Shown: positions 1 to 64,000 of the stretch, piece after piece
Numbering within the stretch: position 1 is the stretch's first letter
How the letters are laid out: each line of letters starts with the position of its first letter
DNA from: Conyzicola sp.
Lineage (GTDB): Bacteria; Actinomycetota; Actinomycetes; Actinomycetales; Microbacteriaceae
Direction: 5' to 3'
Length of the DNA stretch: 64,000 bases
Assembly: GCF_046714715.1 (NCBI RefSeq)
Contig: NZ_JBKKAD010000168.1
Coordinates: 38,152-102,151 of the forward strand
Notes under the pieces: model-generated
Told to the model about the DNA's origin: nothing
Seen by the model: the letters and a program-made list of their open reading frames with translations, nothing else
Database searches by the model: none
Position numbers and translations under genes: made by a program

Positions 1-39
1 AGCGCGCGAGCCGGTCACCGCGCGCGTACCGTTGACCCC

Positions 40-420
40 ATGCGTCCCGCCACCCGAACCGCCCTGCTCGCCTTCCTGACCGACGCGGCGCTCGTGCTCG
101 TCTTCGTGCTGATCGGCCGCGCGAGCCACGACGAGAACCCGATGCTCGGGGCGCTCGTGACTTACTGGCCGTTCCTCGTGGCGCTGCTGGTCGGATGGGT
201 GCTCGCTCGCGCGTGGAGGTCTCCGCTCGCCGTGCTGCGCAGTGGCGTGCCGATCTGGGTCACGACGGTCGCGCTCGGCATGCTGCTGCGGGTGCTGGCC
301 GACCAGGGCGTTCAGTGGAGCTTCGTGATCGTGACATCCGTGGTTCTGGGCGTCTTCCTGCTCGGCTGGCGAGCCGTCGCCCACCTGGTGAGCGCGCGCC
401 GTCGCGCCCGCACGAACTAG
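40..420 (+). CDS. small integral membrane protein, DUF3054-like
   Basis: 126-aa ORF with four hydrophobic segments and a GRASHDE motif after the first; family name recalled from that pattern. Confidence 0.55.
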   Translation: MRPATRTALLAFLTDAALVLVFVLIGRASHDENPMLGALVTYWPFLVALLVGWVLARAWRSPLAVLRSGVPIWVTTVALGMLLRVLADQGVQWSFVIVTSVVLGVFLLGWRAVAHLVSARRRARTN

Positions 421-455
421 CCGCTCAGGCCGCCCGGTCGCTCAGGCCGACCGGT

Positions 456-1529
456 TCAGGCGGAACGCTCGACCGGCACCGCGGCCAGATCCACCAGCAC
501 CGACTCGTAGGCGTCGACCATGCCGCCGAACTCGAAACGGCGCGAGGCAGCGAGCGCCTCCGACCTGTCGATGCGCCGGGCGCGGGTGATGGCCGAGGCG
601 AGAGCCGCGGCATCCGTCGACCGTGAAATGCACCCGCCCTGCCCGCCGAGCAGCTCGCTCACCGCGCCGTTCGGCAGAGCCGCGACGGGCGTGCCGCTCG
701 CGAGCGCCTCGACCACGGTGAGGCCGAACGGTTCCTCCCACAGCGGCGACGAGACGAACACCTCGCCCGACGCGAAGAAGCCGGCGAGCTCGCGGTGCTG
801 CAGGTGGCCGCGGTAGCGCACGTCCGCGCCGAGCCGCGGCGCGATCTCGGTCTCGAAGTAGTCGTGGCGCGAGATCGGCCCGGCGAACTCGAATTGCATG
901 CCGGCGCTGCGGGCGGCGTCGATGGCGAGGTGCAGGCCCTTCTCGCGCGTGATGCGCGCCGCCCAGACCGCGAGGCCGGGGGTGTGCGCGACCGTGGGAC
1001 GCCAGCGTTCGAGCTTGATGCCGTTGGGCACTACGTCGACCTCGGGCAGCATGCCGCGCCAGCCGCGCGCGTTCGACTCGGACACGGTGACGTACCGGTG
1101 CAGCGCACTCGGCGTCCAGCCGGGTCGGCTCACGATCGCGGTCACGTCGTCGAGGTTGGCGGGCGTGTGCAGGATGGTGAGCATCGGCAGCTCGCGCATC
1201 GCGCTGAACGGCTGCGAGCTCAGCGAGTTGTTGACGACGACGTCGAACCGGCCGTCGTGGATCACCGCGATGCTGTGGTGCACCGCCTCGGCGAGGAAGC
1301 CCTGCTGCTGCTTGCGCACGAGCGGGCTGGCCAAGTTGGTGAACTCGAAGTCCGCCGGCACGAGTGGGTAGACCTCGGCGTCGCTGACCGATCCCTCCTT
1401 CGCGAACAGGGTCACGTCGTGCCCGCGGGCCACCAGCTCGTCGGCGAGCATCGCGGTGTGCGCCTCGGTGCCGCCTTCGTAGGGCTCGGCGATGGCGTGG
1501 TGCATGTGGCTGAGCAGCGCGATTCTCAC
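456..1529 (-). CDS. glycosyltransferase, GT-B fold (GT4-like)
   Basis: 357 aa; N-terminus RIALLS..GGTEAHTAMLADELVARGHDV and C-terminal SSPLWEEPFGLTVVEALASGTPV (E-x7-E type); GTG start overlaps the stop of the upstream gene (GTGA). Confidence 0.85.
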   Translation of the reverse strand: MRIALLSHMHHAIAEPYEGGTEAHTAMLADELVARGHDVTLFAKEGSVSDAEVYPLVPADFEFTNLASPLVRKQQQGFLAEAVHHSIAVIHDGRFDVVVNNSLSSQPFSAMRELPMLTILHTPANLDDVTAIVSRPGWTPSALHRYVTVSESNARGWRGMLPEVDVVPNGIKLERWRPTVAHTPGLAVWAARITREKGLHLAIDAARSAGMQFEFAGPISRHDYFETEIAPRLGADVRYRGHLQHRELAGFFASGEVFVSSPLWEEPFGLTVVEALASGTPVAALPNGAVSELLGGQGGCISRSTDAAALASAITRARRIDRSEALAASRRFEFGGMVDAYESVLVDLAAVPVERSA

Positions 1530-2347
1530 GTGGTGACTCCGATTCGGGTGTAGAGGCCGGCCGCGTCGCGACCCACGAGGCCGCGGCGTTCGAACTCGTC
1601 GAGCCAGCCGCGCATGGGCCAGAACCCCCAGCGGCTTTCGAACAGGGCGGCGTTGGTGAGGATGTCGTCGAGGTGCTGCACCGGCGGGTCCTGCGTCTCG
1701 TGGAACTGGTGGTACGCGACGGCGCCGCCCACCCAGACCAGGTCGATGCCGGCGTCGTCGGCCGCGAGCCCGAAGTCGGTGTCTTCGCCGCCGTACCCCG
1801 TGTATCCCTCGAAGAAGCCGTCGAGGTCGCGCCAGGCGGCACGGTCGACCGCGAACGACAGCGACCAGAACAGCTCGTGGCGGCCGCGGTCGATCTCGCC
1901 CGGCGAGGGGTTCGGACGGAACGCGTGCACGTGCGCGACGTCGTCGAACGAGGCCGGGCGGTTGTAGTCGACGCCCTCGGGCAGGTAGCCGACAGGACCG
2001 GTGAGCAGAGACCGCGGATGCTGCTGCGCGGCCTTCGCATACAGGTCGAGCAGCTGCGGGTGGGGGATGCAGTCCACGTCGAGGAACACTACGACGTCGG
2101 CGCCGCGTTCGAGCGCGAGGTCCGCGCCGCGGTTGCGCGCGGCGGCGAGCGGCAGCCGCCCGTCGACGGGCACGTCGACGACGAACGGAGCAGGGGCACC
2201 GCCGGGCGCCCAGCCGCCGAGGGCGGCGTCACCCATGGCCACCACGATGTAGTCGTCGGCCGCCCGGGTCGAGCGGGCGAGTGCGGCGTGCTGCCGCTCG
2301 AGATGCTCGTGCCGGCCGGAGACGATGGTGACGACGGCGACTCTCAC
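1526..2347 (-). CDS. glycosyltransferase family 2
   Basis: Only the last 273 codons of the 568-aa ORF look protein-like (VRVAVVTIVSGRHEHL.., FLDVDCIP DxD-type motif, GYGGEDTDF); GTG at 2347 overlaps the upstream stop (GTGA); the Arg-rich N-terminal part of the ORF is rejected. Confidence 0.8.
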   Translation of the reverse strand: MRVAVVTIVSGRHEHLERQHAALARSTRAADDYIVVAMGDAALGGWAPGGAPAPFVVDVPVDGRLPLAAARNRGADLALERGADVVVFLDVDCIPHPQLLDLYAKAAQQHPRSLLTGPVGYLPEGVDYNRPASFDDVAHVHAFRPNPSPGEIDRGRHELFWSLSFAVDRAAWRDLDGFFEGYTGYGGEDTDFGLAADDAGIDLVWVGGAVAYHQFHETQDPPVQHLDDILTNAALFESRWGFWPMRGWLDEFERRGLVGRDAAGLYTRIGVTT

Positions 2348-3492
2348 GCTGCGTCGGTCCGGGGGAGCGCGGGCGAGGGAGGGGTGCCGGGGTCGAGAGC
2401 GGGCGAGGGAGCGGTGCCGGCGTCGCGAGCGGGCGAGGGAGCGGTGTCGGGTGGTGGCGAGGCGGGGGCGTCGTCGGCGTCGCCGGCATCGCCCGCGCCA
2501 ACGGGTCGCGCGACGCGGCGCACGATGGCCGCCGCACGCGCGGCGGCGCCACCGTCGCACCAGACGCTCCACGCCTCGCCGTCGAGTGCCGCCGTCTCGC
2601 GCACGAGCCGCGCCCAGTCGACCGGCGACGCATCCACCGTCGGATCGACGATAGCCACCGGCATGTCGCTCGCCGCGAGCGCGCGCCCCATCGCGTGCTG
2701 CTCGTCGTGTGGCCGGTCCTCGGGCAGGATGATCGCCGGCACCCGCGACGCGGCGATCTCGGCGAGTGCGTTCTCGCCGCAGTGTGCGATCACGAGCGCC
2801 GAGGTGCGCAGCGTGTGGGCGACCGTCGCGCTGTCGGCGCCGGACAGCACGACCCAGTCGGCGTCGGGCAGGGCGCGCCGCGCTTCGGCGACGGCGGCGT
2901 CGAGCGCACTCACCCCGCGTGTGCCGAGTCCGGCGAGCACGGCGATCTGCCCGGCGACGCGGGGCAGCGAATCGACGGTGGCAATGCGGCTGATCGCGCC
3001 GACGGGCTCGATGCGGGGTGCGACGTCGTCCGCGACAGTCAGGGCGGCGATGTCCGGCGGCCAGACGGCGACGATCGCGCTCGACGCGCGGTAGCCCAGC
3101 GAGTGGGGCGCATCCGCCCGATCGCCCGGTTGGGCAATGGAGATGACCGGGATCCCGTGCAGCCGCACCAGCAACGCCACCTCGACCGACACGTCGACCA
3201 CGACCGCCGACGGCGTCTCGCGTCGCAGCCACTCGGCGATGAGGCCCATGCGCTCGCGCAGTCCGTCGGAGCCGAGCGGCGCCCAGTGCAGCGCGTCGTG
3301 CGCCGTGGCGTCCGCGTCGGCGTCACGGTCGTGCGGCGAATGGTCGAGGGGGAGGTCGACCCAGCCGCCAGTCCAGGCCGCGGGTCGCGGGGACGACGAG
3401 AGGATGGTCACCTCGTCGCCCAGCTCGTGCGCGATCGACATGGCGCGGTGCAGGTGGCCGGCGCCGCGGTGGTGCGCGTAGTACCCGATCAC
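2344..3492 (-). CDS. glycosyltransferase, MurG/GT28-like GT-B fold with Pro/Ala-rich C-terminal repeat tail
   Basis: 382 aa; N-terminus MIGYYAHHRGAGHLHRA (G-x-G-H loop as in MurG-type enzymes); first gene of a GTGA-coupled three-gene operon; tail has three copies of a 10-aa (T[AP]PSPA[RL]D[AP]G-like) repeat. Confidence 0.6.
   Translation of the reverse strand: MIGYYAHHRGAGHLHRAMSIAHELGDEVTILSSSPRPAAWTGGWVDLPLDHSPHDRDADADATAHDALHWAPLGSDGLRERMGLIAEWLRRETPSAVVVDVSVEVALLVRLHGIPVISIAQPGDRADAPHSLGYRASSAIVAVWPPDIAALTVADDVAPRIEPVGAISRIATVDSLPRVAGQIAVLAGLGTRGVSALDAAVAEARRALPDADWVVLSGADSATVAHTLRTSALVIAHCGENALAEIAASRVPAIILPEDRPHDEQHAMGRALAASDMPVAIVDPTVDASPVDWARLVRETAALDGEAWSVWCDGGAAARAAAIVRRVARPVGAGDAGDADDAPASPPPDTAPSPARDAGTAPSPALDPGTPPSPALPRTDAA
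2368..2457. repeat. 3 x 30-bp tandem repeat inside the 3' end of the GT-B gene
   Basis: gggcgaggga recurs at 2371, 2401 and 2431 with similar flanks; encodes the decapeptide repeats of the C-terminal tail. Confidence 0.8.
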
Positions 3493-3671
3493 AGGGCACC
3501 ACGGGCAGAAGTCATTTCTTCACGGTATGTGCGCGCGCCGGATCGGAGCAGGCCTTGCTTTTCCCCTGCGTATCCGCAAGACCGCGCAGCGATGCGGATG
3601 TCGCGGGGCCGGTCGATGCCGTCGGGGTGCGTCGATCGGTCTGCGGCGGGGGCGTCGCCCTGCCGTGCGCC

Positions 3672-4133
3672 CTATCCCGCGAGCGCGCCGACCACCGGCG
3701 TCGTCAGCAGCACGAACCCGGCGACGTTCACCGCCGCGGTAACCCAGAAGACGGCGCGGAACGACCGCTTGGCCGTCTTGTGCCGCAGCATCTGCTGCGC
3801 GATGAGGGCGGCCGGCCAGCCGCCGACGACGGCGAGCAGGTGCAGCGTGTTCTCCGAGACGCGACGCCTGCCGGTTCCGGCGGCCCGCTTGTCGACGGCG
3901 TAGACGACGAAGGTGACGACACCCGCGACCAGGTAGAGCGCGTGCACCCAGACGGGGAACGGCCACTCGACCCACACGCCGAGATACAGCGCGGCGAAGG
4001 CGGCGAGCAGGATGTATCCGGGCAGGGCGGGCGCCGCTTTAGTGCGCGAAGAGCTCGTGGCCCTGCCTCGTGTGCCAGAGCCACGCACGTCGCGACCAAC
4101 GCCGCCCGTCGGTCGTCGCCCGTCAGATCCCAT
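3672..4133 (-). CDS. DUF1294 family membrane protein
   Basis: 153 aa; YAVDKRAA..RRRVSENTLHLLAVVGGWPAALIAQQMLRHKTAKRSF matches the DUF1294 signature as I recall it. Confidence 0.75.
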   Translation of the reverse strand: MGSDGRRPTGGVGRDVRGSGTRGRATSSSRTKAAPALPGYILLAAFAALYLGVWVEWPFPVWVHALYLVAGVVTFVVYAVDKRAAGTGRRRVSENTLHLLAVVGGWPAALIAQQMLRHKTAKRSFRAVFWVTAAVNVAGFVLLTTPVVGALAG

Positions 4134-4200
4134 CTGTCGAGGATAGCCAGCCGCCGCGGCTGCGAGCGCGAGCCCTGATTTCAGAGCCGCGCGGCCCGAG

Positions 4201-4620
4201 CTACGCCGGCCACACCCCGATGATCAGCGCCATGATCACGAGCGTCACGAACTCGTGCGCGATGTTCAGCACGGTCAGCCCGCTCGGACGCCCCTCGAAG
4301 GCGTCGTGCGTGATGAACCGCGCGGCGGTGAAGCCCGCCCACAGGATGATCGTGGTCACGAGCGCGTTCACCAGAAAACTGCCGCCGTAGAAGTCCCACG
4401 AGATGTAGGCTGCCCCGGCCAGCACCCACGCCGTGATGAAGCTCACGATGAGCGTGATCACGATCGGCCACGCCGCGTCCTTCGCGTTGCCGGAGGGGGT
4501 GACCTTCGCCACCCGCATCCAGTAGGTGCCGAAGACCTTCGGCGTGTACCAGACCGTACCGACGATCATGCTCGACAGGGTCGCGAGAATGACCGCCCAG
4601 TAGTTGATTTCGGGAGCCAT
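4201..4620 (-). CDS. DUF1761 family membrane protein
   Basis: 139 aa; N-terminus INYWAVILATLSSMIVGTVWYTPKVFGTYW is typical of DUF1761; four TM segments. Confidence 0.7.
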   Translation of the reverse strand: MAPEINYWAVILATLSSMIVGTVWYTPKVFGTYWMRVAKVTPSGNAKDAAWPIVITLIVSFITAWVLAGAAYISWDFYGGSFLVNALVTTIILWAGFTAARFITHDAFEGRPSGLTVLNIAHEFVTLVIMALIIGVWPA

Positions 4621-4673
4621 GATGTCCTTTCGCCGTGCGGTTGACGGAATTCTATGACTAACCTCGAAGAATC

Positions 4674-6035
4674 ATGAGTACCACCCGACCACCGGAACGC
4701 CTTCTCTCCCCGCAGTATCTCTGGACCACGGTCGGAGCCATCACCCTGATCTTCCTCGGCGCGTTCGAGTCGCTCGCCGTGACCACGATCATGCCCACCG
4801 TCAGCCGCGAACTCGACGGCGAGGCGTTGTATTCGCTCGCCTTCTCGGCCACCCTCGCCGCGAGCGTCATCGGCATGGTCGTCGCCGGCGGCTGGTCCGA
4901 CCGGCGCGGTCCGTCCGGACCCCTCATCGCGTCGATGGCGGTGTTCGTCGTGGGTCTCGCGCTGTCGGGCACGGCGGAGAACATGTACGTGTTCATCGTC
5001 GGCCGGTTCCTGCAGGGCCTCGGTTCCGGCGCGACGATCGTCGCGCTCTACGTCGTGGTCGCGCGCATCTACCCGCCCGCGCTGCATCCGCGCATGTTCG
5101 GCGCGTTCGCGACGGCCTGGGTGCTGCCGTCCCTCATCGGCCCGCCTGTCGCGGGCGCCGTCGCCGACACCGTGGGCTGGCACTGGGTGTTCCTCGGCGT
5201 CGGCGTGATCTCGCTGGTCGCGGCCGGCGCGATCGTTCCCGCCCTGCTGCACCTTCGGTCGGTGGTCGTCGCCCCCGGAACAGCGGGCGCCCGCTGGGCC
5301 GTGCTCTGGGCGATCGTGGTCGCCGTCGCGGTGCTCGCGATCGGGCTCGGCGGCGAGAACGGCGGCCCGTTCGCCTGGCCCATCGTGGTGGTCGCCTTCG
5401 TGGTCGTGGTGCTGGCCCTGCGCCCATTGCTGCCGCGCGGAACCCTGATCGCCCGACGTGGCCTGCCCGCGACGGTGTTGCTGCGCGGCGCGGTCGCGGC
5501 GCCGTTCTTCGCGACGGAGGTCTACCTGCCCTACCTGCTGCACGAGCAGTACGGCCTGCCGTCGTGGCTGGCGGGGCTCATCCTCACGGTCGGCGCTCTG
5601 TCGTGGGCCGCCGGATCGACGCTGCAGGGACGACTCGGTGACCGGATGTCGCATTCCGCGACCCTGCGCATCGGTGCCGCCATCGTCTTCGCCGGTATCG
5701 CGGTGCAGCTGCTGACGGCCGCGCTGCTGCTCTCACCGATCGTCGCGGCCGCCGGATGGCTGCTCGCCGGCGGCGGTATGGGTCTGCTCTTCCCGCGCCT
5801 CTCGACCCTCGTGCTGTCGCTGTCCAGCGACACCGACCAGGGTTTCAACAGCTCCGCGCTGACCATCGCCGACTCGACCGCCGCGGCAACGGCGATCGCG
5901 TTCGCCGGTCTCGTCTTCACGGCGTTCGGTGCGGCGACCGGCGCCGGCTTCGTCGCGGCTCTCGCGCTGACGACGGTGCTGGCACTCGTGGCCATCCCGA
6001 TCGCCGCCCGCGTCCAGACCCGCACCGACGCCTGA
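4674..6035 (+). CDS. MFS transporter
   Basis: 453 aa with 12-14 hydrophobic helices; GWSDRRGPSGP loop (MFS motif A-like) between TM2 and TM3. Confidence 0.85.
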   Translation: MSTTRPPERLLSPQYLWTTVGAITLIFLGAFESLAVTTIMPTVSRELDGEALYSLAFSATLAASVIGMVVAGGWSDRRGPSGPLIASMAVFVVGLALSGTAENMYVFIVGRFLQGLGSGATIVALYVVVARIYPPALHPRMFGAFATAWVLPSLIGPPVAGAVADTVGWHWVFLGVGVISLVAAGAIVPALLHLRSVVVAPGTAGARWAVLWAIVVAVAVLAIGLGGENGGPFAWPIVVVAFVVVVLALRPLLPRGTLIARRGLPATVLLRGAVAAPFFATEVYLPYLLHEQYGLPSWLAGLILTVGALSWAAGSTLQGRLGDRMSHSATLRIGAAIVFAGIAVQLLTAALLLSPIVAAAGWLLAGGGMGLLFPRLSTLVLSLSSDTDQGFNSSALTIADSTAAATAIAFAGLVFTAFGAATGAGFVAALALTTVLALVAIPIAARVQTRTDA

Positions 6036-6075
6036 CCCGTAAGCCGCTTTTATCGCCGCATTGCCTCGAGCGCGG

Positions 6076-6549
6076 TCAGCGCAGTATCGCCTCGAGCGCG
6101 GCTACCGCCGGCACCTGGCCCTTGACCAACCTTGAGCGCGCGACGTCGGCCGGGCACCACTCGGCACGGTCGATCTCGGGGAAAGTGATCTGATGACCGC
6201 TTCCCCGCGGCCACTCGACGGTCACGGGGTTGCTCGCGAACTCGTGCTCCGCGAATCCGAGATCGCTTTCGGCCGCGAACACCGTGACGATCTTGCCCGA
6301 CACGTAGCGAAAGTCGCCGAGCCGAACGTATTCAGCCTCCGGTGCGGGCTGCCCGATCTCTTCGGCGAACTCGCGTCGAGCGGTCGCGAAGTCGTTTTCG
6401 CCGGGTTCGATGAGTCCTTTGGGGATCGACCACGCCGCGGCATCGCGCCTCGCCCAGATCGGACCACCCATGTGGCCGATGAACACCTCGAGGCTCTCCC
6501 GGCGCCGGTACAGCAGGAGGCCCGCGCTGTGATCGGCGGAGGTAGGCAT
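6076..6549 (-). CDS. NUDIX hydrolase
   Basis: 157 aa; Nudix box GLIEPGENDFATARREFAEEIG (G-x5-E-x7-REUxEExG). Confidence 0.85.
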   Translation of the reverse strand: MPTSADHSAGLLLYRRRESLEVFIGHMGGPIWARRDAAAWSIPKGLIEPGENDFATARREFAEEIGQPAPEAEYVRLGDFRYVSGKIVTVFAAESDLGFAEHEFASNPVTVEWPRGSGHQITFPEIDRAEWCPADVARSRLVKGQVPAVAALEAILR

Positions 6550-6560
6550 CCCTCAGCCTA

Positions 6561-6601
6561 AAACGACGAGGGCCCCGACAGCAGAAGCTGCGGGGCCCTC
6601 G
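6561..6601 (-). terminator. rho-independent terminator candidate downstream of the SRPBCC gene
   Basis: 11-bp GC stem cgagggccccg / cggggccctcg with a 13-nt loop, followed on the minus strand by tcgTTTT. Confidence 0.5.
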
Positions 6602-6685
6602 AGGTAACGAACTGGCCACACCTCACGGTAGGCTCTCCGGCTGGTTCGAGCGTTGTGCTCGCGCGTACCAGTCGAACGCGCGGTG

Positions 6686-7141
6686 CTAGTTGGCGACGTC
6701 TCCGCGCCAGGCTCCGGTCGCGGTGTGCTGCTCTTCGATGAACTTCTTGAAGTTGTCGAGGTCGCTCTTGATGATGTGGTCGTCGACACCCAGAACGGCG
6801 CCGGCCTTTTCGGCGAGGCCGCTGGCCTCCCAGTCGAGCTGCACGGTCACGCGCGTTTCGTCGTCTTTCAGCTTGTGGAAGGTGACCACACCCGCGTGGT
6901 TCTCTTCGCCGCCTACGCTGTTCCAGGCGACGCGCTCGTCGGCGTGCTGCTCAGTGATCTCGGCGTCGAATTCGCGCTCGATTCCGGCGACCTTCACCTT
7001 CCAGTGCGTGAGGGTGTCAGTGGTCTGGGTGATCGACTCGACGAAGCTCAGGAACTTGGGGAACGTCTCGAACTGGGTCCACTGGTTGTAGGCCGTCGAA
7101 ACGGGAACGTTGACGTCGACGGTTTTGATGACCTGGGGCAT
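6686..7141 (-). CDS. SRPBCC family protein (polyketide cyclase/dehydrase-like)
   Basis: Start moved to ATG at 7141 (MPQVIKTVDVNVP..), which has AGGAAG about 9 nt upstream; sequence YNQWTQFETFPKFLSFVESI...WNSVGGEENHAGVVTF is typical of the family. Confidence 0.8.
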   Translation of the reverse strand: MPQVIKTVDVNVPVSTAYNQWTQFETFPKFLSFVESITQTTDTLTHWKVKVAGIEREFDAEITEQHADERVAWNSVGGEENHAGVVTFHKLKDDETRVTVQLDWEASGLAEKAGAVLGVDDHIIKSDLDNFKKFIEEQHTATGAWRGDVAN

Positions 7142-7382
7142 TGCTATCTTCTTCCTGTTGATCTCTCTGGTGGATTGATCTGTCGGTTGCATTGATGTGC
7201 GGGCCACAAGGTTCGTGGCCACCCCTTCGACGTTACGGAGCCACCGGAGCGCTCGCTGCCCCTCGCCAGCGCGACGGTCGGGTGCTAGTGTCCCGCGTCG
7301 ACCGCCCGTTCACAGGTTCGCCCGATTCACGCGTTCGCTGGTTCGATCTAGCAGACAGCGCTCCACCCGGCCGCCTCCCTGG

Positions 7383-8891
7383 CTATCCTGCCGCCGCTCT
7401 CTCCAGGTCGTGCAGCGCGGCGCTCTTCGAGGGCATCGCGCGCGGAACACGGTCGGGGTCGACGTCGGCCGGCGGCACGAGCCAGTAGTCGGCACCGCTT
7501 CGCGTGATCTCCCAGTTGTTGTCGTGCAGCAGCAGATGGTGATGTCGGCAGAGCAGGATGCCGTTCACAATGTCGGTGGGGCCGTGATCGCGTTTCCAAT
7601 GTCGAATGTGGTGCGCTTCGGTCCACGAGGGTGGCCGATCGCAACCGGGCCAGCGACAGCCGCCATCGCGGGCCGCGAGGGCCACGCGTTGCCGCGCGGT
7701 GAAGAGCCTCTGTTCGCGGCCGACGTCGATGGGTTGCCCGGTAAAGAAGTCGATCGTGAGGGTGCCCACGTCGCAGGCGTTGCGTTCGATAGTCGCGATG
7801 GAGACCGGGATGTCGAGACCCTCGATGCGTCCGTGGCTGGGGGAGGGGGCTGTTGCGACGCCAGCACCAGCACCGACACCAGCGCCAGCACCAGCACCAG
7901 CACCGGTACCAGTTCCACCACCACCAGAACCGCCAGCGCCGAACGCCGAGCCCGCACGGGCGCGTTTCGCCGCTTCCAGCGCGGTCACGTTGGCGAGCAA
8001 CCGCACCGCGGGCACACGGGAGCCGACCATGATGCGCGACTCGTCGGCCGCCGACCCCGCCCGCAGCACGTGCAGGAACGCATCGTGCACGTATTGGTCG
8101 GTCGTGCGGCCATCGGCGACGACAGCGTCGGCCCAAGCCTTGTCGTCGGGGTCGACGAACCGCGGCCCGCCCCGGCGTGGCGAGCTGATCGAGTCGTAGA
8201 GCGAGTCGAGGAACGCCGTGGACTCGAGATCGGCGTCGACGATGTAGCGGTTCAGGCCGTTCGCGCGTCGAACCCGGCGAACCGCCCGCTGCTCATAGAT
8301 CTGGCGTTCACGTTCGACGATGCCGGCTTCGTCGAGGTCGTCGCGAAGTTCGCGGGCGCGCTTGAACATCGCGTCGGCATCGAGCGGGAGCGCGACCAAC
8401 GATGCCGCCGCAGCGCTCAGCTGTTCGGCAGTGACCCCGACCCCCGGCTCACCGAGCCCGGCCTGAATGGCCGTCGCAGCCGCGACGGAAAGCGAGCCGC
8501 CTGCAACCGCCCGCCCGACGTCGCGCATCCAGACGGCACCCGAGGGTGTCGGCTCGTGGGCGTCGAGCACCAGCGCCCCGGCCTTCACCAGTGTCACTGC
8601 GTCGCGGGCGGTAGACCCCGTCTCGTGCTGCACGAGCTTCTCGGGCGTGCGGAAACCGGAGCGCTGAGCGAGGCCGGAATGCCCGAGCGACGGGTCTGAG
8701 CGGCGCCCGACCTCGCCCGCGACGACCGCGGCAGCGGTGTCGACCGCGCGTCGCACCGCCGCGAGCGACCGCTGGGCCGCCAATAGCTCGTCATCGGAGA
8801 TAGACGTGAAGACCGTGGCATCCGAGGGCACCGACTCGGCGCACTGCAACAGCGTTGCGAGCGACGCATCGAGTGGGGCCGTGGAAGACAT
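7383..8891 (-). CDS. HNH endonuclease, DUF222 (13E12-repeat) family
   Basis: C-terminal CRWPGCDRPPSWTEAHHIRHWKRDHGPTDIVNGILLCRHHHLLLH HNH motif; N-terminal DUF222-like region; alternative start at 8939. Confidence 0.85.
   Translation of the reverse strand: MSSTAPLDASLATLLQCAESVPSDATVFTSISDDELLAAQRSLAAVRRAVDTAAAVVAGEVGRRSDPSLGHSGLAQRSGFRTPEKLVQHETGSTARDAVTLVKAGALVLDAHEPTPSGAVWMRDVGRAVAGGSLSVAAATAIQAGLGEPGVGVTAEQLSAAAASLVALPLDADAMFKRARELRDDLDEAGIVERERQIYEQRAVRRVRRANGLNRYIVDADLESTAFLDSLYDSISSPRRGGPRFVDPDDKAWADAVVADGRTTDQYVHDAFLHVLRAGSAADESRIMVGSRVPAVRLLANVTALEAAKRARAGSAFGAGGSGGGGTGTGAGAGAGAGVGAGAGVATAPSPSHGRIEGLDIPVSIATIERNACDVGTLTIDFFTGQPIDVGREQRLFTARQRVALAARDGGCRWPGCDRPPSWTEAHHIRHWKRDHGPTDIVNGILLCRHHHLLLHDNNWEITRSGADYWLVPPADVDPDRVPRAMPSKSAALHDLERAAAG
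7861..7945. repeat. hexanucleotide-type microsatellite (ccagca/ccggta)n inside the HNH gene
   Basis: Run ccagcaccagcaccgacaccagcgccagcaccagcaccagcaccggtacc..; encodes the GGSGGGGTGTGAGAGAGAGVGAGAGV linker. Confidence 0.8.
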
Positions 8892-9019
8892 GTATGAATT
8901 TTCCCAAGCGACCGTCGCGCGTGGTGAAGATCCGGCCAAACTCGGGAGCGTTCTCCACAGGCAATATCTGTGGAGGACCGGTTGACCCGCCCCCTACCCC
9001 CGCGAGTACGGTCGTGCCC

Positions 9020-9352
9020 ATGGCGAACATCGTGGAAAAGATCGCGCAACAGGTCACATCCGTTGGCGCGAAGGCAAGCTATGGAGAACCGGTCACCGTC
9101 GGTGGAGTCGAGCTCGTTCCCGTCGCGCTGGTCTGGTTCGGATTCGGCGGCGGAAGTGACGAAGCCGAGCAGGGCGGAGGAGGCGGCGGAGGCGCCAGTA
9201 TCCCGGTCGGCGCCTACGTGCGCGGGCCGGACGGCGCCAAGTTCAAGCCGAACCTCGTGGCGCTGCTCGCGGTCACCGTGCCGATCGCCTGGGCGGTGAG
9301 CTGGGGAATCGTGGGTATCGCGCTGGCAGCGTCCGGTCGACGCAAGCGGTAG
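9020..9352 (+). CDS. GerW/YtfJ-like protein
   Basis: Start at internal ATG (MANIVEKIAQQV..SYGEPVTVGGVELVPVA..GGGGG..PVGAYV), the pattern of the YtfJ/GerW family; C-terminal TM segment. Confidence 0.65.
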   Translation: MANIVEKIAQQVTSVGAKASYGEPVTVGGVELVPVALVWFGFGGGSDEAEQGGGGGGGASIPVGAYVRGPDGAKFKPNLVALLAVTVPIAWAVSWGIVGIALAASGRRKR

Positions 9353-9359
9353 CGGGGCA

Positions 9360-9417
9360 GGTTTCGATACGGGCGCGGGCGCCCTACTCAACCAGCAGAC
9401 GGCCCTACTCACCCAGC
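9360..9417. repeat. GAGTAG-element, right-half copy plus duplicated terminal arm
   Basis: ggtttcgatacgg-gcgcgggcgc-cctactcaaccag followed by cagacggccctactcacccag. Confidence 0.8.
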
Positions 9418-9526
9418 GACGAAAAACCTAATCCGTGTCATCCGGTATATATCCCGCAGCGACAGGCGTTGGCTTGGGGGTGTGGCGCGATCCGCCACTG
9501 TTCCGCAATGTAAGGAGAACGGCTCT

Positions 9527-10360
9527 ATGAGTGCAGTACCCACCATCAAACTGAATGACGGCGTCGAGATTCCGCAGCTCGGATTCGGCGTGTTCCAGGT
9601 GCCGCCCGAGGACACCAAGAAGGCCACGCTCCAGGCGCTCGAGGTCGGCTACCGCCACATCGACACCGCCGAGATGTACGGTAACGAGAAGGGCGTCGGC
9701 GAGGCCGTCGCCGAGTCGGGAATCGCGCGCGACGAGATCTTCGTCACGAGCAAGCTGAACAACACGTTCCACGCCCGCGAAGACGCGCTCAAGGCGTTCG
9801 ACACCACCATGGAGGCGCTCGGATTCGAGACGCTCGACCTCTTCCTCATCCACTGGCCGATGCCCGCCGTCGGCGATTACGTCGAGACGTGGAAGGCCAT
9901 GGAGGAGATGAAGGCATCCGGCCGCGTCCGCTCGATCGGCGTGTCCAACTTCCAGCCCGCGCACCTTCAGCGTCTGTTCGACGAGACCGAGACCGTGCCC
10001 TCGGTCAACCAGATCGAGGTGCATCCGTACCTCACGAACGAGGTCGCCCGCGCGTTCAACGCTCAGCACGGTATCGCCACCGAGGCGTGGTCGCCGATCG
10101 CCAAGGGCAACGTGCTCACCGACCCCGTCGTCACCGCGATCGCCGAGCGGGTCGGCCGCAGCGCCGCCCAGGTCACCCTGCGCTGGCACATCCAGCGTGG
10201 CGACATCGTGTTCCCGAAGTCGGTCACGCGCAGCCGGGTCGAGGAGAACCTCGCCCTGTTCGACTTCGAGCTCACCGACGCCGACATCGACGCCATCGCG
10301 AAGCTCAACCGCGATGAGCGCACGGGTCCCGACCCCGACACGTTCAACTGGATTCCGTAA
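9527..10360 (+). CDS. aldo/keto reductase (2,5-diketo-D-gluconate reductase-like)
   Basis: ATG at 9527 with AAGGAG 8-14 nt upstream; LNDGVEIPQLGFGVFQ, GYRHIDTAEMYGNE and IHWP motifs. Confidence 0.9.
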   Translation: MSAVPTIKLNDGVEIPQLGFGVFQVPPEDTKKATLQALEVGYRHIDTAEMYGNEKGVGEAVAESGIARDEIFVTSKLNNTFHAREDALKAFDTTMEALGFETLDLFLIHWPMPAVGDYVETWKAMEEMKASGRVRSIGVSNFQPAHLQRLFDETETVPSVNQIEVHPYLTNEVARAFNAQHGIATEAWSPIAKGNVLTDPVVTAIAERVGRSAAQVTLRWHIQRGDIVFPKSVTRSRVEENLALFDFELTDADIDAIAKLNRDERTGPDPDTFNWIP

Positions 10361-10377
10361 CCCCCGGTTAAACGAAA

Positions 10378-10403
10378 CTGCCCGCCTCGATCGAGGCGGG
10401 CAG
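10378..10403. terminator. bidirectional hairpin terminator candidate
   Basis: Perfect palindrome ctgcccgcctcga/tcgaggcgggcag between convergent genes. Confidence 0.6.
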
Positions 10404-10415
10404 TTCTGCGTTCAG

Positions 10416-10553
10416 CTACTTGGTCGACTCTGACTCTTCGTCTTCTTCGGGGTTGAAATTGCTGTCGGCCCCGAGGGTCACCGCGATTCCGTCGTCGGAG
10501 TTCGGGATGGTCTGATCGTCTCCGAGTCCGTCTGGCTTCTTTTTGTCGTTCAT
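10416..10553 (-). CDS. hypothetical small acidic protein (45 aa)
   Basis: Not in the ORF track (under 60 aa); MNDKKKPDGLGDDQTIPNSDDGIAVTLGADSNFNPEEDEESESTK; AGGTG 7 nt upstream; sits just upstream of the hairpin at 10378-10403. Confidence 0.35.
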   Translation of the reverse strand: MNDKKKPDGLGDDQTIPNSDDGIAVTLGADSNFNPEEDEESESTK

Positions 10554-10723
10554 GTTCAACACCTAACTGTCGTGTGCCTCATGTCTACGCCGGGCCCTCG
10601 AGGTGATCAAGCGTCCGGGGCGGATTATGAGACTGGGCGCCTCGTGCGGTAGCGCGTCGCGTCGAAGAAGACATTCGGATGCTGCGCCGACACCCTCTCG
10701 GACGACCCCGTGCCGCCCGCCCG

Positions 10724-11233
10724 TCACCCGAACATCGCCCCGAGTACAGCCGCGAGCGCCACGCCGACCCCGGCCACGCCCACCGCCCAGCGCCACCGGA
10801 TGACCCGCATGGCCGCTGCCGGCACGGTGAACAGCGGCGGCACGAGGAAGAGCCAGGAGAAGTCACTCGACGTCGTGACCAGCGGCACGGCCAGTATGGC
10901 CATGCCCCGCGACATGCCCGAGAACACGTGCACGGCCAGCAGCACGATCGCGAAGACCACCGTGAATCGGCCGCCGTGCTCCCGGTTGCGCATGCCGACC
11001 CCGACGATGATGACCGCCACCATGTAGCCGATCACCAACCCGAGAGCGGCTCCGAGCAGGATCGTCTGCAGGCCCGATACCTCGTTGCGCGCTTGGGCAG
11101 AGGCGACCAAGACGATGGTCCAGCGCACCGCGGCGGCGCCGACGAACGACCCCGCGACGACGGCCAACGCGAAGCGCCAGGTGAGCGGCCGGTGAACGGC
11201 CGGGCGGCTCGCAAAGGCGCTCTCGTCCGCCAT
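10724..11233 (-). CDS. hypothetical integral membrane protein
   Basis: 169 aa with 5 hydrophobic segments; no recognisable motif. Confidence 0.5.
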   Translation of the reverse strand: MADESAFASRPAVHRPLTWRFALAVVAGSFVGAAAVRWTIVLVASAQARNEVSGLQTILLGAALGLVIGYMVAVIIVGVGMRNREHGGRFTVVFAIVLLAVHVFSGMSRGMAILAVPLVTTSSDFSWLFLVPPLFTVPAAAMRVIRWRWAVGVAGVGVALAAVLGAMFG

Positions 11234-11309
11234 CTACCGCCCCCTTCACCGTGTGGAAAGCTCAGGTTACGTCATCGATCGAAGGGCGTCGATCGCAACA
11301 CGCACGAAA

Positions 11310-11338
11310 GAACCGCCCGCGTCAGACGCGGGCGGTTC
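11310..11338 (-). terminator. hairpin terminator candidate
   Basis: 14-nt arms gaaccgcccgcgtc / gacgcgggcggttc, followed on the minus strand by cttt. Confidence 0.5.
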
Positions 11339-11360
11339 TTCGGGTGGTGCCGGAGTGGCC

Positions 11361-12161
11361 TTACTTGCCGAGACCCGCGCGGTCTACCTTGCGGTGGTAG
11401 CGCATGCCGGCGAGACCGCCGAGAACCGCTCCCGCGAGGCTGACGGCCACGGCGAGCAGCGCGGTGATGATGCCGGCCGCGGTGAGTTCGCCCTCGCCGA
11501 TCGGGATGCGCGGGAACGTGTCGAGGTTCGACAGCACGTTGTACTGGTTGCCCGCGATGGCGCCGACGATGGCCAGCACGATGGCGATCACGATCGCCCA
11601 GAGCCACACGGCGACTCCTTGCTTCGCGCCGCTGAACCGTGCCATGCGCCCGGCGACATATCCGCCGCAGTAGTACGCGATGAGCAGAATGACGAGAACC
11701 GCGATGGCCCCGATGATTCCGATCGTCTCGGCATCGGCCTGCGCGACGTCGGTCACATCGTCGCGCGTGGTCTCGGTTCCGAGCCCGAGGGCGGCGCCCG
11801 CTCCGGCGACGAGCGCGGTCAGGATCACGACGGTGCCGGTGGCGGTCAGCCAGCCGAAGAAGGCCGAGCCGAACTTGAACCCGCCGAACTCCTCCTTCTC
11901 GCGTGCGACGACGTTCTGCCGAACCGTGCGGCCGTCGGCGCTCGGTTCTGTTGCGGGCCGACGCTCGGAGGCGACGTTGCCAGCGGATGTCACGGGCTCT
12001 TCGTACACGACGGGACGTTCTCCGACCGGAGTGCTGTTCGCATCGACGGTGCGAGCGGGCTCGGCGTCGACCGGGCGGTCTGCCCGGTGGCCGGCCGCTG
12101 CGTCGGCTGCTGCGGCGTCGCGTCGACGGTCGTTTTCGATGGGATCGTTTGTGTTGGTCAT
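11361..12161 (-). CDS. hypothetical membrane protein with disordered N-terminal region
   Basis: Start chosen at MTNTNDP (AAAGGGG upstream); about 110-aa low-complexity region followed by 4 TM helices. Confidence 0.6.
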   Translation of the reverse strand: MTNTNDPIENDRRRDAAAADAAAGHRADRPVDAEPARTVDANSTPVGERPVVYEEPVTSAGNVASERRPATEPSADGRTVRQNVVAREKEEFGGFKFGSAFFGWLTATGTVVILTALVAGAGAALGLGTETTRDDVTDVAQADAETIGIIGAIAVLVILLIAYYCGGYVAGRMARFSGAKQGVAVWLWAIVIAIVLAIVGAIAGNQYNVLSNLDTFPRIPIGEGELTAAGIITALLAVAVSLAGAVLGGLAGMRYHRKVDRAGLGK

Positions 12162-12311
12162 GGTGTTACCCCTTTGTGCGTTGTGGTGCTGTATACCCAC
12201 TAAGCACCCTCGGGCTGCCGACGGGCAATGGTCAGCGCAGTAGTGGCGCTAGGCACGAATGTGTGCCTGAGGGAATGAGGCGGGTGCGCGTCAGCAGGCT
12301 AGGCTCTCGCC

Positions 12312-12551
12312 ATGACTCCCCAGCCTCCTACCGCCCGAGCTACGTGGACTCGGATCGCTCTCTTAGCCCTGATCGCTGGCGCCCTCGCGGCCTTGGGTCT
12401 GGTCGGTCAGCAAGTTTTCGAATCGGCCGGCGGATTCGCAGCGCTCTTTCTCGCGATCACCTCGACGCTTTCGGTAGTGCTGGCGCTCGTCGCCATAATC
12501 GGCGCGGTGAGGCTCCTCAGCACGAATCGCCGCTCGACCCCCACCAAATAG
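12312..12551 (+). CDS. hypothetical small 2-TM membrane protein
   Basis: 79 aa with two clear hydrophobic helices; no homology recognised. Confidence 0.4.
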   Translation: MTPQPPTARATWTRIALLALIAGALAALGLVGQQVFESAGGFAALFLAITSTLSVVLALVAIIGAVRLLSTNRRSTPTK

Positions 12552-12792
12552 CCCCGTTGCCCGCGCGCTCTCGACAGGGGGCCTTGGTTTGCGGAGAAGC
12601 GACGTGCTTGGGAGATGCGACCAGACGGGTAGGGGATACCGGATGTTCTCTGAAGTGGGGATCTCTTATCGCGCAGGCGCTCACCGGAAACCGAGGGGCC
12701 GGCTCTGGGTGTCCGTTTGACGATCGGTCACCGGGACGTTCGCAGGTCCTCGATGTCGTAGCGTGCTCGCAATCGAGCTTCTCGAAAATGAT

Positions 12793-13605
12793 TCAGTCGC
12801 GGATGGTTCTGTTGAGCGCCGTCCATCCGAGCCCCGGTGGTGTGGAGATGGTGGCTTCGGGGAGGTTGAACATGGTCGAGGCCCATTCTTGCGCCACGCT
12901 GTAAGCGGCTTCCGCGATCGCCGATCCGGCGCTGACACGACTGGCGCCGGCTCGCGCGAGGTCGCCGATTGGCAACGTGCCGGGACCGAAGGCGACGTTG
13001 ACCGGCAGTGTGATCGTGTTCACGAGGGCCGAGATCGTGTCTGTCGACAGGGCGCCCAGGACGAGAATGCCGCTCGCCCCTGCACTGGCGTACGCCGTCG
13101 CCCGCTTCATCGTCTCCTCGAGCCAGTCGTCGCTTCCTGGGTCTCCGAGAAGGTGCGTGTCGATGCGAGCGTTGATGAACAATGGGATGCCCTTCTCCTC
13201 CGCGGCGTCACGCGCAGCCCGGATACGCAGCTCTTGCTGCTCGATCGGGCTCAAGGAGTCCTCTATGTTGACGCCCGCGACCCCAATGTCGAGGAACGCG
13301 TCGACGGTCGCGGCGACGTCGCTCGGTGTCTCGCCGTAGCCACGCTCGATGTCAGCGGTAACGGGGACGTCCACGGCTGCCGTAATGCGCTCCACGGCGA
13401 GCAAAGCGCTGTCGCGCGGCAGGTCGTTGCCGTCACGGTGGCCGCCTGACCATGCGACGCCGGCGCTGGTCGTCGCGATCGCGCGTGCTCCGGCAGCGAG
13501 GACCACGCGCGCCGAGGCGACGTCCCACACATTCGGTAGGACGATCGGCGTGCCGGGCTCATGCATCGCTCGGAAGCTCAACGTGCGTTCAAGGTGCGTA
13601 CTCAT
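12793..13605 (-). CDS. isocitrate lyase/PEP mutase family protein
   Basis: 270 aa; LPNVWDVASARV..ATTSAG..VPVTADIERGYG..GVNIEDS, the hallmark pattern of the ICL/PEPM superfamily. Confidence 0.85.
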   Translation of the reverse strand: MSTHLERTLSFRAMHEPGTPIVLPNVWDVASARVVLAAGARAIATTSAGVAWSGGHRDGNDLPRDSALLAVERITAAVDVPVTADIERGYGETPSDVAATVDAFLDIGVAGVNIEDSLSPIEQQELRIRAARDAAEEKGIPLFINARIDTHLLGDPGSDDWLEETMKRATAYASAGASGILVLGALSTDTISALVNTITLPVNVAFGPGTLPIGDLARAGASRVSAGSAIAEAAYSVAQEWASTMFNLPEATISTPPGLGWTALNRTIRD

Positions 13606-13714
13606 CGGACCATCCCATCACATCTGGCAACGGCCTTGAGGGCCGATGTCGTCCCGGGACGTACATGTGAGGCAAAGGATGCCCCACCGGGCCGAGGTCC
13701 GCCTGGCGTGCTGC

Positions 13715-14059
13715 CTAATCGACGATGAAGAGTTTGGCCCCGTCTTCCGTGCTCGATCGGTGGGCTTCCATGCCCGTGCCGACCTGGTAGCTCTGCCCCG
13801 CCGTGAGTTCGACTACCCGGCCGTCATCGAGTTCGGTGGTGAGTGACCCGTCGAGCACCAAGAGAAGGTGCCCGCGTGTGCACCAGTGATCGGCCAGATA
13901 GCCCGCGCTGTAATCCACCATTCGGAGTCGCGTCGCGCCGATCTCGACCGACCGCCAGCGAGCTTCGCCCGTGGAGCCGTTATGCACGGTGTGTTCGACG
14001 GACTTCCATTCGATGGTCGAGAAGGGATGCGCAGCGAATTCCATCGCCGTACCATACAA
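13715..14059 (-). CDS. cupin domain protein (DHCW-motif type)
   Basis: 114 aa; LADHWCTRGHLLLVLDGSL..ELTAGQSYQV beta-barrel pattern. Confidence 0.7.
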   Translation of the reverse strand: MYGTAMEFAAHPFSTIEWKSVEHTVHNGSTGEARWRSVEIGATRLRMVDYSAGYLADHWCTRGHLLLVLDGSLTTELDDGRVVELTAGQSYQVGTGMEAHRSSTEDGAKLFIVD

Positions 14060-14379
14060 CAGTCATGAGGGGCACGTCGGCGACGAGAGGGTCGGACTGT
14101 ACGATTCGCTCGCCCGGCAGCCCGGCAACGCCGAGCGTGATCAACGTGAACCGATAGACCATCGACTATCGGGCGCGCGAACTAGATGCGGACGATCGCG
14201 AATGCTTCGACGAGAAGCCGGTCCGGGGGTGTTGAGCCATCGCGGTTCGTCCATTACGCCAGCGCGACGTCAAGACTCGACAGCGATGCATGGACGCGGG
14301 TCTGAGCCCGGAACATAACACTTTCATCCGTCCCGTCAGGTCGCTCGACAATGACGGGTTCGAGCATGGCTCCGTCCGG

Positions 14380-15300
14380 TCAGGCGCGAGTGACGATGGT
14401 GAATGCAGGTACGTGCTCGGCTCGGTCGAAGGTGGCGATGGTCTTGTCATAGACGCGTTGAACACCGTCCTCGACGGGGAGGGCCCGTAGCTCTCGCGAG
14501 ATAATTTCGACGCCCCAGTGGCCACGCCATCCGGCGTCGTGGAGTGCGGCGACAAAGGCCGGGGTGTCCAGTGCACCGTCTCCGGGCATCCGTCGGTTGT
14601 TCACCGTGTCGTCCCACAGGGTGCCGACCACGTCGGCGTCGGCGTCGTCGAGTTCGACGACGAAAACGTGCTCCATCGGCAGTGTGTCGATCATCGCCTG
14701 GTAGTCGGTGCCGCCGCGACGCACATGCCAAGCGTCCACGACGAGGCCGGCAGCGGGGTTGGCGATCTCCCGAACGAGGTCAGCTCCGGCGGTGATGGTG
14801 GTGATGTTGGACATAGGCATCGGTTCCATCGCGACCCGCAGGCCGTGCGTCGCCGCGTCGGTGGCGAGCGAGTCGAAGGATTCGCGGAAGCGGTCGGGCG
14901 TGACGGGGTGCTCGACACCGAACGACTGCAGTTCGGCGCCGACCTTGATCGTCGTGGCCCCGAGAACGCTCGCTGCCGCGAACAGGTCGGCGCGCACGGC
15001 GTCCGAGGCGTCGCGCAGACTGCCGTTCGCCCACCAGTTGCTGATGAACTCCAGCTCGACCGTGGCGATGCCGTGGCCGTCGAGGAGCGTTTTCAGTTCG
15101 CGCACACCGATGGCCTCGACGATCTTCATAAGATCGCTGTGCACGAAGCCGACTCCTGTCCAGCCAGCCTTCTGCACGGCGGCCAGGCGGGAGCGGATGT
15201 CGAGCGGGCTTGTCTCGTCGCCGATCGCAGGGCCGGCGTTCCCGGACCAAGTCCAGACCGTCGCAAGCAGATCGCGGTTCGTGATGGTTCGAGTCGTCAC
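14380..15300 (-). CDS. sugar phosphate isomerase/epimerase (xylose isomerase-like TIM barrel)
   Basis: GTG at 15300 with GGAAAG upstream (alternative ATG at 15378); ..LGATTIKVGA.., ..RVAMEPMP.., ..VFVVELDD.. are typical of the family. Confidence 0.75.
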   Translation of the reverse strand: MTTRTITNRDLLATVWTWSGNAGPAIGDETSPLDIRSRLAAVQKAGWTGVGFVHSDLMKIVEAIGVRELKTLLDGHGIATVELEFISNWWANGSLRDASDAVRADLFAAASVLGATTIKVGAELQSFGVEHPVTPDRFRESFDSLATDAATHGLRVAMEPMPMSNITTITAGADLVREIANPAAGLVVDAWHVRRGGTDYQAMIDTLPMEHVFVVELDDADADVVGTLWDDTVNNRRMPGDGALDTPAFVAALHDAGWRGHWGVEIISRELRALPVEDGVQRVYDKTIATFDRAEHVPAFTIVTRA

Positions 15301-15407
15301 AATGATCACTTTCCACGGAACTCGGTCGGAACGTTCCGTCGGTCCATCGTCCGCCCTGCACGTCGATCCGTCCAACACATAGATGCGCTCAGACCGATCG
15401 CTTCTGC

Positions 15408-16379
15408 TTATGGCAGCGTGCCGGCGACCGCCGCATCCTCGGCGGACTTTCCCAGGAATCGGTAAGAGGCTTCGTCGACGAAAACCTCAGCTGCGCGGGA
15501 GAGACGCGCGGGGTTGAACACGAGACTGACCGGGTGGACAGCGTCAGGGTCGGCCAAGGGAATGACCGCGAACGCCTCGACCGCGTTCTCGGCCTCCAGA
15601 GCGTCCGTCCGTGGCACGATCGTCACGCCGATGCCGTGGCCGGCGAGGCGGATCATGTCGATGATCTGTCCCACTTCGAAGGAGCCGACCAGCGGTGCGC
15701 CGGCACGGGCGAACCCGTCCTCGACGCGTCGGCGCAACCCCGAGCCTTTGGCAAAGTGGATGAACTGGCCCTGCGTGACGAGTTCGGGGATACTCACAAG
15801 GCGCCGCGAGGCGAGCGCGTTGTCCTTGGCGACGACCGCAACCAGCGGGTCGACGGCCAGCAGCAAGGAGGACACGGTCGCGGGCAGTTCGTGCGGTTCA
15901 AGGCCCACCAGCGCCACGTCCAAATCACCGGCTGCTACCGCAGTAGCCATCTGCTCTGACGGGGAGTCGGTGATGGTGAAAGTAATGCCAGGGTATCGCT
16001 CGTGGAATGAACCCATGACCTGCACGACATCGATCGACGTCGCTGGGGACTGGAGCAGCCCGATCCGCAGAGTTCCCCGTCGCAGGCCTGCACGTGCATC
16101 CATCTCGACGTTGATTGCCTCTACGTCCCCGAGGACACGGCGAGCCAACGGTAGGAGGGCCTCGCCGGCGTCGGTGAGCGAGACTGATCGAGCGCCGCGT
16201 TCGAAAAGACGCACATCGAGCTCGCGCTCGAGCCCCGCGATCTGCTGGCTCAGCGCAGATTGCGCGACGAGCTGCTGTTCTGCGGCGCGCGTGAAATTCA
16301 ACGCCTCGGTGACAGCGACGAAGTACCGCAGGTGCCTGAGTTCCACAGTGTCTCCTCGCGTGCGTGAGGCGGGCGTCAT
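15408..16379 (-). CDS. LysR family transcriptional regulator
   Basis: ELRHLRYFVAVTEALNFTRAAEQQLVAQSALSQQIAGLEREL HTH; start uncertain (16379, 16394 or 16436). Confidence 0.85.
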   Translation of the reverse strand: MTPASRTRGDTVELRHLRYFVAVTEALNFTRAAEQQLVAQSALSQQIAGLERELDVRLFERGARSVSLTDAGEALLPLARRVLGDVEAINVEMDARAGLRRGTLRIGLLQSPATSIDVVQVMGSFHERYPGITFTITDSPSEQMATAVAAGDLDVALVGLEPHELPATVSSLLLAVDPLVAVVAKDNALASRRLVSIPELVTQGQFIHFAKGSGLRRRVEDGFARAGAPLVGSFEVGQIIDMIRLAGHGIGVTIVPRTDALEAENAVEAFAVIPLADPDAVHPVSLVFNPARLSRAAEVFVDEASYRFLGKSAEDAAVAGTLP

Positions 16380-16717
16380 GCGACGGGCAGCCATGGAGAA
16401 CGTTACGCACTGCACAGCGTTTTCCCGTACCCTCACGACGCATCTTTGGCGATCTCCCTAACCTGACTGAGGCTGTTCCGCGATCAGGAAGGCAGGCCGG
16501 ACAGATGATCGTTGTTTCGCTTCTAGGATCTGCCCGGACCGGGTCGATCACCGCGCGCAGTTCATCGCGGTTCGGCCTCCTGCGCCATTGGTTGCTCAAA
16601 TGCCCGTTTACCCCGCCCGGTGAAATCGCCTGCGGGGGTACGCCAAGTGCAACCCGCTTTAGCGGGGACTCCCATGCGAAGTTGACTGCGGGAATGAAAT
16701 TCGACGCCCGGCGTTAA

Positions 16718-16738
16718 CTTGAGTCGAAGGCACTCAAG
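16718..16738 (+). promoter_or_regulatory. HAIR operator (HspR-associated inverted repeat)
   Basis: cttgagt-cgaaggc-actcaag is an exact match to the published consensus CTTGAGT-N7-ACTCAAG; lies 19 nt upstream of the TTG start of the Clp ATPase gene. Confidence 0.75.
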
Positions 16739-16756
16739 TCTTACCGGGAGGTCCCA

Positions 16757-19285
16757 TTGCCTAACACACCAGATGCCAGCAGCTCGTTCGACGAGTTCCT
16801 TGCGCGCTACCTACAGGGCGAGCGCTCGGCCGAATCGCCGCGCGCCATCAACATCGGCCGCCTGCTCAGCCGCAGCAGCCGTGAGATGCTCGCCGAGGCC
16901 GGCCAGTTCGCCCTCGACCACGGTCACAACGAGCTCGACGCCCTCCACATCCTGCGGGTGCTGGCCGCGAACGAGCCCGCCGCGGGCGCGATCCGCGGTG
17001 TTGGCGCGAGCCCGGACGCCGTCGTCGCCGCCGTCGAGAAGCGTCTGCCCGAGGCATCCGGATACGCGGGTGACGAAACCCCGTCGCTGACGCGATCCGG
17101 CCAGCGCGCGATCTTCCACGCCCTGCAGGTGGCCCGCGCCGCCGGCAGTACCTACATCGACCCCGAGCACCTCTTCTTCGCGCTCGTTCTCAACCAGGAC
17201 TCGCCCGCCGGCCAGGTGCTCACCGCCGCCGGCGTCACGCCCGAGGCCCTGCAGAACAACCTGCGCGAGACCGTGACCACAGCCCCGCAGACGGACGAGA
17301 CGGCGGCAGAGCCCGCATCCGAGACCCCGACCCTCGACACCTACGGCACCGACCTCACCGAGCGCGCCCGCAACGGAGAGCTCGACCCCGTGATCGGTCG
17401 TGCCGACGAGATCGAACAGACCATCGAGATCTTGTCGCGCCGCACGAAGAACAACCCCGTTCTCATCGGCGAGGCCGGCGTCGGCAAGACCGCGATCGTC
17501 GAGGGGCTGGCCCAGGCCATCGTCGACGGCGGCGTTCCCGAGCAGCTGCGGGGCAAGCGCCTCGTCAGCCTCGACCTGCCCGCCATGCTCGCCGGAACCA
17601 AGTACCGCGGCGACTTCGAAGAGCGCCTCACCAAGCTCATGGACGAGATCAGCGCCCACAAGAGCGACCTCATCATCTTCATCGACGAGATCCACACCGT
17701 CGTCGGCGCCGGTGGCGCGGGCGAGGGCGGCATGGACGCGGGCAACATCCTGAAGCCGCGTCTGGCCAAGGGCGACCTGCACCTCGTGGGCGCCACCACG
17801 CTCAAGGAGTACCGCTCGATCGAGAAGGACCCCGCGCTCGAGCGGCGTTTCCAGCCCGTGCAGGTGGGGGAGCCCGGCATCGAAGACGCCGTTCTCATCC
17901 TGTCGGGGCTGCGCAAGGCTTACGAAGACCACCACGCTGTCAGATATACGGATGCGGCCATCCGCGCCTCGGTCGAGCTGTCGGCCCGGTACGTCACCGA
18001 CCGGTTCCTGCCCGACAAGGCCATCGACCTCATCGACCAGGCTGGGGCACGGTTGCGCCTCAAGCTGGGTTCGAAGGTCGACGTCTCGGCGCTGCTCGAG
18101 GAGCTCGCCGTGCTCGAAGGCTCGAAGAACTCGGCCGTCGCGGCCGAGAAGTACGAGGAGGCGTCGAAGTTCCGTGACGACATCCAGGCGGTGCAGGCCA
18201 AGCTCGACGGCTCCACGTCGTCGACGCGGGCCGACGCGGTGGTCGACGAGGCCGAGATCGCCGCGGTGATCTCGCGCGCCACGGGTATCCCGGCGGCGCG
18301 CCTCACCGAGGCCGACCGTTCGCGACTCGCCAAGCTCGAGACCGAGCTGCACGCCCGTGTGATCGGGCAGCACGACGCGGTATCCGTTGTCGCCAAGTCC
18401 GTTCGGCGCAACCGCACGGGCATGGGTGACCGCAACCGGCCCGTCGGCAGCTTCCTCTTCCTGGGCCCGACAGGCGTGGGCAAGACCGAGCTGGCGAAGG
18501 CTCTGGCCGAGTCGCTCTTCGGCGACGAGAAGGCCACGCTGCGCTTCGATATGAGCGAGTTCGGCGAGCGCCACACGGTCTCGCGTCTCGTCGGTGCCCC
18601 TCCCGGATACGTCGGCTACGACGAGGCCGGGCAGCTCACCGAGCGCATTCGCCGCAACCCCTACTCTGTCGTTCTGTTCGACGAGATCGAGAAGGCCCAC
18701 CCCGACGTCTTCAACCTGCTGTTGCAGGTTCTGGATGACGGACGACTCACCGACGGCCAGGGCCGCACCGTGGACTTCCGCAACGCCGTCATCATCATGA
18801 CCTCCAATGTGGGGGCTGAGGTGCTGGCCAGCCGCAGTGGTGCCATGGGCTTCGTGGGGTCGACGACCGCCGATGGATTCGCGCCGGAGAAGGATCTGCG
18901 CGACCGGGTGATGGGCAAGCTGCGCGAGGCGATGCGCCCCGAGTTCCTCAACCGCATCGACGAGATCGTGCTGTTCCGCAAGCTCGACAAGGCCCAGCTG
19001 CGCGAGATCGTGCGGCTGCTGCTCACGGCGACGCAGGCGCGGCTCGAGGGTCGTTCGATCAGCCTGGCCGTCACGGACGCCGCCGTCGACTGGATCGCCG
19101 ATCACGGCTACGAGCCCGAGTACGGTGCCCGCCCGCTGCGCCGGTTGATCCAGCGCGAGCTCGACGACCGCATCGCCGACCTGCTGGTGACCGACGCGCT
19201 GTTCGACGGCGGAGCCCTGACGGTCGACGCAGTCGATGGCGCTCTTACGGTCACGGTCGCTGAGGGGTTGCCCCTCGCGGCTTAG
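16757..19285 (+). CDS. AAA+ chaperone/unfoldase, ClpC-like paralog (Clp ATPase class I)
   Basis: 842 aa; TTG start with GGGAGG 6 nt upstream; two Walker A sites (GEAGVGKT, GPTGVGKT); short UVR-like middle domain (AAEKYEEASKFRDDIQAVQAKL) rather than the long ClpB M-domain; MGF loop; atypical N-terminal extension. Confidence 0.9.
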   Translation: MPNTPDASSSFDEFLARYLQGERSAESPRAINIGRLLSRSSREMLAEAGQFALDHGHNELDALHILRVLAANEPAAGAIRGVGASPDAVVAAVEKRLPEASGYAGDETPSLTRSGQRAIFHALQVARAAGSTYIDPEHLFFALVLNQDSPAGQVLTAAGVTPEALQNNLRETVTTAPQTDETAAEPASETPTLDTYGTDLTERARNGELDPVIGRADEIEQTIEILSRRTKNNPVLIGEAGVGKTAIVEGLAQAIVDGGVPEQLRGKRLVSLDLPAMLAGTKYRGDFEERLTKLMDEISAHKSDLIIFIDEIHTVVGAGGAGEGGMDAGNILKPRLAKGDLHLVGATTLKEYRSIEKDPALERRFQPVQVGEPGIEDAVLILSGLRKAYEDHHAVRYTDAAIRASVELSARYVTDRFLPDKAIDLIDQAGARLRLKLGSKVDVSALLEELAVLEGSKNSAVAAEKYEEASKFRDDIQAVQAKLDGSTSSTRADAVVDEAEIAAVISRATGIPAARLTEADRSRLAKLETELHARVIGQHDAVSVVAKSVRRNRTGMGDRNRPVGSFLFLGPTGVGKTELAKALAESLFGDEKATLRFDMSEFGERHTVSRLVGAPPGYVGYDEAGQLTERIRRNPYSVVLFDEIEKAHPDVFNLLLQVLDDGRLTDGQGRTVDFRNAVIIMTSNVGAEVLASRSGAMGFVGSTTADGFAPEKDLRDRVMGKLREAMRPEFLNRIDEIVLFRKLDKAQLREIVRLLLTATQARLEGRSISLAVTDAAVDWIADHGYEPEYGARPLRRLIQRELDDRIADLLVTDALFDGGALTVDAVDGALTVTVAEGLPLAA

Positions 19286-19287
19286 TG

Positions 19288-19368
19288 CCGGTTGAGTAGG
19301 TCGCTCAGCGACCGTATCAAAACCCCTCCACAGGTCTCGATACGGCCGCGGGCGGCCTACTCGACCGG
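19288..19368. repeat. GAGTAG-element, full copy
   Basis: ccggttgagtagg-tcgctcagcga-ccgtatcaaaacc-loop-ggtctcgatacgg-ccgcgggcgg-cctactcgaccgg; lies between convergent genes. Confidence 0.85.
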
Positions 19369-19376
19369 CGTGACCG

Positions 19377-20072
19377 CTACCAGGGCATAACCCCGTCGCG
19401 CGCCACGAACGTGCCCGTCGGTCCATCGGCGCCGATCGTCGCCATCGCCACGACCGCGTCGGTTCCCTCGGCCACGGTCTGCGTGCCGCTGTTGCCGTTC
19501 AGGTCGGTCGCCGTGTACCCGGGGTCGACCGCGTTGACGCGCATGTCGGGAAACGCCTTGGCGTACTGCACCGCGATCATCGTGGCGGCCGATTTCGACG
19601 AGCCGTACGCGATCGTCGCGAAGGTCGACTCGATGTGCGCCGGGTCGTTCACCCGGTCGAACGAGCCGAGTCCGCTCGATACGTTCACAATGACCGGCGA
19701 CTGTGACTTGCGCAGCAGCGGGAGCATCGCGTGCGTTACTCGCACGACGCCGAAGACATTGACGTCGTACACCTCGCGCACGATGTCGGCCGTCACGTCG
19801 GCAGAGTCGGCCTGCGACCCCGAGATGCCGGCGTTGTTGACGAGCACATCGAGGTGGCCTGCTTCTTCGAGGATGGATGCCGCAGCGCCCGCCACAGACG
19901 CGTCATCCGTCACATCGATCTGTACGAATCTCGCGCCGAGCGATTCGGCCGCGGCCGCTCCCTTCTCTGCGTCGCGGGCTCCGAGATAGACGGTGTGGCC
20001 GAGTTCGATGAGGCGTCGTGCGGTTTCGAAACCGAGACCTTTGTTGGCTCCTGTGATGAGTGTTGTTGTCAT
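19377..20072 (-). CDS. SDR family oxidoreductase
   Basis: 231 aa; TGANKGLG Rossmann motif, NNAG, YGSSK catalytic motif. Confidence 0.9.
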   Translation of the reverse strand: MTTTLITGANKGLGFETARRLIELGHTVYLGARDAEKGAAAAESLGARFVQIDVTDDASVAGAAASILEEAGHLDVLVNNAGISGSQADSADVTADIVREVYDVNVFGVVRVTHAMLPLLRKSQSPVIVNVSSGLGSFDRVNDPAHIESTFATIAYGSSKSAATMIAVQYAKAFPDMRVNAVDPGYTATDLNGNSGTQTVAEGTDAVVAMATIGADGPTGTFVARDGVMPW

Positions 20073-20173
20073 GGCTCCAGCGTGCGGCGGGTGTGTTTCG
20101 TGGAGAAGGCACGCTGTTGACTATGGACTGCGAGTACCACCCTCCCGCGGCGCGGAGGGTGGAGACTGAAGCA

Positions 20174-21031
20174 ATGAACGACGTCGCGCCGCACGAACTC
20201 GCTGTCATCCTGCGCGCCTGGCGCGACCGGCTGGCGCCCGAGGCGGCGGGCATGCCGCGCGGTAGCGGTCGTCGCGCTCCAGGTCTGCGGCGCGAGGAGC
20301 TGGCGTCCCTCGCCGGTGTTTCCGTCGACTACCTCGTGCGGCTCGAGCAGGGGCGGTCGACGAGTCCGTCTCCGCAGGTCTTGGCTTCGATCGCCCGCGC
20401 GTTGCGACTGACCAACGAGGAGCGCGACCACCTCTACCGCGTCGCCGGTGCGGCCGTGCCCACGAGCGCGGAGGTGCCGCGACACCTCACCCCGAGCATC
20501 CAGCGCATCGTCGACCGGCTCGGCGACACCCCGGCCGCCGTGTTTTCGGCGACCTGGGATCTGATCAGCTGGAATCCGCTGTGGGCGGCGCTGCAGGGCG
20601 ACCCGTCCTTGTATTCGGGCAAGGCGGCGAACGTCGCGTGGCGCGTATTTATGGCGGGGGAGAATCCCGAGATCACCCAGAGCGTCGAGGAAGCCGATAA
20701 TTTCGAGCACGACCTCGCCGCCGACCTGCGCTCGGCCTCGGGCCGGTACCCGAACGACAGGGCCCTCGCCGAGCTGATCGCGACGCTGCTGAAGTCGAGC
20801 CCGCGGTTTGCCGACCTCTGGTCGTGCGCCCGGGTGGCGACGCACCTTTCGTCGAAAAAGATCGTGCACACGGCGATGGTCGGCCCCATCGCCCTCGACT
20901 GCGACGTGCTGATGGCGCCCGGCAGTGACCTGCGCGTCGTCGTCTATACGGCCGAACCGGGCTCGACGGACGCCGCCCGCCTCGACCTGTTGCGCGTGGC
21001 GGGGCTGCAGCAACTGACCGCTGTCGGTTAG
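20174..21031 (+). CDS. MmyB-like helix-turn-helix transcriptional regulator
   Basis: LRREELASLAGVSVDYLVRLEQGR HTH plus a long C-terminal ligand-type domain; divergent from the SDR gene (a common pairing); start chosen at MNDVAPH with GGAG upstream. Confidence 0.75.
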   Translation: MNDVAPHELAVILRAWRDRLAPEAAGMPRGSGRRAPGLRREELASLAGVSVDYLVRLEQGRSTSPSPQVLASIARALRLTNEERDHLYRVAGAAVPTSAEVPRHLTPSIQRIVDRLGDTPAAVFSATWDLISWNPLWAALQGDPSLYSGKAANVAWRVFMAGENPEITQSVEEADNFEHDLAADLRSASGRYPNDRALAELIATLLKSSPRFADLWSCARVATHLSSKKIVHTAMVGPIALDCDVLMAPGSDLRVVVYTAEPGSTDAARLDLLRVAGLQQLTAVG

Positions 21032-21075
21032 GTCGCTCTGCGTCCTCCGGCCGGGGCGTGTCTGACAGAGACGTT

Positions 21076-21102
21076 CCTCACATTCCGGATGGCTATGTCG
21101 TC
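21076..21102 (+). promoter_or_regulatory. ECF41-type promoter candidate
   Basis: cCTCACA-16 nt-CGTC compared with the published ECF41 motif TGTCACA-N16-CGTC; lies 32 nt upstream of the oxidoreductase ATG. Confidence 0.45.
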
Positions 21103-21134
21103 ATGAGTAGTGAAGGTCTATCTCAGGAGGACAA

Positions 21135-22334
21135 ATGAAAACGATCGTCATCGTCGGAGGCGGGTACGCCGGCGTCATCTGCGCCAACCGCCTGCGCTCG
21201 TCGCTCAGCGATGCGGAAGCAGCCAGCGTCCGCATTCGTCTGATCAACCCCGATGAGCATTTTTACGAGCGCATCCGCTTCCATGAGGTCGCCGCAGGCA
21301 CCCGTGACACTGCGGCCATCCCACTCGCAGACATGCTGCACCCCGATGTGCAGCTCACTATCGGCACGGCGGCGCACATCGATCCGGCAAAGCGCGTAGT
21401 CGACGTGCGCGAGGCGAGAGGCGGTCTCTCCACCTACGCATACGACAAGCTCGTCTACGCGGTGGGAAGCGGCGACTCCACAGACCGAGTCAAAGGCGCT
21501 GGCGAGTTCACGTATGCAATAGCTGACCCTCATTCGGCTACAGCGGCGGCGGGATCGATCGCCGCTGCCCGAGCTGGACAACGTGTCGTCGTCGTCGGAG
21601 GCGGTTTCACCGGAGTGGAGACGGCCGCTGAGGTCGCGGAGAAGAATCCGGAGCTGCGGGTCACTCTGGTCACGTCAGGGCCCCTGGTCAGACCAATGCG
21701 TGCTCGGGCGCGGCGCAGCATCACCAAGCGTCTCAACCGGCTGGGCGTTGATATCGAGAACCGCCCTTTTGTATCCTCCGTGACCGAAGGCACTCTGCAT
21801 TTCGTCGACGAGTCGACGATGGTGTTCGACGTCTGCTTATGGACAGCGGGATTCTCAGTGCCCGACCTCGCTCGGGATAGCGGTCTCGCCTGCGATGAGG
21901 TCGGGCGGCTACGAGTCGATGAGCATCTCCGCTCGATCGACGTCCCGGATATTCTTGGCGCCGGTGACGCCGTGCGACTCCCCGAGCAGTACGGACAGCA
22001 CCTGCGCATGGGTTGCGCGGCGGCGCTCCCGCTTGGCGGCGCGGCGGCCGATGTCCTCCTCGCCCTCCTGCGTCGCCGACCATTGCCGATCACGTCAGTC
22101 GGGTTCTTGGTGCAGTGCATCAGCATCGGTCGGCGCGACGGCTACGTTCAATTTGTGAGGTCGAACGACACAGCAACACCTTTTGCCATCGGTGGCTCAC
22201 TTGGTGCACGGTTTAAAGAGATGATCTGCACGATGACTGTCGACGGTCCGCGTAAAGAGCGGAGCAAGCCGGGAGCATACTGGGCACCCAAGGGGCCCAA
22301 GCCACTGGCCGACGGGGAGCTGACTCGCGCATGA
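21135..22334 (+). CDS. NAD(P)/FAD-dependent oxidoreductase (type II NADH dehydrogenase-like)
   Basis: 399 aa; two GxGxxG dinucleotide folds (IVGGGYAG, VVGGGFTG); AGGAGG RBS. Confidence 0.85.
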   Translation: MKTIVIVGGGYAGVICANRLRSSLSDAEAASVRIRLINPDEHFYERIRFHEVAAGTRDTAAIPLADMLHPDVQLTIGTAAHIDPAKRVVDVREARGGLSTYAYDKLVYAVGSGDSTDRVKGAGEFTYAIADPHSATAAAGSIAAARAGQRVVVVGGGFTGVETAAEVAEKNPELRVTLVTSGPLVRPMRARARRSITKRLNRLGVDIENRPFVSSVTEGTLHFVDESTMVFDVCLWTAGFSVPDLARDSGLACDEVGRLRVDEHLRSIDVPDILGAGDAVRLPEQYGQHLRMGCAAALPLGGAAADVLLALLRRRPLPITSVGFLVQCISIGRRDGYVQFVRSNDTATPFAIGGSLGARFKEMICTMTVDGPRKERSKPGAYWAPKGPKPLADGELTRA

Positions 22335-23242
22335 CCGTTGCCGCACCGGGGAGTGCTGATCACCGTCGGCTATTCGGCGTCGCCTACCGTATCTTCGGTT
22401 CGGTTCATGACGCCGAAGATGCGGTCCAGGAGGGGCTCATACGCTGGCACCGTCTGGATCAGGATCAGCGCGACCTGGTGCGAGAGCCAATGGCCTGGCT
22501 CACTCGCGTCGTCAGTCGGATTTGCCTAGACGAATTGGGGTCGGCACGAGCTCGTCGCGAACAGTACACCGGCATTTGGCTGCCCGAGCCACTCATCGGC
22601 TCCTATGCCGGGGAAGGTTCGGGTCGTGGAGCGATGGACCCGGCCGATTCCATCAGTCTGGACGAGTCGGTGTCTCTGGCACTCCTCGTCGCGATGGAGA
22701 GATTGAGTCCGGGGGAGCGGGTCAGTTTGATCCTTCACGACGTCTTTGGTCTCAGTTTCGATGACATCGCCGAAATCGTCGGGCGGACAACCGGATCATG
22801 CCGACAGCTCGCCTCCACCGCTCGACACAAGATCGGCGCGCCTCCGCGGCCGACGTCGAGCACGTCGGACCAGAAGGAACGCGACGGAGTAGTAGAGGCC
22901 TTTCTCGGTGCGTGCATGGGCGGCGATTTGGAAGCGCTCGTCCGCGTCCTAGACCCGAGCGTCGTGTCGAGAGCTGATGGTGGTGATCACACCCGGGCAG
23001 CAAGGAAGGCTGTTGTCGGATCGGACCTCGTTGCTCGTTATCTTCTCGGAGTCGTGGGGAAGCAGCGTCAGCTCACGGCGACGCTAGCAACCACGATTGA
23101 AATGGTGAACGGTCGCACCGGAATCGTCACGCGTGAGGGGGACAGGATCATCGGCGTCTTCGATCTGGAGATCGTTAGTGGTCGAGTCACCGAGATCGCG
23201 ATCCAAGTCAACCCGGAAAAGCTTCACGTCTACACGCCCTGA
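22331..23242 (+). CDS. ECF sigma factor, ECF41/SigJ-like with C-terminal SnoaL-like extension
   Basis: 303 aa; region 2 (DAEDAVQEGLIRW), region 4 (DDIAEIVGRTTGSCRQLASTARHKI) and a roughly 110-aa extension; 4-nt overlap with the upstream oxidoreductase. Confidence 0.8.
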   Translation: MTVAAPGSADHRRLFGVAYRIFGSVHDAEDAVQEGLIRWHRLDQDQRDLVREPMAWLTRVVSRICLDELGSARARREQYTGIWLPEPLIGSYAGEGSGRGAMDPADSISLDESVSLALLVAMERLSPGERVSLILHDVFGLSFDDIAEIVGRTTGSCRQLASTARHKIGAPPRPTSSTSDQKERDGVVEAFLGACMGGDLEALVRVLDPSVVSRADGGDHTRAARKAVVGSDLVARYLLGVVGKQRQLTATLATTIEMVNGRTGIVTREGDRIIGVFDLEIVSGRVTEIAIQVNPEKLHVYTP

Positions 23243-23299
23243 GATCGACTCCTCCTCCCACCCAAACTCCGCTCAGGTTCGCCCCTTACCCTCGAACCC

Positions 23300-23962
23300 A
23301 TGCCCACCGACATCGCCGATGGTTCCCAGCTCACAGGTTTCGCGGATTGGGCGGTCGGGGTGATGGAGACGCTCGGCGCTCCCGGTGCCGGTCTCGTGAT
23401 CGCAATCGAGAACCTGTTCCCGCCGCTTCCGAGCGAAGTAATCCTTCCGCTCGCCGGTTTCACCGCGAGCCGCGGCAGTTTCGGTCTCGTCGACGCAATC
23501 GTCTTCACCACGCTCGGCTCGATCGTCGGCGCGTGGGTGCTCTACGCGCTCGGCGCCTGGCTCGGCCGCGCCCGCGTGCGCGCAATCGTCGACAAGCTGC
23601 CGCTCATGAGCGCGGAGGACTTCGACAAAACCGAGGTCTGGTTCGGCAAGCACGGCACGAAGGCCGTCTTCTTCGGGCGGATGGTCCCGCTCTTCCGCAG
23701 CTTCATCTCGCTGCCCGCGGGAGTCGAGCGGATGAACCCGCTCGCGTTCACCGCCCTGACGGCCGCCGGCAGCCTCATCTGGAACTCCATCTTCGTCATC
23801 GCCGGCTTCTACCTCGGCGAGAACTGGCACGTCGTCGAGCAGTATGCGGGCGTGTTCCAGAAGATCGTGATCGCCGTGGTGGTCGCGCTCGTCGCCTGGT
23901 TCGTGGTGACGCGGGTGCGCAGCATCCGGGCCCGCAAGCGGGAAGAGTCGCTGGTCGAGTAG
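23300..23962 (+). CDS. DedA family membrane protein
   Basis: 220 aa; ENLFPPLPSEVILPLAG..., FFGRMVPLFRSFISLPAG signature. Confidence 0.85.
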   Translation: MPTDIADGSQLTGFADWAVGVMETLGAPGAGLVIAIENLFPPLPSEVILPLAGFTASRGSFGLVDAIVFTTLGSIVGAWVLYALGAWLGRARVRAIVDKLPLMSAEDFDKTEVWFGKHGTKAVFFGRMVPLFRSFISLPAGVERMNPLAFTALTAAGSLIWNSIFVIAGFYLGENWHVVEQYAGVFQKIVIAVVVALVAWFVVTRVRSIRARKREESLVE

Positions 23963-24053
23963 CTCGCGCAGCGAGCGGCCACGCTGGTTGAGTAGCTCGC
24001 GCAGCGAGCGGCCACGCTGGTTGAGTAGCTCGCGCAGCGAGCGTATCGAAACC
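23951..24053. repeat. GAGTAG-element variant: outer-left arm plus side hairpin in about 2.8 tandem 33-bp copies, then one inner arm
   Basis: ctggtYgagtagctcgcgcagcgagcggccacg at 23951, 23984 and 24017, ending gtatcgaaacc; the first copy encodes the last codons and TAG stop of dedA. Confidence 0.85.
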
Positions 24054-24055
24054 CG

Positions 24056-25192
24056 CTAGCCGGCGTTCTTCAGCGTCATTACGCGTCGCGCCGCGGCATC
24101 CACCAGGTTCGCAAACTCCGGGTCGCTCTGCGCCTTCGCGACGACCGCGTCGATCATCTCGGCGGCGATAGCGGGCGATCGCGACACCAGCACGATGTCG
24201 CAGCCGGCCTCGATTGCGAGCACCGCGCGGTCCGCGGGCGACCACGCCGTCACCTGCGCGGCCCCCGACAGGTCGTCGGTCATGATCACGCCGTCGAACT
24301 CGAGCCCGCCGCGCAGCAGCCCGGTGACGACGGTGGGGGAGAAGACGGCGGGCGCCCCCGAGTCGATCTGCGTGTAGATCGCCGACGACATCATCACCAC
24401 GTTCGCCCCCGACGCGATCTCGCTGCGGTAGATGCCCACGCTGTCGCTCTGCGCGTTCGTGGTCGTGTCGGTGACGCCCGCGGTGTCGTCGGTGTTCGCC
24501 GTGATCGCGCCGAGCCCCGGAAAGTGCTTGATCACGCTCGTGACCCCACCCGCGCTCATGCCGGCGCGAAACGCGTCCGCGTGAGCCACGATGCCCGGGG
24601 CGTCGAACGCGAACTCGCGGTCGTACCCTCCGATGGGCGGGTTGGATGTCGCGGCCTCCCTAGAAGCGATGAGATCCACCACCGGCGCGAGGTTCATGGT
24701 CACCCCGGCCGAGGCCAGTTCGCGGGCCCAGGCGGTGGCGCCAGTCTGCAGGCTGGCCGCATCCATCGCCCCTTGTTCCAGAGCGGACGGCATCTCGCTG
24801 AACCCGGGCCCCCTGAGCACCTGCACCTGGCCACCCTCCTGGTCGGTCGAGACCAGAAGGGGGCGATCCGGCGGAGCGGCGGCGGTGAACTGCGCGACGA
24901 CGGCGGCGGTCGCGGCCGTTCCCGCGCTCGACCGGCCCGACAGGAAGACGCCGCCGACGAACCGGTCGCGTACTGCAGACAGCGTCGCGGCCTCTGCTGC
25001 CGACGCTGTGGTGCCGACCATGAACACCTGGCCGACGCGCTGTTCGAGGGTGAGCCCGGCCAGCGGGTCGGCAGTGGCGGTCGGCGTGGGAGTGGGCGGC
25101 AGGGTGGTCGCGGCGGGCTGCGGCGCGGGCGAAGCGCACCCCATGAGCATCAGCGCCACAGCGGAGAGCACAATCCACGAGCGCGTCTTCAC
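24056..25192 (-). CDS. glycoside hydrolase family 3 lipoprotein (NagZ/LpqI-like beta-N-acetylhexosaminidase)
   Basis: 378 aa; lipobox LMGC; KHFPGLG motif and GH3 N-terminal domain pattern. Confidence 0.8.
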   Translation of the reverse strand: MKTRSWIVLSAVALMLMGCASPAPQPAATTLPPTPTPTATADPLAGLTLEQRVGQVFMVGTTASAAEAATLSAVRDRFVGGVFLSGRSSAGTAATAAVVAQFTAAAPPDRPLLVSTDQEGGQVQVLRGPGFSEMPSALEQGAMDAASLQTGATAWARELASAGVTMNLAPVVDLIASREAATSNPPIGGYDREFAFDAPGIVAHADAFRAGMSAGGVTSVIKHFPGLGAITANTDDTAGVTDTTTNAQSDSVGIYRSEIASGANVVMMSSAIYTQIDSGAPAVFSPTVVTGLLRGGLEFDGVIMTDDLSGAAQVTAWSPADRAVLAIEAGCDIVLVSRSPAIAAEMIDAVVAKAQSDPEFANLVDAAARRVMTLKNAG

Positions 25193-25218
25193 CCTCCCAA
25201 CCCTACGCGTGCTGCTCT

Positions 25219-25275
25219 GCTGGTTGAGTAGCGCGGTGGAGCTATGGCAATCGCGCCAGCGATTGCGCGACCCCA
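25219..25275. repeat. GAGTAG-element, degenerate left-arm copy
   Basis: ctggttgagtag followed by a different side hairpin (caatcgc-gcca-gcgattg). Confidence 0.4.
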
Positions 25276-25303
25276 GCGCCGACTGAGCCTGCGAAGGAGG
25301 GCC

Positions 25304-26281
25304 CTACGGCCGCAACAGCACCTTCCCCGCACGCCCCTCGACGAAGTTGGCCTTGCTGGCCGCGCCCGCCTCGTCGAACGAGTAGGTCGCTTCGACGGGC
25401 AGGGTCAGCGATCCCTCGCGGATGCGCAGGCCGAGTTCGCCCAGCAGGCCCGCGCGCTTGTCGGCGCCCATCGAGCCCATGACCTTGCTGCCCCAGAAGC
25501 CCTTCACAGTGATGTTGTTGAAGATGATGGCGCCCGAGCTGATCTCCATCACGGGCGAATCCATGGCGCCGAAAACGATCAGTGTGCCGTTGGGGGAGAG
25601 CAGCGACACCAGGTCGCCAGAAGCGCTACCGCCGACGGAGTCGAGGGCGATCGTGATGGGGGCGCCGGAGGTGATCTCCTTGACCTTGTCCTGCCAACCC
25701 TCGCTGTCGGTCGCGACAATGTTGCTGATGCCCTGCTCCTCGAGCTCGTCGACGCGGGCGGCCTTGCGCACTAGGCCGATCACGTTGATGCCGCGGGCGG
25801 CGGCGAGCTGTGCGACGAGGCGCCCGACGGCTCCGTTCGCGGTGTTCTGAACCATCCAGTCGCCCTCCGCCAGCTCGAGGGTGTCGAGCAGGCTGATCGC
25901 GCTGAAGGGCATCGACACCAGCTGCGCGGCGACCTCATCGCTCAGTGAGTCGTCGACGGGAATTAGGGCTGCCGCCTTGGCGATGAAGTACTCGGCCCAG
26001 ACGCCGAAGGTTCCGCCGGTGGCGACCCGTTGGCCGACGGTGAGGTGCGTGACATCCGCACCAATGGCGTCGACGACGCCGACCGCTTCGGTGCCGGCGC
26101 GGGCGGGCATCTCGGGCTTGAATCCGTAGGTGCCGCGGATGGTCCACAGGTCGTGGTTGTGGATCGGGCTCAGCAGGGTGCGCACGCGCACCTCGCCCGC
26201 GCCGGGCTCCGGCGTTTCGACGTTCTCGACCGCGAGAACCTCCGAGGGCTCTCCGAACTGGTGATGGATGATGGCGCGCAT
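25304..26281 (-). CDS. zinc-binding/quinone oxidoreductase family (MDR superfamily)
   Basis: Start at MRAIIHHQFGEPSEVL (ATG 26281); GAVGRLVAQLA Rossmann-type motif. Confidence 0.85.
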   Translation of the reverse strand: MRAIIHHQFGEPSEVLAVENVETPEPGAGEVRVRTLLSPIHNHDLWTIRGTYGFKPEMPARAGTEAVGVVDAIGADVTHLTVGQRVATGGTFGVWAEYFIAKAAALIPVDDSLSDEVAAQLVSMPFSAISLLDTLELAEGDWMVQNTANGAVGRLVAQLAAARGINVIGLVRKAARVDELEEQGISNIVATDSEGWQDKVKEITSGAPITIALDSVGGSASGDLVSLLSPNGTLIVFGAMDSPVMEISSGAIIFNNITVKGFWGSKVMGSMGADKRAGLLGELGLRIREGSLTLPVEATYSFDEAGAASKANFVEGRAGKVLLRP

Positions 26282-26324
26282 GGCGACCTCGACTTTCTGT
26301 GAACTGGACGTTTTACTATACTGC

Positions 26325-26360
26325 AATGACCGGTTCAAAAAGAATGACCGGTTCAAAAAG
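26325..26360. promoter_or_regulatory. 2 x 18-bp perfect direct repeat, candidate TetR operator
   Basis: aatgaccggttcaaaaag twice in tandem, each with an ACCGGT core palindrome; in the 94-bp divergent intergenic region between the TetR gene and the oxidoreductase. Confidence 0.5.
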
Positions 26361-26375
26361 CAGGGGAGCCTGGAT

Positions 26376-26960
26376 ATGGGTCGCTCGAAGACATTCGCCG
26401 ACGTCGAAGTCGTGCGCGCGGCGCGAGAGGCGTTCTGGAGCAAGGGCTACGAGAGCACCGGCATCGCCGACCTCGAGACCGCGACCGGGCTCAACCGCTC
26501 CAGCATCTACCACGCGTTCGGCAGCAAGCGCGGACTGTTCGACGAGGCCGTCGAGTCGTACCTCGACGACGTCGTGCGTCCCCGCCTCGCGCCCCTCGCT
26601 GCCGAGGTGGTCGCCCCCAACGCGCTCGAGACCTACCTGCGAGGACTCCGTGACGCGATGGTCGACGAGCCGACCTCGCTTGCGGTGAACGGATGCCTCT
26701 TGCTGAACGCCACAGCGGCGCTCCTCGGTCACGAGGGCGGACTGCAGCAGGTCGTGACGCGTTACTGCGCCGAACTGCGCGCTGGCGTCACTGCTGGCGC
26801 GATCGCGCGGCACCCCGACGTCGACGCCCCGACGATCGAACTCATCGCGACCACAGTCACCGGCCTGGTCTTCGCGTCGATGGTCGTCGTGCGCGTCGAC
26901 CGCACCGCCGCGGGCCGCACGCTCGACGCCGCACTGAGCGCCGCAGAAAGATCAATGTAA
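26376..26960 (+). CDS. TetR/AcrR family transcriptional regulator
   Basis: MGRSKTF..REAFWSKGYESTGIADLETATGLNRSSIYHAFGSKRGLF HTH; GGGGAG RBS. Confidence 0.85.
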   Translation: MGRSKTFADVEVVRAAREAFWSKGYESTGIADLETATGLNRSSIYHAFGSKRGLFDEAVESYLDDVVRPRLAPLAAEVVAPNALETYLRGLRDAMVDEPTSLAVNGCLLLNATAALLGHEGGLQQVVTRYCAELRAGVTAGAIARHPDVDAPTIELIATTVTGLVFASMVVVRVDRTAAGRTLDAALSAAERSM

Positions 26961-27014
26961 AACATTCTTGACACGCGCTACCAGCGCGCCCTACTCTTCC
27001 CATGTAAAGAAACT

Positions 27015-27452
27015 TTGACATGGGAGAGACCGATGACACTCGAAGAACGCCGCTCGTGGACCTACCTCGCCGTGGCCGTCGTCGTGTACGGGGGCTACCT
27101 GTTCTCCGTGCTGGGGAGGGCCGCATCCGCCCCTCTCGTCGACGTCGACTACGTGCCCGCGATGCTCTGGTCGATCGGTATCGCGATCGTCGCCGGCATC
27201 GTCATCAACATCGTGATTGGCATGTTCACGCCGCGTCGCGACCAGAAGACGGACGTGCGCGACCGCGACATCGGCTACCTCGGCGACCGGGTCGGGCAGT
27301 CGTTTCTCGTGATCGGCGCCCTCGCCGCCCTGCTGCTGGCCATGATCGAGGCGGACTACTTCTACATCGCGAACGTGCTCTACCTGGGCTTCGTGCTGTC
27401 GGCGGTGCTCGGCGCGATCACCAAGGTCATCGTCTACCGCAGGGGTTTCTGA
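27015..27452 (+). CDS. hypothetical membrane protein (partner of the small XRE regulator)
   Basis: 145 aa with 4 TM helices; immediately upstream of the HTH gene, a recurrent gene pair. Confidence 0.55.
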   Translation: MTWERPMTLEERRSWTYLAVAVVVYGGYLFSVLGRAASAPLVDVDYVPAMLWSIGIAIVAGIVINIVIGMFTPRRDQKTDVRDRDIGYLGDRVGQSFLVIGALAALLLAMIEADYFYIANVLYLGFVLSAVLGAITKVIVYRRGF

Positions 27453-27454
27453 CC

Positions 27455-27676
27455 GTGGTCAAGGCGACGAGTGTCACTAACAACATCCGTGCGTTGCGCG
27501 CCTCAACCGGCGAGATGACGCAGGCCGACCTGGCGGAGCGCATCGGCGTCACCCGCCAGACCATCATCGCCATCGAGCAGGGACGCTATTCGCCCTCGCT
27601 CGAGGTGGCGTTCCAGATCGCGCGCGAATTCAAGGTTCCGCTCGACGACGTCTTCCAATACGGAGGTTCCAACTGA
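27455..27676 (+). CDS. XRE-family helix-turn-helix transcriptional regulator (YozG-like, 73 aa)
   Basis: GTG 2 nt after the upstream stop; NIRALRASTGEMTQADLAERIGVTRQTIIAIEQGRYSPSLEVAFQIAREF. Confidence 0.75.
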   Translation: MVKATSVTNNIRALRASTGEMTQADLAERIGVTRQTIIAIEQGRYSPSLEVAFQIAREFKVPLDDVFQYGGSN

Positions 27677-28650
27677 TGAAAGCGATAGTGCAAGACCGAT
27701 ACGGCGACTCGTCTGTGCTGCACCTCGACGACGTGCCCATGCCGACGATCGGCGACGACGACGTGCTGATCGAGGTGCGCGCCACCTCGCTCAACATCGG
27801 CGACATCCATCTCATGACGGGACTGCCGCTGATCATGCGCCCGTTCGTGGGATTCAAAGGTCCCAGACAAAGAATCAGGAGCATGGATGTCGCGGGGCTG
27901 GTGCACTCCGTCGGCCCTCGTGTCACGGCCTTCAGGCCCGGCGACGAGGTGTTCGGCGTCGTCGACGCCGGTCTCGCCGAGTATGCCCGCGCCTCGGTCA
28001 AGAAGATCGCCCCGAAGCCGGCCTCGCTCTCGTTCGAGCAGGCCTCGGCGATCCCCACGTCCGCGGCCACCGCCCTGCACGCGCTGCGCGACACCGGTCA
28101 CGTGCAGGCCGGGCAGAAGGTGCTGATCATCGGAGCGTCCGGCGGTGTCGGCATCTTCGCAACCCAGCTCGCGAAGGCGTTCGGCACACACGTCACCGGC
28201 GTCGCCAGCACCGCGAAGCTCGACCTGGTGCGCTCGCTCGGCGCCGACGAGGTCATCGACTACACGACGACCGACTTCACCCGGTCGGGGGAGCGCTACG
28301 ACCTGATCGTCGACATGGCGAGCACGCACACGTTCGGCGATCTGCGCGGCGTTTTGGCACCCGACGGCACGCTTGTGATCGTCGGGGGAGAGGCCGGCGG
28401 CCGCTTCACCGGCGGCGTCGGTCGCGCGATGACGGCACCGCTGCGGGCCATCGGCTCAAAGCAGAAGCTGAAGGGCCTGATCTCGCTGACAACCGCCGCC
28501 GACCTCGCCATGCTCACTGAGTTCGTCGAAGCGGGCAAGCTGGCGCCCGTGATCGACGCCGCGCATCCGCTGGCGGATGCATCCGAGGCAATGGCTCACC
28601 TGCAGTCATCGCGCGGGTCAGGCAAGCTCGTGCTCACACCTGCCGGTTGA
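27676..28650 (+). CDS. NAD(P)-dependent alcohol dehydrogenase / quinone oxidoreductase (MDR)
   Basis: 324 aa; IIGASGGVGIFATQLAK Rossmann motif; ATGA overlap with the upstream stop; its stop TGA lies inside a GAGTAG-element. Confidence 0.85.
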   Translation: MKAIVQDRYGDSSVLHLDDVPMPTIGDDDVLIEVRATSLNIGDIHLMTGLPLIMRPFVGFKGPRQRIRSMDVAGLVHSVGPRVTAFRPGDEVFGVVDAGLAEYARASVKKIAPKPASLSFEQASAIPTSAATALHALRDTGHVQAGQKVLIIGASGGVGIFATQLAKAFGTHVTGVASTAKLDLVRSLGADEVIDYTTTDFTRSGERYDLIVDMASTHTFGDLRGVLAPDGTLVIVGGEAGGRFTGGVGRAMTAPLRAIGSKQKLKGLISLTTAADLAMLTEFVEAGKLAPVIDAAHPLADASEAMAHLQSSRGSGKLVLTPAG

Positions 28651-28679
28651 GTAGGTCGCTCCGCGACCGTATCGAAGCC
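28643..28679. repeat. GAGTAG-element, left-half copy
   Basis: ccggttgagtagg-tcgctccgcga-ccgtatcgaagcc; truncated exactly where the low-GC island begins. Confidence 0.8.
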
Positions 28680-28684
28680 TGCTT

Positions 28685-28732
28685 TCGAAAAGCGAGCCGC
28701 CACTATCACTATCCAACATGGCGGCGGCTCGC
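28685..28732 (-). terminator. rho-independent terminator candidate ending the small Cys-rich ORF / helicase transcription unit
   Basis: 10-bp stem gcgagccgcc / ggcggctcgc (21-nt loop) followed on the minus strand by TTTTCGAAA. Confidence 0.5.
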
Positions 28733-28789
28733 CCTCGTGCGTAACTGCGACGTCAGGCAGCTAAGGCTCGACGAGCATTTTGCTCTTTA

Positions 28790-28939
28790 TTAACCCATAG
28801 CGATGCATTGCTTACAGCGGTCGTTTCCGCCGGTACCGGAAACACGATTGCTCGCGGGGATCTGTTGTCCCGTGGGGCAATGTTCGTGATCATGATAGAC
28901 GTCGGGATCCGACGGGTTTGACGAGTGATATGCGCTCAT
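28790..28939 (-). CDS. hypothetical small Cys-rich protein (49 aa)
   Basis: Not in the ORF track; MSAYHSSNPSDPDVYHDHEHCPTGQQIPASNRVSGTGGNDRCKQCIAMG; strong AAGGAG 6 nt upstream of the ATG; C-x20-C-x2-C spacing. Confidence 0.55.
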   Translation of the reverse strand: MSAYHSSNPSDPDVYHDHEHCPTGQQIPASNRVSGTGGNDRCKQCIAMG

Positions 28940-29017
28940 GACGTTCTCCTTTGAAACATCGTGAGGAGCAAGGTGCCCCTACAACGCAACTGTATGTAAC
29001 GGATGCGGCACAGGGGC

Positions 29018-31105
29018 CTACGAAACGCCGACCCACAGCCCGTCACGCGCTCGCGTCATCGCCACATACAGTGCGCGGCGATCAAGTTCTCGACGCTCGC
29101 TCGATGCGTTGTCAGCGGCGGGTGCAGATTCGAGAAGTGAGCGGGGTGTACGTGCCATCAGTACCTGTTTGAACTCGAGCCCCTTCGCCCGGTGAACGGT
29201 TCCGACCTTCACCGCATCAACTGCTTGACCGCTGTAATGCGTCAGCTCAACCGTGGGGATTCCGGCAGCCTGCAGCGCCTTGACCATGTGAGCAGCCTGC
29301 CAATTGGCGAGTGCGAGCACACCCACATCGCCGTAACTCGTGCCCGTCGCCTTGACAGCCAGAACGTGGTCCACAAGCGATTCGTCGTGGAGGGTGGTTG
29401 AAGCGAACCGTGTAATCATTGGGGCGGGGCCGTGCCTCAGGATCTCCTGTGAAGCATCCGCCATGCTTATCGCGCCCTCGATGTCGACGAATTCGTCGCC
29501 GGCGACAAGCGAGGCGGCGAACTCTACGATCTCGAAGGTATTTCTGTAGTTCGTGGTCATGACAACGCCGCGGCCAGCGATCGACACATTCGCCTCGGCA
29601 AGAGTGAAGCCGCCAGGGTAGATCGTCTGTTGGCCGTCGCCGATCAGGTTGAGCCCGTCGGGCTTGTTGCCAACGAGCGAGTGCAACATTCGCACCATCA
29701 TGCACGTGAGATCCTGAGCCTCGTCAATGATGACCGCGCTGTAGCCTTCGAGCGGCTTCGTCCGTAGCGAGGCAGCGGCGTGCAGGATGACATCGGGGAA
29801 GTCGTAGATCTGGGCTGCGATTCGAGCCTTCTCGTAGGCAACGTAGAAGCGCCACACGTGGCGGCGCTGCTCGACAGTCAGCCGTCGACGTCGCCCGGAA
29901 CGCGCCAGAGCGGAGTACTGATCGATGGTCCGGATGCCACGGCCTTTGATCACTGCATTGATCTCGTCGAGCCAGTAATCGGCTGAAGGGTCGAGCACCT
30001 CAAGGTCGGCGCCATAACGGGACCAAGTGGCGTCGAAGAGGCTCTCAGCCTCTTCATGTTGAAGATTGACGTGCACGCCTCGCTGTTTGAGTACGTCGAG
30101 GGCGAACGAATAGACGCCGTGAAACTCGACGCGGTCACTCACATCGGGAGCGAGCCGCGCGAGTAGCGATTCGAGCACCGCAGGGAGGGTTCGGACGAAC
30201 GCCGTAACGAGTACCTTGCCCTGATTCGATCGCGCCAAATAGGCCGCGCGATGCAAACCGACGACGGTCTTTCCCGTCCCGGCAGCGCCGCGAATCCGCG
30301 AAGGACCGGAAAAGGTCCGATTCACGAGCTTCGCCTGCGTCGGGTGCAGGAACGCCATCCAATCTTCGATCGGAAGCGCCATCACTCCCTCGACGAGTGC
30401 GCTCTCGATCTCGGCGGCCGTCAATCTGTTCACATAGACGGCTTCAGGCAAAAGGTCCGGTAGGTCTTCGGGCAGAACGGGTTCGACGAACGACAGATCC
30501 AGCTCCAGTGAATTGTCGGTCTCATAGATGGGAAAAAGCTCGTCTAAGGCCTCGACGACGTTCGCCAACTGAGCGGTGGAGAGTCGCGCGCCCGCTCGCG
30601 AGATGCGCGTCACCACCTCAGCTTCGGAGAGGAGGGTGACCCCGTAGAGGTCCGTGCTCTTGAAGTTCCGCTTGTCAGTGAAAACCGCCAGCGCGTGAAC
30701 TTCGCCGGGCGCTAGCCCGATGTCCGCGAGAATTGTGCGGGTGGAGTCGGCTAGGTCAGCGATGTTGGCGAAGTCATCCGTGACATCCGCCTGATCCCGA
30801 AAGACGGCCCCGCCGGCGACAGTCACGTCGCGCCACGCTTTGGCGTCGACGATGAAGACTCCGCCCGGACCAGCGACGATGAAGTCGACCTGCGCGCGAC
30901 GGCTTTTCGGCCACCGACGGTCGGCCAACACCGTGTAGCCGCGGCTCTCGAGCACTTCGAGTGTGTGCGCTAGGCGCCGCTCGCTGTGTGCGGCCGCAGC
31001 AAAGCGTCGTTCCATTTCCTTTGCGGCGGTCGCGAGGCGTTCGAGTTCTCCGGCCAGCAAGCCCTGGCGGTGCGACTCGAGTGCGGCGGAATCACCTGCG
31101 GGCAT
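29018..31105 (-). CDS. NERD nuclease domain - UvrD/REP-type SF1 helicase fusion protein
   Basis: 695 aa; NERD-type PD-(D/E)xK motif QVDFIVAGPGGVFIVDAKAW; helicase Walker A GAAGTGKT, motif II VIIDEAQDL, motif VI VGTVHRAKGLEFKQV. Confidence 0.85.
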   Translation of the reverse strand: MPAGDSAALESHRQGLLAGELERLATAAKEMERRFAAAAHSERRLAHTLEVLESRGYTVLADRRWPKSRRAQVDFIVAGPGGVFIVDAKAWRDVTVAGGAVFRDQADVTDDFANIADLADSTRTILADIGLAPGEVHALAVFTDKRNFKSTDLYGVTLLSEAEVVTRISRAGARLSTAQLANVVEALDELFPIYETDNSLELDLSFVEPVLPEDLPDLLPEAVYVNRLTAAEIESALVEGVMALPIEDWMAFLHPTQAKLVNRTFSGPSRIRGAAGTGKTVVGLHRAAYLARSNQGKVLVTAFVRTLPAVLESLLARLAPDVSDRVEFHGVYSFALDVLKQRGVHVNLQHEEAESLFDATWSRYGADLEVLDPSADYWLDEINAVIKGRGIRTIDQYSALARSGRRRRLTVEQRRHVWRFYVAYEKARIAAQIYDFPDVILHAAASLRTKPLEGYSAVIIDEAQDLTCMMVRMLHSLVGNKPDGLNLIGDGQQTIYPGGFTLAEANVSIAGRGVVMTTNYRNTFEIVEFAASLVAGDEFVDIEGAISMADASQEILRHGPAPMITRFASTTLHDESLVDHVLAVKATGTSYGDVGVLALANWQAAHMVKALQAAGIPTVELTHYSGQAVDAVKVGTVHRAKGLEFKQVLMARTPRSLLESAPAADNASSERRELDRRALYVAMTRARDGLWVGVS

Positions 31106-31251
31106 TCGCGGATCCTGTCGTCGTGACGCTCACGGCCGAGCGTCCGTCTCATCCTGCACTAGCTGAGCCTCCCTCGACAGAGGCCAGTTGTGGGGGTAGC
31201 TGACTCCCGTCAGAATTCAATAATGCTGAGATTTACTAGTAGTTTGAACGC

Positions 31252-32973
31252 ATGTTGTCTTGGGGAGTTAGTGATTTCAAATCGCTCGTGTCAGCTCGAT
31301 TGAAACTCGACGGGCGACGGTTAAGCGTTGTGAGCGGTACCAACAGCTCCGGAAAATCGTCACTTTTGCAATCACTATTGCTCCTATCGCAGTCAAGTGC
31401 CGGAGGAGGCGAGCTTGCGCTCAACGGTCGACTGGTGCGTCTGGGTGCGCCTGATGACGTGGTGCGTAACGGTCAAAAGAGTCTCGAGCTCGCCTTCGAA
31501 TTCTCTCCGGTCGAAGGTAGATCGCAAGGACAGACCGCTCCTGAAATGAAAGTGCAGTTTTCCCTTGCCCCAAACGGACCTAGGCTCACCGTCGTTGATG
31601 TCGAGATTTTGGACCTAGCCGACGCAACAGTTGTTTTCGAGGCGACGGTGACTCGGCTGAACCGGGCAGACGTAAAGGCGCTATCTGACCTGCTCAGGGA
31701 CGATTCACTAACGGTGCTCCGAATATCTACGGAGAACCAACGACGCGCTGCAAACAGGATGTATTTGGTTCTGCGAGGTTTGATGCCGGTGGGAATCGCA
31801 CTGATCAGATCGGCCTCGTGGATAGAAAAAACCTATAACGGCTACGTCGAGGACTCGAGCTTCAAGAGCCCCAACGTTCAGGAGAACCCAAACCGGCTAC
31901 GTTCCTTTGTGACGAATGAACTCAGTTTGCTGGTGAACAAACGGGAGTTCATGGCCTCGCACCCCGAAATCGAACCGATTGAAGATCAGTCGCCGATGTA
32001 TCGAACTCGGTGGTCACTTCAAGAGTGGCGATCAATGGAAGCGAATGTCCGCCAAGAGCTGGTGGATTTGGCTATTCGTCAGCGTTCTCGGAACCCCTGG
32101 GTGGTCATTTCGACCAATGGCGCTCGTTTCGACGGGCGGAATCCCACGCGCTATCAAGGGCTCGTAGAGAACGTGGTGGCAAGCGAACACGAGCTAGCTC
32201 TACACCTACTCGCGACAGTGGGGGAGGAAATTGAGAACACGGCGGACGATATCGCATACCTCGGGCCGCTGAGGGACGAACCGAGGGTTGTCCATAGCGC
32301 TTGGGACGAGCGAATGGAATCTTTGCCTGTTGGTATTCGTGGCGAGTTGACTGCCGAAGTGCTAACCCGGCTAAAAGATCATCGGGTGACGTATGGCGAT
32401 TGGGATGGTAAAACCCGAACAGAGAGGCTACCGGAAGCGGTCAGTCGCTGGTGCGAGTACTTGGGCATTGGAGACCACATTGAGGTGATCGATCACGGGA
32501 AACTGGGACGCGGCGTTCGACTTAGAGTTGAGGGCGTTCATCGAGACCTTACGACGATTGGCGTGGGTGCAAGCCAGCTGCTTCCGGTCTTAGTCGCGGC
32601 ATTGGCTATCGACGAGAATTCAATACTTTTGATTGAGCAGCCCGAACTTCACCTGCATCCCGCGGTCCAGTCCCGCCTGGCAGACTTCTTCTTGTTCGCC
32701 CGCCCTGACGTTCGACTCATAGTAGAGACCCATAGTGAGTATCTCGTGACTCGCCTGCGTCGTCGTGTTGCTGAGGGCCGTACGCCTAGCGACGGCATAG
32801 CGGTCATATTCGTGGAGCAGGAGAACGGAGCGTCGACTCTCCGCACCCTTTCGATCGATCAATTCGGGGACATGTCGGAATGGCCCACGGGGTTCTTTGA
32901 CGCGCAGGATTCTGACTCGCTCGCGATTATGAAAGCTGTAGCTAGGACGATGCAAGCCGGGCTCGATTCGTGA
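31252..32973 (+). CDS. ABC-type (AAA_15/AAA_21-like) ATPase with DUF3696-like C-terminal tail
   Basis: 573 aa; N-terminus DFKSL..VVSGTNSSGKSS (Walker A), GVGASQLLPV signature-like, ILLIEQPELHLHP (Walker B/D-loop), VETHS (H-loop), terminal WPTGFFD; no TOPRIM region. Confidence 0.85.
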   Translation: MLSWGVSDFKSLVSARLKLDGRRLSVVSGTNSSGKSSLLQSLLLLSQSSAGGGELALNGRLVRLGAPDDVVRNGQKSLELAFEFSPVEGRSQGQTAPEMKVQFSLAPNGPRLTVVDVEILDLADATVVFEATVTRLNRADVKALSDLLRDDSLTVLRISTENQRRAANRMYLVLRGLMPVGIALIRSASWIEKTYNGYVEDSSFKSPNVQENPNRLRSFVTNELSLLVNKREFMASHPEIEPIEDQSPMYRTRWSLQEWRSMEANVRQELVDLAIRQRSRNPWVVISTNGARFDGRNPTRYQGLVENVVASEHELALHLLATVGEEIENTADDIAYLGPLRDEPRVVHSAWDERMESLPVGIRGELTAEVLTRLKDHRVTYGDWDGKTRTERLPEAVSRWCEYLGIGDHIEVIDHGKLGRGVRLRVEGVHRDLTTIGVGASQLLPVLVAALAIDENSILLIEQPELHLHPAVQSRLADFFLFARPDVRLIVETHSEYLVTRLRRRVAEGRTPSDGIAVIFVEQENGASTLRTLSIDQFGDMSEWPTGFFDAQDSDSLAIMKAVARTMQAGLDS

Positions 32974-33842
32974 GGACGATCGTCTTTGACCCTGGTCTGG
33001 CGCTTTCAACTTTCAGCTCTCCAGTGGAACAAAGTCGTTTCTGGGTTCGTTTTGTCGAATGGGAGCGCGATGAACGCGTCGCAATGGGCAGTGAAACGCA
33101 TGGAGCAGTGAGTCACTTCTACGCGACGCGAGTATGCAGCAGCGGCAGTAGCGTGCCGGCAGGCATGTCCAAAGGGGTGCATCGAGCAATGAAGGCTCTG
33201 CTGAGCCGGCCCCCGCTCAAGAACGCTGATTCGTTTAGAGAGCGAACACTGGACGTAAAGTACCTTGGCAAGGACGCTAACGCCACTATTCTCGCGATTG
33301 ACATCGGGGCCATGCAGCATGCATCCGAGTTGCACCTCGCGATCGCCGCCGAATGCTGGCCTGCTGGTGTAACGGTTGGGCGCGTACTACCCGCTCCGCC
33401 GGAGCGGGTCTTCTTCCAAACGGTGCCGAACTCACCAACTGAATCGGAAAGGTGGGAAGCTCGCGCAGACGCGCTACAAGACTTCAAACTTCTTGTCGTC
33501 GGCGGCCAACCAGACAGGTCTGTTGCGGAATCACTACTTGCGAAACTGAATGTCGACAGATCTCGACTTGTATGGGTCCCCTGTGAGAAGTCCAAACCTC
33601 CGCGAAATCTGGATGCGCAAATCAAAGGTACCCGGGACTCACAAACGATTGTGATTTGCATCACCGGGAAGATGGGGCATTCGACGTCTAACAAAGTTCG
33701 GGAGAACTGCACGAAGGTGGGGATCCCGCTTGTCAACGTGGAGTCTGCGGGTGAGATATTGCCGAAACTTGGAAAGTACGCCGATGCGTTGGTCGCCGCC
33801 GCTCGTCTGGCTCTGAGCACCGGTGCTGACGTGGGAGCCTAG
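32970..33842 (+). CDS. hypothetical protein with DUF2325-like C-terminal domain
   Basis: 290 aa; GTG overlaps the ATPase stop (GTGA); C-terminus LLVVGGQPD..(about 45 aa)..TIVICITGKMGHSTSNKVRENCTKVGIPLVNVES fits the DUF2325 pattern as I recall it; N-terminal 170 aa unrecognised. Confidence 0.6.
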   Translation: MRTIVFDPGLALSTFSSPVEQSRFWVRFVEWERDERVAMGSETHGAVSHFYATRVCSSGSSVPAGMSKGVHRAMKALLSRPPLKNADSFRERTLDVKYLGKDANATILAIDIGAMQHASELHLAIAAECWPAGVTVGRVLPAPPERVFFQTVPNSPTESERWEARADALQDFKLLVVGGQPDRSVAESLLAKLNVDRSRLVWVPCEKSKPPRNLDAQIKGTRDSQTIVICITGKMGHSTSNKVRENCTKVGIPLVNVESAGEILPKLGKYADALVAAARLALSTGADVGA

Positions 33843-33929
33843 AACCACAGCCCCCACATAGAAACCGCATAGCCGCCCCTGTCTAACTAGTCACACCTCG
33901 TTCACCGACTAGTAACCCAGGAGCGCACC

Positions 33930-34547
33930 ATGGTTTCCGCCGTAATGATCGCCATCGATCTGTTCGCCATCTCGATCATGACGTTCGGCATGTATTTCCC
34001 GCGTCACCGGCGCCGCGATCTCGTGGTCGCATTCCTCGGCGTCAACGTGGGCGTGCTCGCCGTGGCGACCGTGCTGGGCTCTTCGGAGGTCGGCGTCGGC
34101 CTGGGGCTCGGCCTCTTCGGCGTCTTGTCGATCATCCGGCTGCGGTCGTCTGAGATCTCGCAGACCGAGGTCGCCTACTACTTCGCGTCCCTCGCGCTCG
34201 GCCTGATGGCCGGACTCAGCACGACTATCAACCCGCTCGTAATCGCCCTGATGGCGCTCATCGTGCTGGTGCTGTTCGTCGGCGACAACCCGCGCCTGTT
34301 CAAGCAGTACCGCCAGCAGACGGTGCAGCTCGACACGGCCTACGCCGACGAGACCAAACTGCGGCTCGAACTCGAGCGCATGCTCGGCGCCCGCGTTCAG
34401 AAGGTCACCGTGCAGCACCTCGACCTCGTGAACGACACGACCCTGGTCGACGTGCGCTACCAGGCCATCAGCAAGCCGCCCACCCAGGCGCGGTTCCTGG
34501 CAGCGGATGACGCCGAGCAGCGCGACCTCGTAGGGAGCACCCGATGA
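33930..34547 (+). CDS. DUF4956 domain membrane protein
   Basis: 205 aa; FGMYFPRHRRRDLVVAFLGVNVGV..GLFGVLSIIRLRS pattern; AGGAG RBS. Confidence 0.75.
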   Translation: MVSAVMIAIDLFAISIMTFGMYFPRHRRRDLVVAFLGVNVGVLAVATVLGSSEVGVGLGLGLFGVLSIIRLRSSEISQTEVAYYFASLALGLMAGLSTTINPLVIALMALIVLVLFVGDNPRLFKQYRQQTVQLDTAYADETKLRLELERMLGARVQKVTVQHLDLVNDTTLVDVRYQAISKPPTQARFLAADDAEQRDLVGSTR

Positions 34548-35287
34548 ACCACCTCGACACCATCTCGCTCGACGAGCTGATCGCCGCCGCCGCGCTGCAG
34601 ACCCGGGTCGACCGCAAGTACATCCTTCGGGCGCACGAGGCGGATGCCGTGCTCGAAAAATTGGATGCGACGACGCGCGTTCTCGAGATCGACGGGCAGC
34701 GGGCATCCAACTATGAGTCCGTCTACTTCGACACCCCCGGACTGCTGAGCTACCGCATGGCAGCCACCGGACGCCGCCGGCGCTTCAAGCTACGCACGCG
34801 CAGCTACGTCGACACCGCCGAGTCGTACCTCGAGATGAAGACGCGCGGCGCCCGCGGCACGACGATAAAAGACCGCCTGCCCTACCTGATGCGCGACCGC
34901 GACGCCCTCACACCCGACGGGCGCGAATATGCGGATGCGGCCCTCGATGGCATCGGAATCGACCACCCGGAGCAACTCGACCTCGTGCCCACCCTGGTCA
35001 CCCGCTACCGCCGAGCGACTCTGTATGTGCCGAACTCGCAGAGCCGCGCGACCGTCGACACCGACCTCAGTTGGGAGACCAACGACGGCGCAGTTCTGCG
35101 GCTGCCGCGCTCGGTGATCATCGAGACCAAGTCTGGTCAGCGCACCAGCGACGTCGACCGACTCCTCTGGTCGCACGGACACCGCCCGGCCACGATCTCC
35201 AAATTCGGAACCGGCTTAGCCGCCATGCGGCACGATCTTCCCTCCAACAAATGGGCGCGCGTACTGCGCCACCACTTCGACGCTTAG
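34544..35287 (+). CDS. VTC domain (polyphosphate polymerase-like) protein
   Basis: 247 aa; RVDRKYIL.., YESVYFDTPGLLSY, RRRFKLRTRSY, EMKTRG motifs; 4-nt overlap with the upstream gene. Confidence 0.75.
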   Translation: MNHLDTISLDELIAAAALQTRVDRKYILRAHEADAVLEKLDATTRVLEIDGQRASNYESVYFDTPGLLSYRMAATGRRRRFKLRTRSYVDTAESYLEMKTRGARGTTIKDRLPYLMRDRDALTPDGREYADAALDGIGIDHPEQLDLVPTLVTRYRRATLYVPNSQSRATVDTDLSWETNDGAVLRLPRSVIIETKSGQRTSDVDRLLWSHGHRPATISKFGTGLAAMRHDLPSNKWARVLRHHFDA

Positions 35288-35297
35288 GACCCACATC

Positions 35298-37058
35298 ATG
35301 CGCAAAAAGTTCGCCCTCCCAATGACCCTCACCTCCCTGCTGCTCGGCGCCGTGATCCTCACGGCCTGTGCGACAACGACAACAGAGGCCACCGACGCAG
35401 CCGCATCGAGCAGCTCGGCCATCGCCGACGTCGACGCGACGCTCACCGCCGAGGCGGTGCTCGCCGCGAACGAAGACGCCACCACGACGAACGACGACGA
35501 GTGGTCGATGGACGACGCCGTCGAGATCACGCTCGACGGAGACACCGCGACATCCGATTCTGAGAACGTCACCATCGACGGATCGACCGTCACCATCGAC
35601 GGATCGACCGTCACCATCACGGCGGCCGGCACCTACGTGCTCAGCGGCACGCTCGACGACGGGCAGATCGTGGTCGACTCCGTCGACGAGGGGGTCGTCG
35701 CGCTCGTACTCGACGGCGCCGACATCTCCTCCACAACGGAATCGGCGATCACGTTCACCACGGCGACCAACGCGGTCGTCTCGCTCGCCGACGGCAGCGA
35801 GAACACGCTGAGCGACACGTCCGCGTACGCCGACACGGCCGAGGCCAACGCCGCGCTGTACGCCGACACCGATCTCACCATCACCGGCACCGGAAGCCTC
35901 ACCGTGAACGGAAACGGCAACGACGGCATCACCTCGACCGACGATCTAGTCGTGCTGTCGGGCACGATCGCGGTGGACGCGGTCGACGACGGCCTGCGCG
36001 GCAAAGACTCGCTCACCGTCGAGGACGGCGACATCACGGTCACCGTCGGCGGCGACGGACTCAAGAGCGACAACGACGAAGACCTGACCCGCGGCTACAT
36101 CGACATCCAGGGCGGCACACTCGACGTGACGGCCGCCGGCGACGGCGTCGACGCCGAGACCGACCTCGTGATCACCGGCGGCTCCGTCACGGTCGCGGCC
36201 GGCGGAGGCGCGAGCAAGCAGGTAACCGACACCTCGTCCAAGGGTCTTAAGGGCGGCACCTACGTGATCGTCGAGGGCGGCACGATCGACGTCGACTCCT
36301 CCGACGACGCGGTGCACTCGAACGGTGCGATCCACCTGGGCGGCGACGCCGAGGTCACCCTCGCCAGCGGCGACGACGGCGTTCACGCCGACACCGCGCT
36401 GCTCATCGACGGCGGCACGGTCGCGGTCACCGAATCCTACGAGGGGCTCGAGAGCGCCACCATCACCGTCGCGGAAGGCACGGTCGACGTGACGGCGAGC
36501 GACGACGGCATCAACGCGTCGGCCGGCACGACGACCGAGACCACGGGCGGCGGCATGGGCGGCGAGACCGGCGGCACCGAGATGGTCTCCATCACCGGCG
36601 GCGACACGACCATCCACGCCGACGGCGACGGGTTCGACTCGAACGGATCCGCCGAGATCAGCGGCGGCACCCTCACCGTCTACGGGCCGACGAACGACGG
36701 CAACGGCGCGCTCGACGTCAACGGAACCCTCGAGGTGAGCGGCGGCACGGTGCTCGCTGCCGGCAGCTCGGGCATGGTCGTCTCCCCGAGCGATGACTCC
36801 GCGCAGGGCTTCCTCGCCGCGACGGCCAGCGGCGAGGCCGGCTCCGAGGTCGAGATCCGAGACGCGGATGGCACGGTGGTCACGTCGTTCACTTCTGAGA
36901 AGCAATTCGCGTCGGTCGTCTACTCGGGTAGCAAACTCGTGGCCGATGCCGAGTACAGGGTCTACGTCGACGGCTCCGAGGCGGGCACGGCGACCGAGGG
37001 CGTGGCGGCCGCCGGCGGAATGGGCGGTGGCGGAATGGGCGGCGGCGAACGGCCGTGA
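35298..37058 (+). CDS. secreted lipoprotein, Cthe_2159-like carbohydrate-binding beta-helix repeat protein
   Basis: 586 aa; lipobox LTAC; many repeats of ..G(T/S)(L/V)T(V/I)..GDG(I/L/F)(D/K/T)S..; Gly/Met-rich tail. Confidence 0.7.
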   Translation: MRKKFALPMTLTSLLLGAVILTACATTTTEATDAAASSSSAIADVDATLTAEAVLAANEDATTTNDDEWSMDDAVEITLDGDTATSDSENVTIDGSTVTIDGSTVTITAAGTYVLSGTLDDGQIVVDSVDEGVVALVLDGADISSTTESAITFTTATNAVVSLADGSENTLSDTSAYADTAEANAALYADTDLTITGTGSLTVNGNGNDGITSTDDLVVLSGTIAVDAVDDGLRGKDSLTVEDGDITVTVGGDGLKSDNDEDLTRGYIDIQGGTLDVTAAGDGVDAETDLVITGGSVTVAAGGGASKQVTDTSSKGLKGGTYVIVEGGTIDVDSSDDAVHSNGAIHLGGDAEVTLASGDDGVHADTALLIDGGTVAVTESYEGLESATITVAEGTVDVTASDDGINASAGTTTETTGGGMGGETGGTEMVSITGGDTTIHADGDGFDSNGSAEISGGTLTVYGPTNDGNGALDVNGTLEVSGGTVLAAGSSGMVVSPSDDSAQGFLAATASGEAGSEVEIRDADGTVVTSFTSEKQFASVVYSGSKLVADAEYRVYVDGSEAGTATEGVAAAGGMGGGGMGGGERP

Positions 37059-37068
37059 CGCTAGCGTG

Positions 37069-37184
37069 CTGGTTGAGTAGGTCGCCCAGCGACCGTATCG
37101 AAACCCCGCCGAGGTTTCGATACGGGCCGTAGACGGCCCTACTCAACCAGCGGGTACCCGCCGCAGACGGCCCTACTCGACCGG
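37069..37184. repeat. GAGTAG-element, full copy plus an extra right terminal arm
   Basis: ctggttgagtagg-tcgcccagcga-ccgtatcgaaacc-ccgccga-ggtttcgatacgg-gccgtagacggc-cctactcaaccag, then ..cagacggccctactcgaccgg. Confidence 0.9.
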
Positions 37185-37276
37185 CTGTTTCGGTACGGTG
37201 ATGTCGAGAACACCGGCCCGGCTCCGACTCCTGTGTGAGACGCCCGCCCCGGGCATCCGAAAACGAGGAGTGAACG

Positions 37277-37636
37277 ATGAAGTACATGATCGCAATGTTC
37301 GGAAGCGCCGAGGAGATGGGCGCCACGAAGACACCGGAGTGGATCGGCGAGATGATCCAGTTCATGATCGCCATCGACGGGCGCCTGCGCGACTCGGGCG
37401 AGATGGTTTACAACGAGGGACTCGCCGACCCCAGCCAGGCCAAGGTCGTGCGGCTCGAGAACGGACAGCCGGTCGCGACCGACGGTCCGTTCGCCGAGGC
37501 GAAGGAGTCGGTCATCGGCTTCTGGGTGGTCGACGTGGCGAGCGAGCAACGCGCGCTCGACATCTGCGCCGAGATCGTCGTGTGGTCTGAGGTGGTCGAG
37601 CTGCGTCCCGTCCCGTCGGGGCCGCCCGAGCAGTGA
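37277..37636 (+). CDS. YciI family protein
   Basis: 119 aa; MKYMIAMFG.., DGPFAEAKESVIGFWVVDV motif. Confidence 0.8.
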   Translation: MKYMIAMFGSAEEMGATKTPEWIGEMIQFMIAIDGRLRDSGEMVYNEGLADPSQAKVVRLENGQPVATDGPFAEAKESVIGFWVVDVASEQRALDICAEIVVWSEVVELRPVPSGPPEQ

Positions 37637-37646
37637 CAGACAAGCA

Positions 37647-38864
37647 GTGACAGACGAGCGCGTCGTCGTCGGCCTGCTGCGCGAACTCGCGCCGCAGGTC
37701 GTCGGCGTGCTCGCCCGCCGCTACGGCGACTGGTCGGCCGCCGAAGACGCCACCCAGGAGGCGCTGCTCGCCGCCTCGACCGCATGGAGCACTGACGGGA
37801 TTCCGGATCATCCGCGGTCCTGGCTCATCACGGTCGCCTCGCGCCGGGTCATCGACTCGCTGCGCAGCGACATCGCCCGCCGCGAGCGCGAATACAGTGT
37901 CGCCGCGCTCGAGGTTGCGACGGCCGTGCCCGGCGACGACGACTCTCTCACCCTGCTCTACCTGTGCTGCCACCCGGCGCTCTCGCAGCCGTCGCAGCTC
38001 GCGCTCACCCTGCGCGCCGTGGGCGGGCTGACGACGGCCGAGATCGCGCGCGCGTTTCTCGTGCCCGAATCGACCGTCGCGCAGCGCATCAGCCGGGCGA
38101 AGCAGCAGATCCGCGCGGCCGGGCTGCGCTTCGAGCCGCCTCCCGCACACGACCTTGACGCGCGGCTCGCCGTCGTGCTGCAGGTGCTCTACCTGATCTT
38201 CAACGAGGGCTACACGCCAGGTTCGCGGTCGGTCGCCGCGGGCGCGGACCTGACGGACGAGGCGATCCGCATAGCCCGGATGCTGCGGGCCAGCCTCCCG
38301 GCGGACGGCGAGGTAGCAGGGCTGCTCGCCCTGATGCTGCTCACCGACGCCCGCCGGGCAGCCCGCGAACTGCCCGACGGCATGCTCGTTCCGCTCGCCG
38401 AACAGGACCGCAGGCTCTGGAACGCCGCGCTCATCGCCGAGGGCACCGCGCTGCTGACCGCCACCCTCGGCTCAGTCGCGGTCGGGCCGTACCAGCTGCA
38501 GGCGGCGATCGCCGCGCTGCACGACGAGGCCGCGACCCCGGATGACACGGACTGGCCGCAGATCCTCGCGCTGTACACCGTGCTCGAGCGCATCGCGCCG
38601 GGACCGGTGGTCACGCTCAACCGCGCCGTCGCGGTCGCGATGGTCGACGGGCCGCTCGCCGGACTCGCCCTGCTCGGAACGATCGCGGGGGAGGCGGGGC
38701 TGGCGCACACGCACCGGTTCGACGTGGTGCGCGGGCACCTGCTCGAGCTCGCCGGGGATGCCGTCGGCGCGGTGGAGGCGTACGGCACCGCGATGCGCGG
38801 AACGGTCAGCGTGGCCGAACGCCGCTACCTGGCGCTGAAGGTCGCGCGGCTCGCTGCCGGTTGA
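37647..38864 (+). CDS. RNA polymerase sigma factor (ECF-like, long C-terminal TPR-like extension; YciI-associated type)
   Basis: 405 aa; region 2 EDATQEALLAA..HPRSWLITVASRRVIDSLR, region 4 TTAEIARAFLVPESTVAQRISRAKQQI; stop TGA inside a GAGTAG-element. Confidence 0.8.
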   Translation: MTDERVVVGLLRELAPQVVGVLARRYGDWSAAEDATQEALLAASTAWSTDGIPDHPRSWLITVASRRVIDSLRSDIARREREYSVAALEVATAVPGDDDSLTLLYLCCHPALSQPSQLALTLRAVGGLTTAEIARAFLVPESTVAQRISRAKQQIRAAGLRFEPPPAHDLDARLAVVLQVLYLIFNEGYTPGSRSVAAGADLTDEAIRIARMLRASLPADGEVAGLLALMLLTDARRAARELPDGMLVPLAEQDRRLWNAALIAEGTALLTATLGSVAVGPYQLQAAIAALHDEAATPDDTDWPQILALYTVLERIAPGPVVTLNRAVAVAMVDGPLAGLALLGTIAGEAGLAHTHRFDVVRGHLLELAGDAVGAVEAYGTAMRGTVSVAERRYLALKVARLAAG

Positions 38865-38938
38865 GTAGCGCCCTCTAGGGCGCGTATCGAAACCCTCGCG
38901 AGGTTTCGATACGGTCGCTGAGCGACCTACTCAACCAG
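38857..38938. repeat. GAGTAG-element, full copy
   Basis: ccggttgagtag-cgccctctagggcg-cgtatcgaaacc-ctcgcga-ggtttcgatacgg-tcgctgagcga-cctactcaaccag; supplies the stop codons of both convergent flanking genes. Confidence 0.9.
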
Positions 38939-39739
38939 CAGCGTCGCCCGCTCGCGCTCGGCCTTCTCCAGCGCCCGCGCGGCTGTCGTGCGCTTGCGCT
39001 CGGCCGCCTCGAACGCCCGTGCCGCATCGGCGAGTTCGCCCTCCACGTCGGCGAGGTGCTCGCGCAGTTCCTCGCGCTCGAGCGTCAGCGACTCCTTCGC
39101 GCTGCCCGCCTGACGCGCCGTGCGCTCGGCGTCGGCGGCGGCCGCCCGTGCGGTGGCGACCGCAGCATCCGCGGCCTCGACCTTCTTCTTCGACGGCGCC
39201 TTCTTCACGGGGGTCTTCGCCTTCCCGCGCGCCCGGGCGTGTGGCAGCGGACCGGCCACCGCGTCGTCGAGGTCGACGGCTTCGAGGCCGTCGCCCGAGA
39301 GCGCCCGCACCAGCCGTCCGGATGTCACGGCCGCGGCAGCGGCAGCATCCGACATGCCGGCCTGCAGGGTCCGTTCGACATCGATGATGGCCGCCGCATT
39401 CACCGGATGCCCCGCGTCGGCGGCGAGGGAACCCGCCTGCTTCGCGAGTGCCGCGACCAGGGCCCGCCGCTGCGAGCCGAGCTTCGTGAGCGTCGCGCGA
39501 TCGAAGCCGTCTTGCGCGTTCCGCAGTGAGTCACCGAGCGCGAACAGCTGAGCGACGTCGTCGGGCCGCTCCCGCGCGAGCAGGTTGACGGCCCACGCGG
39601 CCGCCGACGGTCTCGGCAGCGACTTGACCTCGGTGCCGAGGGTGCCGCCCTCGCTCTTCGCGCGCGCGTTGCGGGCGGCGGTGAACTCCGTCGGCAGCAG
39701 GGCGTAGAGCTCGGTCGCGACGGCGGCGAGTTCGGTCAT
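38927..39739 (-). CDS. hypothetical protein with C-terminal coiled-coil
   Basis: 270 aa; protein-like composition; no motif recognised; ends LLVE* within the repeat. Confidence 0.55.
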   Translation of the reverse strand: MTELAAVATELYALLPTEFTAARNARAKSEGGTLGTEVKSLPRPSAAAWAVNLLARERPDDVAQLFALGDSLRNAQDGFDRATLTKLGSQRRALVAALAKQAGSLAADAGHPVNAAAIIDVERTLQAGMSDAAAAAAVTSGRLVRALSGDGLEAVDLDDAVAGPLPHARARGKAKTPVKKAPSKKKVEAADAAVATARAAAADAERTARQAGSAKESLTLEREELREHLADVEGELADAARAFEAAERKRTTAARALEKAERERATLLVE

Positions 39740-40674
39740 ACAGCCAATTGTGCACGCTGAGCCGTGGGCCGGGCCGCCGCGAGCGACGCTTCGATGCCCC
39801 GCGCGACCGGCGTCGCCGCCACCCCGAAGGTCGTCTCGAACGCACGCGAGTCGAAGACGTACGGGGCCGTGTACTGGTACGCCATTTCGAGCGTCTCCCG
39901 CGCCGCGGAGTTGAATAGCGAGCCGATGCGCATCATCGTGTTGCCCATCACGCCGGCCCGGCCGCCGGCGAGCTCGATGTACTGGCGGCCGGTGAGCGCG
40001 GGCGCCGTCGGAACGTGCCAGGTGCCGCCGCGCGCTTCGTGTGTTCTGCCGACGAGGGCGAGCGCGTCGCCGATGTCGGGGGTGTACGTGAGCGAGTGCG
40101 GCTGGTCGGCGTCGAAGAGCCAGGTGCCCGTCTTGCCCGCGGCGATTTTGTCGAGGGCGAACGAGTTGAACACGCTCGTCGTCGCGCCGGGACCGTAGAA
40201 GTCGGCGCTGCGCACGGTGGTCACGTCGAGTCCGCGATCGGATGCCGCGGCGAGCGTCTGCAGCGCGGATGCCCGCACGCGCCCCTTCTTACTGCACGGA
40301 TCGATGGCGGTCTGCTCGGTCATTGCGCCGTCGACCAGGCCGTAGGCGTACACGTTGTCGAAGTAGACGAGGTGGGTGCCGTGCTCGACCGCGGCGTCGA
40401 TCGCGTTGCGGATGACGATCGGCCACTGCTCGGCCCAGACGCGACTGGAATACGGCAGCCCCGCCGTCAGGTAGGCGACCTCGGCTCCTCGCAGCGCGAG
40501 ACTCACGGCCGCCGGGTCGAGGAGGTCGCCGATCACCGAACGCACGCCCTGCGCGGTCGAAGCGCGACGTCCGACGGAGGCGGGTGCCTCGCCATGTTCG
40601 ACCAGTGCGCGAACGGTCTCGCGCCCGATGATGCCGTTGCCGCCGAGAACGACGTGGGTGGAGGTGGCGGTCAT
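39736..40674 (-). CDS. NAD-dependent epimerase/dehydratase family protein
   Basis: Start at MTATSTHVVLGGNGIIG (Rossmann GxxGxxG); 4-nt overlap with the downstream gene. Confidence 0.8.
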   Translation of the reverse strand: MTATSTHVVLGGNGIIGRETVRALVEHGEAPASVGRRASTAQGVRSVIGDLLDPAAVSLALRGAEVAYLTAGLPYSSRVWAEQWPIVIRNAIDAAVEHGTHLVYFDNVYAYGLVDGAMTEQTAIDPCSKKGRVRASALQTLAAASDRGLDVTTVRSADFYGPGATTSVFNSFALDKIAAGKTGTWLFDADQPHSLTYTPDIGDALALVGRTHEARGGTWHVPTAPALTGRQYIELAGGRAGVMGNTMMRIGSLFNSAARETLEMAYQYTAPYVFDSRAFETTFGVAATPVARGIEASLAAARPTAQRAQLAV

Positions 40675-40780
40675 GGTTGCGCTCGTTTCGTTTGGGGAGC
40701 TGGAATGAATAGAGAGTAGCACTATCTATTTGTAGAAAGCGAGCAAAATTGTTGTCACCTTTCCCGGTTGCTGGGATGCT

Positions 40781-41287
40781 GTGCGGATGGGGAACCCGAC
40801 GTACCGCCGCGCTGCCGCGATTGCCGTGGCGGTGGCCGTGTCATCCGCTCTCTCCGGATGCACCGCCGCCCCGATATCCACCGACACCGTGCAGACCGCC
40901 GCCCCGACGCCGACGTCCGACGTGACCTATGGAATGACCATCACCCAGTCGCCGACCCCGCAGGAGATCTGCGCGGAGTTGATCGACGTCAACACGCTGC
41001 TGCACAACGAGGGCGTCGCGTTCGTCGAGGGACGTGTCGGGCAACAGGAACTGCGCGCGTCACACCAGTTGGTCGGCCGACTCGTGCAGCGTATCGACAC
41101 GTCGATCGGCACCGACCTTTCCGATGCCGTGAAAGACATGAAAGTGGCCGTCGGCGAGGGTCGCCCGGGTGCGCCGACCACGTTCGACCCCGCCACCGAA
41201 AGCTGGTCGAGCGCGTTCGCCGAGGCGAAGGCGGAATGCGCCCAAGCCGGTGTCGAGGTCTATGCCGAAGGCTGGACCGGCGGCTGA
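40781..41287 (+). CDS. hypothetical lipoprotein
   Basis: 168 aa; signal peptide plus lipobox LSGC. Confidence 0.55.
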   Translation: MRMGNPTYRRAAAIAVAVAVSSALSGCTAAPISTDTVQTAAPTPTSDVTYGMTITQSPTPQEICAELIDVNTLLHNEGVAFVEGRVGQQELRASHQLVGRLVQRIDTSIGTDLSDAVKDMKVAVGEGRPGAPTTFDPATESWSSAFAEAKAECAQAGVEVYAEGWTGG

Positions 41288-41312
41288 GCTCGCTCGCGGC
41301 GAGAATAGACGC

Positions 41313-41627
41313 ATGACGTTGAACAAACGCGAGCGCGCCGCCACGAGCGAAGAACAGCGGGCCAACCTCGAGCTGGCGGGCCTCAGCGAGGCCGACCTGC
41401 AGCGCACCCTGGGAATGGACGACGAGCGGGTGTCAGCCGCGCTCGACGTCACCGACTCCGATCCGATCGACGTCTGGCTCGTGCGCGACTACCTCGAGCG
41501 CACCGTGCTCGAGCGCGGGCGTAAACCGCGCCCGTACTCGGTGCTCACGCCGGCGGCGCGGGCGTCTGCCGAAAGATGGTTCGCGCTGTACGACCTCGAC
41601 GAGGTGCTGAAGGACAGCGCGGGCTAG
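41313..41627 (+). CDS. DUF2316 family protein
   Basis: Internal ATG (MTLNKRERAATSEEQRANLELAGLSEADLQR..VWLVRDYLE..PRPYSVL) matches my recollection of the DUF2316 pattern. Confidence 0.6.
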   Translation: MTLNKRERAATSEEQRANLELAGLSEADLQRTLGMDDERVSAALDVTDSDPIDVWLVRDYLERTVLERGRKPRPYSVLTPAARASAERWFALYDLDEVLKDSAG

Positions 41628-41698
41628 GTTTCGACAGGCTCAACCCGCAGGGTTTCGACAGGCTCAACCCGCGGGGTTTCGACAGGCTCAACCCGCGG
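41627..41698. repeat. 3 x 24-bp tandem repeat (condensed GAGTAG-element right arm)
   Basis: ggtttcgacaggctcaacccgc[a/g]g three times; spans from the stop of the plus gene to the stop of the convergent minus gene. Confidence 0.9.
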
Positions 41699-42470
41699 GC
41701 GCCCGCAAAAACTCGAGCGCGGCGTCGCGGAACGCCCGCGAGGTGGGCGCGTTGAAGTGGTTGCGGCCGGGGATCTCGAAGAACTCGCCTTCCGCCGCCA
41801 TGGCCAGTGCGCGCGACTTCGGCAGGATTCCGTCTTCGCTTCCGGTGGCGAACAGCGTCGGCTGGTCGGGCGCGTTATCGGCGCTCGGCTGCGGGCCGCC
41901 GCGCATGCCCTCGACGAGGGCGACGAGGGCGGTCAGGTCGTTGCCCTCGATGCCGCTCGCCATCTGCAGATACGCGCCGGTGAGCCGGTCCTCCACGACG
42001 TGGCCGCGTTCGATGTGCGCGCGGGCCGCATCGACCTGGAAGCGCGTGAGCGGGTCGCCGTCGGGGATGCCCCCGAGCACCGCCTTCGTGATGCGCTCGG
42101 GCAGCTCGCGCGCCGCCTCCCAGCCGACCCGTGCGCCGAGCGAGTAGCCGACATACGCCACCTCGTCGAGCATGAACGTGTCGAGCACGGCCAGCACGTC
42201 GTCGACGAGCGCGGCCATCGTGTACGCGTCGGGGGAGTGCGGCTTGTCGCTCGCGCCGTGACCGCGCTGGTCGATCGCGATCACGTGGAAGTCCGCACGC
42301 AGCAGGTCGCGGATCCACCCGGTGGAATGCCAGTTCAGCAGCGCGCTCGACGCGAAACCGTGCACTGCGAAGACGGTGGGCGCATCCGGGTCGCCGAATT
42401 CGTAGGTGGCGATGTTGGTGACGTCCGGGGAAAGCACGGAGCGGGCTGGCGGGATCTCAGGCGTTAGCAC
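41688..42470 (-). CDS. alpha/beta hydrolase
   Basis: 260 aa; HGFASS.., nucleophile elbow GYSLGA. Confidence 0.85.
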   Translation of the reverse strand: MLTPEIPPARSVLSPDVTNIATYEFGDPDAPTVFAVHGFASSALLNWHSTGWIRDLLRADFHVIAIDQRGHGASDKPHSPDAYTMAALVDDVLAVLDTFMLDEVAYVGYSLGARVGWEAARELPERITKAVLGGIPDGDPLTRFQVDAARAHIERGHVVEDRLTGAYLQMASGIEGNDLTALVALVEGMRGGPQPSADNAPDQPTLFATGSEDGILPKSRALAMAAEGEFFEIPGRNHFNAPTSRAFRDAALEFLRAPAG

Positions 42471-42482
42471 CCGTCAATTCAA

Positions 42483-42695
42483 TCAGTCCTTCAGTTTGCG
42501 CAGCGCCGATCCCTTGTGGGCCGCTTGAGCGCCGCTCTTCTCCGATTCGACGACGAAGGCCGGGTCGTCGGATGTCGCGGTGAAATGCTGCCCGGCGAAC
42601 TCGAAGTCATGCGTCTTCTTCTCGACCACGTGCCCGCGGGTGCGGCCCTGCGGGGTGTTCCAACTGACGCGGTCGCCTTTGCTGAGATTGCTCAT
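42483..42695 (-). CDS. DUF2945 (HVA1/Tudor-like) small protein
   Basis: 70 aa; KGDRVSWNTPQGRTRGHVVEK..SDDPAFVVESEKSG pattern. Confidence 0.75.
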   Translation of the reverse strand: MSNLSKGDRVSWNTPQGRTRGHVVEKKTHDFEFAGQHFTATSDDPAFVVESEKSGAQAAHKGSALRKLKD

Positions 42696-42769
42696 CCCCT
42701 CAACCTACGTTCCCCTCCGCGGCTCGCAACCCCCTCGATTCGCGGCGGGGGCGTTCGTAGCATGAGCCA

Positions 42770-43582
42770 ATGGACGGCGAGCAGACGGTCATCAGGGCCG
42801 CGACCTGGAACGTGTGGTGGATCTTCGGCGACGAATGGCACCTGCGCGAGCGCGGCATCGTGGCGACGCTCGAAGACTGGAACCCCGACATCGTCGGGCT
42901 GCAGGAGGCGTGGGCCTTGGGCGACCGCACCCAGCCCGACGCGCTCGGCGAAGAACTCGGCATGTATTCGGCGTTCGTCGAGCCCGGCATCCCCGTGCCG
43001 CCCGACCCGGTGCAGAACCCCGACCAGTACGGCGTGCGCATGGGGCTCGGGCTGCTGAGCCGCTGGCCGATCACGATGGTGGAGGCGCACCCGATGCCGT
43101 CGCAGGGGCGCGACCTCGTGGCCCTGATCGCGACGGTCGCGCACCCGCTCGGCCCGTTGCACGTCGTGGTGGGTGCCACCAGCTGGGAGCCGGACCGTCT
43201 CGACGAGCACTCCGCCCAACTCGCCGAGCTCGGCGAGATCGTGAGCGGGCCGCTGTCGAACGGCGAGCTGCCGTCGTTGCTGCTGGCCGACCTCAACGCC
43301 GATTTCGCGATGCCGGCGATGGCCCGCCTGCGCGAGACCCTCATCGACACGTGGGGCGATGCGAACGACTTCACCGCCGACCCCCGCACCTTCTCCGACA
43401 CCAACACGTTCGCGACCCACGAAGCGAAACGACAGTTCAACCGCCGCATCGACCACGTGATGGCGCGGCCGGGTCGCGCCGCCCGCCCGGTCACCGTCGT
43501 GGGTTCGTGGATCGTGCGCGACGAGCCCGACGGGCTTCCGCCGAGCGACCACTACCTCGTGGTCACCGATCTGCGGGTCTGA
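42770..43582 (+). CDS. endonuclease/exonuclease/phosphatase (EEP) family protein
   Basis: 270 aa; TWNVWW.., DIVGLQE, ADLNA, SDHYLVV motifs. Confidence 0.8.
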   Translation: MDGEQTVIRAATWNVWWIFGDEWHLRERGIVATLEDWNPDIVGLQEAWALGDRTQPDALGEELGMYSAFVEPGIPVPPDPVQNPDQYGVRMGLGLLSRWPITMVEAHPMPSQGRDLVALIATVAHPLGPLHVVVGATSWEPDRLDEHSAQLAELGEIVSGPLSNGELPSLLLADLNADFAMPAMARLRETLIDTWGDANDFTADPRTFSDTNTFATHEAKRQFNRRIDHVMARPGRAARPVTVVGSWIVRDEPDGLPPSDHYLVVTDLRV

Positions 43583-44786
43583 CCTCGGCCGCCCGCCGCT
43601 CGAGGTAGAGCCGCGACGGACCGTCGGTAGTGAGCGAGATCGCCTTCGAATAGGCGGATGCCGCGGCATCCGTCACACCGAGCGTGGCGTGCAGGTGCGC
43701 CCGTGTGGCCCACGCCGGCTGAAACCTCTCCGCGCCGTCGATGTCGTCCAGCGCGGTCAGCCCCGCGCGCGCTCCTCCGACGTCGGCGAGCACGGCGGCC
43801 CGCGCCACCCGCGCGCCGAGCGTGGGGGAGACGCGCACGAGCGCGTCGTGCAGGGCGAGCAGCGCCACAGCGTCGGGTTCGCCCGGCGCGCAGTGCGCCG
43901 ACTGGATGGCGGCCTCCAGTTGGAAGCGCGAGATGCGGCCGAGGGCGTGGGCGCGGTGCAGCAGGCGCTCGCCCTCGCGCACGAGCTCGGGCCGCCAGAG
44001 CGCCCGGTTCTGGGTGGCGAGCGGCACGAGGCATCCGTCGTCTGCCACCCGGGCATCGACGCGGGCGAGGGAGAACGCGATCAGGGCCGCGAGGGCGAAC
44101 GCCTCGGGCTCGTCGTCGAGCAGCTTCGCGAGCGTCGTGGCGAGGTAGAGGGCCTCGGCCGCGAGCGAATCGCGCACGGTCGGGCCCGACACGAGCTGCC
44201 AGTCGATCGCGTAGGCGCCGTAGACGGCCTCGAGCACGGAGGGCAGGCGCGCGGGCATGTCCTGCAGAACGGGAACGACGAACGGCACCCGCGCGCTGCG
44301 GATGCGCCGCTTGGCCCGCACGAGCCGCTGCGCCATAGTGGTCGCCGGCACCGCGAACGCCCGGGCGATGTACGCCGCGTCGAAGCCGAGCACCGTGTGC
44401 AGCATGAGCGGGGTGCGGATCGCCGCGTCGATCGCCGGATGCGCGCACACGAACATCAGCTCGAGGCGCTTGTCGGGGATCGCCTCGACATCGACGAGAT
44501 CGAGAACGCCCGGCTCGACGTCGAGCGGTGCCGACGTGCGGTAGGCCGATGACTTGACCACGTCGCGGTGCCGGTTGCGGGCCACCGTGACGAGCCAGGC
44601 CTCGGGGTTCGAGGGGATCCCCACTTGCGGCCAGGTGGTGAGTGCGCGCTCGAACGCACCGGCCAGCGCGTCTTCGGCCCGCGGGATGTCGCCCGTCTCG
44701 GCGGCGAGGATCGCGAGCAGCCGCCCGTAGGAGGCGCGGGCCACCTGCTCGGCCCGCGCCCCGGCGGTCAGGCGGGCGTCTGCCAC
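43563..44786 (-). CDS. RNA polymerase sigma factor (YciI-associated ECF-like type), paralog of 37647-38864
   Basis: 407 aa; same architecture and clear similarity to the other copy (..NPEAWLVTVARNRHRDVVKS.., ..IARAFAVPATTMAQRLVRAKRRI..). Confidence 0.8.
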   Translation of the reverse strand: MADARLTAGARAEQVARASYGRLLAILAAETGDIPRAEDALAGAFERALTTWPQVGIPSNPEAWLVTVARNRHRDVVKSSAYRTSAPLDVEPGVLDLVDVEAIPDKRLELMFVCAHPAIDAAIRTPLMLHTVLGFDAAYIARAFAVPATTMAQRLVRAKRRIRSARVPFVVPVLQDMPARLPSVLEAVYGAYAIDWQLVSGPTVRDSLAAEALYLATTLAKLLDDEPEAFALAALIAFSLARVDARVADDGCLVPLATQNRALWRPELVREGERLLHRAHALGRISRFQLEAAIQSAHCAPGEPDAVALLALHDALVRVSPTLGARVARAAVLADVGGARAGLTALDDIDGAERFQPAWATRAHLHATLGVTDAAASAYSKAISLTTDGPSRLYLERRAAEVRPADR

Positions 44787-45145
44787 GCGCCGTCGCGGTA
44801 GGCGATCGCCGACGGGCGGATCTCGACCACGCCGTACTGGGCGCCCGGGTTCTTCTCGGCCCAGGCGATCGCCGCGTCCACATCGGGCACCTCGATCACG
44901 AAAGTGCCCGCCAACTGCTCTTTCGTCGCGGCGAACGGGCCATCCTGAATCTGCGGCGCACCGTCGCGCACGGCGACCGTGGTCGACGCCGACGAACCCT
45001 GCAGGATGTCGATGGCCACGAGCACGCCCGCGGAATCGAGCGATTTGGCATAGACGTCGAAGGCCGTCTGGAACTCGGCCATCTGTTCGGCGCTGACGTC
45101 GGCGTCGCCGGGTTCCGGCGCGTGGAGGAGAAGCGAATACTGCAT
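44768..45145 (-). CDS. YciI family protein
   Basis: Start at MQYSLLLHAPEP (GAAGGGA upstream); DGPFAATKEQLAGTFVIEV motif; overlaps the sigma gene start by 19 nt. Confidence 0.8.
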   Translation of the reverse strand: MQYSLLLHAPEPGDADVSAEQMAEFQTAFDVYAKSLDSAGVLVAIDILQGSSASTTVAVRDGAPQIQDGPFAATKEQLAGTFVIEVPDVDAAIAWAEKNPGAQYGVVEIRPSAIAYRDGAWQTPA

Positions 45146-45290
45146 TGGGTGTCCCTTCGGTGAACTGATACTGACACCTGTATGACGCGCCAGACAGGGG
45201 TCGATCGACACATTTCTAGATGTTGTTTTCGCCATCCGCCCGGGTCTACTTTGTGAGCCATCATCCACATCCCACGACCCGGAGGTACCC

Positions 45291-46019
45291 GTGAATTCTG
45301 AGCTGAAGCCCACCATCGTTCTCGTCCACGGCGCATTCGCCGACGCGTCGGGCTGGACGGCCGTGATCAAGAACCTGCAGCGCGACGGATACACCGCGCT
45401 CGCGCCGGCGAATCCGTTGCGCTCGCTCGCGGGCGACGCCGAATACCTGCGCGCGGTGCTCGCGACGATCGAGGGTCCGGTGGTGCTGGTCGGGCACTCC
45501 TACGGCGGCGCGGTGATCACCAACGCCGCGACCGACATCCAGAACGTGGTGTCGCTCGTCTACATCTGCGGTTTCGCACTCGACGAGGGCGAACCCGTGC
45601 TGCAGGCGCTGGGTCTCGGCGGCGGCCACTCTGCTCTCGGTGAGCACACCCTCGTGCGTCCCTACCCGGGCGCCGCCGAGGGTGATGCCGACGGCTACAT
45701 CGATCCGGCCTACTTCAAGGAGCTGTTCTGCGACGACCTGAGCGACGAGGACGCGGCCGCGATGGCGGCGGCGCAACGCCCCGCGGCGCTCAACACGCTG
45801 GGCACTCCCTCGGGGGTGCCGGCCTGGAAGACCATCCCCAGCTGGTTCCTCATCGGGTCGGACGACCGCACCATCCCGCCGGAGGCGCACCGGGCGATGG
45901 CCGAGCGGGCGGGCGGCATCGCCGTGGAGATCGAGAGCTCCCACGTCGCTATGATCAGCCACCCCGACGCTGTCTCCAAACTCATCGTCGATGCGGCGAA
46001 GAACGCGGTACCGGCCTGA
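45291..46019 (+). CDS. alpha/beta hydrolase
   Basis: 242 aa; GTG start with GGAGG upstream; VLVHGAFADASGW, GHSYGG nucleophile elbow. Confidence 0.85.
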   Translation: MNSELKPTIVLVHGAFADASGWTAVIKNLQRDGYTALAPANPLRSLAGDAEYLRAVLATIEGPVVLVGHSYGGAVITNAATDIQNVVSLVYICGFALDEGEPVLQALGLGGGHSALGEHTLVRPYPGAAEGDADGYIDPAYFKELFCDDLSDEDAAAMAAAQRPAALNTLGTPSGVPAWKTIPSWFLIGSDDRTIPPEAHRAMAERAGGIAVEIESSHVAMISHPDAVSKLIVDAAKNAVPA

Positions 46020-46021
46020 CC

Positions 46022-46603
46022 ATGGGCGACCTGATCGTGCACCAGTTCGTGAGCGCCGACGGTTTCGCGGGAGACGAGAGCGGCGAATTCGCGCTCTTCG
46101 ACGGTTCCGGCCCCTCCGAGGAGCTCGACCGAGACACCCTCTCGCGGCTCGAAACCGTCGACGCGATCGTGCTCGGCGCCACGACCTACCGCATGTTCGC
46201 CGCCTTCTGGCCGACCTCCGACTCCGACCAGGAGCTGCTGGCACGGCCCATCAACGAGCTGCCGAAGTTCGTGGTGTCGACGACGCTCGAGGAGGCGCCC
46301 TGGGGCGAGTACCCGCCGGCGACGCTGGTTTCGGATGACGCGGCCGAAGCCGTGCGCCGCCTCAAGCGCGACCTCCCGGGCGACCTCATGGTGTGGGGGA
46401 GTCTCACGCTCACCGACACCCTCTTCGCCGCGGGCCTCGTCGACACCGTGCGCCTCGCCGTGCTGCCGAGACTGCTCGGCCACGGTCGCTCGGCGTTCCC
46501 GTCCGGTTCCAGCGACCTCGACCTGCACCTGGTGCGCGTCGAAACCTACGACTCGGAGATCGCCGTCATCGAATACCAGAATGAACGAAAGGAGTCTTCC
46601 TAG
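46022..46603 (+). CDS. dihydrofolate reductase family protein (RibD C-terminal domain-like)
   Basis: 193 aa; DAIVLGATTYRMF.., PGDLMVWGSLTL pattern. Confidence 0.75.
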   Translation: MGDLIVHQFVSADGFAGDESGEFALFDGSGPSEELDRDTLSRLETVDAIVLGATTYRMFAAFWPTSDSDQELLARPINELPKFVVSTTLEEAPWGEYPPATLVSDDAAEAVRRLKRDLPGDLMVWGSLTLTDTLFAAGLVDTVRLAVLPRLLGHGRSAFPSGSSDLDLHLVRVETYDSEIAVIEYQNERKESS

Positions 46604-46624
46604 CCGACGCACGATACCCTGACG

Positions 46625-47491
46625 GTGATGACAACGACGCCTCACGCCCCAGATTCTGTTTCCCGCCGCGACTCCATCCCCGCCGAAATCGCCCGCTCGT
46701 GGCTGCTCGTTTCGGCGACCCGAACTGAGACCTTCGACTCGGCGTTCGCCTCCCGCGCCGACCAGATCGTGCTCGACATCGAGGACGCCGTCGACCCCAA
46801 GCTCAAGCCGAAGGCGCGCGAAGACGTGGTCGAGTGGCTCTCCGGCGGCGGCGACGGCTGGGTGCGCATCAACGACCGCACCACCGACTTCTGGAGCGGC
46901 GACGTCGACGCCCTCTCCGGCGTCTCGGGGCTGCGCGGCGTGATGCTCGCCAAGACGGAGTCGCCGGCCGACGTCACCGAGACCTTCGACCGGCTCGGCG
47001 GCCACACGCCCGTGCTCGCGCTCATCGAATCGGCGCTCGGCATTGAAGAGGCCGTGTCGATCGCCCGTGCCCGCGGAACGTTCCGACTCGCGTTCGGCAG
47101 CGGCGACTACCGCCGCGACACCGGCACGAGCGCCGACAACCTCGCCATGGCGTATCCGCGTTCGCGCCTGGTCGTGGCCAGCCGCATCGGCGACCTGCCC
47201 GGCCCGATCGACGGACCGACAGTGGGCAGCAGCCACCCGATCCTGCGCGAGCAGTCGCAGATGACGGTGGCCCTCGGGCTCACCGGCAAGCTGTGCCTCG
47301 ACCCCGAGCAGACCCCGGTGATCAACGAGGTCATCAGCCCGACGCAGAGCGATGTGAGCTGGGCGCGCGATTTCCTCGACGACTTCGAGGCTCGCGGACG
47401 TGTCATCCGAGACGGAAGCGACCTTCCCCGCCTCGGCCGCGCGCAGAAGATCGACAAGCTGGCGCGCGCGTTCGGCGTGCTGCCCTCCTAG
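46625..47491 (+). CDS. HpcH/HpaI aldolase / citrate lyase beta (CitE)-like CoA ester lyase
   Basis: 288 aa; DQIVLDIEDAV, ALIESALGIEEA, FGSGDY motifs. Confidence 0.8.
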   Translation: MMTTTPHAPDSVSRRDSIPAEIARSWLLVSATRTETFDSAFASRADQIVLDIEDAVDPKLKPKAREDVVEWLSGGGDGWVRINDRTTDFWSGDVDALSGVSGLRGVMLAKTESPADVTETFDRLGGHTPVLALIESALGIEEAVSIARARGTFRLAFGSGDYRRDTGTSADNLAMAYPRSRLVVASRIGDLPGPIDGPTVGSSHPILREQSQMTVALGLTGKLCLDPEQTPVINEVISPTQSDVSWARDFLDDFEARGRVIRDGSDLPRLGRAQKIDKLARAFGVLPS

Positions 47492-47499
47492 CGCCTTCG

Positions 47500-47536
47500 C
47501 CGGTTGAGTAGGTCGCTCCGCGACCGTATCGAAACC
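47500..47536. repeat. GAGTAG-element, left-half copy
   Basis: ccggttgagtagg-tcgctccgcga-ccgtatcgaaacc. Confidence 0.85.
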
Positions 47537-47547
47537 CGCCCAGCTGG

Positions 47548-47646
47548 TTCTCGTAACTCAGGCAGGATGCGCGGGGTGAGCCGCCCTGGCCCCGCCGTCG
47601 TGTGGCTCGAGCCGCGGCATCCGCGATTCTGCCTGAGTTGCGAAGA
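47548..47646. repeat. 99-bp TIR element, copy 1 (imperfect arms)
   Basis: ttctcgtaactcaggcagga ...59 nt... ttctgcctgagttgcgaaga; internal sequence nearly identical to copy 2. Confidence 0.8.
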
Positions 47647-47762
47647 GGAGTGTTCGTGATTCCGGATGATCCGGGGTTGCTGTCGTGCTCGGGGGCGTGA
47701 TCGCGCGGCTGTACAGCGCGCGGAAGAGCAGTCCTCCTGAATGACGAACGCCGGACAGCCGG

Positions 47763-47861
47763 TTCTCGCAACTCAGGCAGAACGTGCGCGGGGTGCCGTC
47801 GTGGCCCCGCCGTCGTGCGGCTCGAGCCGCGGCATCCGCGATTCTGCCTGAGTTGCGAGAA
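47763..47861. repeat. 99-bp TIR element, copy 2 (perfect 20-bp terminal inverted repeats)
   Basis: ttctcgcaactcaggcagaa ...59 nt... ttctgcctgagttgcgagaa (exact reverse complement). Confidence 0.85.
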
Positions 47862-48485
47862 TCAGCGGCGCCGGATCTCCGACTCGACGATCGTCGTCAC
47901 TACCTCGACGATGTGCGGCGACGCGGGGGCCGACCCGAAGCCGAACCGCACGGGCGGGTGCAGGCGTGCCAGAGCGCCGAGGTCGTCGCCGTCCCACGTG
48001 GCGGTGACAGCGGTGATGGCCCGCGCGGACGTGACGCCGTAGTACTCGCGCCGCCCCTGACCCGCCGACCCTGCCGTGCGAGCGCCGGGCACGAGCACGC
48101 GCGCCACCGGGTCGATGAGCCGCAGCCAGCCGGGACGCGTGGCGATGCCGCGCGGCACGATCCGCAACAGCCGGCCGAGGGGCGAGATCGTGCCCACCGT
48201 GAACCGCGCGTTCAGCGGCCCGGCCGCGACGGTGATCTCGCGGCCGGTGCGCGTGTAGGCGACGGGCACGATGCGCACCTCGTCGAACACGTAGGTGGCG
48301 CCGACGAACTCGGCGACGGCCTCGCTCGGCGCGAGCAGGATGCGGTGACCGTCGGGCCGCTCGACCATCACGTCGGCGAAGCTGCCCAGCGGGGATCGCG
48401 GCCACATGCCGACGACGAGGCGAACGCCCGAGCCGGTGCCGAAACCGGCGATGCGGCCGTGGAAGCGCAGGACGGTTCGGGGCAT
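47862..48485 (-). CDS. hypothetical protein
   Basis: Start chosen at MPRTVLRFHG; protein-like composition; no motif recognised. Confidence 0.5.
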   Translation of the reverse strand: MPRTVLRFHGRIAGFGTGSGVRLVVGMWPRSPLGSFADVMVERPDGHRILLAPSEAVAEFVGATYVFDEVRIVPVAYTRTGREITVAAGPLNARFTVGTISPLGRLLRIVPRGIATRPGWLRLIDPVARVLVPGARTAGSAGQGRREYYGVTSARAITAVTATWDGDDLGALARLHPPVRFGFGSAPASPHIVEVVTTIVESEIRRR

Positions 48486-48650
48486 GCGTCCAGCGTATGC
48501 CCGCGGCACCTGCCGAGGGTCTGAGCGCGCGCCAAACCATCTGGCCGCACCGCTTAACAGGATCACATCTCCCCGATCGCCGTTCAGCAGGACGATTTCA
48601 GCCTTCGTGAGGCTGGTGTCCTGTTGAACGGGCGCGCGCGGGAGAGGCGT

Positions 48651-49772
48651 CTAGAGCACGACCTCGAAGTCGGTGCGCGTGTGGCGTTCTCCGTTGATCT
48701 GCAGTTCGAGCGTGTGCGTGCCGGCGTAGTGCACACGCGTCGTCATCTGGCGCAGCGCGTGCCGCTTCGCGATCGTGACGCTCTCGCCGGGCGCGAGCGT
48801 CACCGCCGTGAGCTTGAACACCTTCTCGGCCGGCCGCCCGTTGCTCTTCATAAAGTGCACGACGTAGTCGACGGCCATGCGCTCGGTCGTCGGGCCGTCG
48901 TTGGTCAGGATGAACCGGAAGCCGAGGTTTCCCGGAAGCGTGACCACGGTCGCGTCGAGCACCGGATCGCTGACACTCACCGCGACGGGCGCGAAGCCGA
49001 GCAAGCCGAGGGCCCCGGGATGTGCCTTCTTCACCAGCGTGCGCAGGCCGTGCCGCACGACCCAGGCGGTGTTCTCGTCGGGCGCGTCCAGCCAGCGCGC
49101 CGCGACCTCGACGACCAGGTCGGGGTTCTGCCGGGCGAGATCGTTGAGGTGGTTGGCGACCGAGCGGCGCACGTAGTCGCTCTCGTCGCGGTACAGCGCG
49201 TCGAGAATCGGCACCGTGGCCTCGGGGCGGCCGTGCAACGCCCGCACGCGAACGGCCCACGGCAGGTACACGCGCGTACCCTCGCTCGCGAGGCGCCGCA
49301 CGTGCGGGTCGGGGTGGGTGGTCCACGACAGCACGATGGCGAGGGCGGCGTCGATGTCGTGGTCGAGCAGGCGGCGGATCGGGAACTCCGAGGTGAGCCG
49401 CGGCGTCAGCTCGGCGAGCAGCCCCAGGGCGTCGGCGAAGTGCTGCGGCTGCTTGAGACCGAGGGTGGTGACGGTCTCGCCGACGGGCCAGATCGTCCAT
49501 CCGGCGAACGCTGGATCGGCCAGGGCCCGCCGGTAGACGGTGGCCACCTCGGAGTAATCCGCCGGGAGGTCGGTGAGCAGTGCGGCGCTCACTCGGTCGG
49601 TGCGCTGGCGCAGCGACGCGTCGCCGAATCCCGCGGCGACATCGGCGAGAGCCGGGAACTCGAGGCCTGGCGCCGCGGAGGCGAGGCGCGCGCGGAGGCC
49701 GGCCACGGCATCCGCGTCGATCAGTTCGTTCATGGCGCCCATTCGCCTCACGCTACGCGACACCTCGGACAC
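48651..49772 (-). CDS. DNA alkylation repair protein, AlkC-like (HEAT-like repeats plus C-terminal Ig-like beta domain)
   Basis: 373 aa; ..HPDPHVRRLASEGTR.., ..DESDYVRRSVANHLNDLARQNP.. HEAT-like repeats; beta-rich roughly 110-aa C-terminus; start uncertain (Met 1, 11 or 14). Confidence 0.6.
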   Translation of the reverse strand: MSEVSRSVRRMGAMNELIDADAVAGLRARLASAAPGLEFPALADVAAGFGDASLRQRTDRVSAALLTDLPADYSEVATVYRRALADPAFAGWTIWPVGETVTTLGLKQPQHFADALGLLAELTPRLTSEFPIRRLLDHDIDAALAIVLSWTTHPDPHVRRLASEGTRVYLPWAVRVRALHGRPEATVPILDALYRDESDYVRRSVANHLNDLARQNPDLVVEVAARWLDAPDENTAWVVRHGLRTLVKKAHPGALGLLGFAPVAVSVSDPVLDATVVTLPGNLGFRFILTNDGPTTERMAVDYVVHFMKSNGRPAEKVFKLTAVTLAPGESVTIAKRHALRQMTTRVHYAGTHTLELQINGERHTRTDFEVVL

Positions 49773-49836
49773 ACGCTGCGCCTAGGCTGGAACCCGTACC
49801 CAGGAGGACACCATTTCCGAGATTTCGAATTCCGTC

Positions 49837-50145
49837 GTGGAGATCCACGTTCCGCTCACCCCGTTGATCGGGCTGCCGGAGGGCGAAGACCCGTTCCCGT
49901 GGATCGACGAGGTCATGGACTACATCACCGAGCTCGACGAGCGCGGCGAGGCCGCTCTCTACGACGACGGCGGCGAGTTCGGCGACGTGTACGTGTTTCT
50001 CATCAACGCGGCATCCGAAGAGCGCCTGCTCGCGGTTGCCGCGCGCATCGCCGACCTGCCGGGCGTGCCCGCGGGCGTCTACGCGATGGTCACCGACGAC
50101 GAGGCCGAAGAGTTCGGGCTGGGGCGTCGCGTCGACCTGTCATAG
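49837..50145 (+). CDS. hypothetical acidic protein
   Basis: 102 aa; GTG start; no motif recognised. Confidence 0.4.
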   Translation: MEIHVPLTPLIGLPEGEDPFPWIDEVMDYITELDERGEAALYDDGGEFGDVYVFLINAASEERLLAVAARIADLPGVPAGVYAMVTDDEAEEFGLGRRVDLS

Positions 50146-50152
50146 AAAAACG

Positions 50153-50234
50153 CCGGTCGAGTAGGTCGCCCCGCGACCGTATCGAGACCCTCGGAGGGTT
50201 TCGATACGGGCCGCAGGCGGCCCTACTCAACCGG
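50153..50234. repeat. GAGTAG-element, full copy
   Basis: ccggtcgagtagg-tcgccccgcga-ccgtatcgagacc-ctcggag-ggtttcgatacgg-gccgcaggcggc-cctactcaaccgg. Confidence 0.9.
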
Positions 50235-50247
50235 CGTATCTGTCTGC

Positions 50248-51807
50248 CTAGTGCCCGATCGGAGCCTGCGCGCCGTTCGACGCCGGTTTGCGCACGAAGA
50301 ATGCCAGCGGAATGGCGATCAGCGAGATGATCGAGCCGTAGACGAAGGCCGAGTGGATGCCGGCGGCGGTCGCCGCGACCTCGCTCGAGCCGTCGGCCAT
50401 CATGTTCGCCGCACGCGACGACAGCACCGTGATGAAGAGCGCGATGCCCGAAGCGCCGGCAAGCTGCTGCACCGTGCTGAGGATGGCGCTTCCGTGCGAG
50501 TACATCTTCGGTGCCAGACCGGCCAGCCCCGACGTGAAGAGCGGGGTGAACAGCAGGGCGAGCCCGATGCTCAGACCGACGTGCGCGACGAGCACCCACC
50601 AGATCTCGGTGTTCTGGCCGAGCATGGTCATGCCCCAGAGCGCGAGGCTCACGATGACCGAACCGGCGATCACGAGTGCCGTCGGGCCCTGGCGGTCGTA
50701 CAGTCGGCCGACGAACGGCGCGAGCAGACCCATGATGAGGCCGCCGGGCAGCAGCAGCAGGCCGGTGGTCAGGGTGTCGAGGCCGAGCACGTCCTGCGTG
50801 TAGAGCGGCAGCAGGATGAGCGTTCCGAACAGCGAGATCATGCTGATCATCACGAGGCCGATCGAGATCGAGAACGACCGCGTCTTGAACGTGCGCAGGT
50901 CGAGCAGCGCGATGTCTCTCTTCTGCAGGCCCAGCTGGCGCACGATGAACAGGGCGAGGGCGACCAGGCCGATCGCGAGCGGGGCCCACGCCTCGACGGC
51001 GGTGATGCCGCCGACGGCGGTGCCCAGGTTGCTGAGTCCGAAGACGATTCCGCCGAAGCCGAAGGCCGCGAGGATCACGGAGAGCACATCGAGCGGGGTC
51101 TTGCGCGTCTCGGAGACGTTCGGAATGCGCATGGCGCCCAGCAGCAGGGCGACGACCGCGATGGGCAGCACGATGATGAACATCCAACGCCAGTCGAGCA
51201 CGCTCAGGATGAGGCCGGAGATCGTCGGGCCGACGGCAGGCGCCACCGAGATCACGATCGAGATGTTGCCCATTATGCGTCCGCGGTTGTGCTCGGGAAC
51301 GAGTGTCAGCACGGTCGTGAAGAGCAGCGGGATCATGATCGCGGTACCGACGGCCTGCACGACGCGAGCGACGAGCAGCACCTCGAAGCCGGGGGCGATC
51401 GCGGCGATCAGGGTGCCGACGCTGAAGATGGTCATCGCGGTGATGAAGATGCCGCGCGTGGTGAAGCGCTGCAGCAGGAATCCGGTGATCGGGATGACGA
51501 CGGCCATCGTGAGCAGGAACGCGGTGGTCAGCCACTGCGCCGCACTCGCGGTGATGTCGAGGTCTTCCATGAGGTGCGGCAGGGCCACGCTCATGATCGT
51601 CTCGTTGAGGATCACGACGAAGGTCGACACCAGAAGGATGGTGATGGCGAGGGTATTGCGAGCGCCGATGCGCTTCTCTTCGATCGCTGCGGCCGACTCG
51701 GCTGCCGCGGGAGCGGTGATTGTTTCTGACAAAGGGGTGTCCTGTCCTGCAAGAGGGCTGATGTGGAGGGCGGGCGACGGTACCCGGATGTCGCGGCGAG
51801 ATTTCAC
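50248..51807 (-). CDS. MFS transporter, DHA2 (EmrB/QacA, 14-TMS) family
   Basis: 519 aa with 14 hydrophobic helices; start may be downstream of Met 1. Confidence 0.85.
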   Translation of the reverse strand: MKSRRDIRVPSPALHISPLAGQDTPLSETITAPAAAESAAAIEEKRIGARNTLAITILLVSTFVVILNETIMSVALPHLMEDLDITASAAQWLTTAFLLTMAVVIPITGFLLQRFTTRGIFITAMTIFSVGTLIAAIAPGFEVLLVARVVQAVGTAIMIPLLFTTVLTLVPEHNRGRIMGNISIVISVAPAVGPTISGLILSVLDWRWMFIIVLPIAVVALLLGAMRIPNVSETRKTPLDVLSVILAAFGFGGIVFGLSNLGTAVGGITAVEAWAPLAIGLVALALFIVRQLGLQKRDIALLDLRTFKTRSFSISIGLVMISMISLFGTLILLPLYTQDVLGLDTLTTGLLLLPGGLIMGLLAPFVGRLYDRQGPTALVIAGSVIVSLALWGMTMLGQNTEIWWVLVAHVGLSIGLALLFTPLFTSGLAGLAPKMYSHGSAILSTVQQLAGASGIALFITVLSSRAANMMADGSSEVAATAAGIHSAFVYGSIISLIAIPLAFFVRKPASNGAQAPIGH

Positions 51808-51915
51808 GCGAAATCGTGCGTCTGAGGGTGCAGCGATTCTGAGGGAGGCTTTATTCCTGATTCGACATGCGAATACAGTGGCAGAAAGTTCACACTGTCC
51901 ACAAGTGCGGTTTCG

Positions 51916-53337
51916 CTATACCCGCCGCCCCACGGTGTGCAGCAGGCGCGTGGGCCCGAACGACACGTTCTGTTCCACGGTGAGGGTGACCTCGTCGTCG
52001 CGGAAGTCGAGAACCAGGGTCACCGAGAACGGCGTGGTCGTGAGGAAAACGGTGACGAGGTAGGAGTCGTCGTCGGCCCACGCGCCGGCCGCGGCCGCGG
52101 GTGCCGGCGCATCCGCGAGCAGCGTCGACTCGCCGGGCGCCCACCGTTCGCTGCCGCACACGATCTCGTCGGTGCCGCGCTCGGCGACGACGGTGAGCCG
52201 TGCCTCGTCGCCGTCGAAGGTGAGCGCCACCGACTCGAGACCGAGAGAATTCTTAGGCAGCGCGTACTGCACGCCGGAGACCCGCTGCGCGGTGAGGGAG
52301 CGCGTCGAGCCGTCGGGCAGGGCGAGCGACAGTGTGCCGAGCCTGTCGGCGAGCGTCGCGACCCCGGTCGCATCCGGAGCCTTCTCGACGCCGCCGAGAA
52401 CCGGCAGGAGGTGGTCCCACACAGTGTTCAGGGCGCGCGGGTCGTCGAGGCCGCTGGTGATCACGAGCAGCGCATCCTGCTCGGGCATCGCGATGGACCA
52501 CTGGCCGAACGCGCCGTCGGCCCGGTAGGTGTTGTGACGGCTGCGCCAGAACTGGAAGCCGTATCCCTGCGTGTTGTCGTCTGCGGCGCCGGGGTCGCCG
52601 TTCTCCACCTGGAGTGTCGTCGCGGCCCGCACCCACTCGGCGGGCACGACCTGCCGCCCCTCGAATACGCCGTCGCGCAGGTAGGTCTCGCCGAACGCGG
52701 CGATGTGCTCGGTGGTGATGCTGAGACCCCAACCGCCCACATCGATGCCGCGCGGGCACTGCTCCCACGTGGCGCCCGCGATGCCGAGCGGCTCGAACAG
52801 GCGCGGGGTCAGGTAGTCGAGCACCCGCTCGCCCGTGGCCCGCTGCAGAATGTCCGACAACAGGTAGGTGGCGCCCGTGTTGTAGACGAACGTCGTGCCG
52901 GGGGCGTGCTCGACGGGCAGGGCGAGGATCGCCCGCGACCAGTTCTGTTCGGGCCCGGAAGTCGCGTCAACCGTGTCGACGGAGTGACCCGAGGTCATCG
53001 TCAGCAGGTGGCGCACGCGCATGGCGGCGAGGTTGTCGCCGACGACCTCGGGAAGGTCGTCGGGCAGCAGGTCGACCACGCGGTCGTCGATAGACAGCAG
53101 GCCCTCGTCGACCGCGAAGCCGACCGCGGTGGAGACGAAGCTCTTACTGATCGAGAAGAGCGAGTGGGGCAGGTCGGCGCGGTAGGGCGCCCACCACCCC
53201 TCGGCGATCACGTGCCCGTGCCGCACGAGCATCATGCTGTGCACCTCGTGCAGGTTGCGCTCCAGGGCATCGACGAACCGGACGATGGCCGCGGACGACA
53301 CGCCCTGCGCCTCGGGCGTGCTGCGGGGTAGGGTCAC
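51916..53337 (-). CDS. serine hydrolase (class C beta-lactamase/esterase family)
   Basis: GTG at 53337 overlapping the upstream stop (GTGA); S-x-x-K (SISK) and YNT motifs; the N-terminal 340 aa of the 813-aa ORF are rejected. Confidence 0.85.
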   Translation of the reverse strand: MTLPRSTPEAQGVSSAAIVRFVDALERNLHEVHSMMLVRHGHVIAEGWWAPYRADLPHSLFSISKSFVSTAVGFAVDEGLLSIDDRVVDLLPDDLPEVVGDNLAAMRVRHLLTMTSGHSVDTVDATSGPEQNWSRAILALPVEHAPGTTFVYNTGATYLLSDILQRATGERVLDYLTPRLFEPLGIAGATWEQCPRGIDVGGWGLSITTEHIAAFGETYLRDGVFEGRQVVPAEWVRAATTLQVENGDPGAADDNTQGYGFQFWRSRHNTYRADGAFGQWSIAMPEQDALLVITSGLDDPRALNTVWDHLLPVLGGVEKAPDATGVATLADRLGTLSLALPDGSTRSLTAQRVSGVQYALPKNSLGLESVALTFDGDEARLTVVAERGTDEIVCGSERWAPGESTLLADAPAPAAAAGAWADDDSYLVTVFLTTTPFSVTLVLDFRDDEVTLTVEQNVSFGPTRLLHTVGRRV

Positions 53338-54611
53338 GCGTCCACCGACTCCCGCACCCTGGCCGGCCAGCGGCCGAGCAGCAGAACGGCGGCGCCGAGG
53401 CAGGCGGAGCCGAGGATCGCGAGCGGCAAGTCGAGGAACCACTGCATCACGCAGAACGCCGGGATGAACGTGAGCGCGGCGGCGATGCCCACGATGTAGC
53501 CGGGCGGGGTGTCGCCGACCTCGCGCGGGGCCTCCCAGCGGGCGACAAGGAACGACAGGCCGAACAGCGCGACGGCCACGATCACGAAGAACACCGGGCG
53601 GGTGAGCCACCACGCCTCGCTGCCGGGCGGCGGGCTGGCCCCGGGGATGAGCAGCGCGACGCCGCTGAGCGCGATGATGAGGGGAAGGTGCCACAGGTAG
53701 ATCGTCATGAGCCGGGTGCCGATCACGAACACGACGGCTCTCGCGACGTGCGTGTTCATGAGGGCGGCGAGCGCCGGTCGGATCAGCCGCAGCACGCAGG
53801 CCTGCGCGAGCGCGAGCGCCACGAGCGGCAGGGTCGGCGGGTTGAGGTTGGTGAGCATGTCGTCGCTGTAGGGGCCGATCATCGTGAACGGGAACAGCGT
53901 GGCGTAGGCGCCCACCGCGATGAGTGCGAGCTGCCAGCCGGAGCGGGCCGCGAACCAGCCGTCGGCGTACCAGAATCCGATCTGCTGAACCAGCAGCCAG
54001 ACGAAGAACAGGTTGACGAGACCGATCTCGGTGATGCCCGTCGCGAAGCGCAGGGTGTCGACGAGGATTGCTCCCAGCAATAGCACTGCGAGCGTCGCCC
54101 GCGGGGCCCTCGCGTGCCATCCGGCCATCAACGGAACGAACGCCTGGCACAGCGCATAGGCGGCGAGGAACCAGAGCGGCAGTCCGGCGCCGACGATCAC
54201 GACGTCGAGCAGCTGCGGGTCGACGCCCGCCAGCCGCGCGCCGCCGATCACCACGACATAGAAGAGGAAGAGCGGCAGTGCGGGCTGGGCGAGGCGCAGC
54301 ACCCGGTTGCGCACGTACTGGGCCGCTCCACCGCCGCGACGGTTCAGGCTGCGCCACGCGGTGAGGCTCGCGAAGCCGCCGACCACGAAGAACAGGGGCA
54401 TGATCTGGCCGGCCCAGGTGGCATAGGCGAACCAGGGCTGCTCTTCGAGTGGACGGCTGACGACGAGCGCGCCCGCTTCGTCGAACCCGACGCCGATCAT
54501 CAACAGGTGGATGATCACGACGAGTACGACGCAGAACACCCGAGCGATGTCGAGCGTGAGGTCGCGCTTCGAGAGATCGATCGAGGATGCGGCCGAGCTG
54601 GCGCCGCTCAC
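53334..54611 (-). CDS. acyltransferase family 3 membrane protein
   Basis: 425 aa; LDIARVFCVVLVVIIH motif; about 10 TM helices. Confidence 0.85.
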   Translation of the reverse strand: MSGASSAASSIDLSKRDLTLDIARVFCVVLVVIIHLLMIGVGFDEAGALVVSRPLEEQPWFAYATWAGQIMPLFFVVGGFASLTAWRSLNRRGGGAAQYVRNRVLRLAQPALPLFLFYVVVIGGARLAGVDPQLLDVVIVGAGLPLWFLAAYALCQAFVPLMAGWHARAPRATLAVLLLGAILVDTLRFATGITEIGLVNLFFVWLLVQQIGFWYADGWFAARSGWQLALIAVGAYATLFPFTMIGPYSDDMLTNLNPPTLPLVALALAQACVLRLIRPALAALMNTHVARAVVFVIGTRLMTIYLWHLPLIIALSGVALLIPGASPPPGSEAWWLTRPVFFVIVAVALFGLSFLVARWEAPREVGDTPPGYIVGIAAALTFIPAFCVMQWFLDLPLAILGSACLGAAVLLLGRWPARVRESVDA

Positions 54612-54727
54612 GCGTCAGTGCCCGTTCGAGTCGATCGGGCGGGCTGGTCTGCGGCGGCCATCATGCTCACACTCTAGGGGTGCCGCGCGGTGGCGTGCGT
54701 TGCGGCCGAGCGGGCGGGCGCGCCGAG

Positions 54728-54776
54728 TTGCGCCATGTGGGGCGCTTCGGCCGCGGAACTGCCCCAAACGGCGCAA
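54728..54776. repeat. 49-nt hairpin repeat, orphan copy
   Basis: ttgcgccatgtggggc-17 nt-gccccaaacggcgcaa; arms identical to the copy at 55765-55813, loop differs at 4 positions. Confidence 0.8.
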
Positions 54777-54836
54777 ACCACGGCGCCCTGTGGATGATTC
54801 GCTTGGGGACCCGCTTCAGAAAGTGAGAATAGCCGG

Positions 54837-55794
54837 ATGCCGCAGCGCTCCGACCTTCCCGAACCCCTCGGCCGGGAGCCTTTCGCCGTGCGCGACGCCA
54901 TCGCCCGCGGCGTGACGCGCGACCGGCTGCGGTCGAGCGACCTGCAGCGGGTATTCCACGGAACGCGATCGGTAGGCCTCGACCTGACCTTGCTCGTCGA
55001 CCGCTGCCGCGCGTACCTGCCACGGATGGCCGAGGGCAACGCGTTCAGCCACCTGACCGCCGCCGAGTTGTACGCCTTTCCGCTGCCGCTCGGCGCGCTC
55101 GAGCCCGTGAACCTGCACGTGACGACGCCCGCTCCCGCAAGGGCGCCGGCCGGCCATGGGGTCACCGGTCATCGCGCACGCCTGCTGCCCGCCGAGGTCG
55201 TCGACTTCGTGGGTCTGCCGCTGGTTTCGCCGGCGGTCGCCTGGTGCCAGCTCGCCGAGAAGCTCAGTGTCGACGACGCGGTGGCCGTCGCAGACTGGAT
55301 CGTGACGGGCAACCCGTACCTGAACCTGCTGCCGCTCGCGACCCTCGACGACCTGACGTCCGCCGCCGAACTGCGGCGGGGCGGGGCACCGCACGCGGGC
55401 GTCTGCGCTTCCGCTTGTGCGCGAGGGGCCGCTGTCTCGGCCGGAGTCGTTGCTGCGGCTCCTGCTGGTGCGCGCCGGGTTACCCGAACCGCTGCTCAAC
55501 GTGCGATGCGTCACGACCGACGGTGTCGACCTCGGCATGCCCGATCTGGCCTGGCCCGAGTACCGCACCGTCGGGCAGTACGAGGGCGAGCACCATCGCA
55601 GCGTGCAACAGCAGCGCAGTGACATCCGGCGCGACGAGAAGTACTTCGATCACGACTGGAAGGTGGTGAAAGTGAGTGCGGACGACCTTTCCCGCCAGCC
55701 GGTCGAACTCGCGGACCGGTTCGCGCGCCGACTGGCCTCGCAGGGATGGCAGGGCGCCATCGATTTGCGCCATGTGGGGCACTTCGACCGCTGA
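54837..55794 (+). pseudogene. DUF559/endonuclease-domain protein gene, disrupted by frameshift(s) near 55385-55420
   Basis: N-terminal part in frame 0 (ORF 54837-55622) and conserved C-terminal part (SRPESLLRLLLVRAGLPEP..DLAWPEYRTVGQYEGEHH..) in another frame (ORF 55417-55794). Confidence 0.6.
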
Positions 55795-55813
55795 GCTGCC
55801 CCAAACGGCGCAA
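55765..55813. repeat. 49-nt hairpin repeat at the 3' end of the DUF559 gene
   Basis: Same arms as 54728-54776; the gene's stop codon lies in the loop. Confidence 0.8.
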
Positions 55814-55843
55814 ACCGTGGCAGCCGGGCTAGAACGTGCGCGG

Positions 55844-57460
55844 CTACTCGGGCTTCCGCCGCTGCATCGCGAGCGCCGTCTCCTCGGAGTCGATGCTGCG
55901 CAGCACGTCGCGCACGGCCCGTTCCTGGTAGCGGCCCTCGGCGCGCGCCCGCAGCACCGCCTCGCGCTCGGCCTCGATCATCGAGCGGCGCAGCCGGCCG
56001 TAGGCGGCGAACGACGGCTCGGACTCGTCGGGCACCGCGCGCGCCATCGCCTGCGAGAGGAATTCCGCGTTGACCCGCAGCCGCGCGACCGCGGCGGGGT
56101 CGTCGTCGGGCGTCGTCTCGGCCTCGAGCCGGGCGAGGCCCGCGCTCTGCGCTTCCGCGAGCAGATTGTGTTTTTCGACGCGTTCCTGGGTCGCATCCGG
56201 TGGCGGCAGCTTCAATGAACGGATGATCCGGGGCAGCAGTAACCCCTCGACGAGTGTGCCGACCACGACCGCGAACGCGAGAAACTGCAGCAGCTCGCGC
56301 TCCGGGGTCTCCTCGGGCAGCAGGAACACGGCGGCCAGCGTCACTACGCCGCGGATGCCGGCGGATGACACGGCGGTCGCGGTCGGCCAGCTCCACGCCC
56401 GGCTGCGTGTGTACCGGGGGCCGACCATGTAGAACAGCGTGGTCGCGAACACGAACGCGAAGCGGGAGACGACGAGTATGGCCAGCACGAGTACCGACAG
56501 CAGGGCGATGTGCCAGAAGCCGTAGTCCGAGCCGGCGACACCGGCGAGGATGCCGGCCAGGCTGAGGCCGATGAACAGGAACACGGCGTTCTCGAGCAGG
56601 AAGCGGATCGTTCGCCAGTTGATCGACTCGGCGATGCGGGCCTCGGCGCTCTGCACGAGCGGTGCGCGCTGGCCGAGGAACAGCCCGGCGACGACCACGG
56701 CGAGCACTCCCGAACCGCCGAGCAGCTGGGCCGGGATGAACGCGATGTACGGGATCGCCAGCGACAGGCTGGTGTCGAGCACGGGCGCGCGCAGGCGTTT
56801 GCGGATCGCGGAGATCACGAAGCCGACGGCCAGCCCCACGCCTATGCCGCCGACGAGTGCCATGCCGAACTCGCCGACGACGTCCCACGGGTTGAGCACG
56901 GTCACGATCGCCGCGATGGACGCGTTCAGGGCGACCAGTGCGGTCGCGTCGTTGAGCAGGCTCTCGCTCTCGAGCACCGTGACGACGCGGCGGGGGAGCC
57001 GCAGCCGGCCGGCGATCGCGGTGACGGCGACCGCGTCGGTGGGGGCGACGACCGCCCCGAACGCGAAGGCTGCGGCGAGCCCGACGGTGGGCAGCAGCCA
57101 CCAGAGCGAGAAGCCGACAGCCGCGACGGTGAAGGCCACGAGCCCGACCGAGAGCACGAAGATGCTGTCGCGCCTGGCGAGGATGTCTTTCAGCGGCGTG
57201 CGGATGGCCGCGGCGAACAGCAGCGGGGGCAGGATGCCGTACAACACGAGGTCGGGTTCGACCGTCAACTGGGGAACGCCGGGAATGAACGAGACGAGCC
57301 CTCCCACGGCGACGAGCGCCACGGGAGCCGACCAGCCGACCCGGCCGGAGAGGCCGGTCACGGCAACTGTCACGAGCACAAACGAGACGATCCAGATGAT
57401 CGTGGTGACGATGTCGATTTCGATGGCGCTGTCCCTTCGGCGATCCGCTGCGCTCATCAT
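55844..57460 (-). CDS. Na+/H+ antiporter (CPA1 family)
   Basis: About 538 aa; 11-12 TM helices followed by a roughly 130-aa cytoplasmic tail; ..ESLLNDATALV.. motif; start at Met 17 or 18 of the ORF is likely. Confidence 0.85.
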   Translation of the reverse strand: MMSAADRRRDSAIEIDIVTTIIWIVSFVLVTVAVTGLSGRVGWSAPVALVAVGGLVSFIPGVPQLTVEPDLVLYGILPPLLFAAAIRTPLKDILARRDSIFVLSVGLVAFTVAAVGFSLWWLLPTVGLAAAFAFGAVVAPTDAVAVTAIAGRLRLPRRVVTVLESESLLNDATALVALNASIAAIVTVLNPWDVVGEFGMALVGGIGVGLAVGFVISAIRKRLRAPVLDTSLSLAIPYIAFIPAQLLGGSGVLAVVVAGLFLGQRAPLVQSAEARIAESINWRTIRFLLENAVFLFIGLSLAGILAGVAGSDYGFWHIALLSVLVLAILVVSRFAFVFATTLFYMVGPRYTRSRAWSWPTATAVSSAGIRGVVTLAAVFLLPEETPERELLQFLAFAVVVGTLVEGLLLPRIIRSLKLPPPDATQERVEKHNLLAEAQSAGLARLEAETTPDDDPAAVARLRVNAEFLSQAMARAVPDESEPSFAAYGRLRRSMIEAEREAVLRARAEGRYQERAVRDVLRSIDSEETALAMQRRKPE

Positions 57461-57576
57461 GCCACCCGGCGGTCGCGGATGTGACGCGCCATCGGCGTCG
57501 CTTCGCAAGGCCTCGGTGAGCGAAGGGCCCCGTCGTATCGTTGACCTTTCTTGTTCGACGTTGAGCGGAGGATCCT

Positions 57577-59010
57577 GTGACCGAGACGACCCCGAAGACC
57601 AATCTCAAGGTGATAGCGCTGGCCGTCGCGGGAGCCGTAGGCGGCTTCCTCTTCGGCTTCGACTCGTCTGTGGTCAACGGCGCCGTCGACGCGGTGCAGG
57701 GTCAGTTCGACCTGTCGTCGTCGCTCACCGGCTTCGCCGTGGCGAGCGCCCTGCTGGGTTGCGCGGTGGGAGCCTACGGTGCAGGCCGTATCGCCGACCG
57801 CTGGGGACGCATCCCGGCGATGCTCGTGGGGGCCGTGCTGTTCTTCGCGAGCGCGCTGGGCACCGGGTTCGCGTTCGGCGTGTGGGACCTCGTGTTCTGG
57901 CGTCTCATCGGCGGTCTCGGCATCGGCATCGCCTCGGTCATCGCGCCGGCCTACATCGCCGAGATCTCGCCCCGGCACATGCGTGGCCGGTTGGCGTCTC
58001 TGCAGCAGCTCGCCATCACGATCGGTATTTTCGCCGCCCTGCTCTCCGACGCGCTGTTCGCCAACGGCGCCGGGGGAGCGGCCGAGCCGTTCTGGTTCGG
58101 TCTCGAGGCCTGGCGGTGGATGTTCCTCGCCGGCGCGCTGCCCGCGGTGGTCTACGGCCTGATCGCTCTGAAGCTGCCCGAGTCACCGCGCTTCCTCGTG
58201 CTCAAGGGCCGCGACGACGACGTGCGCGGCATCTTCGCCCGTCTCTGGCCCGGCGACGACGTGGAACGCGCGATCCGCGACATGCGCGACGCGATCGAGG
58301 CCGACCAGCAGGGCTCCAAGAAGGGGGCGCTCAGCGGCGACAGGTTCGGCCTGAAGCCGATCGTCTGGGTCGGCATCATCCTCTCGATCTTCCAACAGTT
58401 CGTCGGCATCAACGTGATCTTCTACTACTCGACGACCCTCTGGAAGTCGGTGGGGTTCGAAGAGAGCGACTCGTTCACGATCTCGGTGATCACGTCGGTG
58501 ACGAACATCGCCGTCACGTTCGTGGCGATCGCGCTCGTCGACCGTGTGGGTCGCCGCCCCATCCTGCTGTTCGGATCGGCGGGAATGGCGCTGTCCCTCG
58601 CGACTATGTCCGTCGCGTTCAGTCAGGCCGTGCAGGTCGACGGCGAGCCGAGCCTGCCCGGCGCATGGGGCCCGATCGCGCTCGTCGCCGCCAACGTGTT
58701 CGTCGTCAGTTTCGGCGCCTCGTGGGGTCCCGTCGTCTGGGTGCTGCTCGGCGAGATCTTCCCCACCCGCATCCGCGCCAGGGCGCTGGGGGTCGCGGCC
58801 GCCGCCCAGTGGATCGCCAACTTCGCCATCACCGTGTCGTTCCCGCCGCTCGCCGCCTTCTCGCTCGTCTTCACCTACGGCATGTACGCGGCGTTCGCCC
58901 TGCTCTCCTTCTTCTTCGTGCTGCGGGTGATCCCCGAAACCAACGGCATGTCGCTCGAGGAGGCCAACACCCTGCTTCCGCCGAAGGGAAGTGCGAAGAA
59001 ACGCGCCTAG
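57577..59010 (+). CDS. sugar porter family MFS transporter
   Basis: 477 aa; GFLFGFDSSV, GRIADRWGRI, PESPRFL, VDRVGRRP, PETNG signatures. Confidence 0.9.
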   Translation: MTETTPKTNLKVIALAVAGAVGGFLFGFDSSVVNGAVDAVQGQFDLSSSLTGFAVASALLGCAVGAYGAGRIADRWGRIPAMLVGAVLFFASALGTGFAFGVWDLVFWRLIGGLGIGIASVIAPAYIAEISPRHMRGRLASLQQLAITIGIFAALLSDALFANGAGGAAEPFWFGLEAWRWMFLAGALPAVVYGLIALKLPESPRFLVLKGRDDDVRGIFARLWPGDDVERAIRDMRDAIEADQQGSKKGALSGDRFGLKPIVWVGIILSIFQQFVGINVIFYYSTTLWKSVGFEESDSFTISVITSVTNIAVTFVAIALVDRVGRRPILLFGSAGMALSLATMSVAFSQAVQVDGEPSLPGAWGPIALVAANVFVVSFGASWGPVVWVLLGEIFPTRIRARALGVAAAAQWIANFAITVSFPPLAAFSLVFTYGMYAAFALLSFFFVLRVIPETNGMSLEEANTLLPPKGSAKKRA

Positions 59011-59022
59011 TAGTGTCGGGCT

Positions 59023-59847
59023 ATGCGAGTACGCGCGGTGTCGGCCCTGCTCGTGTTCGCCGCGCTCGCGGGGCTGGCCGGCTGCGCCACTGTCACCCCC
59101 ACGGTCACCTCGGAGGGCGCCGCGGAAGACCGGGCGCGCCGCACCGTGCTCGACCTCGTGCAGAGCCTCACCACCACGCGCCCGAACATCGATGACTTCG
59201 CGCGGGCGATCAACGAACAGTTCTCCGAACGGCTCGCGATCACCATCGTCGCCGTCGAGGAGTACCCGGACGCCGTGCACGGTGACCCGTTCGGCCGGCT
59301 CACATTTCTCGTGCCCGACCAGCCGATCGAGGGCGGGTTCGGCGGTACCGCCGAGGTTCACGGGCCGTTCTGTTTCGCGGTCGAGTTCTCCTACTTCGGC
59401 TACGAGGGCGACCGGCAGTTAGGCGACGGCGTAGACGCGGTCGACTGTCCGCCCAACCCGGTGCCGGCCGTCATCCCCGAAGACACCACGGTGCGCGCCG
59501 TGCTCGCACCCAACGCGGCGGACGCGGCACGCCAGGTGCTCGCCGCGCTCGGCACCGGCCCCGTGTCATCCGAAGCACTTGATGCGCAGCAGATCTCCGC
59601 CGCGATCGCCGCGCTGCTCGTCGATCCCGAGGGCGACTACACGACCGCGGCGCAACCCGACGTCGTGGTGCGCGACTCGGCCGTCGGGGTCGCGATGGGC
59701 GATGGGGACGACTGCGTGCTGGTGTCCTGGGTGGCTGGCACGGTCGCCGACGTCTATGCGCCCGCCGTGCTGCTGCAGTCCGGCGAACTCGGCTGCCAGG
59801 CCGGCACCGCCATCGCCGACCCGGATTCTCTGCGCTCACCGCACTAG
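59023..59847 (+). CDS. hypothetical lipoprotein
   Basis: 274 aa; signal peptide plus lipobox LAGC. Confidence 0.55.
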   Translation: MRVRAVSALLVFAALAGLAGCATVTPTVTSEGAAEDRARRTVLDLVQSLTTTRPNIDDFARAINEQFSERLAITIVAVEEYPDAVHGDPFGRLTFLVPDQPIEGGFGGTAEVHGPFCFAVEFSYFGYEGDRQLGDGVDAVDCPPNPVPAVIPEDTTVRAVLAPNAADAARQVLAALGTGPVSSEALDAQQISAAIAALLVDPEGDYTTAAQPDVVVRDSAVGVAMGDGDDCVLVSWVAGTVADVYAPAVLLQSGELGCQAGTAIADPDSLRSPH

Positions 59848-59867
59848 TGGGTCTAGGGTCGTGAACC

Positions 59868-61238
59868 ATGACCGAACGCATCGACACGCTCATCATCCTC
59901 GGCGCCGGCGGCGACCTCGCCTCGCGCCTGCTCCTGCCCGGCCTGGCCTCGCTGCTCGCCTCCCCGCGGGGCGAGGCTGTGCAGCTGATCGGGGTCGACA
60001 GGGACGAAGTGACGGATGCCGCGTGGCAGTCGACGGTGTCCGCCGCGTTCGCGACGGAGGCGTCCGATCTCGGCAGCGCTGTGGCTGCGAAGTCGTTCTA
60101 CCTCCGGGGCGACGCGACCGACCCGGACGATCTGCGACGCGCGTTCGACGCCGCCACCGGGCGAATCGCCCTCTACTTCGCCTTGCCGCCCGCCGTCACG
60201 ATCCTGGTCGTGAAGGCGCTGTCGTCGATCGACCTGCCGAAGGGCATCGTCTTCGCGCTCGAGAAGCCGTTCGGCACCGACCTGGCTTCTGCTCGGGCGT
60301 TGAACCGGAGGCTCGAGAAGCTGGTGCCCGAGGAGCAGATCTTCCGGGTCGACCACTTCCTCGGCAAGTCGACGGTGCTCAACCTGCTGGGACTGCGGTT
60401 CGCGAACCGCATCTTCGAGCCGCTCATGTCGGCGCCGAATGTTGAGAAGGTCGAGATCGTCTTCGACGAGAAGCTCGCCCTGGAGGGCCGCGCCGGGTAC
60501 TACGACAGGGCGGGCGCGCTGGCCGACATGATCCAGAGCCACCTGCTGCTCGTGCTCGCGCTCACCGCGATGGAGCCGCCCGCGAGCGTGGATGCCGACG
60601 ACCTGCGCGGCGGCATGGCGCAGGTGCTGCGCGCCACCCGACCGTGGAAGAAGGACGGCTCGTCCAGTCGCCGCGCGCACTACACGGCGGGCACGGTCGA
60701 CGGCCGCGAACTGCCGGCCTACACCGACGAAGACGGAGTCGACGCGGCCCGCGAGACCGAGACGCTCACCGAGGTCACCCTCGCGATAGACAACTGGCGG
60801 TGGGCCGGGGTGCCGTTCGTGCTGCGTTCCGGGAAGGCCATCGGCGAGGCGAAGCAGCAGATCGTGGTGACGCTGCGCGCCGTGCCGCACCTGCCGGTGG
60901 GCCTGCACGGCCCCTCCGGACCCGCACAGTTGCGCATCGCCATGAAGCCCGCCGCGCTCGAACTCGACCTCATGGTCAACGGCGAAGACGACCCGTTCGA
61001 GCTCGAGCGGGTCGTTCTCGACAGCCCGCTGCGCGCCGGCGAACTCAGCGCCTACGGCGAGGTGCTCTCGGGGCTGCTCGAGGGTGACCCGTCGCTCGCC
61101 GTGCGCGGCGACATCGCGGAGCAATGCTGGCGCATCGTTGCGCCCGTGCTCGCCGCGTGGAAGCGGGGCGACGTGTCACTCGAGGGATATGCGGCGGGTT
61201 CGGGCGGACCAACCGCGTGGAACCGACCTCGGGGGTAG
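59868..61238 (+). CDS. zwf: glucose-6-phosphate dehydrogenase family protein (short paralog)
   Basis: 456 aa; ILGAGGDLASR (NADP site), EKPFG, RVDHFLGKS (active-site motif RIDHYLGKE-like), IQSHLL. Confidence 0.8.
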   Translation: MTERIDTLIILGAGGDLASRLLLPGLASLLASPRGEAVQLIGVDRDEVTDAAWQSTVSAAFATEASDLGSAVAAKSFYLRGDATDPDDLRRAFDAATGRIALYFALPPAVTILVVKALSSIDLPKGIVFALEKPFGTDLASARALNRRLEKLVPEEQIFRVDHFLGKSTVLNLLGLRFANRIFEPLMSAPNVEKVEIVFDEKLALEGRAGYYDRAGALADMIQSHLLLVLALTAMEPPASVDADDLRGGMAQVLRATRPWKKDGSSSRRAHYTAGTVDGRELPAYTDEDGVDAARETETLTEVTLAIDNWRWAGVPFVLRSGKAIGEAKQQIVVTLRAVPHLPVGLHGPSGPAQLRIAMKPAALELDLMVNGEDDPFELERVVLDSPLRAGELSAYGEVLSGLLEGDPSLAVRGDIAEQCWRIVAPVLAAWKRGDVSLEGYAAGSGGPTAWNRPRG

Positions 61239-61297
61239 AGTCGTACGGGTCGTTCCAGCGTGGTGATGATGACTCACCACACGAAAGAAGAACGACG

Positions 61298-62740
61298 ATG
61301 TCACGCACCACCGAAAAGTCCGGCACGAACCTCAAGGTCATCGCTCTCGCGGTGGCCGGCGCGGTCGGCGGCTTCCTCTTCGGTTTCGACTCCTCCGTGA
61401 TCAACGGGGCGGTCGATCCGATCCAAGACCAGTTCGGCCTGAGCGAGTCGCTCACCGGGTTCGCCGTCGCGGTCGCGCTGCTCGGCTGTGCCGTGGGCGC
61501 CTACGTCGCCGGCCGTCTCGCCGACTGGAAGGGCCGCATTCCGGCCATGCTCGTCGGCGCGGTGTTGTTCCTCGTCAGCGCCGTCGGCACCGGTCTCGCC
61601 TTCAACGTGTGGGACCTCATCGCCTGGCGCCTCGTCGGCGGCCTCGGTATCGGCATCGCCTCGGTGATCGCCCCCGCCTACATCGCCGAGATCTCGCCGA
61701 AGAACCTGCGCGGTCGCCTCGGCTCGCTGCAGCAGCTCGCCATCACGATCGGTATCTTCGCCGCGCTGCTCTCCGACACGGTGTTCGCCAACTGGGCCGG
61801 GGGCGCAGGCCAGGAGCTGTGGCTCGGCCTGGAGGCCTGGCGATGGATGTTCCTCGCCGGCATCGTGCCCGCCGTGGTCTACGGCCTCATCGCCCTGAAG
61901 CTGCCCGAGTCTCCCCGATTCCTCGTGCTCAAGGGGCGCGACGACGAGGTGCGCGGAATTTTCGCCCGACTCTGGCCGAACGACGACGTCGAGCGCGCGA
62001 TCCGCGACATGCGATCGGGCATCGAGACCGACGCCCATGGCTCAAAGAAGGGGGCGCTGCGCGGCAACCGCTTCGGCCTCAAGCCGATCGTCTGGGTCGG
62101 CATCATCCTGTCGGTGTTCCAGCAGTTCGTCGGCATCAACGTGATCTTCTACTACTCCACCACCCTCTGGAAGTCGGTCGGATTCCAGGAGAGCGACTCG
62201 CTCACCATCTCGGTCATCACCGCCGTCACCAACATCGCGGTCACCTTCGTGGCGATCGCCCTCGTCGACCGTGTCGGCCGCCGCCCCATCCTGCTCTTCG
62301 GGTCGGTGGGCATGACGGTCGCCCTCGCGACCATGGCTATCTCGTTCAGCCAGGCCGTGCAGGTCGACGGCGCGCCGAGCCTGCCCGGCGCCTGGGGCCC
62401 GGTCGCTCTCGTCGCCGCGAACGTCTTCGTCATCAGCTTCGGCGCTTCGTGGGGCCCCGTGGTCTGGGTGCTGCTCGGCGAGATCTTCCCGAACCGCATC
62501 CGTGCGCGTGCCCTCGGAATCGCGGCCGCCGCCCAGTGGATCGCGAACTTCGTGATCACCCTGTCGTTCCCGCCGCTCGCGTCGGTGTCGCTCGTGCTCA
62601 CCTACGGCCTCTACGCCCTGTTCGCCGCGCTGTCGTTCGTGTTCGTTCTCAAGGTCGTGCCCGAGACCAATGGCCTCTCGCTCGAGGAAGCCGAGACGCT
62701 GTTCACCAAGAAGGTGAAGGCGCCCGCCGCCCAGAAGTAG
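61298..62740 (+). CDS. sugar porter family MFS transporter (paralog of 57577-59010)
   Basis: Start at MSRTTEKSGTNLKVIAL; same signatures; more than 80% identity by eye to the other copy. Confidence 0.9.
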   Translation: MSRTTEKSGTNLKVIALAVAGAVGGFLFGFDSSVINGAVDPIQDQFGLSESLTGFAVAVALLGCAVGAYVAGRLADWKGRIPAMLVGAVLFLVSAVGTGLAFNVWDLIAWRLVGGLGIGIASVIAPAYIAEISPKNLRGRLGSLQQLAITIGIFAALLSDTVFANWAGGAGQELWLGLEAWRWMFLAGIVPAVVYGLIALKLPESPRFLVLKGRDDEVRGIFARLWPNDDVERAIRDMRSGIETDAHGSKKGALRGNRFGLKPIVWVGIILSVFQQFVGINVIFYYSTTLWKSVGFQESDSLTISVITAVTNIAVTFVAIALVDRVGRRPILLFGSVGMTVALATMAISFSQAVQVDGAPSLPGAWGPVALVAANVFVISFGASWGPVVWVLLGEIFPNRIRARALGIAAAAQWIANFVITLSFPPLASVSLVLTYGLYALFAALSFVFVLKVVPETNGLSLEEAETLFTKKVKAPAAQK

Positions 62741-62744
62741 TCCG

Positions 62745-64000
62745 CTAGCGCCGCACGGGGAGGGTGATCCCGAACGTGGACCCCTCGCCGACCACCGAGG
62801 TGACGGAGATCTCGCCCCCGTGCGACCGTACGATGTCGTTCACGATGGCGAGCCCGAGTCCGGTACCGGGCACGACCTCGTCGCGGGCGTTCGTGGCGCG
62901 GAAGAACCGGTCGAAGAGCTGGGGGATGTCGCCGGTCGGAATGCCCATGCCGGTGTCCGCGACCGAGACCCGAACGGCGGGCCGGCCCGCCAGGGCGATT
63001 CCCGAAGCGACGCCGACGTGCACCGACCCTCCGGCGGGCGTGAATTTCACGGCGTTCTCCATGACGTTCGTGAAGACCCGCTCCAGGTGCGCCTCGTCGC
63101 CCTCCACGATCGCCGCGTCACCGCAGTCGATCGTGAACTGCACCTCCCGAGACTGAGCGAACGGGCGCAACGATTCGGCCGACCGGCCGAGCACGCGGGT
63201 GAGCTCCACGGGCGCGGTGGCGAGGGTCGCATCGCCCGACTCCAGACGCGTCAGCACGAGCATGTTCCCGACGAGCGTGTGCAGTCGCTGGGCGTTGCGG
63301 TCGACGACGAGCAGCATGTCTCGCGCCGACTTAGGGAGCGTTCCTCCCGCGTCGTCCAACACGAGTTCCAGGAAGCCGAGGATGGAGGTCAGGGGTGTGC
63401 GCATCTCGTGGCTCACCGTGCCGATCATGTCGCTCTTCGATTTGTCGAGCGCGGTCAGGCGCGCGACCACCTGTTCCTGTCCCTCGAGCACTCGGGCGAG
63501 CATCGACTGCCGGAACATGACCGGAACGGCCGAGAGCGCGACCGCCGCGGCGGCCAGCACGAACGCAACGGTCGGCACGCGTGTCTGCGTTGCGACCAAG
63601 AGCACGACGACCCCGGCGAGAACGGCCAGGGCCGGCACGGGCAGCAGCCGCCCGCGGGACGAGGCCGAGGGCAGAACGGGGCGGACGCGGTCGACACCGT
63701 CGACCCACAGTGCGATGAACGCCACCCCGGCGGTCCAGGCGACGTCGAGCGGCGTCCCGCTGACGTACGCCCCCTCGTGGTTCAGCAGCGCATAGGCGAT
63801 ATCAGCCCCGGTGAACAGCACCAGGCCGGTCAACAGCAACTGCCATCGCGGTCCGAGGCGTAGGAGCGGCGACGCCGAGATTCCCACAACGGTTGCGACC
63901 AGGAGCAGGTCGAAGAGCGGGTAGAGCGCGGCAATCACCGCGTCGATCGGTGTCGTGTCGGCAGCCTCATTGAAGACCGGCGCGAGCACCACCGCGAGAA
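62745..64000 (-). CDS. sensor histidine kinase (5' end outside the window)
   Basis: H-box SHEMRTPLTSILGF; N, G1 and G2 boxes (NAVKFTP, DTGMGI, GTGLGLAIV); reading frame stays open to the window edge. Confidence 0.85.
   Translation of the reverse strand, partial: LAVVLAPVFNEAADTTPIDAVIAALYPLFDLLLVATVVGISASPLLRLGPRWQLLLTGLVLFTGADIAYALLNHEGAYVSGTPLDVAWTAGVAFIALWVDGVDRVRPVLPSASSRGRLLPVPALAVLAGVVVLLVATQTRVPTVAFVLAAAAVALSAVPVMFRQSMLARVLEGQEQVVARLTALDKSKSDMIGTVSHEMRTPLTSILGFLELVLDDAGGTLPKSARDMLLVVDRNAQRLHTLVGNMLVLTRLESGDATLATAPVELTRVLGRSAESLRPFAQSREVQFTIDCGDAAIVEGDEAHLERVFTNVMENAVKFTPAGGSVHVGVASGIALAGRPAVRVSVADTGMGIPTGDIPQLFDRFFRATNARDEVVPGTGLGLAIVNDIVRSHGGEISVTSVVGEGSTFGITLPVRR

Follow-up and report, generated by a model that had tools for sequence, protein, structure and literature searches.

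A candidate defence island in a Conyzicola genome

Positions 28680-33844 of the 64,000-nucleotide stretch of Conyzicola sp. DNA analysed here (the window) are probably a horizontally acquired defence island at a hotspot, combining a NERD-UvrD module, a Menshen/HEC-03-like gene pair without NsnA, and a small gene. Its main interest lies in the two-gene module, a putative uncatalogued relative of Menshen and HEC-03 in which a DUF2325-like domain would take a previously undescribed effector role.

The island contains four ORFs, as originally described, and is delimited by a drop in GC content on the left and by a homology breakpoint on the right. Its GC content is 58.3% (the same when extended to 33900) compared with 68.3% for the rest of the window, the lowest of all 5.2-kb segments (minimum at 28701; mean 67.2%, sd 2.9%). 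The sharp drop in the original prediction had been drawn from hand-counted 60-nt lines, all of which are exact: 38.3% (31201-31260), 55.0% (31741-31800) and 58.3% (30001-30060) within the island, and 66.7% (28561-28620) and 70.0% (34081-34140) in the flanks. The predicted change in codon choice was also found. Measured against a native reference set of 35 genes (GC3 0.882 +/- 0.044), GC3 falls to 0.58 in the 49-aa ORF (z -6.9), 0.72 in the helicase (z -3.6) and 0.60 in both the ATPase and its partner (z -6.5 each), and self-referenced CAI z-scores of the island genes range from -3.3 to -5.6. The composition of the island is foreign. It is also bipartite, with 62% GC in the helicase and 55-57% in the ATPase pair. 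Clustering of about 15 billion proteins at 90% identity leaves each of the four island proteins a singleton, and their closest relatives are dispersed across other actinobacterial families.

The original prediction saw no integrase, tRNA or clear target-site duplication, and our scans agree: the tRNA search returned none, the search of the borders for direct or inverted repeats and a target-site duplication found only chance-level repeats, and no integrase-type domain occurs among the scanned island ORFs and flanking genes. No Rfam family reaches its gathering threshold across the whole window.

On the left side, the last native-type sequence is a half copy of a host palindromic REP-like repeat, the GAGTAG element (28645..28679, + strand), which overlaps the stop codon of the ADH gene. 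The element has six matches in the window at three or fewer mismatches, versus 0 expected; full palindromic copies lie at 19294, 37075, 38932 (- strand) and 50159 and half copies at about 28649, 47506, 24020 and 9390. The original prediction placed the left edge at this half copy and read it as cut. The position holds, but the half copies at about 9390, 24020 and 47506 mean that the copy at 28649-28679 does not specifically mark an insertion; moreover, the complementary half is missing at the right border and the element is absent at the junction in relatives. Exact-protein look-ups of the flank genes returned only contigs from the sample itself, which break off at the GAGTAG repeat. The GC drop begins in the non-coding left end of the island (28680..28789), where the sequence contains a perfect 10-bp inverted repeat (28692-28701/28723-28732) and a terminator scan identified a terminator-like hairpin (28773-28785).

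A variable junction upstream of the DUF4956-VTC operon

The right border was mapped by nucleotide comparison with five related contigs (L067, L068, L149, L150 and L151), whose homology to the window begins at 33844/33845, so that the limit of 33900 in the original prediction moves to 33844|33845 while the low-GC island itself stands. The breakpoint at 33845 is 2 nt past the last island gene and coincides with the first base of the DUF4956-VTC operon leader (33845..33929, + strand), which is native and conserved; the alignment of the five sequences is conserved from 'CCACAGCC' on. The island is absent from all five contigs, and the four genes are not conserved at this position. Two of the contigs (L150 and L151) stop exactly at the junction. 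L149, which is 94.9% identical to the window over 1.67 kb, instead carries a Lamassu LmuB gene (PADLOC 9.7e-33) that ends about 30 nt short of the same junction; the site upstream of the DUF4956-VTC operon is therefore a variable defence hotspot with alternative cargo. Deviant composition, absence at a conserved junction and alternative defence cargo are all found here. Together with the PADLOC matches of its helicase and ATPase, composition and absence from relatives support the originally predicted horizontal acquisition of a candidate defence island.

Chromosomal defence hotspots with alternative cargo are known from other bacteria. The present site resembles them in its conserved flank gene, its exact shared junction and its strain-dependent defence systems (Lamassu versus this island), and differs in that an integrase/satellite backbone is missing and only one border is mapped. 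As a case of defence genes gathering at a variable chromosomal site, the island is ordinary.

A scan of GTDB representative genomes found no ADH ortholog above 69% identity, and the ADH block adjoins DUF4956 in no relative, hence only the right border is mapped. A clean ADH-DUF4956 empty site was not found among the relatives because the ADH side itself is not conserved in them. With a left flank that is non-syntenic in every relative, a large rearrangement is possible and the junction could also be a rearrangement breakpoint. The low-GC block might accordingly be native DNA under low expression or relaxed selection at such a breakpoint, a reading that also fits the missing integrase, tRNA and target-site duplication. 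We consider it hardly credible, given that a 95%-identical relative has another defence gene at precisely this junction, that the nearest kin of the four singleton proteins lie in other actinobacterial families, and that GC3 z-scores reach -6.9. An acquired island thus remains the preferred reading, and we infer that it has anti-phage activity.

A small Cys/His-rich ORF and a NERD-UvrD helicase

The first island gene (28790..28939, - strand) encodes a 49-aa Cys/His-rich protein, with an AAGGAG Shine-Dalgarno sequence about 6 nt upstream of the ORF. Its residues C21, C42 and C45, and H16, H18 and H20, suggest a product that is probably zinc-binding. The ORF is called as a gene in the Logan assembly and lacks a consecutive NCBI accession; searches against Pfam, NCBIfam and PADLOC gave zero matches. 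Plasmids of Arthrobacter, Curtobacterium and Dietzia carry homologs (53-62% identity over 92% of the length), which lie near HNH, GIY-YIG and TIR/caspase genes. These plasmid homologs do not adjoin NERD-UvrD helicases, and we rejected a tie between the small ORF and its neighbour.

The second gene (29018..31105, - strand) encodes a 695-aa protein in which an N-terminal NERD nuclease of the PD-(D/E)xK type is fused to a UvrD-type SF1 helicase (Pfam NERD 5.8e-11, UvrD-helicase 1.1e-15, UvrD_C 2.7e-16). Its motifs D74...D88-A-K90, GAAGTGKT and DEAQD are intact in the translation, and it has the same two-domain architecture as the PADLOC candidate C3a187 'NERD+UvrD', which it matches at 3.4e-34; it also matches GajB at 6.7e-27. 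These matches fit the conflict-system flavour of the original prediction, and we take the protein as a single-protein nuclease-helicase defence candidate that would translocate on and cut invading DNA. On plasmids, full-length homologs were found in Embleya only, without a listed ATPase partner.

Between the helicase and the divergently transcribed ATPase lies an intergenic region (31106..31251) with an AT-rich stretch beside the ATPase start (38% GC in 31201-31260). A sigma-70 consensus scan of this region found nothing, so placing the helicase promoter and the ATPase-operon promoter here is presumptive.

An NsnB-like ATPase and its putative NsnC-type partner

The ATPase gene (31252..32973, + strand) encodes a 573-aa ABC ATPase that is NsnB-like and ends in a DUF3696 tail. 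Pfam matches are AAA_21 (1.2e-17), AAA_15 (6.8e-16) and DUF3696 (4.6e-7; 30.4 bits, over the 22-bit cut-off). The predicted conflict-system flavour is substantiated by PADLOC matches to NsnB (2.6e-62) and HEC-03B (1.2e-57), along with PDC-M55A (9.4e-49) and weak profile matches to GajA (5e-10), PtuA and AriA. Across 47 homologs, the Walker A motif G29-x-N-S-x-G-K-S (including K35), the Walker B motif I-E462-Q-P-E, the signature G437-V-G-x-S-Q, R341 and H494 are invariant. We take the ATPase as the sensor/transducer subunit. The original prediction listed the ATPase and a DUF2325-like protein as two independent items; their defence flavour stands, but they form one operon, a Menshen/HEC-03-like pair.

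The partner gene (32970..33842, + strand) overlaps the ATPase stop by 4 nt and encodes a 290-aa protein with a weakly PIN-like N-domain (about 1-155) and a Rossmannoid, DUF2325-like C-domain (about 170-290). Its family comprises at least 137 representative clusters, seen in Actinomycetota only. The DUF2325 assignment is carried by the family: 35 of 81 members match the Pfam model at E <0.01 (best 1.7e-7), and the homolog on pROB02 is named 'DUF2325 domain-containing protein' by NCBI, but the window protein itself scores 19.9 bits, under the 33.6-bit cut-off. The AF2 model of the partner (pLDDT 95.1; 94.6 for the N-domain) has a DUF2325 protein as its top BFVD fold match (probability 1.00). Against the PDB, Foldseek with the whole partner gave only generic Rossmann-like folds (TM <=0.27), and searching PDB sequences with the family profile (hmmsearch) matched one de novo designed protein alone. 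We found no functional data on DUF2325 in the literature, and the fold is without known activity. None of the 81 family members matches a PADLOC model, including those of NsnC, the other HEC-03 protein and PDC-M55. A Toprim-like C-domain was considered on the basis of similar topology and an 'IVGG' that resembles 'VEG'; with no Toprim structure or profile match, this stays speculation.

For the N-domain, about 10 of the 20 top Foldseek matches in the PDB are PIN proteins, none of them significant (best E 0.41, TM <=0.4); they include PAE2754 (1v8p), apparently what the Menshen paper cites as 1V8O. Profile comparison by hhalign of the partner family with the partners of BREX-embedded NsnB-like ATPases gave a probability of 69% (E 4e-5). 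D7, D34 and D111 are 95-100% conserved, so the N-domain could be a nuclease and the C-domain regulatory; in the C-domain range, E206 and H237 are conserved. In a Mycobacteroides abscessus locus (L158), one protein combines the same N-domain (9e-14) with a genuine NsnC effector domain (PADLOC NsnC 3.6e-42), so we tentatively class the partner as NsnC-type. By sequence resemblance only, L070 is a second fusion of this N-domain to an NsnC-type domain. The partner C-domain is modularly exchanged.

The gene pair across Actinomycetota

Locus scans were anchored on the ATPase, with close-clade members defined as those above 420 bits. A full-length partner lies directly 3' of a close-clade ATPase in nine distinct loci (L062, L063, L065, the window, L069, L071, L073, pROB02 and Clavibacter), the two genes overlap by 4 or 8 nt wherever starts are unambiguous, and P0179 is a natural ATPase-partner fusion. 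The ATPase and partner genes are strictly coupled. Across Actinomycetota the pair usually adjoins defence or mobile genes: a type I R-M system in Rhodococcus; an ICE and SIR2 in Leifsonia; HEPN, DUF262, MTase, HNH, NaeI, Vsr and a DUF1998-helicase on pROB02; and a Mokosh-like helicase in Clavibacter. No defence genes are obvious around the M. abscessus locus.

Two other readings of the pair were weighed. The helicase and the pair could form one Gabija-like multi-gene system instead of two independent modules, since the ATPase weakly matches GajA (5e-10) and the helicase GajB (6.7e-27), the genes are adjacent and transcribed divergently from a shared intergenic region, and the Clavibacter pair also lies near an SF1 helicase. 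That helicase, however, belongs to another family (Mokosh-like SF1B); the pair occurs without NERD-UvrD in Rhodococcus, Leifsonia, pROB02, M. abscessus and several metagenome contigs; the plasmid-borne NERD-UvrD homologs of Embleya have no listed ATPase partner; and the GC3 of the helicase (0.72) departs from that of the pair (0.60), which makes a single system very unlikely. Somewhat less improbable, but still unlikely, is a toxin-antitoxin-like addiction module, in which the partner is a toxin restrained by the ATPase and element maintenance is primary over phage defence. The presence of the pair on a plasmid and within an ICE, the match to Pfam AAA_21 ('putative AbiEii toxin, type IV TA') and the toxicity of HEC-03 expression in E. 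coli (bioRxiv 10.1101/2024.01.29.577857) speak for this reading, whereas the neighbours are overwhelmingly defence genes and not replication/partition genes, and phage protection is what its closest characterised relatives, Menshen and HEC-03, provide. Addiction and phage-defence roles are not mutually exclusive.

Proposed mechanism of the two-gene module

The published NsnB4-NsnC2 model, together with Septu and PARIS, suggests by analogy that the ABC ATPase would oligomerise, and that its DUF3696 tails would clamp the PIN-like N-domain of the partner and keep the partner inactive. Because a separate NsnA sensor is missing, the ATPase itself would sense the phage cue, and binding or hydrolysis of ATP would free the partner or switch it on. 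The DUF2325-like C-domain of the partner would occupy the slot of the NsnC nuclease/toxin domains. The physical complex, its trigger and the biochemical activity of the putative effector are all inferred. We tentatively suggest, as a possibility rather than an expectation, that the pair is a self-sufficient sensor-less 'NsnBC' anti-phage system. The ATPase would then detect infection itself, and the DUF2325-like domain would serve as a new effector, perhaps other than a nuclease and acting, for instance, on nucleotides.

If true, this would give DUF2325, a domain of unknown function here put where NsnC toxins sit, its first function. The NsnB/NsnC core would then be a portable chassis in at least three settings: with NsnA in Menshen, embedded in BREX type 3 downstream of PglXI, and on its own in Actinomycetota, among them Clavibacter michiganensis and Mycobacteroides abscessus. 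The two-gene module connects Menshen and HEC-03, both validated, with a family that PADLOC-DB v2.0.0 misses as a system; because the published Menshen census started from NsnA, the pair lay outside its reach. The pair family is present in the plant pathogen C. michiganensis, and the human pathogen M. abscessus, against which phage therapy is being explored, has a related form whose C-domain is NsnC-type.

Comparison with known systems

One of the closest known systems is Menshen (NsnA-NsnB-NsnC; Millman et al. 2022), whose NsnB is the best PADLOC match of the window ATPase (2.6e-62). Like NsnB (PMC12065111), the ATPase has a DUF3696 tail, a non-DE Walker B motif (EN in NsnB, EQ in the window) and a GxG signature, and, as with NsnC, the overlapping downstream gene encodes a weakly PIN-like N-domain and a separate C-domain. 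In NsnB, the clamp of DUF3696 on NsnC-N is an AF3 prediction (PMC12065111). Unlike Menshen, NsnA (DUF262/ParBDB) adjoins neither the window pair nor any close-clade locus examined: the divergent NERD-UvrD gene lies upstream of the window ATPase in its place, the island and flanks have zero Pfam matches to DUF262, no plausible DGxQR-bearing ORF was found in the window, and no DUF262 gene lies upstream of the ATPase in L063, L065, L152, L156 or L158. The DUF2325-like C-domain falls outside the 15 NsnC-C effector families of the census, which include BECR, Toprim and PLD (PMC12065111), and the N-domain keeps D7, D34 and D111, whereas the Menshen inPIN is described as without catalytic residues.

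HEC-03 (Hma-embedded candidate 03; Payne et al. 2024) is an experimentally validated ABC ATPase plus PIN protein for which both genes are needed (bioRxiv 10.1101/2024.01.29.577857). The window pair likewise has two genes and no third sensor gene, and its ATPase matches the HEC-03B model (1.2e-57). It differs in that the partner misses the other HEC-03 model, is weakly PIN-like and not VapC-like, and has the extra DUF2325-like domain, and in that the pair lies in a chromosomal hotspot and is not embedded in an Hma system. With PDC-M55 the pair shares an ATPase match (PDC-M55A, 9.4e-49) and the gene order, ATPase first, whereas the partner matches no PDC-M55 model; the literature searched holds no record of validation for the PDC-M55 or C3a187 candidates. 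Gabija, Septu and PARIS are set apart by their effectors, as the pair has no Toprim, HNH or DUF4435 effector (Pfam finds no Toprim domain in the window ATPase), and Gabija also by the NERD-bearing helicase, which here lies on the opposite strand, outside the operon, and is absent from other loci with the pair. What the pair shares with all three is the general scheme in which an oligomeric ABC ATPase would hold and regulate an effector subunit.

Composition and borders of the island

The original prediction of a low-GC island, based on five 60-nt lines counted by hand, is borne out by computation. All five counts were exact (38.3, 55.0, 58.3, 66.7 and 70.0% GC), and window positions 28680-33900 have 58.3% GC against 68.3% elsewhere in the window, the lowest value among all 5.2-kb windows (minimum at 28701; mean 67.2%, sd 2.9%). 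Codon usage deviates as well: compared with 35 native-looking window genes (GC3 0.882 +/- 0.044), the four island ORFs have GC3 values of 0.58, 0.72, 0.60 and 0.60, corresponding to z-scores of -6.9, -3.6, -6.5 and -6.5, and their self-referenced CAI z-scores range from -3.3 to -5.6. The island itself has two compositional parts, the helicase gene (62% GC) and the ATPase pair (55-57%). Clustering of about 15 billion proteins at 90% identity leaves each of the four island proteins a singleton; WP_411700603 to WP_411700608 are the left-flank ADH, the helicase, the ATPase, its partner, presumably the DUF4956 protein, and VTC. Neither tRNA genes nor Rfam families at gathering thresholds were found in the window, and terminal direct or inverted repeats at the island ends do not exceed chance. 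A second, milder GC dip (21135-23242; 61-64% GC, GC3 0.67-0.71) encodes a pyridine-nucleotide-disulphide oxidoreductase and an ECF-type sigma factor, with no defence-related genes.

The right border was mapped using five contigs with VTC orthologs at 87-100% identity (L067, L068, L149, L150 and L151). Homology of all five to the window begins exactly at 33844/33845, 2 nt past the partner stop codon, and they are collinear with the window downstream of this point. Upstream of the junction, L067 carries copper and Dyp-peroxidase genes, L068 carries glyoxalase, HxlR and LacI genes, and L149 (94.9% identical to the window over 1.67 kb) carries the 3' end of a Lamassu LmuB gene (PADLOC 9.7e-33). 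L150 and L151 end exactly at the junction, which is the expected behaviour of an assembly at a polymorphic site. Given the sharp shared junction and the differing upstream content, the site qualifies as a hotspot carrying alternative cargo, or at the very least as a synteny breakpoint that does so; only its right border is mapped. Five genomes share a conserved 85-nt leader ahead of the DUF4956-VTC operon (window 33845-33929; L149 1561-1645; L067 9311-9395; L068 9314-9398; L150 1-87); its first base is the variable-region junction, and it contains a perfect palindrome, ACTAGTC-N14-GACTAGT, a possible operator or RNA hairpin.

A clean empty site in which ADH abuts DUF4956, as anticipated in the original prediction, was not found among the relatives examined. 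No ADH ortholog above 69% identity is present in the GTDB species representatives. The only metagenome-assembled genome with an ADH ortholog (L001, RYN_62), a more distant member of the Microbacteriaceae, has neither the island nor the DUF4956-VTC-Cthe_2159 block: its HTH-ADH block runs straight into window position ~37201 (YCII, sigma factor), with 118-1757 and 1865-3008 matching window 26956-28573 and 37201-38349. The placement of the DUF4956-VTC-Cthe_2159 block is therefore also variable. In L150, a TetR and SDR pair is inserted between this block and YCII. The entire 26-37 kb region of the window is mosaic.

The left edge coincides with a half copy of the GAGTAG element, a palindromic REP-like host repeat (GGTTGAGTAGG-stem-CCGTATCGAAACC...GGTTTCGATACGG-stem-CCTACTCAACC) without a match in Rfam. 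Full copies are located at 19294, 37075, 38932 (minus strand) and 50159 and half copies at 28649, 47506, 24020 and 9390, the extents being 9363-9390 (minus), 19294-19385, 24020-24050, 28645-28679, 37070-37190, 38840-38932 (minus), 47500-47535 and 50155-50245. The elements lie directly 3' of stop codons, their TGA or TAG often providing or overlapping the stop, and an extra partial arm follows the copy at 37075. Short-read assemblies break at these elements (ends of loci L061 and L066). The half copy at the island edge does mark the end of native-type sequence; its mate is absent from the right border and the element is missing from the junction in relatives, so that the half copy provides no evidence of an insertion route.

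Helicase and small ORF

The 695-aa helicase (29018-31105, minus strand; NERD, UvrD-helicase and UvrD_C domains) matches the PADLOC candidate model 'C3a187 NERD+UvrD' at 3.4e-34 and also GajB models. Its translation has intact motifs, namely the PD-(D/E)xK residues D74 and D88-A-K90, Walker A GAAGTGKT and DEAQD, and the protein is most plausibly a stand-alone nuclease-helicase. The helicase gene is followed, on its own strand, by a 49-aa Cys/His-rich ORF (28790-28939), which has a strong AAGGAG Shine-Dalgarno sequence and no annotation in the NCBI record. Homologs with 53-62% identity, likewise unannotated, are found on Arthrobacter, Curtobacterium and Dietzia plasmids, where they adjoin HNH, GIY-YIG or TIR/caspase genes and no NERD-UvrD gene. 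The ORF is a genuine gene, though small, and is linked to mobile elements.

An NsnB-like ATPase and its partner

The 573-aa ATPase (31252-32973) combines AAA_21/AAA_15 domains with a DUF3696 tail. The conflict-system character originally predicted for it agrees with PADLOC, in which the best matches are NsnB of Menshen (2.6e-62), HEC-03B (1.2e-57) and PDC-M55A (9.4e-49). An alignment of 47 ATPase homologs shows no variation in Walker A, in the unusual Walker B (IEQPE), in the GxG-type signature (GVGxSQ) or at R341 and H494, and the Walker B and signature mirror the non-canonical motifs described for NsnB (PMC12065111). The PADLOC-DB model PDLC04148 (HEC-03B) matches the ABC ATPase, and in the preprint HEC-03A is the ATPase and HEC-03B the PIN protein (bioRxiv 10.1101/2024.01.29.577857); this looks like a naming inconsistency.

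The gene for the 290-aa partner (32970-33842) shares its first 4 nt with the end of the ATPase gene. A word-indexed search returned a single relative, versus 137 representative clusters, mostly of 265-290 aa, by exhaustive HMMER search. None of 81 aligned members matched the PADLOC defence-protein models relevant to this system, and 35 of them matched Pfam DUF2325 in their C-terminal part. The AlphaFold model, a confident one (pLDDT 95.1, pTM 0.87), has two domains. The C-domain (~170-290) is predicted to be a four-stranded Rossmannoid, the best viral structural match of which is a DUF2325 protein (probability 1.00); PDB matches of the partner are generic Rossmann-like only. Modelled on its own (pLDDT 94.6), the N-domain matches nothing in PDB significantly (best E 0.41), and about half of its top 20 matches, none significant, are PIN proteins (PAE2754, several VapC entries, PAE0151, FitB and HARP). 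The same weak PIN resemblance has been reported for the NsnC N-domain (PMC12065111). Conserved residues are D7 (100%), D34 (95%), R36, D111 (99%) and W130 in the N-domain, E160 in the linker, and G178-G179, W202, E206 (98%) and H237 (100%) in the C-domain.

Gene coupling and domain exchange

We scanned metagenomes for loci anchored on the ATPase and scored all ORFs by profile HMMs, with the close clade defined as >420 bits. Directly downstream of every close-clade ATPase lies the full partner or a relative of its N-domain, and in none of these loci is a DUF262/NsnA gene found upstream. The full partner is present in the window, six other loci (L062, L063, L065, L069, L071 and L073), plasmid pROB02 and Clavibacter michiganensis. 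The full-length gene in C. michiganensis (GCA_002240565.1, L156; ~8716-9567, HMM 6.6e-90) falls in a 1.2-kb stretch without gene calls and is probably a missed gene. P0179, a 666-aa library protein encoded by a single ORF, joins the C-terminal half of the ATPase (AAA_21 235-296) to a full partner (395-636); it may be a natural fusion, or it may stem from read-through or a frameshift at the 4-nt overlap.

The protein encoded downstream of the ATPase in Mycobacteroides abscessus (L158/L159, 8775-9701) combines the partner N-domain (profile positions 4-161, 9e-14) with an NsnC C-terminal domain (residues 149-308, PADLOC NsnC 3.6e-42). The L070 protein (~2880-3802) has the partner N-domain (3.5e-15) and a C-terminal region whose likeness to that of the M. 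abscessus protein was judged by eye only. Both chimeras sit downstream of a close-clade ATPase without NsnA; L072 has a plain NsnC. This is how NsnC is built, with an N-terminal adaptor kept constant and a C-terminal module that can be exchanged, and it places the DUF2325-like domain in the effector slot.

Neighbours of the pair include type I R-M in Rhodococcus, a conjugative element (TraG, TrwC, SSB) and SIR2 in Leifsonia, a Mokosh-like helicase and HTH-M78 in Clavibacter, and HEPN, DUF262, C5-MTase, HNH, NaeI, Vsr and a DUF1998-helicase on R. opacus B4 plasmid pROB02; the M. abscessus variant locus has no obvious defence neighbours. More distant ATPases (~300 bits) often lie between a ~920-990-aa gene, immediately upstream, and a gene for a conserved ~348-aa protein (L074, L085, L093, L103, L105, L106, L118, L131, L139, L142 and L143). 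In L085, the one case scanned, the upstream gene is the PglXI methyltransferase of BREX type 3 (PADLOC E = 0). Neither of two 348-aa proteins scanned has a PADLOC match; the N-terminus of this family ('hhhDPxhhxxP') is remotely similar to that of the partner (hhalign 69% probability, E 4e-5). In these loci, an NsnBC-type pair lacking NsnA seems to be embedded in BREX.

Proposed mechanism and comparison with known systems

In the AF3 model of Menshen, paired DUF3696 tails of an NsnB tetramer clamp the NsnC N-domain, and the effector is then regulated by ATP binding or hydrolysis, as in Septu and PARIS (PMC12065111). HEC-03 has just two genes, for an ABC ATPase and a PIN protein, and both are required for the protection that it gives E. 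coli (bioRxiv 10.1101/2024.01.29.577857). Extending the Menshen model and this two-gene precedent to the pair in the island, the ATPase would be both sensor and latch, and the partner would be an effector released or activated upon infection. As to which domain would do the damage, the domain swaps favour the DUF2325-like C-domain; the N-domain, with its conserved acidic D7, D34 and D111, may be an active PIN-like nuclease.

Taken as a whole, the island is of an ordinary type: it is a defence hotspot, for which we mapped one border and found no mechanism of insertion. We are confident that it is an acquired defence island at a hotspot. The overall explanation, an acquired defence island carrying a Menshen-like pair, is likely, and that the pair is a functional Menshen-like defence module, an activity that we infer, is somewhat less so. 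Both the NsnA gene and the effector family of Menshen are missing from the window pair, placing it outside Menshen proper, and HEC-03 and PDC-M55 are matched only through the ATPase. Seen so far in Actinomycetota only, the pair fits best as an NsnA-less variant of the Menshen/HEC-03 type whose effector slot holds an undescribed domain.

What the first reader, a model, noticed from the sequence alone, without database searches (positions are those of the whole stretch)
29018..31105. NERD nuclease fused to a UvrD-type helicase, divergent from the ATPase operon: Gabija-like parts list with shuffled domains
The 695-aa protein has four parts:
- An N-terminal coiled-coil.
- A NERD domain with an intact PD-(D/E)xK-type motif (VDFIV...FIVDAKAW).
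- A complete SF1 helicase core (GAAGTGKT, VIIDEAQDL, VHRAKGLEF).
- A C-terminal tail.

Gabija pairs an ABC-ATPase-TOPRIM nuclease (GajA) with a UvrD helicase (GajB). Here the ATPase lacks a nuclease and the helicase carries one. The two genes share a 146-bp AT-rich divergent control region.

Inference: the nuclease function has moved onto the helicase, either as an analogous nuclease-helicase-ATPase defence complex or as a stand-alone Nhi-like nuclease-helicase immunity gene sitting next to an independent ATPase module.
Basis: partly seen in the sequence, partly recalled or inferred. Interest (0 to 1): 0.65.

Follow-up and report, generated by a model that had tools for sequence, protein, structure and literature searches.

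The report
Stand-alone nuclease-helicase beside an inserted defence cassette
The nuclease-helicase gene is real and intact, but it is an old resident gene of this bacterial lineage, and the ATPase next to it arrived later as a separate two-gene defence cassette, so the two do not form a Gabija-like system.

Summary
The 695-aa ORF (29018-31105, minus strand) is real. It has a NERD nuclease domain with its D...DxK motif intact, fused to a complete UvrD-type SF1 helicase. There is no C-terminal tail, and the "coiled-coil" is one predicted long helix.

The Gabija-like reading fails.
- Orthologs of the helicase (46-89% identity) occur across Microbacteriaceae, Cellulomonas and Demequina. None of 84 such loci carries the DUF3696 ATPase or its partner within 10 kb.
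- None of 85 loci of ATPase relatives carries a NERD-UvrD gene.
- In the closest relative the helicase lies directly next to the DUF4956-VTC genes. Here, exactly 2,646 bp (31199-33844, GC 0.555 against about 0.68) is inserted 93 bp upstream of the helicase start.
- The insert is the ATPase (Menshen NsnB / HEC-03 type) plus a translationally coupled 290-aa partner that travels with it elsewhere.
- A sister genome has a PARIS-like cassette at the same junction, so the site looks like a hotspot.

The helicase is therefore a stand-alone nuclease-helicase under strong purifying selection. Its helicase module is closest to ArmD of ARMADA type II (31% identity). Whether it serves immunity or DNA repair is unresolved. 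This is a new member of known kinds and of modest interest.

The parts
29018..31105 (-). NERD-UvrD nuclease-helicase gene, 695 aa plus stop codon
   Evidence: ORF. Pfam NERD, UvrD-helicase and UvrD_C. Orthologs at 46-89% identity.
30677..30988 (-). NERD (PD-(D/E)xK) nuclease domain, aa 40-143. Putative catalytic residues: E42, D74 (within 30875-30892), D87 and K89 (within 30833-30853)
   Evidence: Pfam 43.3 bits with a full-length profile match. Conservation of these residues in A1. Strands 58-103 modelled at pLDDT 78-89. Coordinates.
30941..31096 (-).
   Evidence: AlphaFold2 secondary structure, pLDDT 62-88. Coiled-coil pairing was not tested.
30419..30517 (-). Acidic, proline-rich linker, aa 197-229, predicted disordered and rich in indels among orthologs
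   Evidence: pLDDT below 50. Gapped columns in A1.
29021..30370 (-). Compact UvrD-type SF1A helicase module, aa 246-695. Q motif 30335-30352, Walker A 30266-30289, Walker B 29711-29734, motif V 29171-29197, motif VI 29045-29068
   Evidence: Collinear at 31% identity with an ArmD-type helicase.
31106..31198 (.). Ancestral upstream region of the helicase, 93 bp, GC 0.645. It is conserved in all five related genomes, and synteny breaks at its far end
   Evidence: blastn block ends at window positions 31195-31202 in L001, L081, L083 and L084. Junction alignment. GC.
31199..33844 (+). Inserted two-gene cassette, 2,646 bp, GC 0.555
   Evidence: In L081 the two flanking blocks are 13 bp apart. Junction alignment. 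GC.
31252..32973 (+). ABC ATPase with DUF3696 tail, of the NsnB / HEC-03 type. Walker A 31336-31359, signature 32560-32577, Walker B LLIEQPELHLHP 32626-32661, H-loop 32725-32736
   Evidence: Pfam. PADLOC NsnB 2.6e-62 and HEC-03B 1.2e-57. Invariant columns. Coordinates.
32970..33842 (+). 290-aa partner of the ATPase. GTG start overlaps the ATPase stop by 4 nt. Two alpha/beta domains; the C-terminal half is weakly DUF2325-like
   Evidence: Homologous partner follows the ATPase in L085-L090, L092 and L094. 137 family representatives. Model pLDDT 95.2. DUF2325 hit in 24 of 60 members.
33930..37058 (+). Ancestral neighbours DUF4956, VTC and Cthe_2159. In the closest relative they lie directly next to the helicase
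   Evidence: Gene table of L081 and L082. Pfam. 80-91% amino-acid identity.

Best explanation
**Shown**
- ORF 29018-31105 encodes an intact single-chain nuclease-helicase. From the N-terminus it has a long helix, a NERD PD-(D/E)xK domain, a disordered linker and a compact UvrD-type SF1A helicase.
- It is an old, mostly vertically inherited chromosomal gene of this Microbacteriaceae lineage. It is under strong purifying selection and has no conserved partner gene.
- The divergent ATPase belongs to a separate 2.65-kb, lower-GC cassette inserted 93 bp upstream of the helicase start in this genome only. The cassette holds an NsnB/HEC-03-type ABC ATPase with a DUF3696 tail and a translationally coupled 290-aa partner.
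- The divergent arrangement and the "shared" intergenic region therefore come from that insertion. A sister genome has a different cassette at the same junction, so the site behaves as a hotspot.

**Inferred**
- The helicase works alone, or as a homo-oligomer through its N-terminal helix. It would load on single-stranded DNA at ends, nicks or replication intermediates, translocate 3'-5' using ATP, and cut with the tethered NERD nuclease.
- This is the logic of effector-helicase fusions such as ArmD and Nhi, and of RecB and AddA.
- I put its role at about 50% anti-plasmid/anti-phage immunity and about 40% DNA-end processing or repair.
- The cassette is inferred to act on its own like HEC-03 or Menshen: the ABC ATPase senses infection and controls the partner protein bound to its DUF3696 tail.
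For: **Independence of the two genes**
- tblastn finds the ATPase and its partner in 0 of 80 genome loci that hold a helicase ortholog.
- An HMM built from ATPase homologs hits only the window among 84 such loci.
- A motif scan for any OLD/ABC-type ATPase finds 3 of 85 loci.
- In the reverse direction, 0 of 85 loci of ATPase relatives hold a NERD-UvrD gene.
- Three annotated contexts of ATPase homologs show the ATPase plus a 272-283 aa partner among relaxase, type I restriction-modification and resolvase genes.

**Insertion**
- L081 positions 6681-9893 match window 37045-33845, and L081 9907-12091 match window 31198-29015.
- The junctions align cleanly.
- GC is 0.555 in the insert against 0.67-0.69 in the flanks.

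**Hotspot**
- L083 (helicase 88% identical) has an AriA-like ATPase (2.6e-24) and an AriB-like gene (5e-4) ending at the same junction.
- L084 and L001 also break synteny there.

**Resident status of the helicase**
- Orthologs reach 84-89% identity at the same site.
- dN/dS is 0.035-0.10, with the same branching order as the flanking genes.
- The nearest neighbour belongs to the same genus in 35 of 53 cases, including 13 of 13 Curtobacterium.
- 459 neighbouring genes fall into 324 clusters, of which 262 are singletons.

**Enzyme integrity:**

**Leaning towards defence**
- PADLOC C3a187 (116.6 bits) and GajB subfamily models (up to 92.4 bits) outscore the housekeeping UvrD, Rep and PcrA models (about 55 bits).
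- The helicase module is 31% identical (E 1e-61) to an ArmD-type helicase.
- Orthologs have GmrSD, Nhi-like, SNF2, McrB-like and methylase-Vsr genes as neighbours.
Against: - No activity was measured.
- The helicase model is only moderate (pLDDT 70.6, 15 sequences).
- Broad vertical conservation and a very low dN/dS are unusual for an immunity gene and fit a housekeeping enzyme equally well.
- Two of the five closest genomes have an ABC-ATPase cassette next to the helicase. That could hint at cooperation in trans rather than chance at a hotspot.
- The neighbour survey covers the best 80 of at least 218 genome loci, so rarer arrangements could have been missed.
- No target-site duplication, inverted repeat or recombinase marks the insert, so how it was inserted is unknown.
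Confidence: 0.8

Rival explanations
1. Gabija-like complex. The NERD-UvrD helicase and the divergent DUF3696 ATPase (with or without the 290-aa protein) form one defence system, with the nuclease carried by the helicase instead of the ATPase.
For: - The genes are adjacent and divergent, 146 bp apart.
- GajB models match the helicase and GajA models match the ATPase weakly.
- A sister genome also has an ABC ATPase plus a TOPRIM-like gene next to the helicase.
Against: - Co-occurrence is 0 of 84 and 0 of 85 in the two directions.
- The cassette is a recent insertion that the closest relatives lack.
- The ATPase travels with its own partner and without a helicase.
- GC contents differ: 0.62 for the helicase and 0.555 for the cassette.
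- The solved GajB matches only at E 0.015, against 1e-17 for UvrD1 and PcrA.
Confidence: 0.04
2. Housekeeping repair enzyme. The NERD-UvrD protein is a lineage-specific DNA-end-processing or recombination nuclease-helicase, a single-chain analogue of AddA, RecB or AdnB. It has no immune role, and its defence-gene neighbours only reflect a variable chromosomal region.
For: - It is widespread and largely vertically inherited in Micrococcales.
- dN/dS is 0.035-0.10, lower than for the flanking metabolic genes at 0.15-0.45.
- The best solved relatives are UvrD1, PcrA, UvrD, and AdnB and RecB.
- No close copy is found on phages or on true plasmids.
Against: - Scores against the housekeeping UvrD, Rep and PcrA models are about 55 bits against cut-offs above 900, so it is not an ortholog of any of them.
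- No conserved repair-operon partner was found.
- GC3 is lower than in the flanks, and synonymous divergence is 2-4.6 times higher.
- The nearest characterised relative of the helicase module is a defence component.
- Both flanks collect defence cassettes.
Confidence: 0.4
3. Modular cooperation in trans. The resident helicase is a general helper, sensing or processing DNA ends as GajB does. Whichever ABC-ATPase cassette lands in its upstream hotspot exploits it, which would explain ATPase cassettes at that site in two of five close genomes.
For: An NsnB-like cassette in the window and a PARIS-like cassette in L083 sit at the same junction.
Against: - Only 3 of 85 helicase loci have any OLD/ABC-type ATPase within 10 kb.
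- Both cassette types occur widely without such a helicase (PARIS from general knowledge).
- Other relatives have unrelated genes at the site.
Confidence: 0.05

Closest known systems
ArmD of ARMADA type II (E. coli; PMC12458937), represented here by the 704-aa helicase of E. coli plasmid NZ_CP114794
   Same: The helicase module is collinear from the Q motif to the C-terminus: 31% identity over 487 aa, E 1e-61. Both place an effector domain at the N-terminus of a compact UvrD-type helicase. The plasmid protein has Walker A K266 and Walker B D454, the positions mutated in ArmD.
   Different: The N-terminal domain is NERD here, whereas the paper describes a RelE-like RNase for ArmD; Pfam finds no domain in the plasmid protein's N-terminus. 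ArmD needs ArmA, ArmB and ArmC, and none is present here. This gene has no conserved neighbour.
Nhi (nuclease-helicase immunity, S. epidermidis SERP2475; bioRxiv 10.1101/776245)
   Same: One polypeptide with an N-terminal PD-(D/E)xK-type nuclease and an SF1 helicase. It acts alone and is often found beside other defence genes.
   Different: Nhi's helicase is the DUF2075/PF09848 SF1B type. Here it is the UvrD SF1A type, and PF09848 scores 22.2 bits, below its cut-off. Nhi is rare, patchy and often plasmid-borne. This family is broadly and mostly vertically conserved.
Gabija (GajA plus GajB)
   Same: A UvrD-family helicase and an OLD/ABC-type ATPase lie side by side. PADLOC GajB subfamily models match at up to 6.7e-27.
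   Different: The ATPase has no TOPRIM domain and is of the NsnB type. The two genes do not co-occur. The solved GajB matches only at E 0.015. GajB itself has no nuclease domain (general knowledge).
C3a187 'NERD+UvrD' (type III CRISPR accessory candidate, PMC6546367) and the UG34-associated NERD-helicase (PMC9226505)
   Same: The same two-domain architecture has already been catalogued. C3a187 is the best PADLOC hit at 3.4e-34.
   Different: The best-scoring stretch lies in the helicase part (aa 448-690), and the N-terminal 241 aa alone hit no PADLOC model. No cas gene or reverse transcriptase is among the immediate neighbours.
Menshen NsnB-NsnC and HEC-03 (for the neighbouring cassette)
   Same: The ABC ATPase has a DUF3696 tail: NsnB 2.6e-62, HEC-03B 1.2e-57. 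The Walker B catalytic Glu is replaced by an amide, EQ here and EN in NsnB. A small, tightly coupled partner gene lies downstream.
   Different: There is no NsnA (DUF262/ParB) gene. The 290-aa partner matches no PADLOC model and gives no PIN or nuclease match by Foldseek; its C-terminal half is weakly DUF2325-like.

Membership tests
NERD (PF08378) PD-(D/E)xK nucleases | Profile match above the curated threshold over the whole domain | tested here: met
   43.3 bits against a cut-off of 22.1; protein aa 40-143 match profile positions 4-111 of 111.
NERD (PF08378) PD-(D/E)xK nucleases | Catalytic D ... (D/E)xK residues kept | tested here: met
   D74 is invariant, and D87 and K89 are at least 90% conserved in 15 orthologs. 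They lie on strands 72-79 and 82-89 of the model. The residue-by-residue match to the Pfam consensus is from memory, not printed by a tool.
UvrD/PcrA/Rep SF1A helicases | Motifs Q, I, II, III, IV, V and VI, and the UvrD fold | tested here: met
   Motifs located. Pfam UvrD-helicase and UvrD_C. Foldseek top hits are UvrD, PcrA and Rep at E 1e-14.
Orthologs of housekeeping UvrD, Rep or PcrA | NCBIfam equivalog score above the cut-off | tested here: not met
   52-57 bits against cut-offs of 911-1144.
Gabija | GajA: an ABC ATPase fused to a TOPRIM nuclease | tested here: not met
   The ATPase has AAA_15/AAA_21 and DUF3696 and no TOPRIM. Its best PADLOC hit is NsnB; GajA models reach only 5e-10.
Gabija | Conserved co-occurrence of the helicase with the ATPase | tested here: not met
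   0 of 84 and 0 of 85 loci. The cassette is an insertion.
Gabija | Helicase closer to GajB than to other UvrD helicases | tested here: inconclusive
   PADLOC GajB subfamily models match at 6.7e-27. The solved B. cereus GajB matches at E 0.015, against 2e-17 for UvrD1.
Nhi | DUF2075/PF09848 SF1B helicase domain | tested here: not met
   PF09848 scores 22.2 bits, below its cut-off of 24, with no stretch passing. Nhi's domains are taken from bioRxiv 10.1101/776245.
Nhi | Single-gene anti-phage activity | not testable with these tools
   Needs phage assays.
ARMADA type II (ArmD) | Operon with ArmA (BrxHII-like), ArmB (PglX-like) and ArmC (YprA-like), and an N-terminal RelE-like domain | tested here: not met
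   The neighbours are ADH, HTH, ATPase and DUF4956 genes. The N-terminal domain is NERD. Only the helicase module is homologous.
C3a187 / CRISPR type III accessory | Adjacent to a type III cas cassette | tested here: not met
   The eight genes scanned around the ORF include no cas family. The rest of the window was not scanned for CRISPR arrays.
Menshen (for the cassette) | NsnB: an ABC ATPase with a DUF3696 tail | tested here: met
   PADLOC NsnB 2.6e-62. Pfam DUF3696 30.4 bits against a cut-off of 22.
Menshen (for the cassette) | NsnA: a DUF262/ParB sensor gene in the operon | tested here: not met
   No DUF262 gene lies next to the ATPase in the window or in L085, L087 and L089.
Menshen / HEC-03 (for the cassette) | Partner with a PIN-like N-terminal domain and, in Menshen, a nuclease effector | tested here: inconclusive
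   The 290-aa partner has a confident model (pLDDT 95.2) made of two alpha/beta domains. It has no PADLOC hit, and Foldseek gives no PIN or nuclease match. A divergent inactive-PIN-like fold cannot be excluded.

The most novel reading that the evidence does not exclude
The resident NERD-UvrD helicase is a lineage-fixed immune enzyme of Micrococcales that also marks a defence-integration hotspot. ABC-ATPase cassettes landing there (NsnB-like here, PARIS-like in a sister genome) use it in trans as an end-sensing or end-processing partner. That would be a modular, unlinked counterpart of Gabija.
Probability: 0.05. Interest if true: 0.7.

Novelty: new member of a known kind. Interest (0 to 1): 0.3.

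Why it matters
The proposed new system is not real, so a divergent gene pair in a defence-rich region should not be read as one system without a co-occurrence test.

Three things remain of some use.
- There is a large, well-conserved family of NERD-UvrD fusion proteins in Micrococcales. Its helicase module is related to the ARMADA component ArmD, and its role, immunity or repair, can be tested with three point mutants.
- A precise insertion point 93 bp upstream of this gene has taken up different ABC-ATPase defence cassettes in sister genomes.
- The cassette is a two-gene relative of Menshen and HEC-03 that lacks NsnA. Its 290-aa partner family (137 representative sequences) has a confident predicted fold with no solved counterpart, so its effector chemistry is unknown.

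Tried and rejected
- **Gabija-like complex.** Rejected on co-occurrence and on the insertion analysis.
- **Canonical Menshen.** Rejected because there is no DUF262/NsnA gene.
- **Nhi membership.** Rejected because the helicase class differs.
- **PADLOC on the N-terminal 241 aa, the 290-aa partner and the ORF at 33909-34706.** No hits even at E 10.
- **Word-indexed homolog search for the 290-aa partner.** It found only one relative. The exhaustive representative search was needed.
- **Foldseek and a PDB profile search for the partner.** Only generic Rossmann-like matches.
- **Marks of the insertion mechanism.** No target-site duplication or terminal inverted repeat at the insert ends, no tRNA or Rfam element in the window, and no promoter or terminator excess.
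- **The 367-bp spacer downstream of the helicase.** No homology to the genes inserted at that position in relatives.
- **Literature on DUF2325.** Nothing relevant.
- **Failed call.** One Pfam call failed on wrong coordinates for the Embleya homolog and was not repeated.
Full report
**1. What is at the coordinates**

An ATG-started ORF of 695 codons occupies 29018-31105 on the minus strand.
- Pfam finds NERD at aa 40-143 (E 5.8e-11, 43.3 bits against a cut-off of 22.1, profile positions 4-111 of 111). It also finds UvrD-helicase (aa 255-496) and UvrD_C/UvrD_C_2 (to aa 692).
- All helicase motifs are present: Q (FLHPTQ, 252-257), Walker A (GAAGTGKT, 273-280), Walker B (VIIDEAQD, 458-465), III (GDGQQTIY), IV (YRNT), V (VHRAKGLEF, 637-645) and VI (YVAMTRAR, 680-687).
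- In an alignment of 15 orthologs (53-84% identity), D74 is invariant. D87 and K89 of IVDAK, and E42, are at least 90% conserved. One ortholog, P0114, has IVEAT.
- An AlphaFold2 model built on that alignment is of moderate quality (pLDDT 70.6). It is good over the NERD strands 58-103 and helix 109-127. It predicts one long helix at aa 4-55, whose end is the first helix of the nuclease fold, and a disordered, indel-rich linker at 197-229.
- Foldseek places the helicase with UvrD, PcrA and Rep (E about 1e-14), then AdnB, AddA and RecB.

**2. The neighbour**

- The divergent 573-aa protein (31252-32973) is an ABC ATPase (AAA_15/AAA_21) with a DUF3696 tail.
- Its best PADLOC matches are NsnB of Menshen (2.6e-62), HEC-03B (1.2e-57) and PDC-M55A (9.4e-49). 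GajA models reach only 5e-10.
- Its Walker B reads LLIEQPELHLHP, and E462 and Q463 are invariant in 24 relatives. This resembles the EN replacement described for NsnB (PMC12065111).
- A 290-aa ORF (32970-33842) starts with a GTG that overlaps the ATPase stop codon by 4 nt. So the ATPase lacks a fused nuclease but does have a dedicated partner.

**3. Are the helicase and the ATPase linked? No.**

- The helicase has 2,244 relatives at E 1e-10 or better. The best 120 are 52-100% identical, all about 690 aa, and those that carry an organism name come from Microbacteriaceae genera such as Conyzicola, Glaciihabitans and Lysinimonas.
- A scan of one genome per species returned 80 loci with 10-kb flanks, from Microbacteriaceae, Cellulomonas, Actinotalea and Demequina.
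- tblastn found the ATPase in 0 of 80 of these loci and its partner in 0 of 80.
- An HMM built from ATPase homologs hit only the window among 84 helicase loci, plus one weak hit in L025.
- A motif scan for any OLD/ABC-type ATPase found 3 of 85 loci: the window, L083 and L025.
- In the reverse direction, three annotated contexts of ATPase homologs (51-53% and 48% identity) show the ATPase followed by an overlapping 272-283 aa ORF. They lie among a TrwC relaxase, a type I restriction-modification system or resolvases, with no helicase of this kind and no DUF262 gene.
- Those downstream ORFs are homologous to the 290-aa protein at 28-40% identity.
- Of 85 loci of ATPase relatives (80 from a metagenome scan plus L085-L089), none has a NERD-UvrD gene. 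The 290-aa family accompanies the nine closest ATPases.

**4. The adjacency is an insertion**

- The helicase's best homolog outside the window is 89% identical. The ATPase's best is 56%.
- In L081 and L082 (helicase 89% identical), the helicase lies directly and divergently next to DUF4956-VTC-Cthe_2159. These are the genes at window 33930-37058.
- blastn shows L081 6681-9893 matching window 37045-33845, and L081 9907-12091 matching window 31198-29015. In the window the two blocks are 2,646 bp apart (31199-33844), and in L081 they are 13 bp apart.
- The junction alignment shows clean breakpoints.
- The insert holds exactly the ATPase and its partner. Its GC is 0.555, against 0.62 for the helicase and 0.67-0.69 for the flanks.
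- I found no target-site duplication, terminal inverted repeat, tRNA or recombinase.
- In the empty site the breakpoint lies in the loop of an imperfect inverted repeat, GTTGTGGGG / CCCCACAGC (read).

**5. A hotspot**

- All four close relatives lose synteny with the window at window positions 31195-31202.
- L083 (helicase 88% identical) has a 436-aa AriA-like ABC ATPase (PADLOC 2.6e-24) and a 284-aa AriB-like protein (5e-4) upstream of this junction. This is a PARIS-like pair on the same strand as the helicase.
- L084 has YCII and sigma-factor genes there, and L001 a response regulator.
- The other flank varies too. Relatives have a 454-461 aa gene of unknown family (L084, L001) or 6.8 kb of other genes (L083) between the helicase and the ADH gene. 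The window has a unique 367-bp spacer of GC 0.56.

**6. What kind of gene is the helicase?**

*Evidence for an old resident gene*
- Against four close relatives, dN/dS is 0.035-0.10, compared with 0.15-0.45 for the syntenic flanking genes. The branching order is the same, with L001 and L083 closest in both.
- The nearest neighbour belongs to the same genus in 35 of 53 cases: Curtobacterium 13 of 13, Cryobacterium 4 of 4, Demequina 3 of 3, Cellulomonas 4 of 5. A few pairs cross genera at 81-91% identity, which could be transfer or mislabelled assemblies.

*No fixed partner*
- 459 neighbouring genes from 84 loci fall into 324 clusters, of which 262 are singletons.
- The neighbours mix housekeeping genes (MFS transporters, G6PD, hydrolases) with mobile and defence-type genes. 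Among the latter are DUF222/HNH, GmrSD, C5 methylase plus Vsr, McrB-like AAA_5, DEDDh exonucleases, SNF2 helicases, and DUF2075/SLFN-type (Nhi-like) helicases in five Curtobacterium and Frigoribacterium loci.

*An unexplained oddity*
- Synonymous divergence of the helicase is 2.2-4.6 times that of its flanks in every pair. Its GC3 is also lower, 0.72-0.85 against 0.83-0.96.

**7. Closest known relatives**

- Sequence profiles rank defence-associated helicase models above housekeeping ones. C3a187 "NERD+UvrD" scores 116.6 bits, and GajB subfamily models 92.4 and 87.7 bits, against about 55 bits for UvrD, Rep and PcrA, whose cut-offs exceed 900.
- The solved B. cereus GajB matches only at E 0.015, while UvrD1 and PcrA match at about 1e-17. 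"GajB-like" is therefore a loose label.
- tblastn against plasmids found a 704-aa helicase on E. coli and Klebsiella plasmids. It is collinear with aa 227-695 at 31% identity, E 1e-61.
- In NZ_CP114794 this helicase follows a very large DEAD/DEAH helicase. Its Walker A lysine is K266 and its Walker B aspartate is D454, the residues mutated in ArmD of ARMADA type II (PMC12458937).
[quoted passage not shown] The window's protein has the same helicase module with a NERD nuclease in that position.
- The NERD-plus-helicase architecture is already catalogued, as C3a187 (PMC6546367) and as a partner of UG34 reverse transcriptases (PMC9226505).
- Nhi has the analogous layout but a DUF2075-type SF1B helicase (bioRxiv 10.1101/776245). 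PF09848 scores below its threshold here.
- The N-terminal 241 aa alone match no PADLOC model.
- Close copies are absent from phages. On plasmids the only full-length hits are 36-38% identical, on megabase-sized Embleya replicons.

**8. The cassette**

- HEC-03 is an experimentally validated two-gene system of an ABC ATPase plus a PIN protein, and both genes are required (bioRxiv 10.1101/2024.01.29.577857).
- In Menshen, NsnB is predicted to bind the inactive-PIN domain of NsnC through its DUF3696 tail, and NsnA (DUF262) is proposed as the sensor (PMC12065111).
- The window's cassette has the NsnB-type ATPase and no NsnA.
- The partner's family has 137 representative sequences at E 0.001 or better.
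- Its model is confident (pLDDT 95.2, pTM 0.87) and made of two alpha/beta domains.
- Conserved positions include D7, P8, W25, W31, D34, R36, D111, W130, G178-G179, W202, E206, G233, G236 and H237.
- 24 of 60 members hit DUF2325 weakly.
- Foldseek and a PDB profile search give only generic Rossmann-like matches, with no PIN and no nuclease.
- It is best described as a two-gene variant related to Menshen and HEC-03, with a partner of unknown chemistry.

**9. Mechanism**

*Shown:* an intact nuclease motif, a complete SF1A motor, independence from the ATPase, insertion of the cassette, and strong purifying selection.

*Inferred:*
- The protein acts alone, or as a homo-oligomer. It translocates 3'-5' on single-stranded DNA and cuts with the tethered NERD domain, in the way of ArmD or Nhi in immunity and of RecB or AddA in repair.
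- I put immunity at about 50% and repair at about 40%. The sequence affinities and the genomic neighbourhood favour immunity. The vertical, slowly evolving pattern favours repair.

**10. Verdict**

The Gabija-like interpretation is refuted, and the alternative of a stand-alone gene beside an independent module is supported. This is a new member of known kinds, of modest interest.

Noticed in passing
window 31195-31202; L083:330-2699; L084:3711-5645; L001:8417-9906: All four close relatives lose synteny with the window at the same point, about 93 bp upstream of the helicase start. L083 has a PARIS-like AriA/AriB pair upstream of this junction, so the site behaves as an integration hotspot for defence cassettes.
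   Followed up: partly
window 29018-31105 compared with orthologs in L081, L001, L083 and L084: The helicase has a very low dN/dS (0.035-0.10). Its synonymous divergence is 2.2-4.6 times that of the syntenic flanking genes in every pair, and its GC3 is lower (0.72-0.85 against 0.83-0.96). Weak codon bias, or an anciently acquired gene still drifting towards the host's GC content, could explain this. It is unresolved.
   Followed up: partly
window 32970-33842: The 290-aa partner of the ATPase belongs to a small family of 137 representatives. Its predicted structure is very confident (pLDDT 95.2) but has no solved counterpart. The C-terminal half is weakly DUF2325-like. Nearly invariant residues include D7, D34, R36, D111, E206 and H237.
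   Followed up: partly
window 32626-32661: The ATPase Walker B reads LLIEQPELHLHP, and E462 and Q463 are invariant in 24 relatives. The usual catalytic glutamate is a glutamine, which suggests ATP binding with slow or no hydrolysis. NsnB of Menshen has a comparable EN replacement.
   Followed up: no
window 28651-29017: A 367-bp spacer of GC 0.56 lies between the convergent ADH and helicase genes and has no counterpart in relatives. At the same position L001 and L084 have a 454-461 aa gene with no Pfam or PADLOC hit, and L083 has 6.8 kb of other genes that begins with a DEDDh (RNase_T) exonuclease.
   Followed up: partly
L044:12131-13906, L054:12036-14756 and related Curtobacterium and Frigoribacterium loci: In five loci each, helicase orthologs lie next to a DUF2075/SLFN-type (Nhi-like) helicase or a 900-aa SNF2 helicase. 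GmrSD, C5 methylase plus Vsr, and McrB-like genes occur beside other orthologs.
   Followed up: partly
L170:4359-6473 (E. coli plasmid NZ_CP114794): A 704-aa helicase follows a giant DEAD/DEAH helicase on an IncY plasmid. Its helicase module is the same as the window's protein (31% identity), its N-terminal 215 aa are different, and its Walker residues K266 and D454 match ArmD of ARMADA type II. The N-terminal effector domain seems to be exchangeable in this helicase clade.
   Followed up: partly
L081:9880-9925 (empty site); window 31185-31198 and 33845-33860: The cassette was inserted into the loop of an imperfect inverted repeat (GTTGTGGGG ... CCCCACAGC) in the helicase/DUF4956 intergenic region. 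About 12 bp of the loop is replaced and there is no target-site duplication.
   Followed up: no
L045 and L064 (both from MAG JAEWKY01): Two different contigs of one metagenome-assembled genome each carry a helicase homolog (52% and 51% identical to the window's protein). Some genomes may therefore hold paralogs, or the bin is mixed.
   Followed up: no
P0114 in alignment A1, columns for aa 85-91: One ortholog reads IVEATAW instead of IVDAKAW, so it has lost the catalytic lysine. Its helicase motifs are all intact.
   Followed up: no

Follow-up and report, generated by a model that had tools for sequence, protein, structure and literature searches.

A translationally coupled NsnB-type ATPase and NsnC-like protein from Conyzicola sp.: a probable NsnA-less derivative of Menshen with a DUF2325-like domain in the effector slot

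In the 64-kb stretch of Conyzicola sp. DNA analysed here (the window), an ABC ATPase gene is directly followed by a gene for a small partner protein, and we asked to which defence system, if any, the two belong; an earlier note on this DNA had been unable to place them in a described one. The ATPase (573 aa) is encoded at 31252..32973 (+) from an ATG start, and the partner (290 aa) at 32970..33842 (+) from a GTG start, which overlaps the ATPase TGA stop in a GTGA at 32970..32973 (+), an arrangement pointing to translational coupling. Each of the two has a 100% identical counterpart among the NCBI proteins from Conyzicola sp., that of the ATPase being named "AAA family ATPase". Homologues of the ATPase numbered more than 7000 at E<=1e-10, and the partner family comprised 137 clusters at 50% identity. 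The latter required an exhaustive HMMER scan, since word-index searches with the partner returned two or three proteins only, even with a 93-sequence profile. Judged by the identical NCBI proteins and the large homologue families, the pair consists of real genes and not of chance open reading frames. Both frames, their overlap, five ATPase motifs and the DUF2325-like segment were all found where the earlier note had put them.

The GC content of the pair was 52-58%, compared with 64-71% in the flanks, and because of this foreign composition the pair may have been acquired horizontally by the Conyzicola genome. An island boundary in the form of a tRNA, an integrase or flanking direct repeats was not found around the locus.

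The best PADLOC match of the ATPase was to NsnB (2.6e-62), followed by HEC-03B (1.2e-57) and PDC-M55A (9.4e-49). Pfam assigned AAA_21 (1.2e-17), AAA_15 (6.8e-16) and DUF3696 (4.6e-07; 30.4 bits, with a cutoff of 22 bits) to it, all above cutoff, while TOPRIM, HNH and DUF4435 domains were absent in the same search. The matches to the AriA, PtuA and GajA models of PADLOC were weak but significant, and PtuA structures were matched as well. These profiles make the protein an ABC ATPase of the NsnB/HEC-03 type that carries a DUF3696 tail. This agrees with its earlier assignment to the ABC/OLD-type class known from Septu, PARIS and Gabija, with DUF3696 at its end and lacking any fused nuclease, and bears out the statement, made with that assignment, that DUF3696 ATPases occur in Menshen (PMC12065111).

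The motifs of the ATPase (all on the + strand) were then compared among 31 homologues. The invariant residues were G29, N31, S32, G34, K35, S36, and S37 of the Walker A motif (GTNSSGKSS, aa 29-37, 31336..31362), G437, V438, G439, S441, and Q442 of the signature-like GxG motif (GVGASQLLPV, aa 437-446, 32560..32589), E462, Q463, P464, and E465 of the Walker B/D-loop segment (ILLIEQPELHLHP, aa 458-470, 32623..32661), and E492, H494, and S495 of the H-loop (ETHS, aa 492-495, 32725..32736). The same was true of W544, P545, and F548 in the DUF3696 tail (aa 513-555, 32788..32916), which carries the WPTGFFD sequence at aa 544-550. In NsnB, too, the SGG signature is replaced by GxG (PMC12065111). The Walker B sequence reads LLIEQPE, with E-Q in place of the D-E of canonical ABC ATPases, and at the position of this dyad the S. 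silvestris NsnB carries "EN" (PMC12065111).

The partner was less readily assigned. None of the PADLOC models matched it, and no NsnC match was obtained for it or for any of its 93 relatives. A Foldseek search with the full-length protein against PDB and BFVD had no match at E<=1e-3 and yielded generic Rossmann-like folds only, and the PDB profile search returned one de novo designed protein and nothing else. An NCBIfam match to uridine phosphorylase (E 0.0056) was non-significant and was not used. The AlphaFold2 model (pLDDT 95.2, pTM 0.87) has two domains, which were examined separately.

The N-domain (aa 1-155, 32970..33434, +; model pLDDT 94.7) had been called unrecognisable in the earlier note. 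It proved to be related to the N-domains of NsnC-type proteins encoded at sister loci, with an hhalign probability of 98.6% (E 1.3e-15) over an alignment that stops at the domain boundary. D7-P8, W25, D34, G40, D111, and W130 are common to both, and D7, D34, and D111 show at least 90% conservation, close to invariance, across the N-domain family. On this sequence evidence the N-domain is homologous to that of NsnC-type proteins. Its best Foldseek matches were PIN proteins (1v8p, 2bsq, 2fe1, 7vwo, 6a7v, and 7f3e), all weak (E>=0.37), which weakly suggests a PIN-like fold for the modelled domain, that of a divergent, "inPIN"-type adaptor; PAE2754, the protein cited for the N-domain of NsnC (PMC12065111), was among the matches. 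The "inPIN" N-domains of NsnC are PIN-like and catalytically inactive (PMC12065111).

The link to NsnC came from four of the related loci (L006, L007, L010, and L088). In their downstream proteins the N-terminal ~145 aa matched the partner HMM, and the C-terminal halves matched PADLOC NsnC models (E 6e-38 to 3e-44), so that an NsnC-model-matching domain stands where the DUF2325-like domain would be. In a neighbor-joining tree, the ATPases of these four loci nested within the clade of ATPases from DUF2325-type loci, which was itself distinct from both the HEC-03 clade and a clade of 640-aa ATPases. L006 has, in addition, an upstream gene of the DUF262/GmrSD_N type (Pfam 5e-31; PADLOC PDC-M55C 6.8e-19 and NsnA 6e-9), and its gene order is the Menshen-like three-gene one.

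The C-domain of the partner (aa 156-290, 33435..33839, +) is predicted to be a four-stranded, Rossmann-like domain. The sole Pfam match of the partner was to DUF2325 (PF10087) at aa 212-261, with an E value of 8.3e-4 and 19.9 bits, below the gathering cutoff of 33.6 bits. The same family was matched by 40 of 93 partner-family members at E<=0.01 (best, 1.7e-7), a homologue on Rhodococcus opacus pROB02 is named "DUF2325 domain-containing protein" in RefSeq, and a viral DUF2325 protein was among the top Foldseek matches of the partner (probability 0.99, E 0.015). Judged by these relatives, the domain, whose conserved columns are G178, G179, W202, E206, G233, and H237, is DUF2325-like, as the earlier note had read it, and it occupies the slot held by nuclease effectors in NsnC. 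Foldseek and PDB profile searches revealed no nuclease or known toxin signature in it, again only generic Rossmann-like folds, and its position makes it a candidate effector. In the model, the conserved GG, E, and G-x-x-x-H residues immediately follow strands 1-3 of this alpha/beta domain. Parallel Rossmann-type sheets bind ligands just after such strands; if strands 1-3 form a sheet of this type, the conserved GG/E/H would thus be at the ligand-binding position. The model suggests a putative nucleotide- or phosphate-directed site, enzymatic or binding, and not a classical nuclease.

How regularly the two genes occur together was determined next. A contig scan for close relatives with the single ATPase as query yielded none, while an alignment query yielded 80 loci. 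At every one of the 17 related loci examined, the partner gene came immediately after the ATPase gene; in 13 of them, the window included, the partner was of the DUF2325 type. At these loci the genes overlapped or nearly abutted, the junction in homologous pairs being a 1- to 11-nt overlap or a 4-nt gap, and one natural ATPase-partner fusion protein (P0179) was found. The pair is thus syntenic across genomes, and the coupling read in the earlier note is supported. A third gene conserved with the pair, as the note's "new ABC three-component-type system" would have, was not found in the loci examined.

The pairs are usually in defence or mobile islands. The neighbourhood was a Type I restriction-modification system at one locus, nSTAND, DUF4238, and TrwC genes at another, and SIR2_2 and ArdC within a conjugative-element region at a further one; recombinases were present in some neighbourhoods and an integrase in another. 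The island around the pair on pROB02 contains HEPN, DUF262, Dcm, HNH, NaeI, Vsr, and DUF1998 genes. No match to the pair was found among 50,697 phage records.

We then compared the pair with described systems, of which Menshen is the closest. Menshen consists of NsnA, NsnB, and NsnC (Millman et al. 2022, cited and analysed in Li et al. 2025, PMC12065111) and is an experimentally validated defence system (cited in PMC12065111). The window pair shares with it the NsnB-type ATPase (ABC core, GxG signature, non-canonical Walker B, and DUF3696 tail), the NsnC layout of the partner, in which a swappable C-domain comes after a divergent PIN-like N-domain, and the coupled order of the ATPase gene directly before the partner gene. 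It differs in the lack of an NsnC model match for the partner, in its C-domain, and in the lack of a co-directional NsnA gene directly upstream. The 15 published C-terminal families of NsnC (BECR, Toprim-type DUF4276/RloB, PLD, DUF4160, PB-UF1, and DUF2103-like among them; PMC12065111) do not include the DUF2325-like domain, which is also without a PADLOC model match. NsnA (ParB-DUF262 plus ParBDB) is the seed and defining component of Menshen and its proposed DNA sensor (PMC12065111). It was absent from the window, with no DGxQR/DUF262-like open reading frame anywhere in the 64 kb, and in none of the annotated DUF2325-type loci was a DUF262 gene directly upstream; on pROB02 one lies downstream of the pair, on the opposite strand. 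Relatives without NsnA have gone uncatalogued because Menshen was defined and mined through the DUF262 sensor.

PDC-M55, a PADLOC candidate (A, ATPase; C, DUF262 protein), is linked to the pair by its ATPase model and to L006 by its DUF262 model, but the window has no DUF262 component, and no PDC-M55 model matched the partner. In PARIS (AriA/AriB), Septu (PtuA/PtuB), and Gabija (GajA/GajB), too, the effector, whether a protein of its own or a fused domain, is held or regulated by an OLD-type ABC ATPase; their similarity to the window ATPase is confined to the ATPase motifs, its tail is DUF3696, and the pair has no DUF4435/Toprim, HNH, or fused Toprim effector. The earlier note had counted the assignment of both proteins to a named system of the same architecture as evidence against its reading. 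Such an assignment holds for the NsnB-type ATPase and the NsnC-like N-domain, but not for the pair as a whole, and it is the absence of NsnA and the DUF2325-like domain in the effector slot that are new in it.

Taken together, these comparisons make it probable that the pair is a two-gene, NsnA-less derivative of Menshen with a DUF2325-like domain in the effector slot, and a candidate defence system. In such a system the NsnB-type ATPase would oligomerise, and its paired DUF3696 tails would clamp the partner, by analogy with Septu, PARIS, and the AlphaFold 3 models of NsnB4-NsnC2, which are the basis for the docking of the N-domain of NsnC on DUF3696 (PMC12065111). The tail of the window ATPase may accordingly be the docking site for the PIN-like N-domain of the partner, which would serve as an adaptor. 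For such a complex, the gene coupling, the strict synteny, and the P0179 fusion are indirect support. With E-Q at the Walker B dyad instead of D-E, the ATPase is probably an ATP-binding switch and not a fast motor. Since there is no NsnA DNA sensor, the ATPase-partner complex itself would have to detect infection; the C-domain would then be released or activated and would stop phage replication or the growth of the infected cell. That the DUF2325-like domain is a non-nuclease abortive-infection effector (e.g., a nucleotide- or cofactor-directed enzyme with a conserved GG/E/H pocket) controlled by an NsnA-independent, phage-sensing NsnB-type ATPase is a more tentative proposal, which we regard as possible.

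The roles of the two partner domains could also be reversed, with the PIN-like N-domain as the nuclease effector and the DUF2325-like C-domain as a regulator or sensor, such as a nucleotide-ligand gate. The precedent is HEC-03 (Hma-embedded candidate 03; Payne et al.), an experimentally validated two-gene defence system that needs both genes (bioRxiv 10.1101/2024.01.29.577857) and, like the window pair, combines a related ABC ATPase with a small partner without a DUF262 sensor. The near-invariance of D7, D34, and D111 and the lack of a recognisable toxin motif in the C-domain fit this arrangement. The partners at six genuine HEC-03 loci, however, are single-domain canonical PIN proteins of ~170 aa, which match PADLOC HEC-03A and have invariant acidic residues (D7, D49, E60, D119, and D144, A5 numbering) consistent with an active PIN; the two-domain window partner had neither a HEC-03A match nor profile similarity to them (hhalign probability 0.1%), and the HEC-03 ATPases are shorter (~450 aa), besides forming their own clade. 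In the model, D34 and D111 appear to precede strands, whereas PIN catalytic acids follow them. Moreover, the same N-domain family, with the same residues, is fused to NsnC-model-matching domains at the sister loci and is an adaptor there, and the corresponding domains of NsnC lack catalytic activity, all of which makes the reversed arrangement rather unlikely.

The ATPase gene has as its upstream neighbours a NERD-UvrD helicase gene, which is divergent, and genes for a zinc alcohol dehydrogenase, an HTH protein, and a TetR regulator. A three-gene, Gabija-like system of pair and helicase would account for the closeness of the latter (146 bp, divergently transcribed), its likewise low GC content, and its matches to the PADLOC candidate C3a187 "NERD+UvrD" (3.4e-34) and to GajB models. 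But GajA is an ATPase fused to TOPRIM, a domain that the window ATPase does not have, and GajB is a conserved co-operonic UvrD helicase, whereas that of the window is divergent. No helicase homologue was present in 84 loci (L001-L084), including the first 10 related pair loci, and no NERD-UvrD gene was among the annotated neighbours of the pair loci found later. Its GC content of ~60%, unlike that of the pair, suggests a separate acquisition. As it is not conserved with the pair in these loci, the helicase was rejected as a third component, and a system of this kind is very unlikely. It is also improbable, though somewhat less so, that the pair is not a defence system but a selfish, toxin-antitoxin-like addiction module or one for mobile-element DNA maintenance. 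DUF2325 has no known function, and the pair is often on plasmids or conjugative elements or near recombinases, but validated defence systems have components homologous to its ATPase and N-domain, restriction-modification and defence genes abound in several of its neighbourhoods, and the phage records gave no match.

On the preferred reading, an NsnA-less Menshen derivative, the window and the 12 loci of the same type indicate that the NsnB-NsnC core travels in Actinomycetota as a self-sufficient coupled pair, with a DUF2325-like domain, a candidate new effector, in place of an RNase or DNase. If the effector is indeed a non-nuclease one and sensing is NsnA free, this would be the first function for DUF2325, and the core would be an autonomous, widespread defence chassis of which the three-gene Menshen is only one elaboration. 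A functional result would offer a way into the role of DUF2325 and would bear on NsnB itself as an infection sensor. It would also broaden, to an output that is possibly not a nuclease, the principle seen in PARIS, Septu, Gabija, and Menshen of an exchangeable effector caged by an ABC ATPase.

One more NsnA-less arrangement was observed at the loci with the 640-aa ATPases. A conserved upstream gene of ~930 aa was considered for them and rejected, the upstream genes being unrelated (aconitase, PDH E1, methylase, DUF6079, and kinase). The ATPase at these loci is paired with a partner of ~345 aa that matches no PADLOC or Pfam model, and this pair is far more widespread.

The pair consists of an ATPase gene (31252-32973, + strand, ATG start, 573 aa) and a partner gene (32970-33842, + strand, GTG start, 290 aa) whose GTG start shares bases with the TGA stop of the former in a GTGA junction; NCBI proteins of Conyzicola sp. 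(Microbacteriaceae) are 100% identical to both products. All five motifs that the earlier note had read in the ATPase were found at the positions checked: Walker A GTNSSGKSS (aa 29-37), the GxG signature GVGASQLLPV (aa 437-446), the Walker B region ILLIEQPELHLHP (aa 458-470), ETHS (aa 492-495), and WPTGFFD (aa 544-550). Pfam placed AAA_21, AAA_15, and DUF3696 on the protein, each above cutoff, and detected no TOPRIM, HNH, or DUF4435 domain, as had been claimed. The best PADLOC matches were to NsnB, the ATPase of the anti-phage system Menshen (2.6e-62), HEC-03B (1.2e-57), and PDC-M55A (9.4e-49), with the AriA, PtuA, and GajA models trailing far behind (1e-18 to 1e-8). At E<=1e-10 the family exceeds 7000 proteins, the full-length actinobacterial relatives showing 36-56% identity, and 31 aligned relatives showed no variation in Walker A, in the GxG signature, or in Walker B, where E-Q-P-E replaces the canonical D-E. 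The same oddities (SGG to GxG and DE to EN) are reported for NsnB, whose DUF3696 helix is the predicted docking site of NsnC, in the only in-depth study of Menshen found (Li et al. 2025, PMC12065111). No solved structure of a close ATPase relative was found, the nearest being PtuA and OLD.

Word-index searches were nearly blank for the partner; an exhaustive HMMER scan gave its family, which forms 137 clusters at 50% identity and whose members, nearly all 265-290 aa long, align end to end. The DUF2325 likeness proposed from the sequence was recovered as the sole Pfam match (aa 212-261), at a sub-threshold E value of 8.3e-4; among 93 aligned family members the match was present in 40 (best, 1.7e-7), and none matched a relevant PADLOC model. 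Conserved positions in that alignment are D7, P8, W25, W31, D34, R36, G40, D111, W130, and P153 in the N-terminal half and G178, G179, W202, E206, G233, and H237 in the C-terminal half. With the same alignment as input, AlphaFold2 returned a very confident model (pLDDT 95.2, pTM 0.87) in which aa 1-155 form one domain and aa 156-290 a second one, of four-stranded alpha/beta type. A Foldseek search of PDB with the whole model matched the C-domain to generic Rossmann- or flavodoxin-like folds only, while BFVD returned a "DUF2325 domain-containing protein" among the top matches (probability 0.99 but E 0.015).

We then determined how constantly the two genes occur together. One genome per GTDB species was scanned with the ATPase alignment, and 80 loci drawn from at least 575 matching stretches were screened as six-frame ORFs with HMMs of both proteins. 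A partner homologue lay immediately downstream of the ATPase in every scanned locus of the window's ATPase clade, and the same order was found in four loci reached via ATPase homologues, three reached via partner homologues, and the Rhodococcus opacus plasmid pROB02. The full DUF2325-type partner was thereby seen in 13 independent loci, window included, with related pairs joined by overlaps of 1-11 nt or a 4 nt gap. A 666-aa metagenomic protein (P0179) joins the C-terminal part of the ATPase (AAA_21/AAA_15, aa 228-296) to a full partner (aa 395-636) in an apparent fusion, which could be real or a frameshift or gene-calling artefact.

In four loci, from Nesterenkonia halobia (L006), Leifsonia sp. 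(L007), N. salmonea (L010), and Mycobacteroides abscessus (L088), the downstream protein (312-318 aa) resembles the partner over the N-domain only, and its C-terminal half is a strong PADLOC match to NsnC (6e-38 to 3e-44). These N-domains have the partner's signature residues, and hhalign aligned them with the partner profile (probability 98.6%, E 1.3e-15) up to the domain boundary. The N. halobia locus (3924-8662) additionally carries an upstream same-strand DUF262/GmrSD_N gene (Pfam 5e-31; PADLOC PDC-M55C 7e-19 and NsnA 6e-9, the NsnA match being weaker than those to HEC-05 and PDC-M55C) and thus has the Menshen gene order of DUF262/GmrSD_N, ATPase, and NsnC-type protein; through this locus the window pair is connected to Menshen. 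A rough NJ tree built from the ATPases places the four NsnC-type loci within the DUF2325-type clade, which stands apart both from HEC-03 and from a large 640-aa ATPase clade.

The classification of the pair as a member of the Menshen lineage, with an NsnB-type ATPase and an NsnC-type partner, is solid. It has the features of NsnB and the N-domain of NsnC, but differs from Menshen in two respects. NsnA is missing, with no DUF262-like ORF adjacent to the pair or anywhere in the 64-kb window and, in the annotated DUF2325-type loci, no DUF262 gene immediately preceding the pair. A described NsnC effector domain is missing as well: the C-terminal slot, which in NsnC holds BECR, Toprim-type, PLD, or other toxin domains (PMC12065111), is filled here by the DUF2325-like domain. 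The validated two-gene system HEC-03 combines a related ATPase with a small canonical PIN protein that is unrelated in sequence to the partner described here. The likeness of PARIS, Septu, and Gabija to the pair goes no further than the overall scheme, in which an effector is caged by an ABC ATPase.

Since one and the same ATPase clade and N-domain family occur with an NsnC-type C-domain in some loci and with the DUF2325-like domain in others, the latter domain is most simply read as a putative effector. No report tying DUF2325 to defence was found in the literature searched. The domain also forms the C terminus of a 748-aa protein (P0248, encoded at 1733-3979 of locus L090, a short contig; IVGG...W.PSEKNKP...RIGHSRS), with which window-type C-domains have IVGG...W.PSEKNKP...IGHS.S in common. 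The N-terminal region of P0248 is unrelated and showed no other Pfam match, and no similarity to the ATPase or the partner N-domain was seen; its occurrence fits a portable module. In the AlphaFold2 model the C-domain GG, E206, and G233-x-x-x-H237 follow strands 1, 2, and 3, respectively. If these strands run parallel, the arrangement typical of Rossmann-type folds, the residues would lie at the usual ligand-binding edge, and a nucleotide- or phosphate-directed activity would be the favoured prediction.

By analogy with the AlphaFold 3 models of NsnB4-NsnC2 and with the structures of Septu and PARIS (PMC12065111), we infer that the ATPase would oligomerize and its paired DUF3696 tails clamp the PIN-like N-domain of the partner, so that the C-domain stays inactive. 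On a phage cue the ATPase would change conformation or nucleotide state, freeing or activating the effector. As there is no NsnA, the ATPase-partner complex itself would have to sense the cue. The E-Q of Walker B, which is invariant, points to slow hydrolysis and to a switch-like mode of action.

The island that holds the pair (28650-33900) is bordered by a zinc alcohol dehydrogenase gene on one side and by a DUF4956-VTC-Cthe_2159 cluster on the other. The GC content is 52-58% in the pair and about 60% in a divergent upstream helicase gene, against 64-71% in the flanks, and the region is therefore compositionally foreign; a search of the island for tRNA, integrase, and flanking direct repeats found none. 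The helicase gene (29018-31105, - strand, 146 bp from the pair) encodes a 695-aa NERD plus UvrD-type SF1 protein matching the PADLOC candidate C3a187 "NERD+UvrD" (3.4e-34) and many GajB models. As a third component it was rejected, having no homologue in 84 loci searched, the first 10 related pair loci included; in the further related loci, the annotated neighbours of the pair include no NERD-UvrD gene. The helicase gene is best regarded as belonging to the island separately from the pair, probably as a single-gene defence candidate in its own right.

Related pairs adjoin type I RM in one context and nSTAND, DUF4238, and TrwC in another; elsewhere the neighbours are a conjugative-element region that carries SIR2_2 and ArdC, recombinases, and an integrase. 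The pROB02 pair has as neighbours HEPN, DUF262, Dcm, HNH, NaeI, Vsr, and DUF1998 genes, of which a 383-aa DUF262 gene and the HEPN gene form an opposite-strand operon (5975-7668 of locus L089) convergent with the pair, the other five lying beyond it. No partner was found in 50,697 phage records. At another locus (L093), the pair (6302-8861) is flanked on one side by an XPB/ERCC3-like helicase gene and on the other, beyond intervening NUDIX, EamA, and peptidase M13 genes, by a Helicase_C_3 gene region; this site may be an insertion hotspot.

About 48 loci from many phyla (within L011-L082; e.g., L040, 5989-8953) encode an NsnB-like ATPase of about 640 aa (PADLOC NsnB 1.8e-74 in L040) and a partner of about 345 aa with no Pfam or PADLOC match; no conserved gene was found upstream. 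Over its first 100 aa or so this partner shows homology to the N-domain of the window partner (hhalign 82%, E 1e-5), and its C terminus bears a conserved motif, H..R.G.GGN.PQ..RG.D.A.RRDID.E.HLHYW. This appears to be a further pair of Menshen-like type that lacks NsnA and is not yet catalogued.
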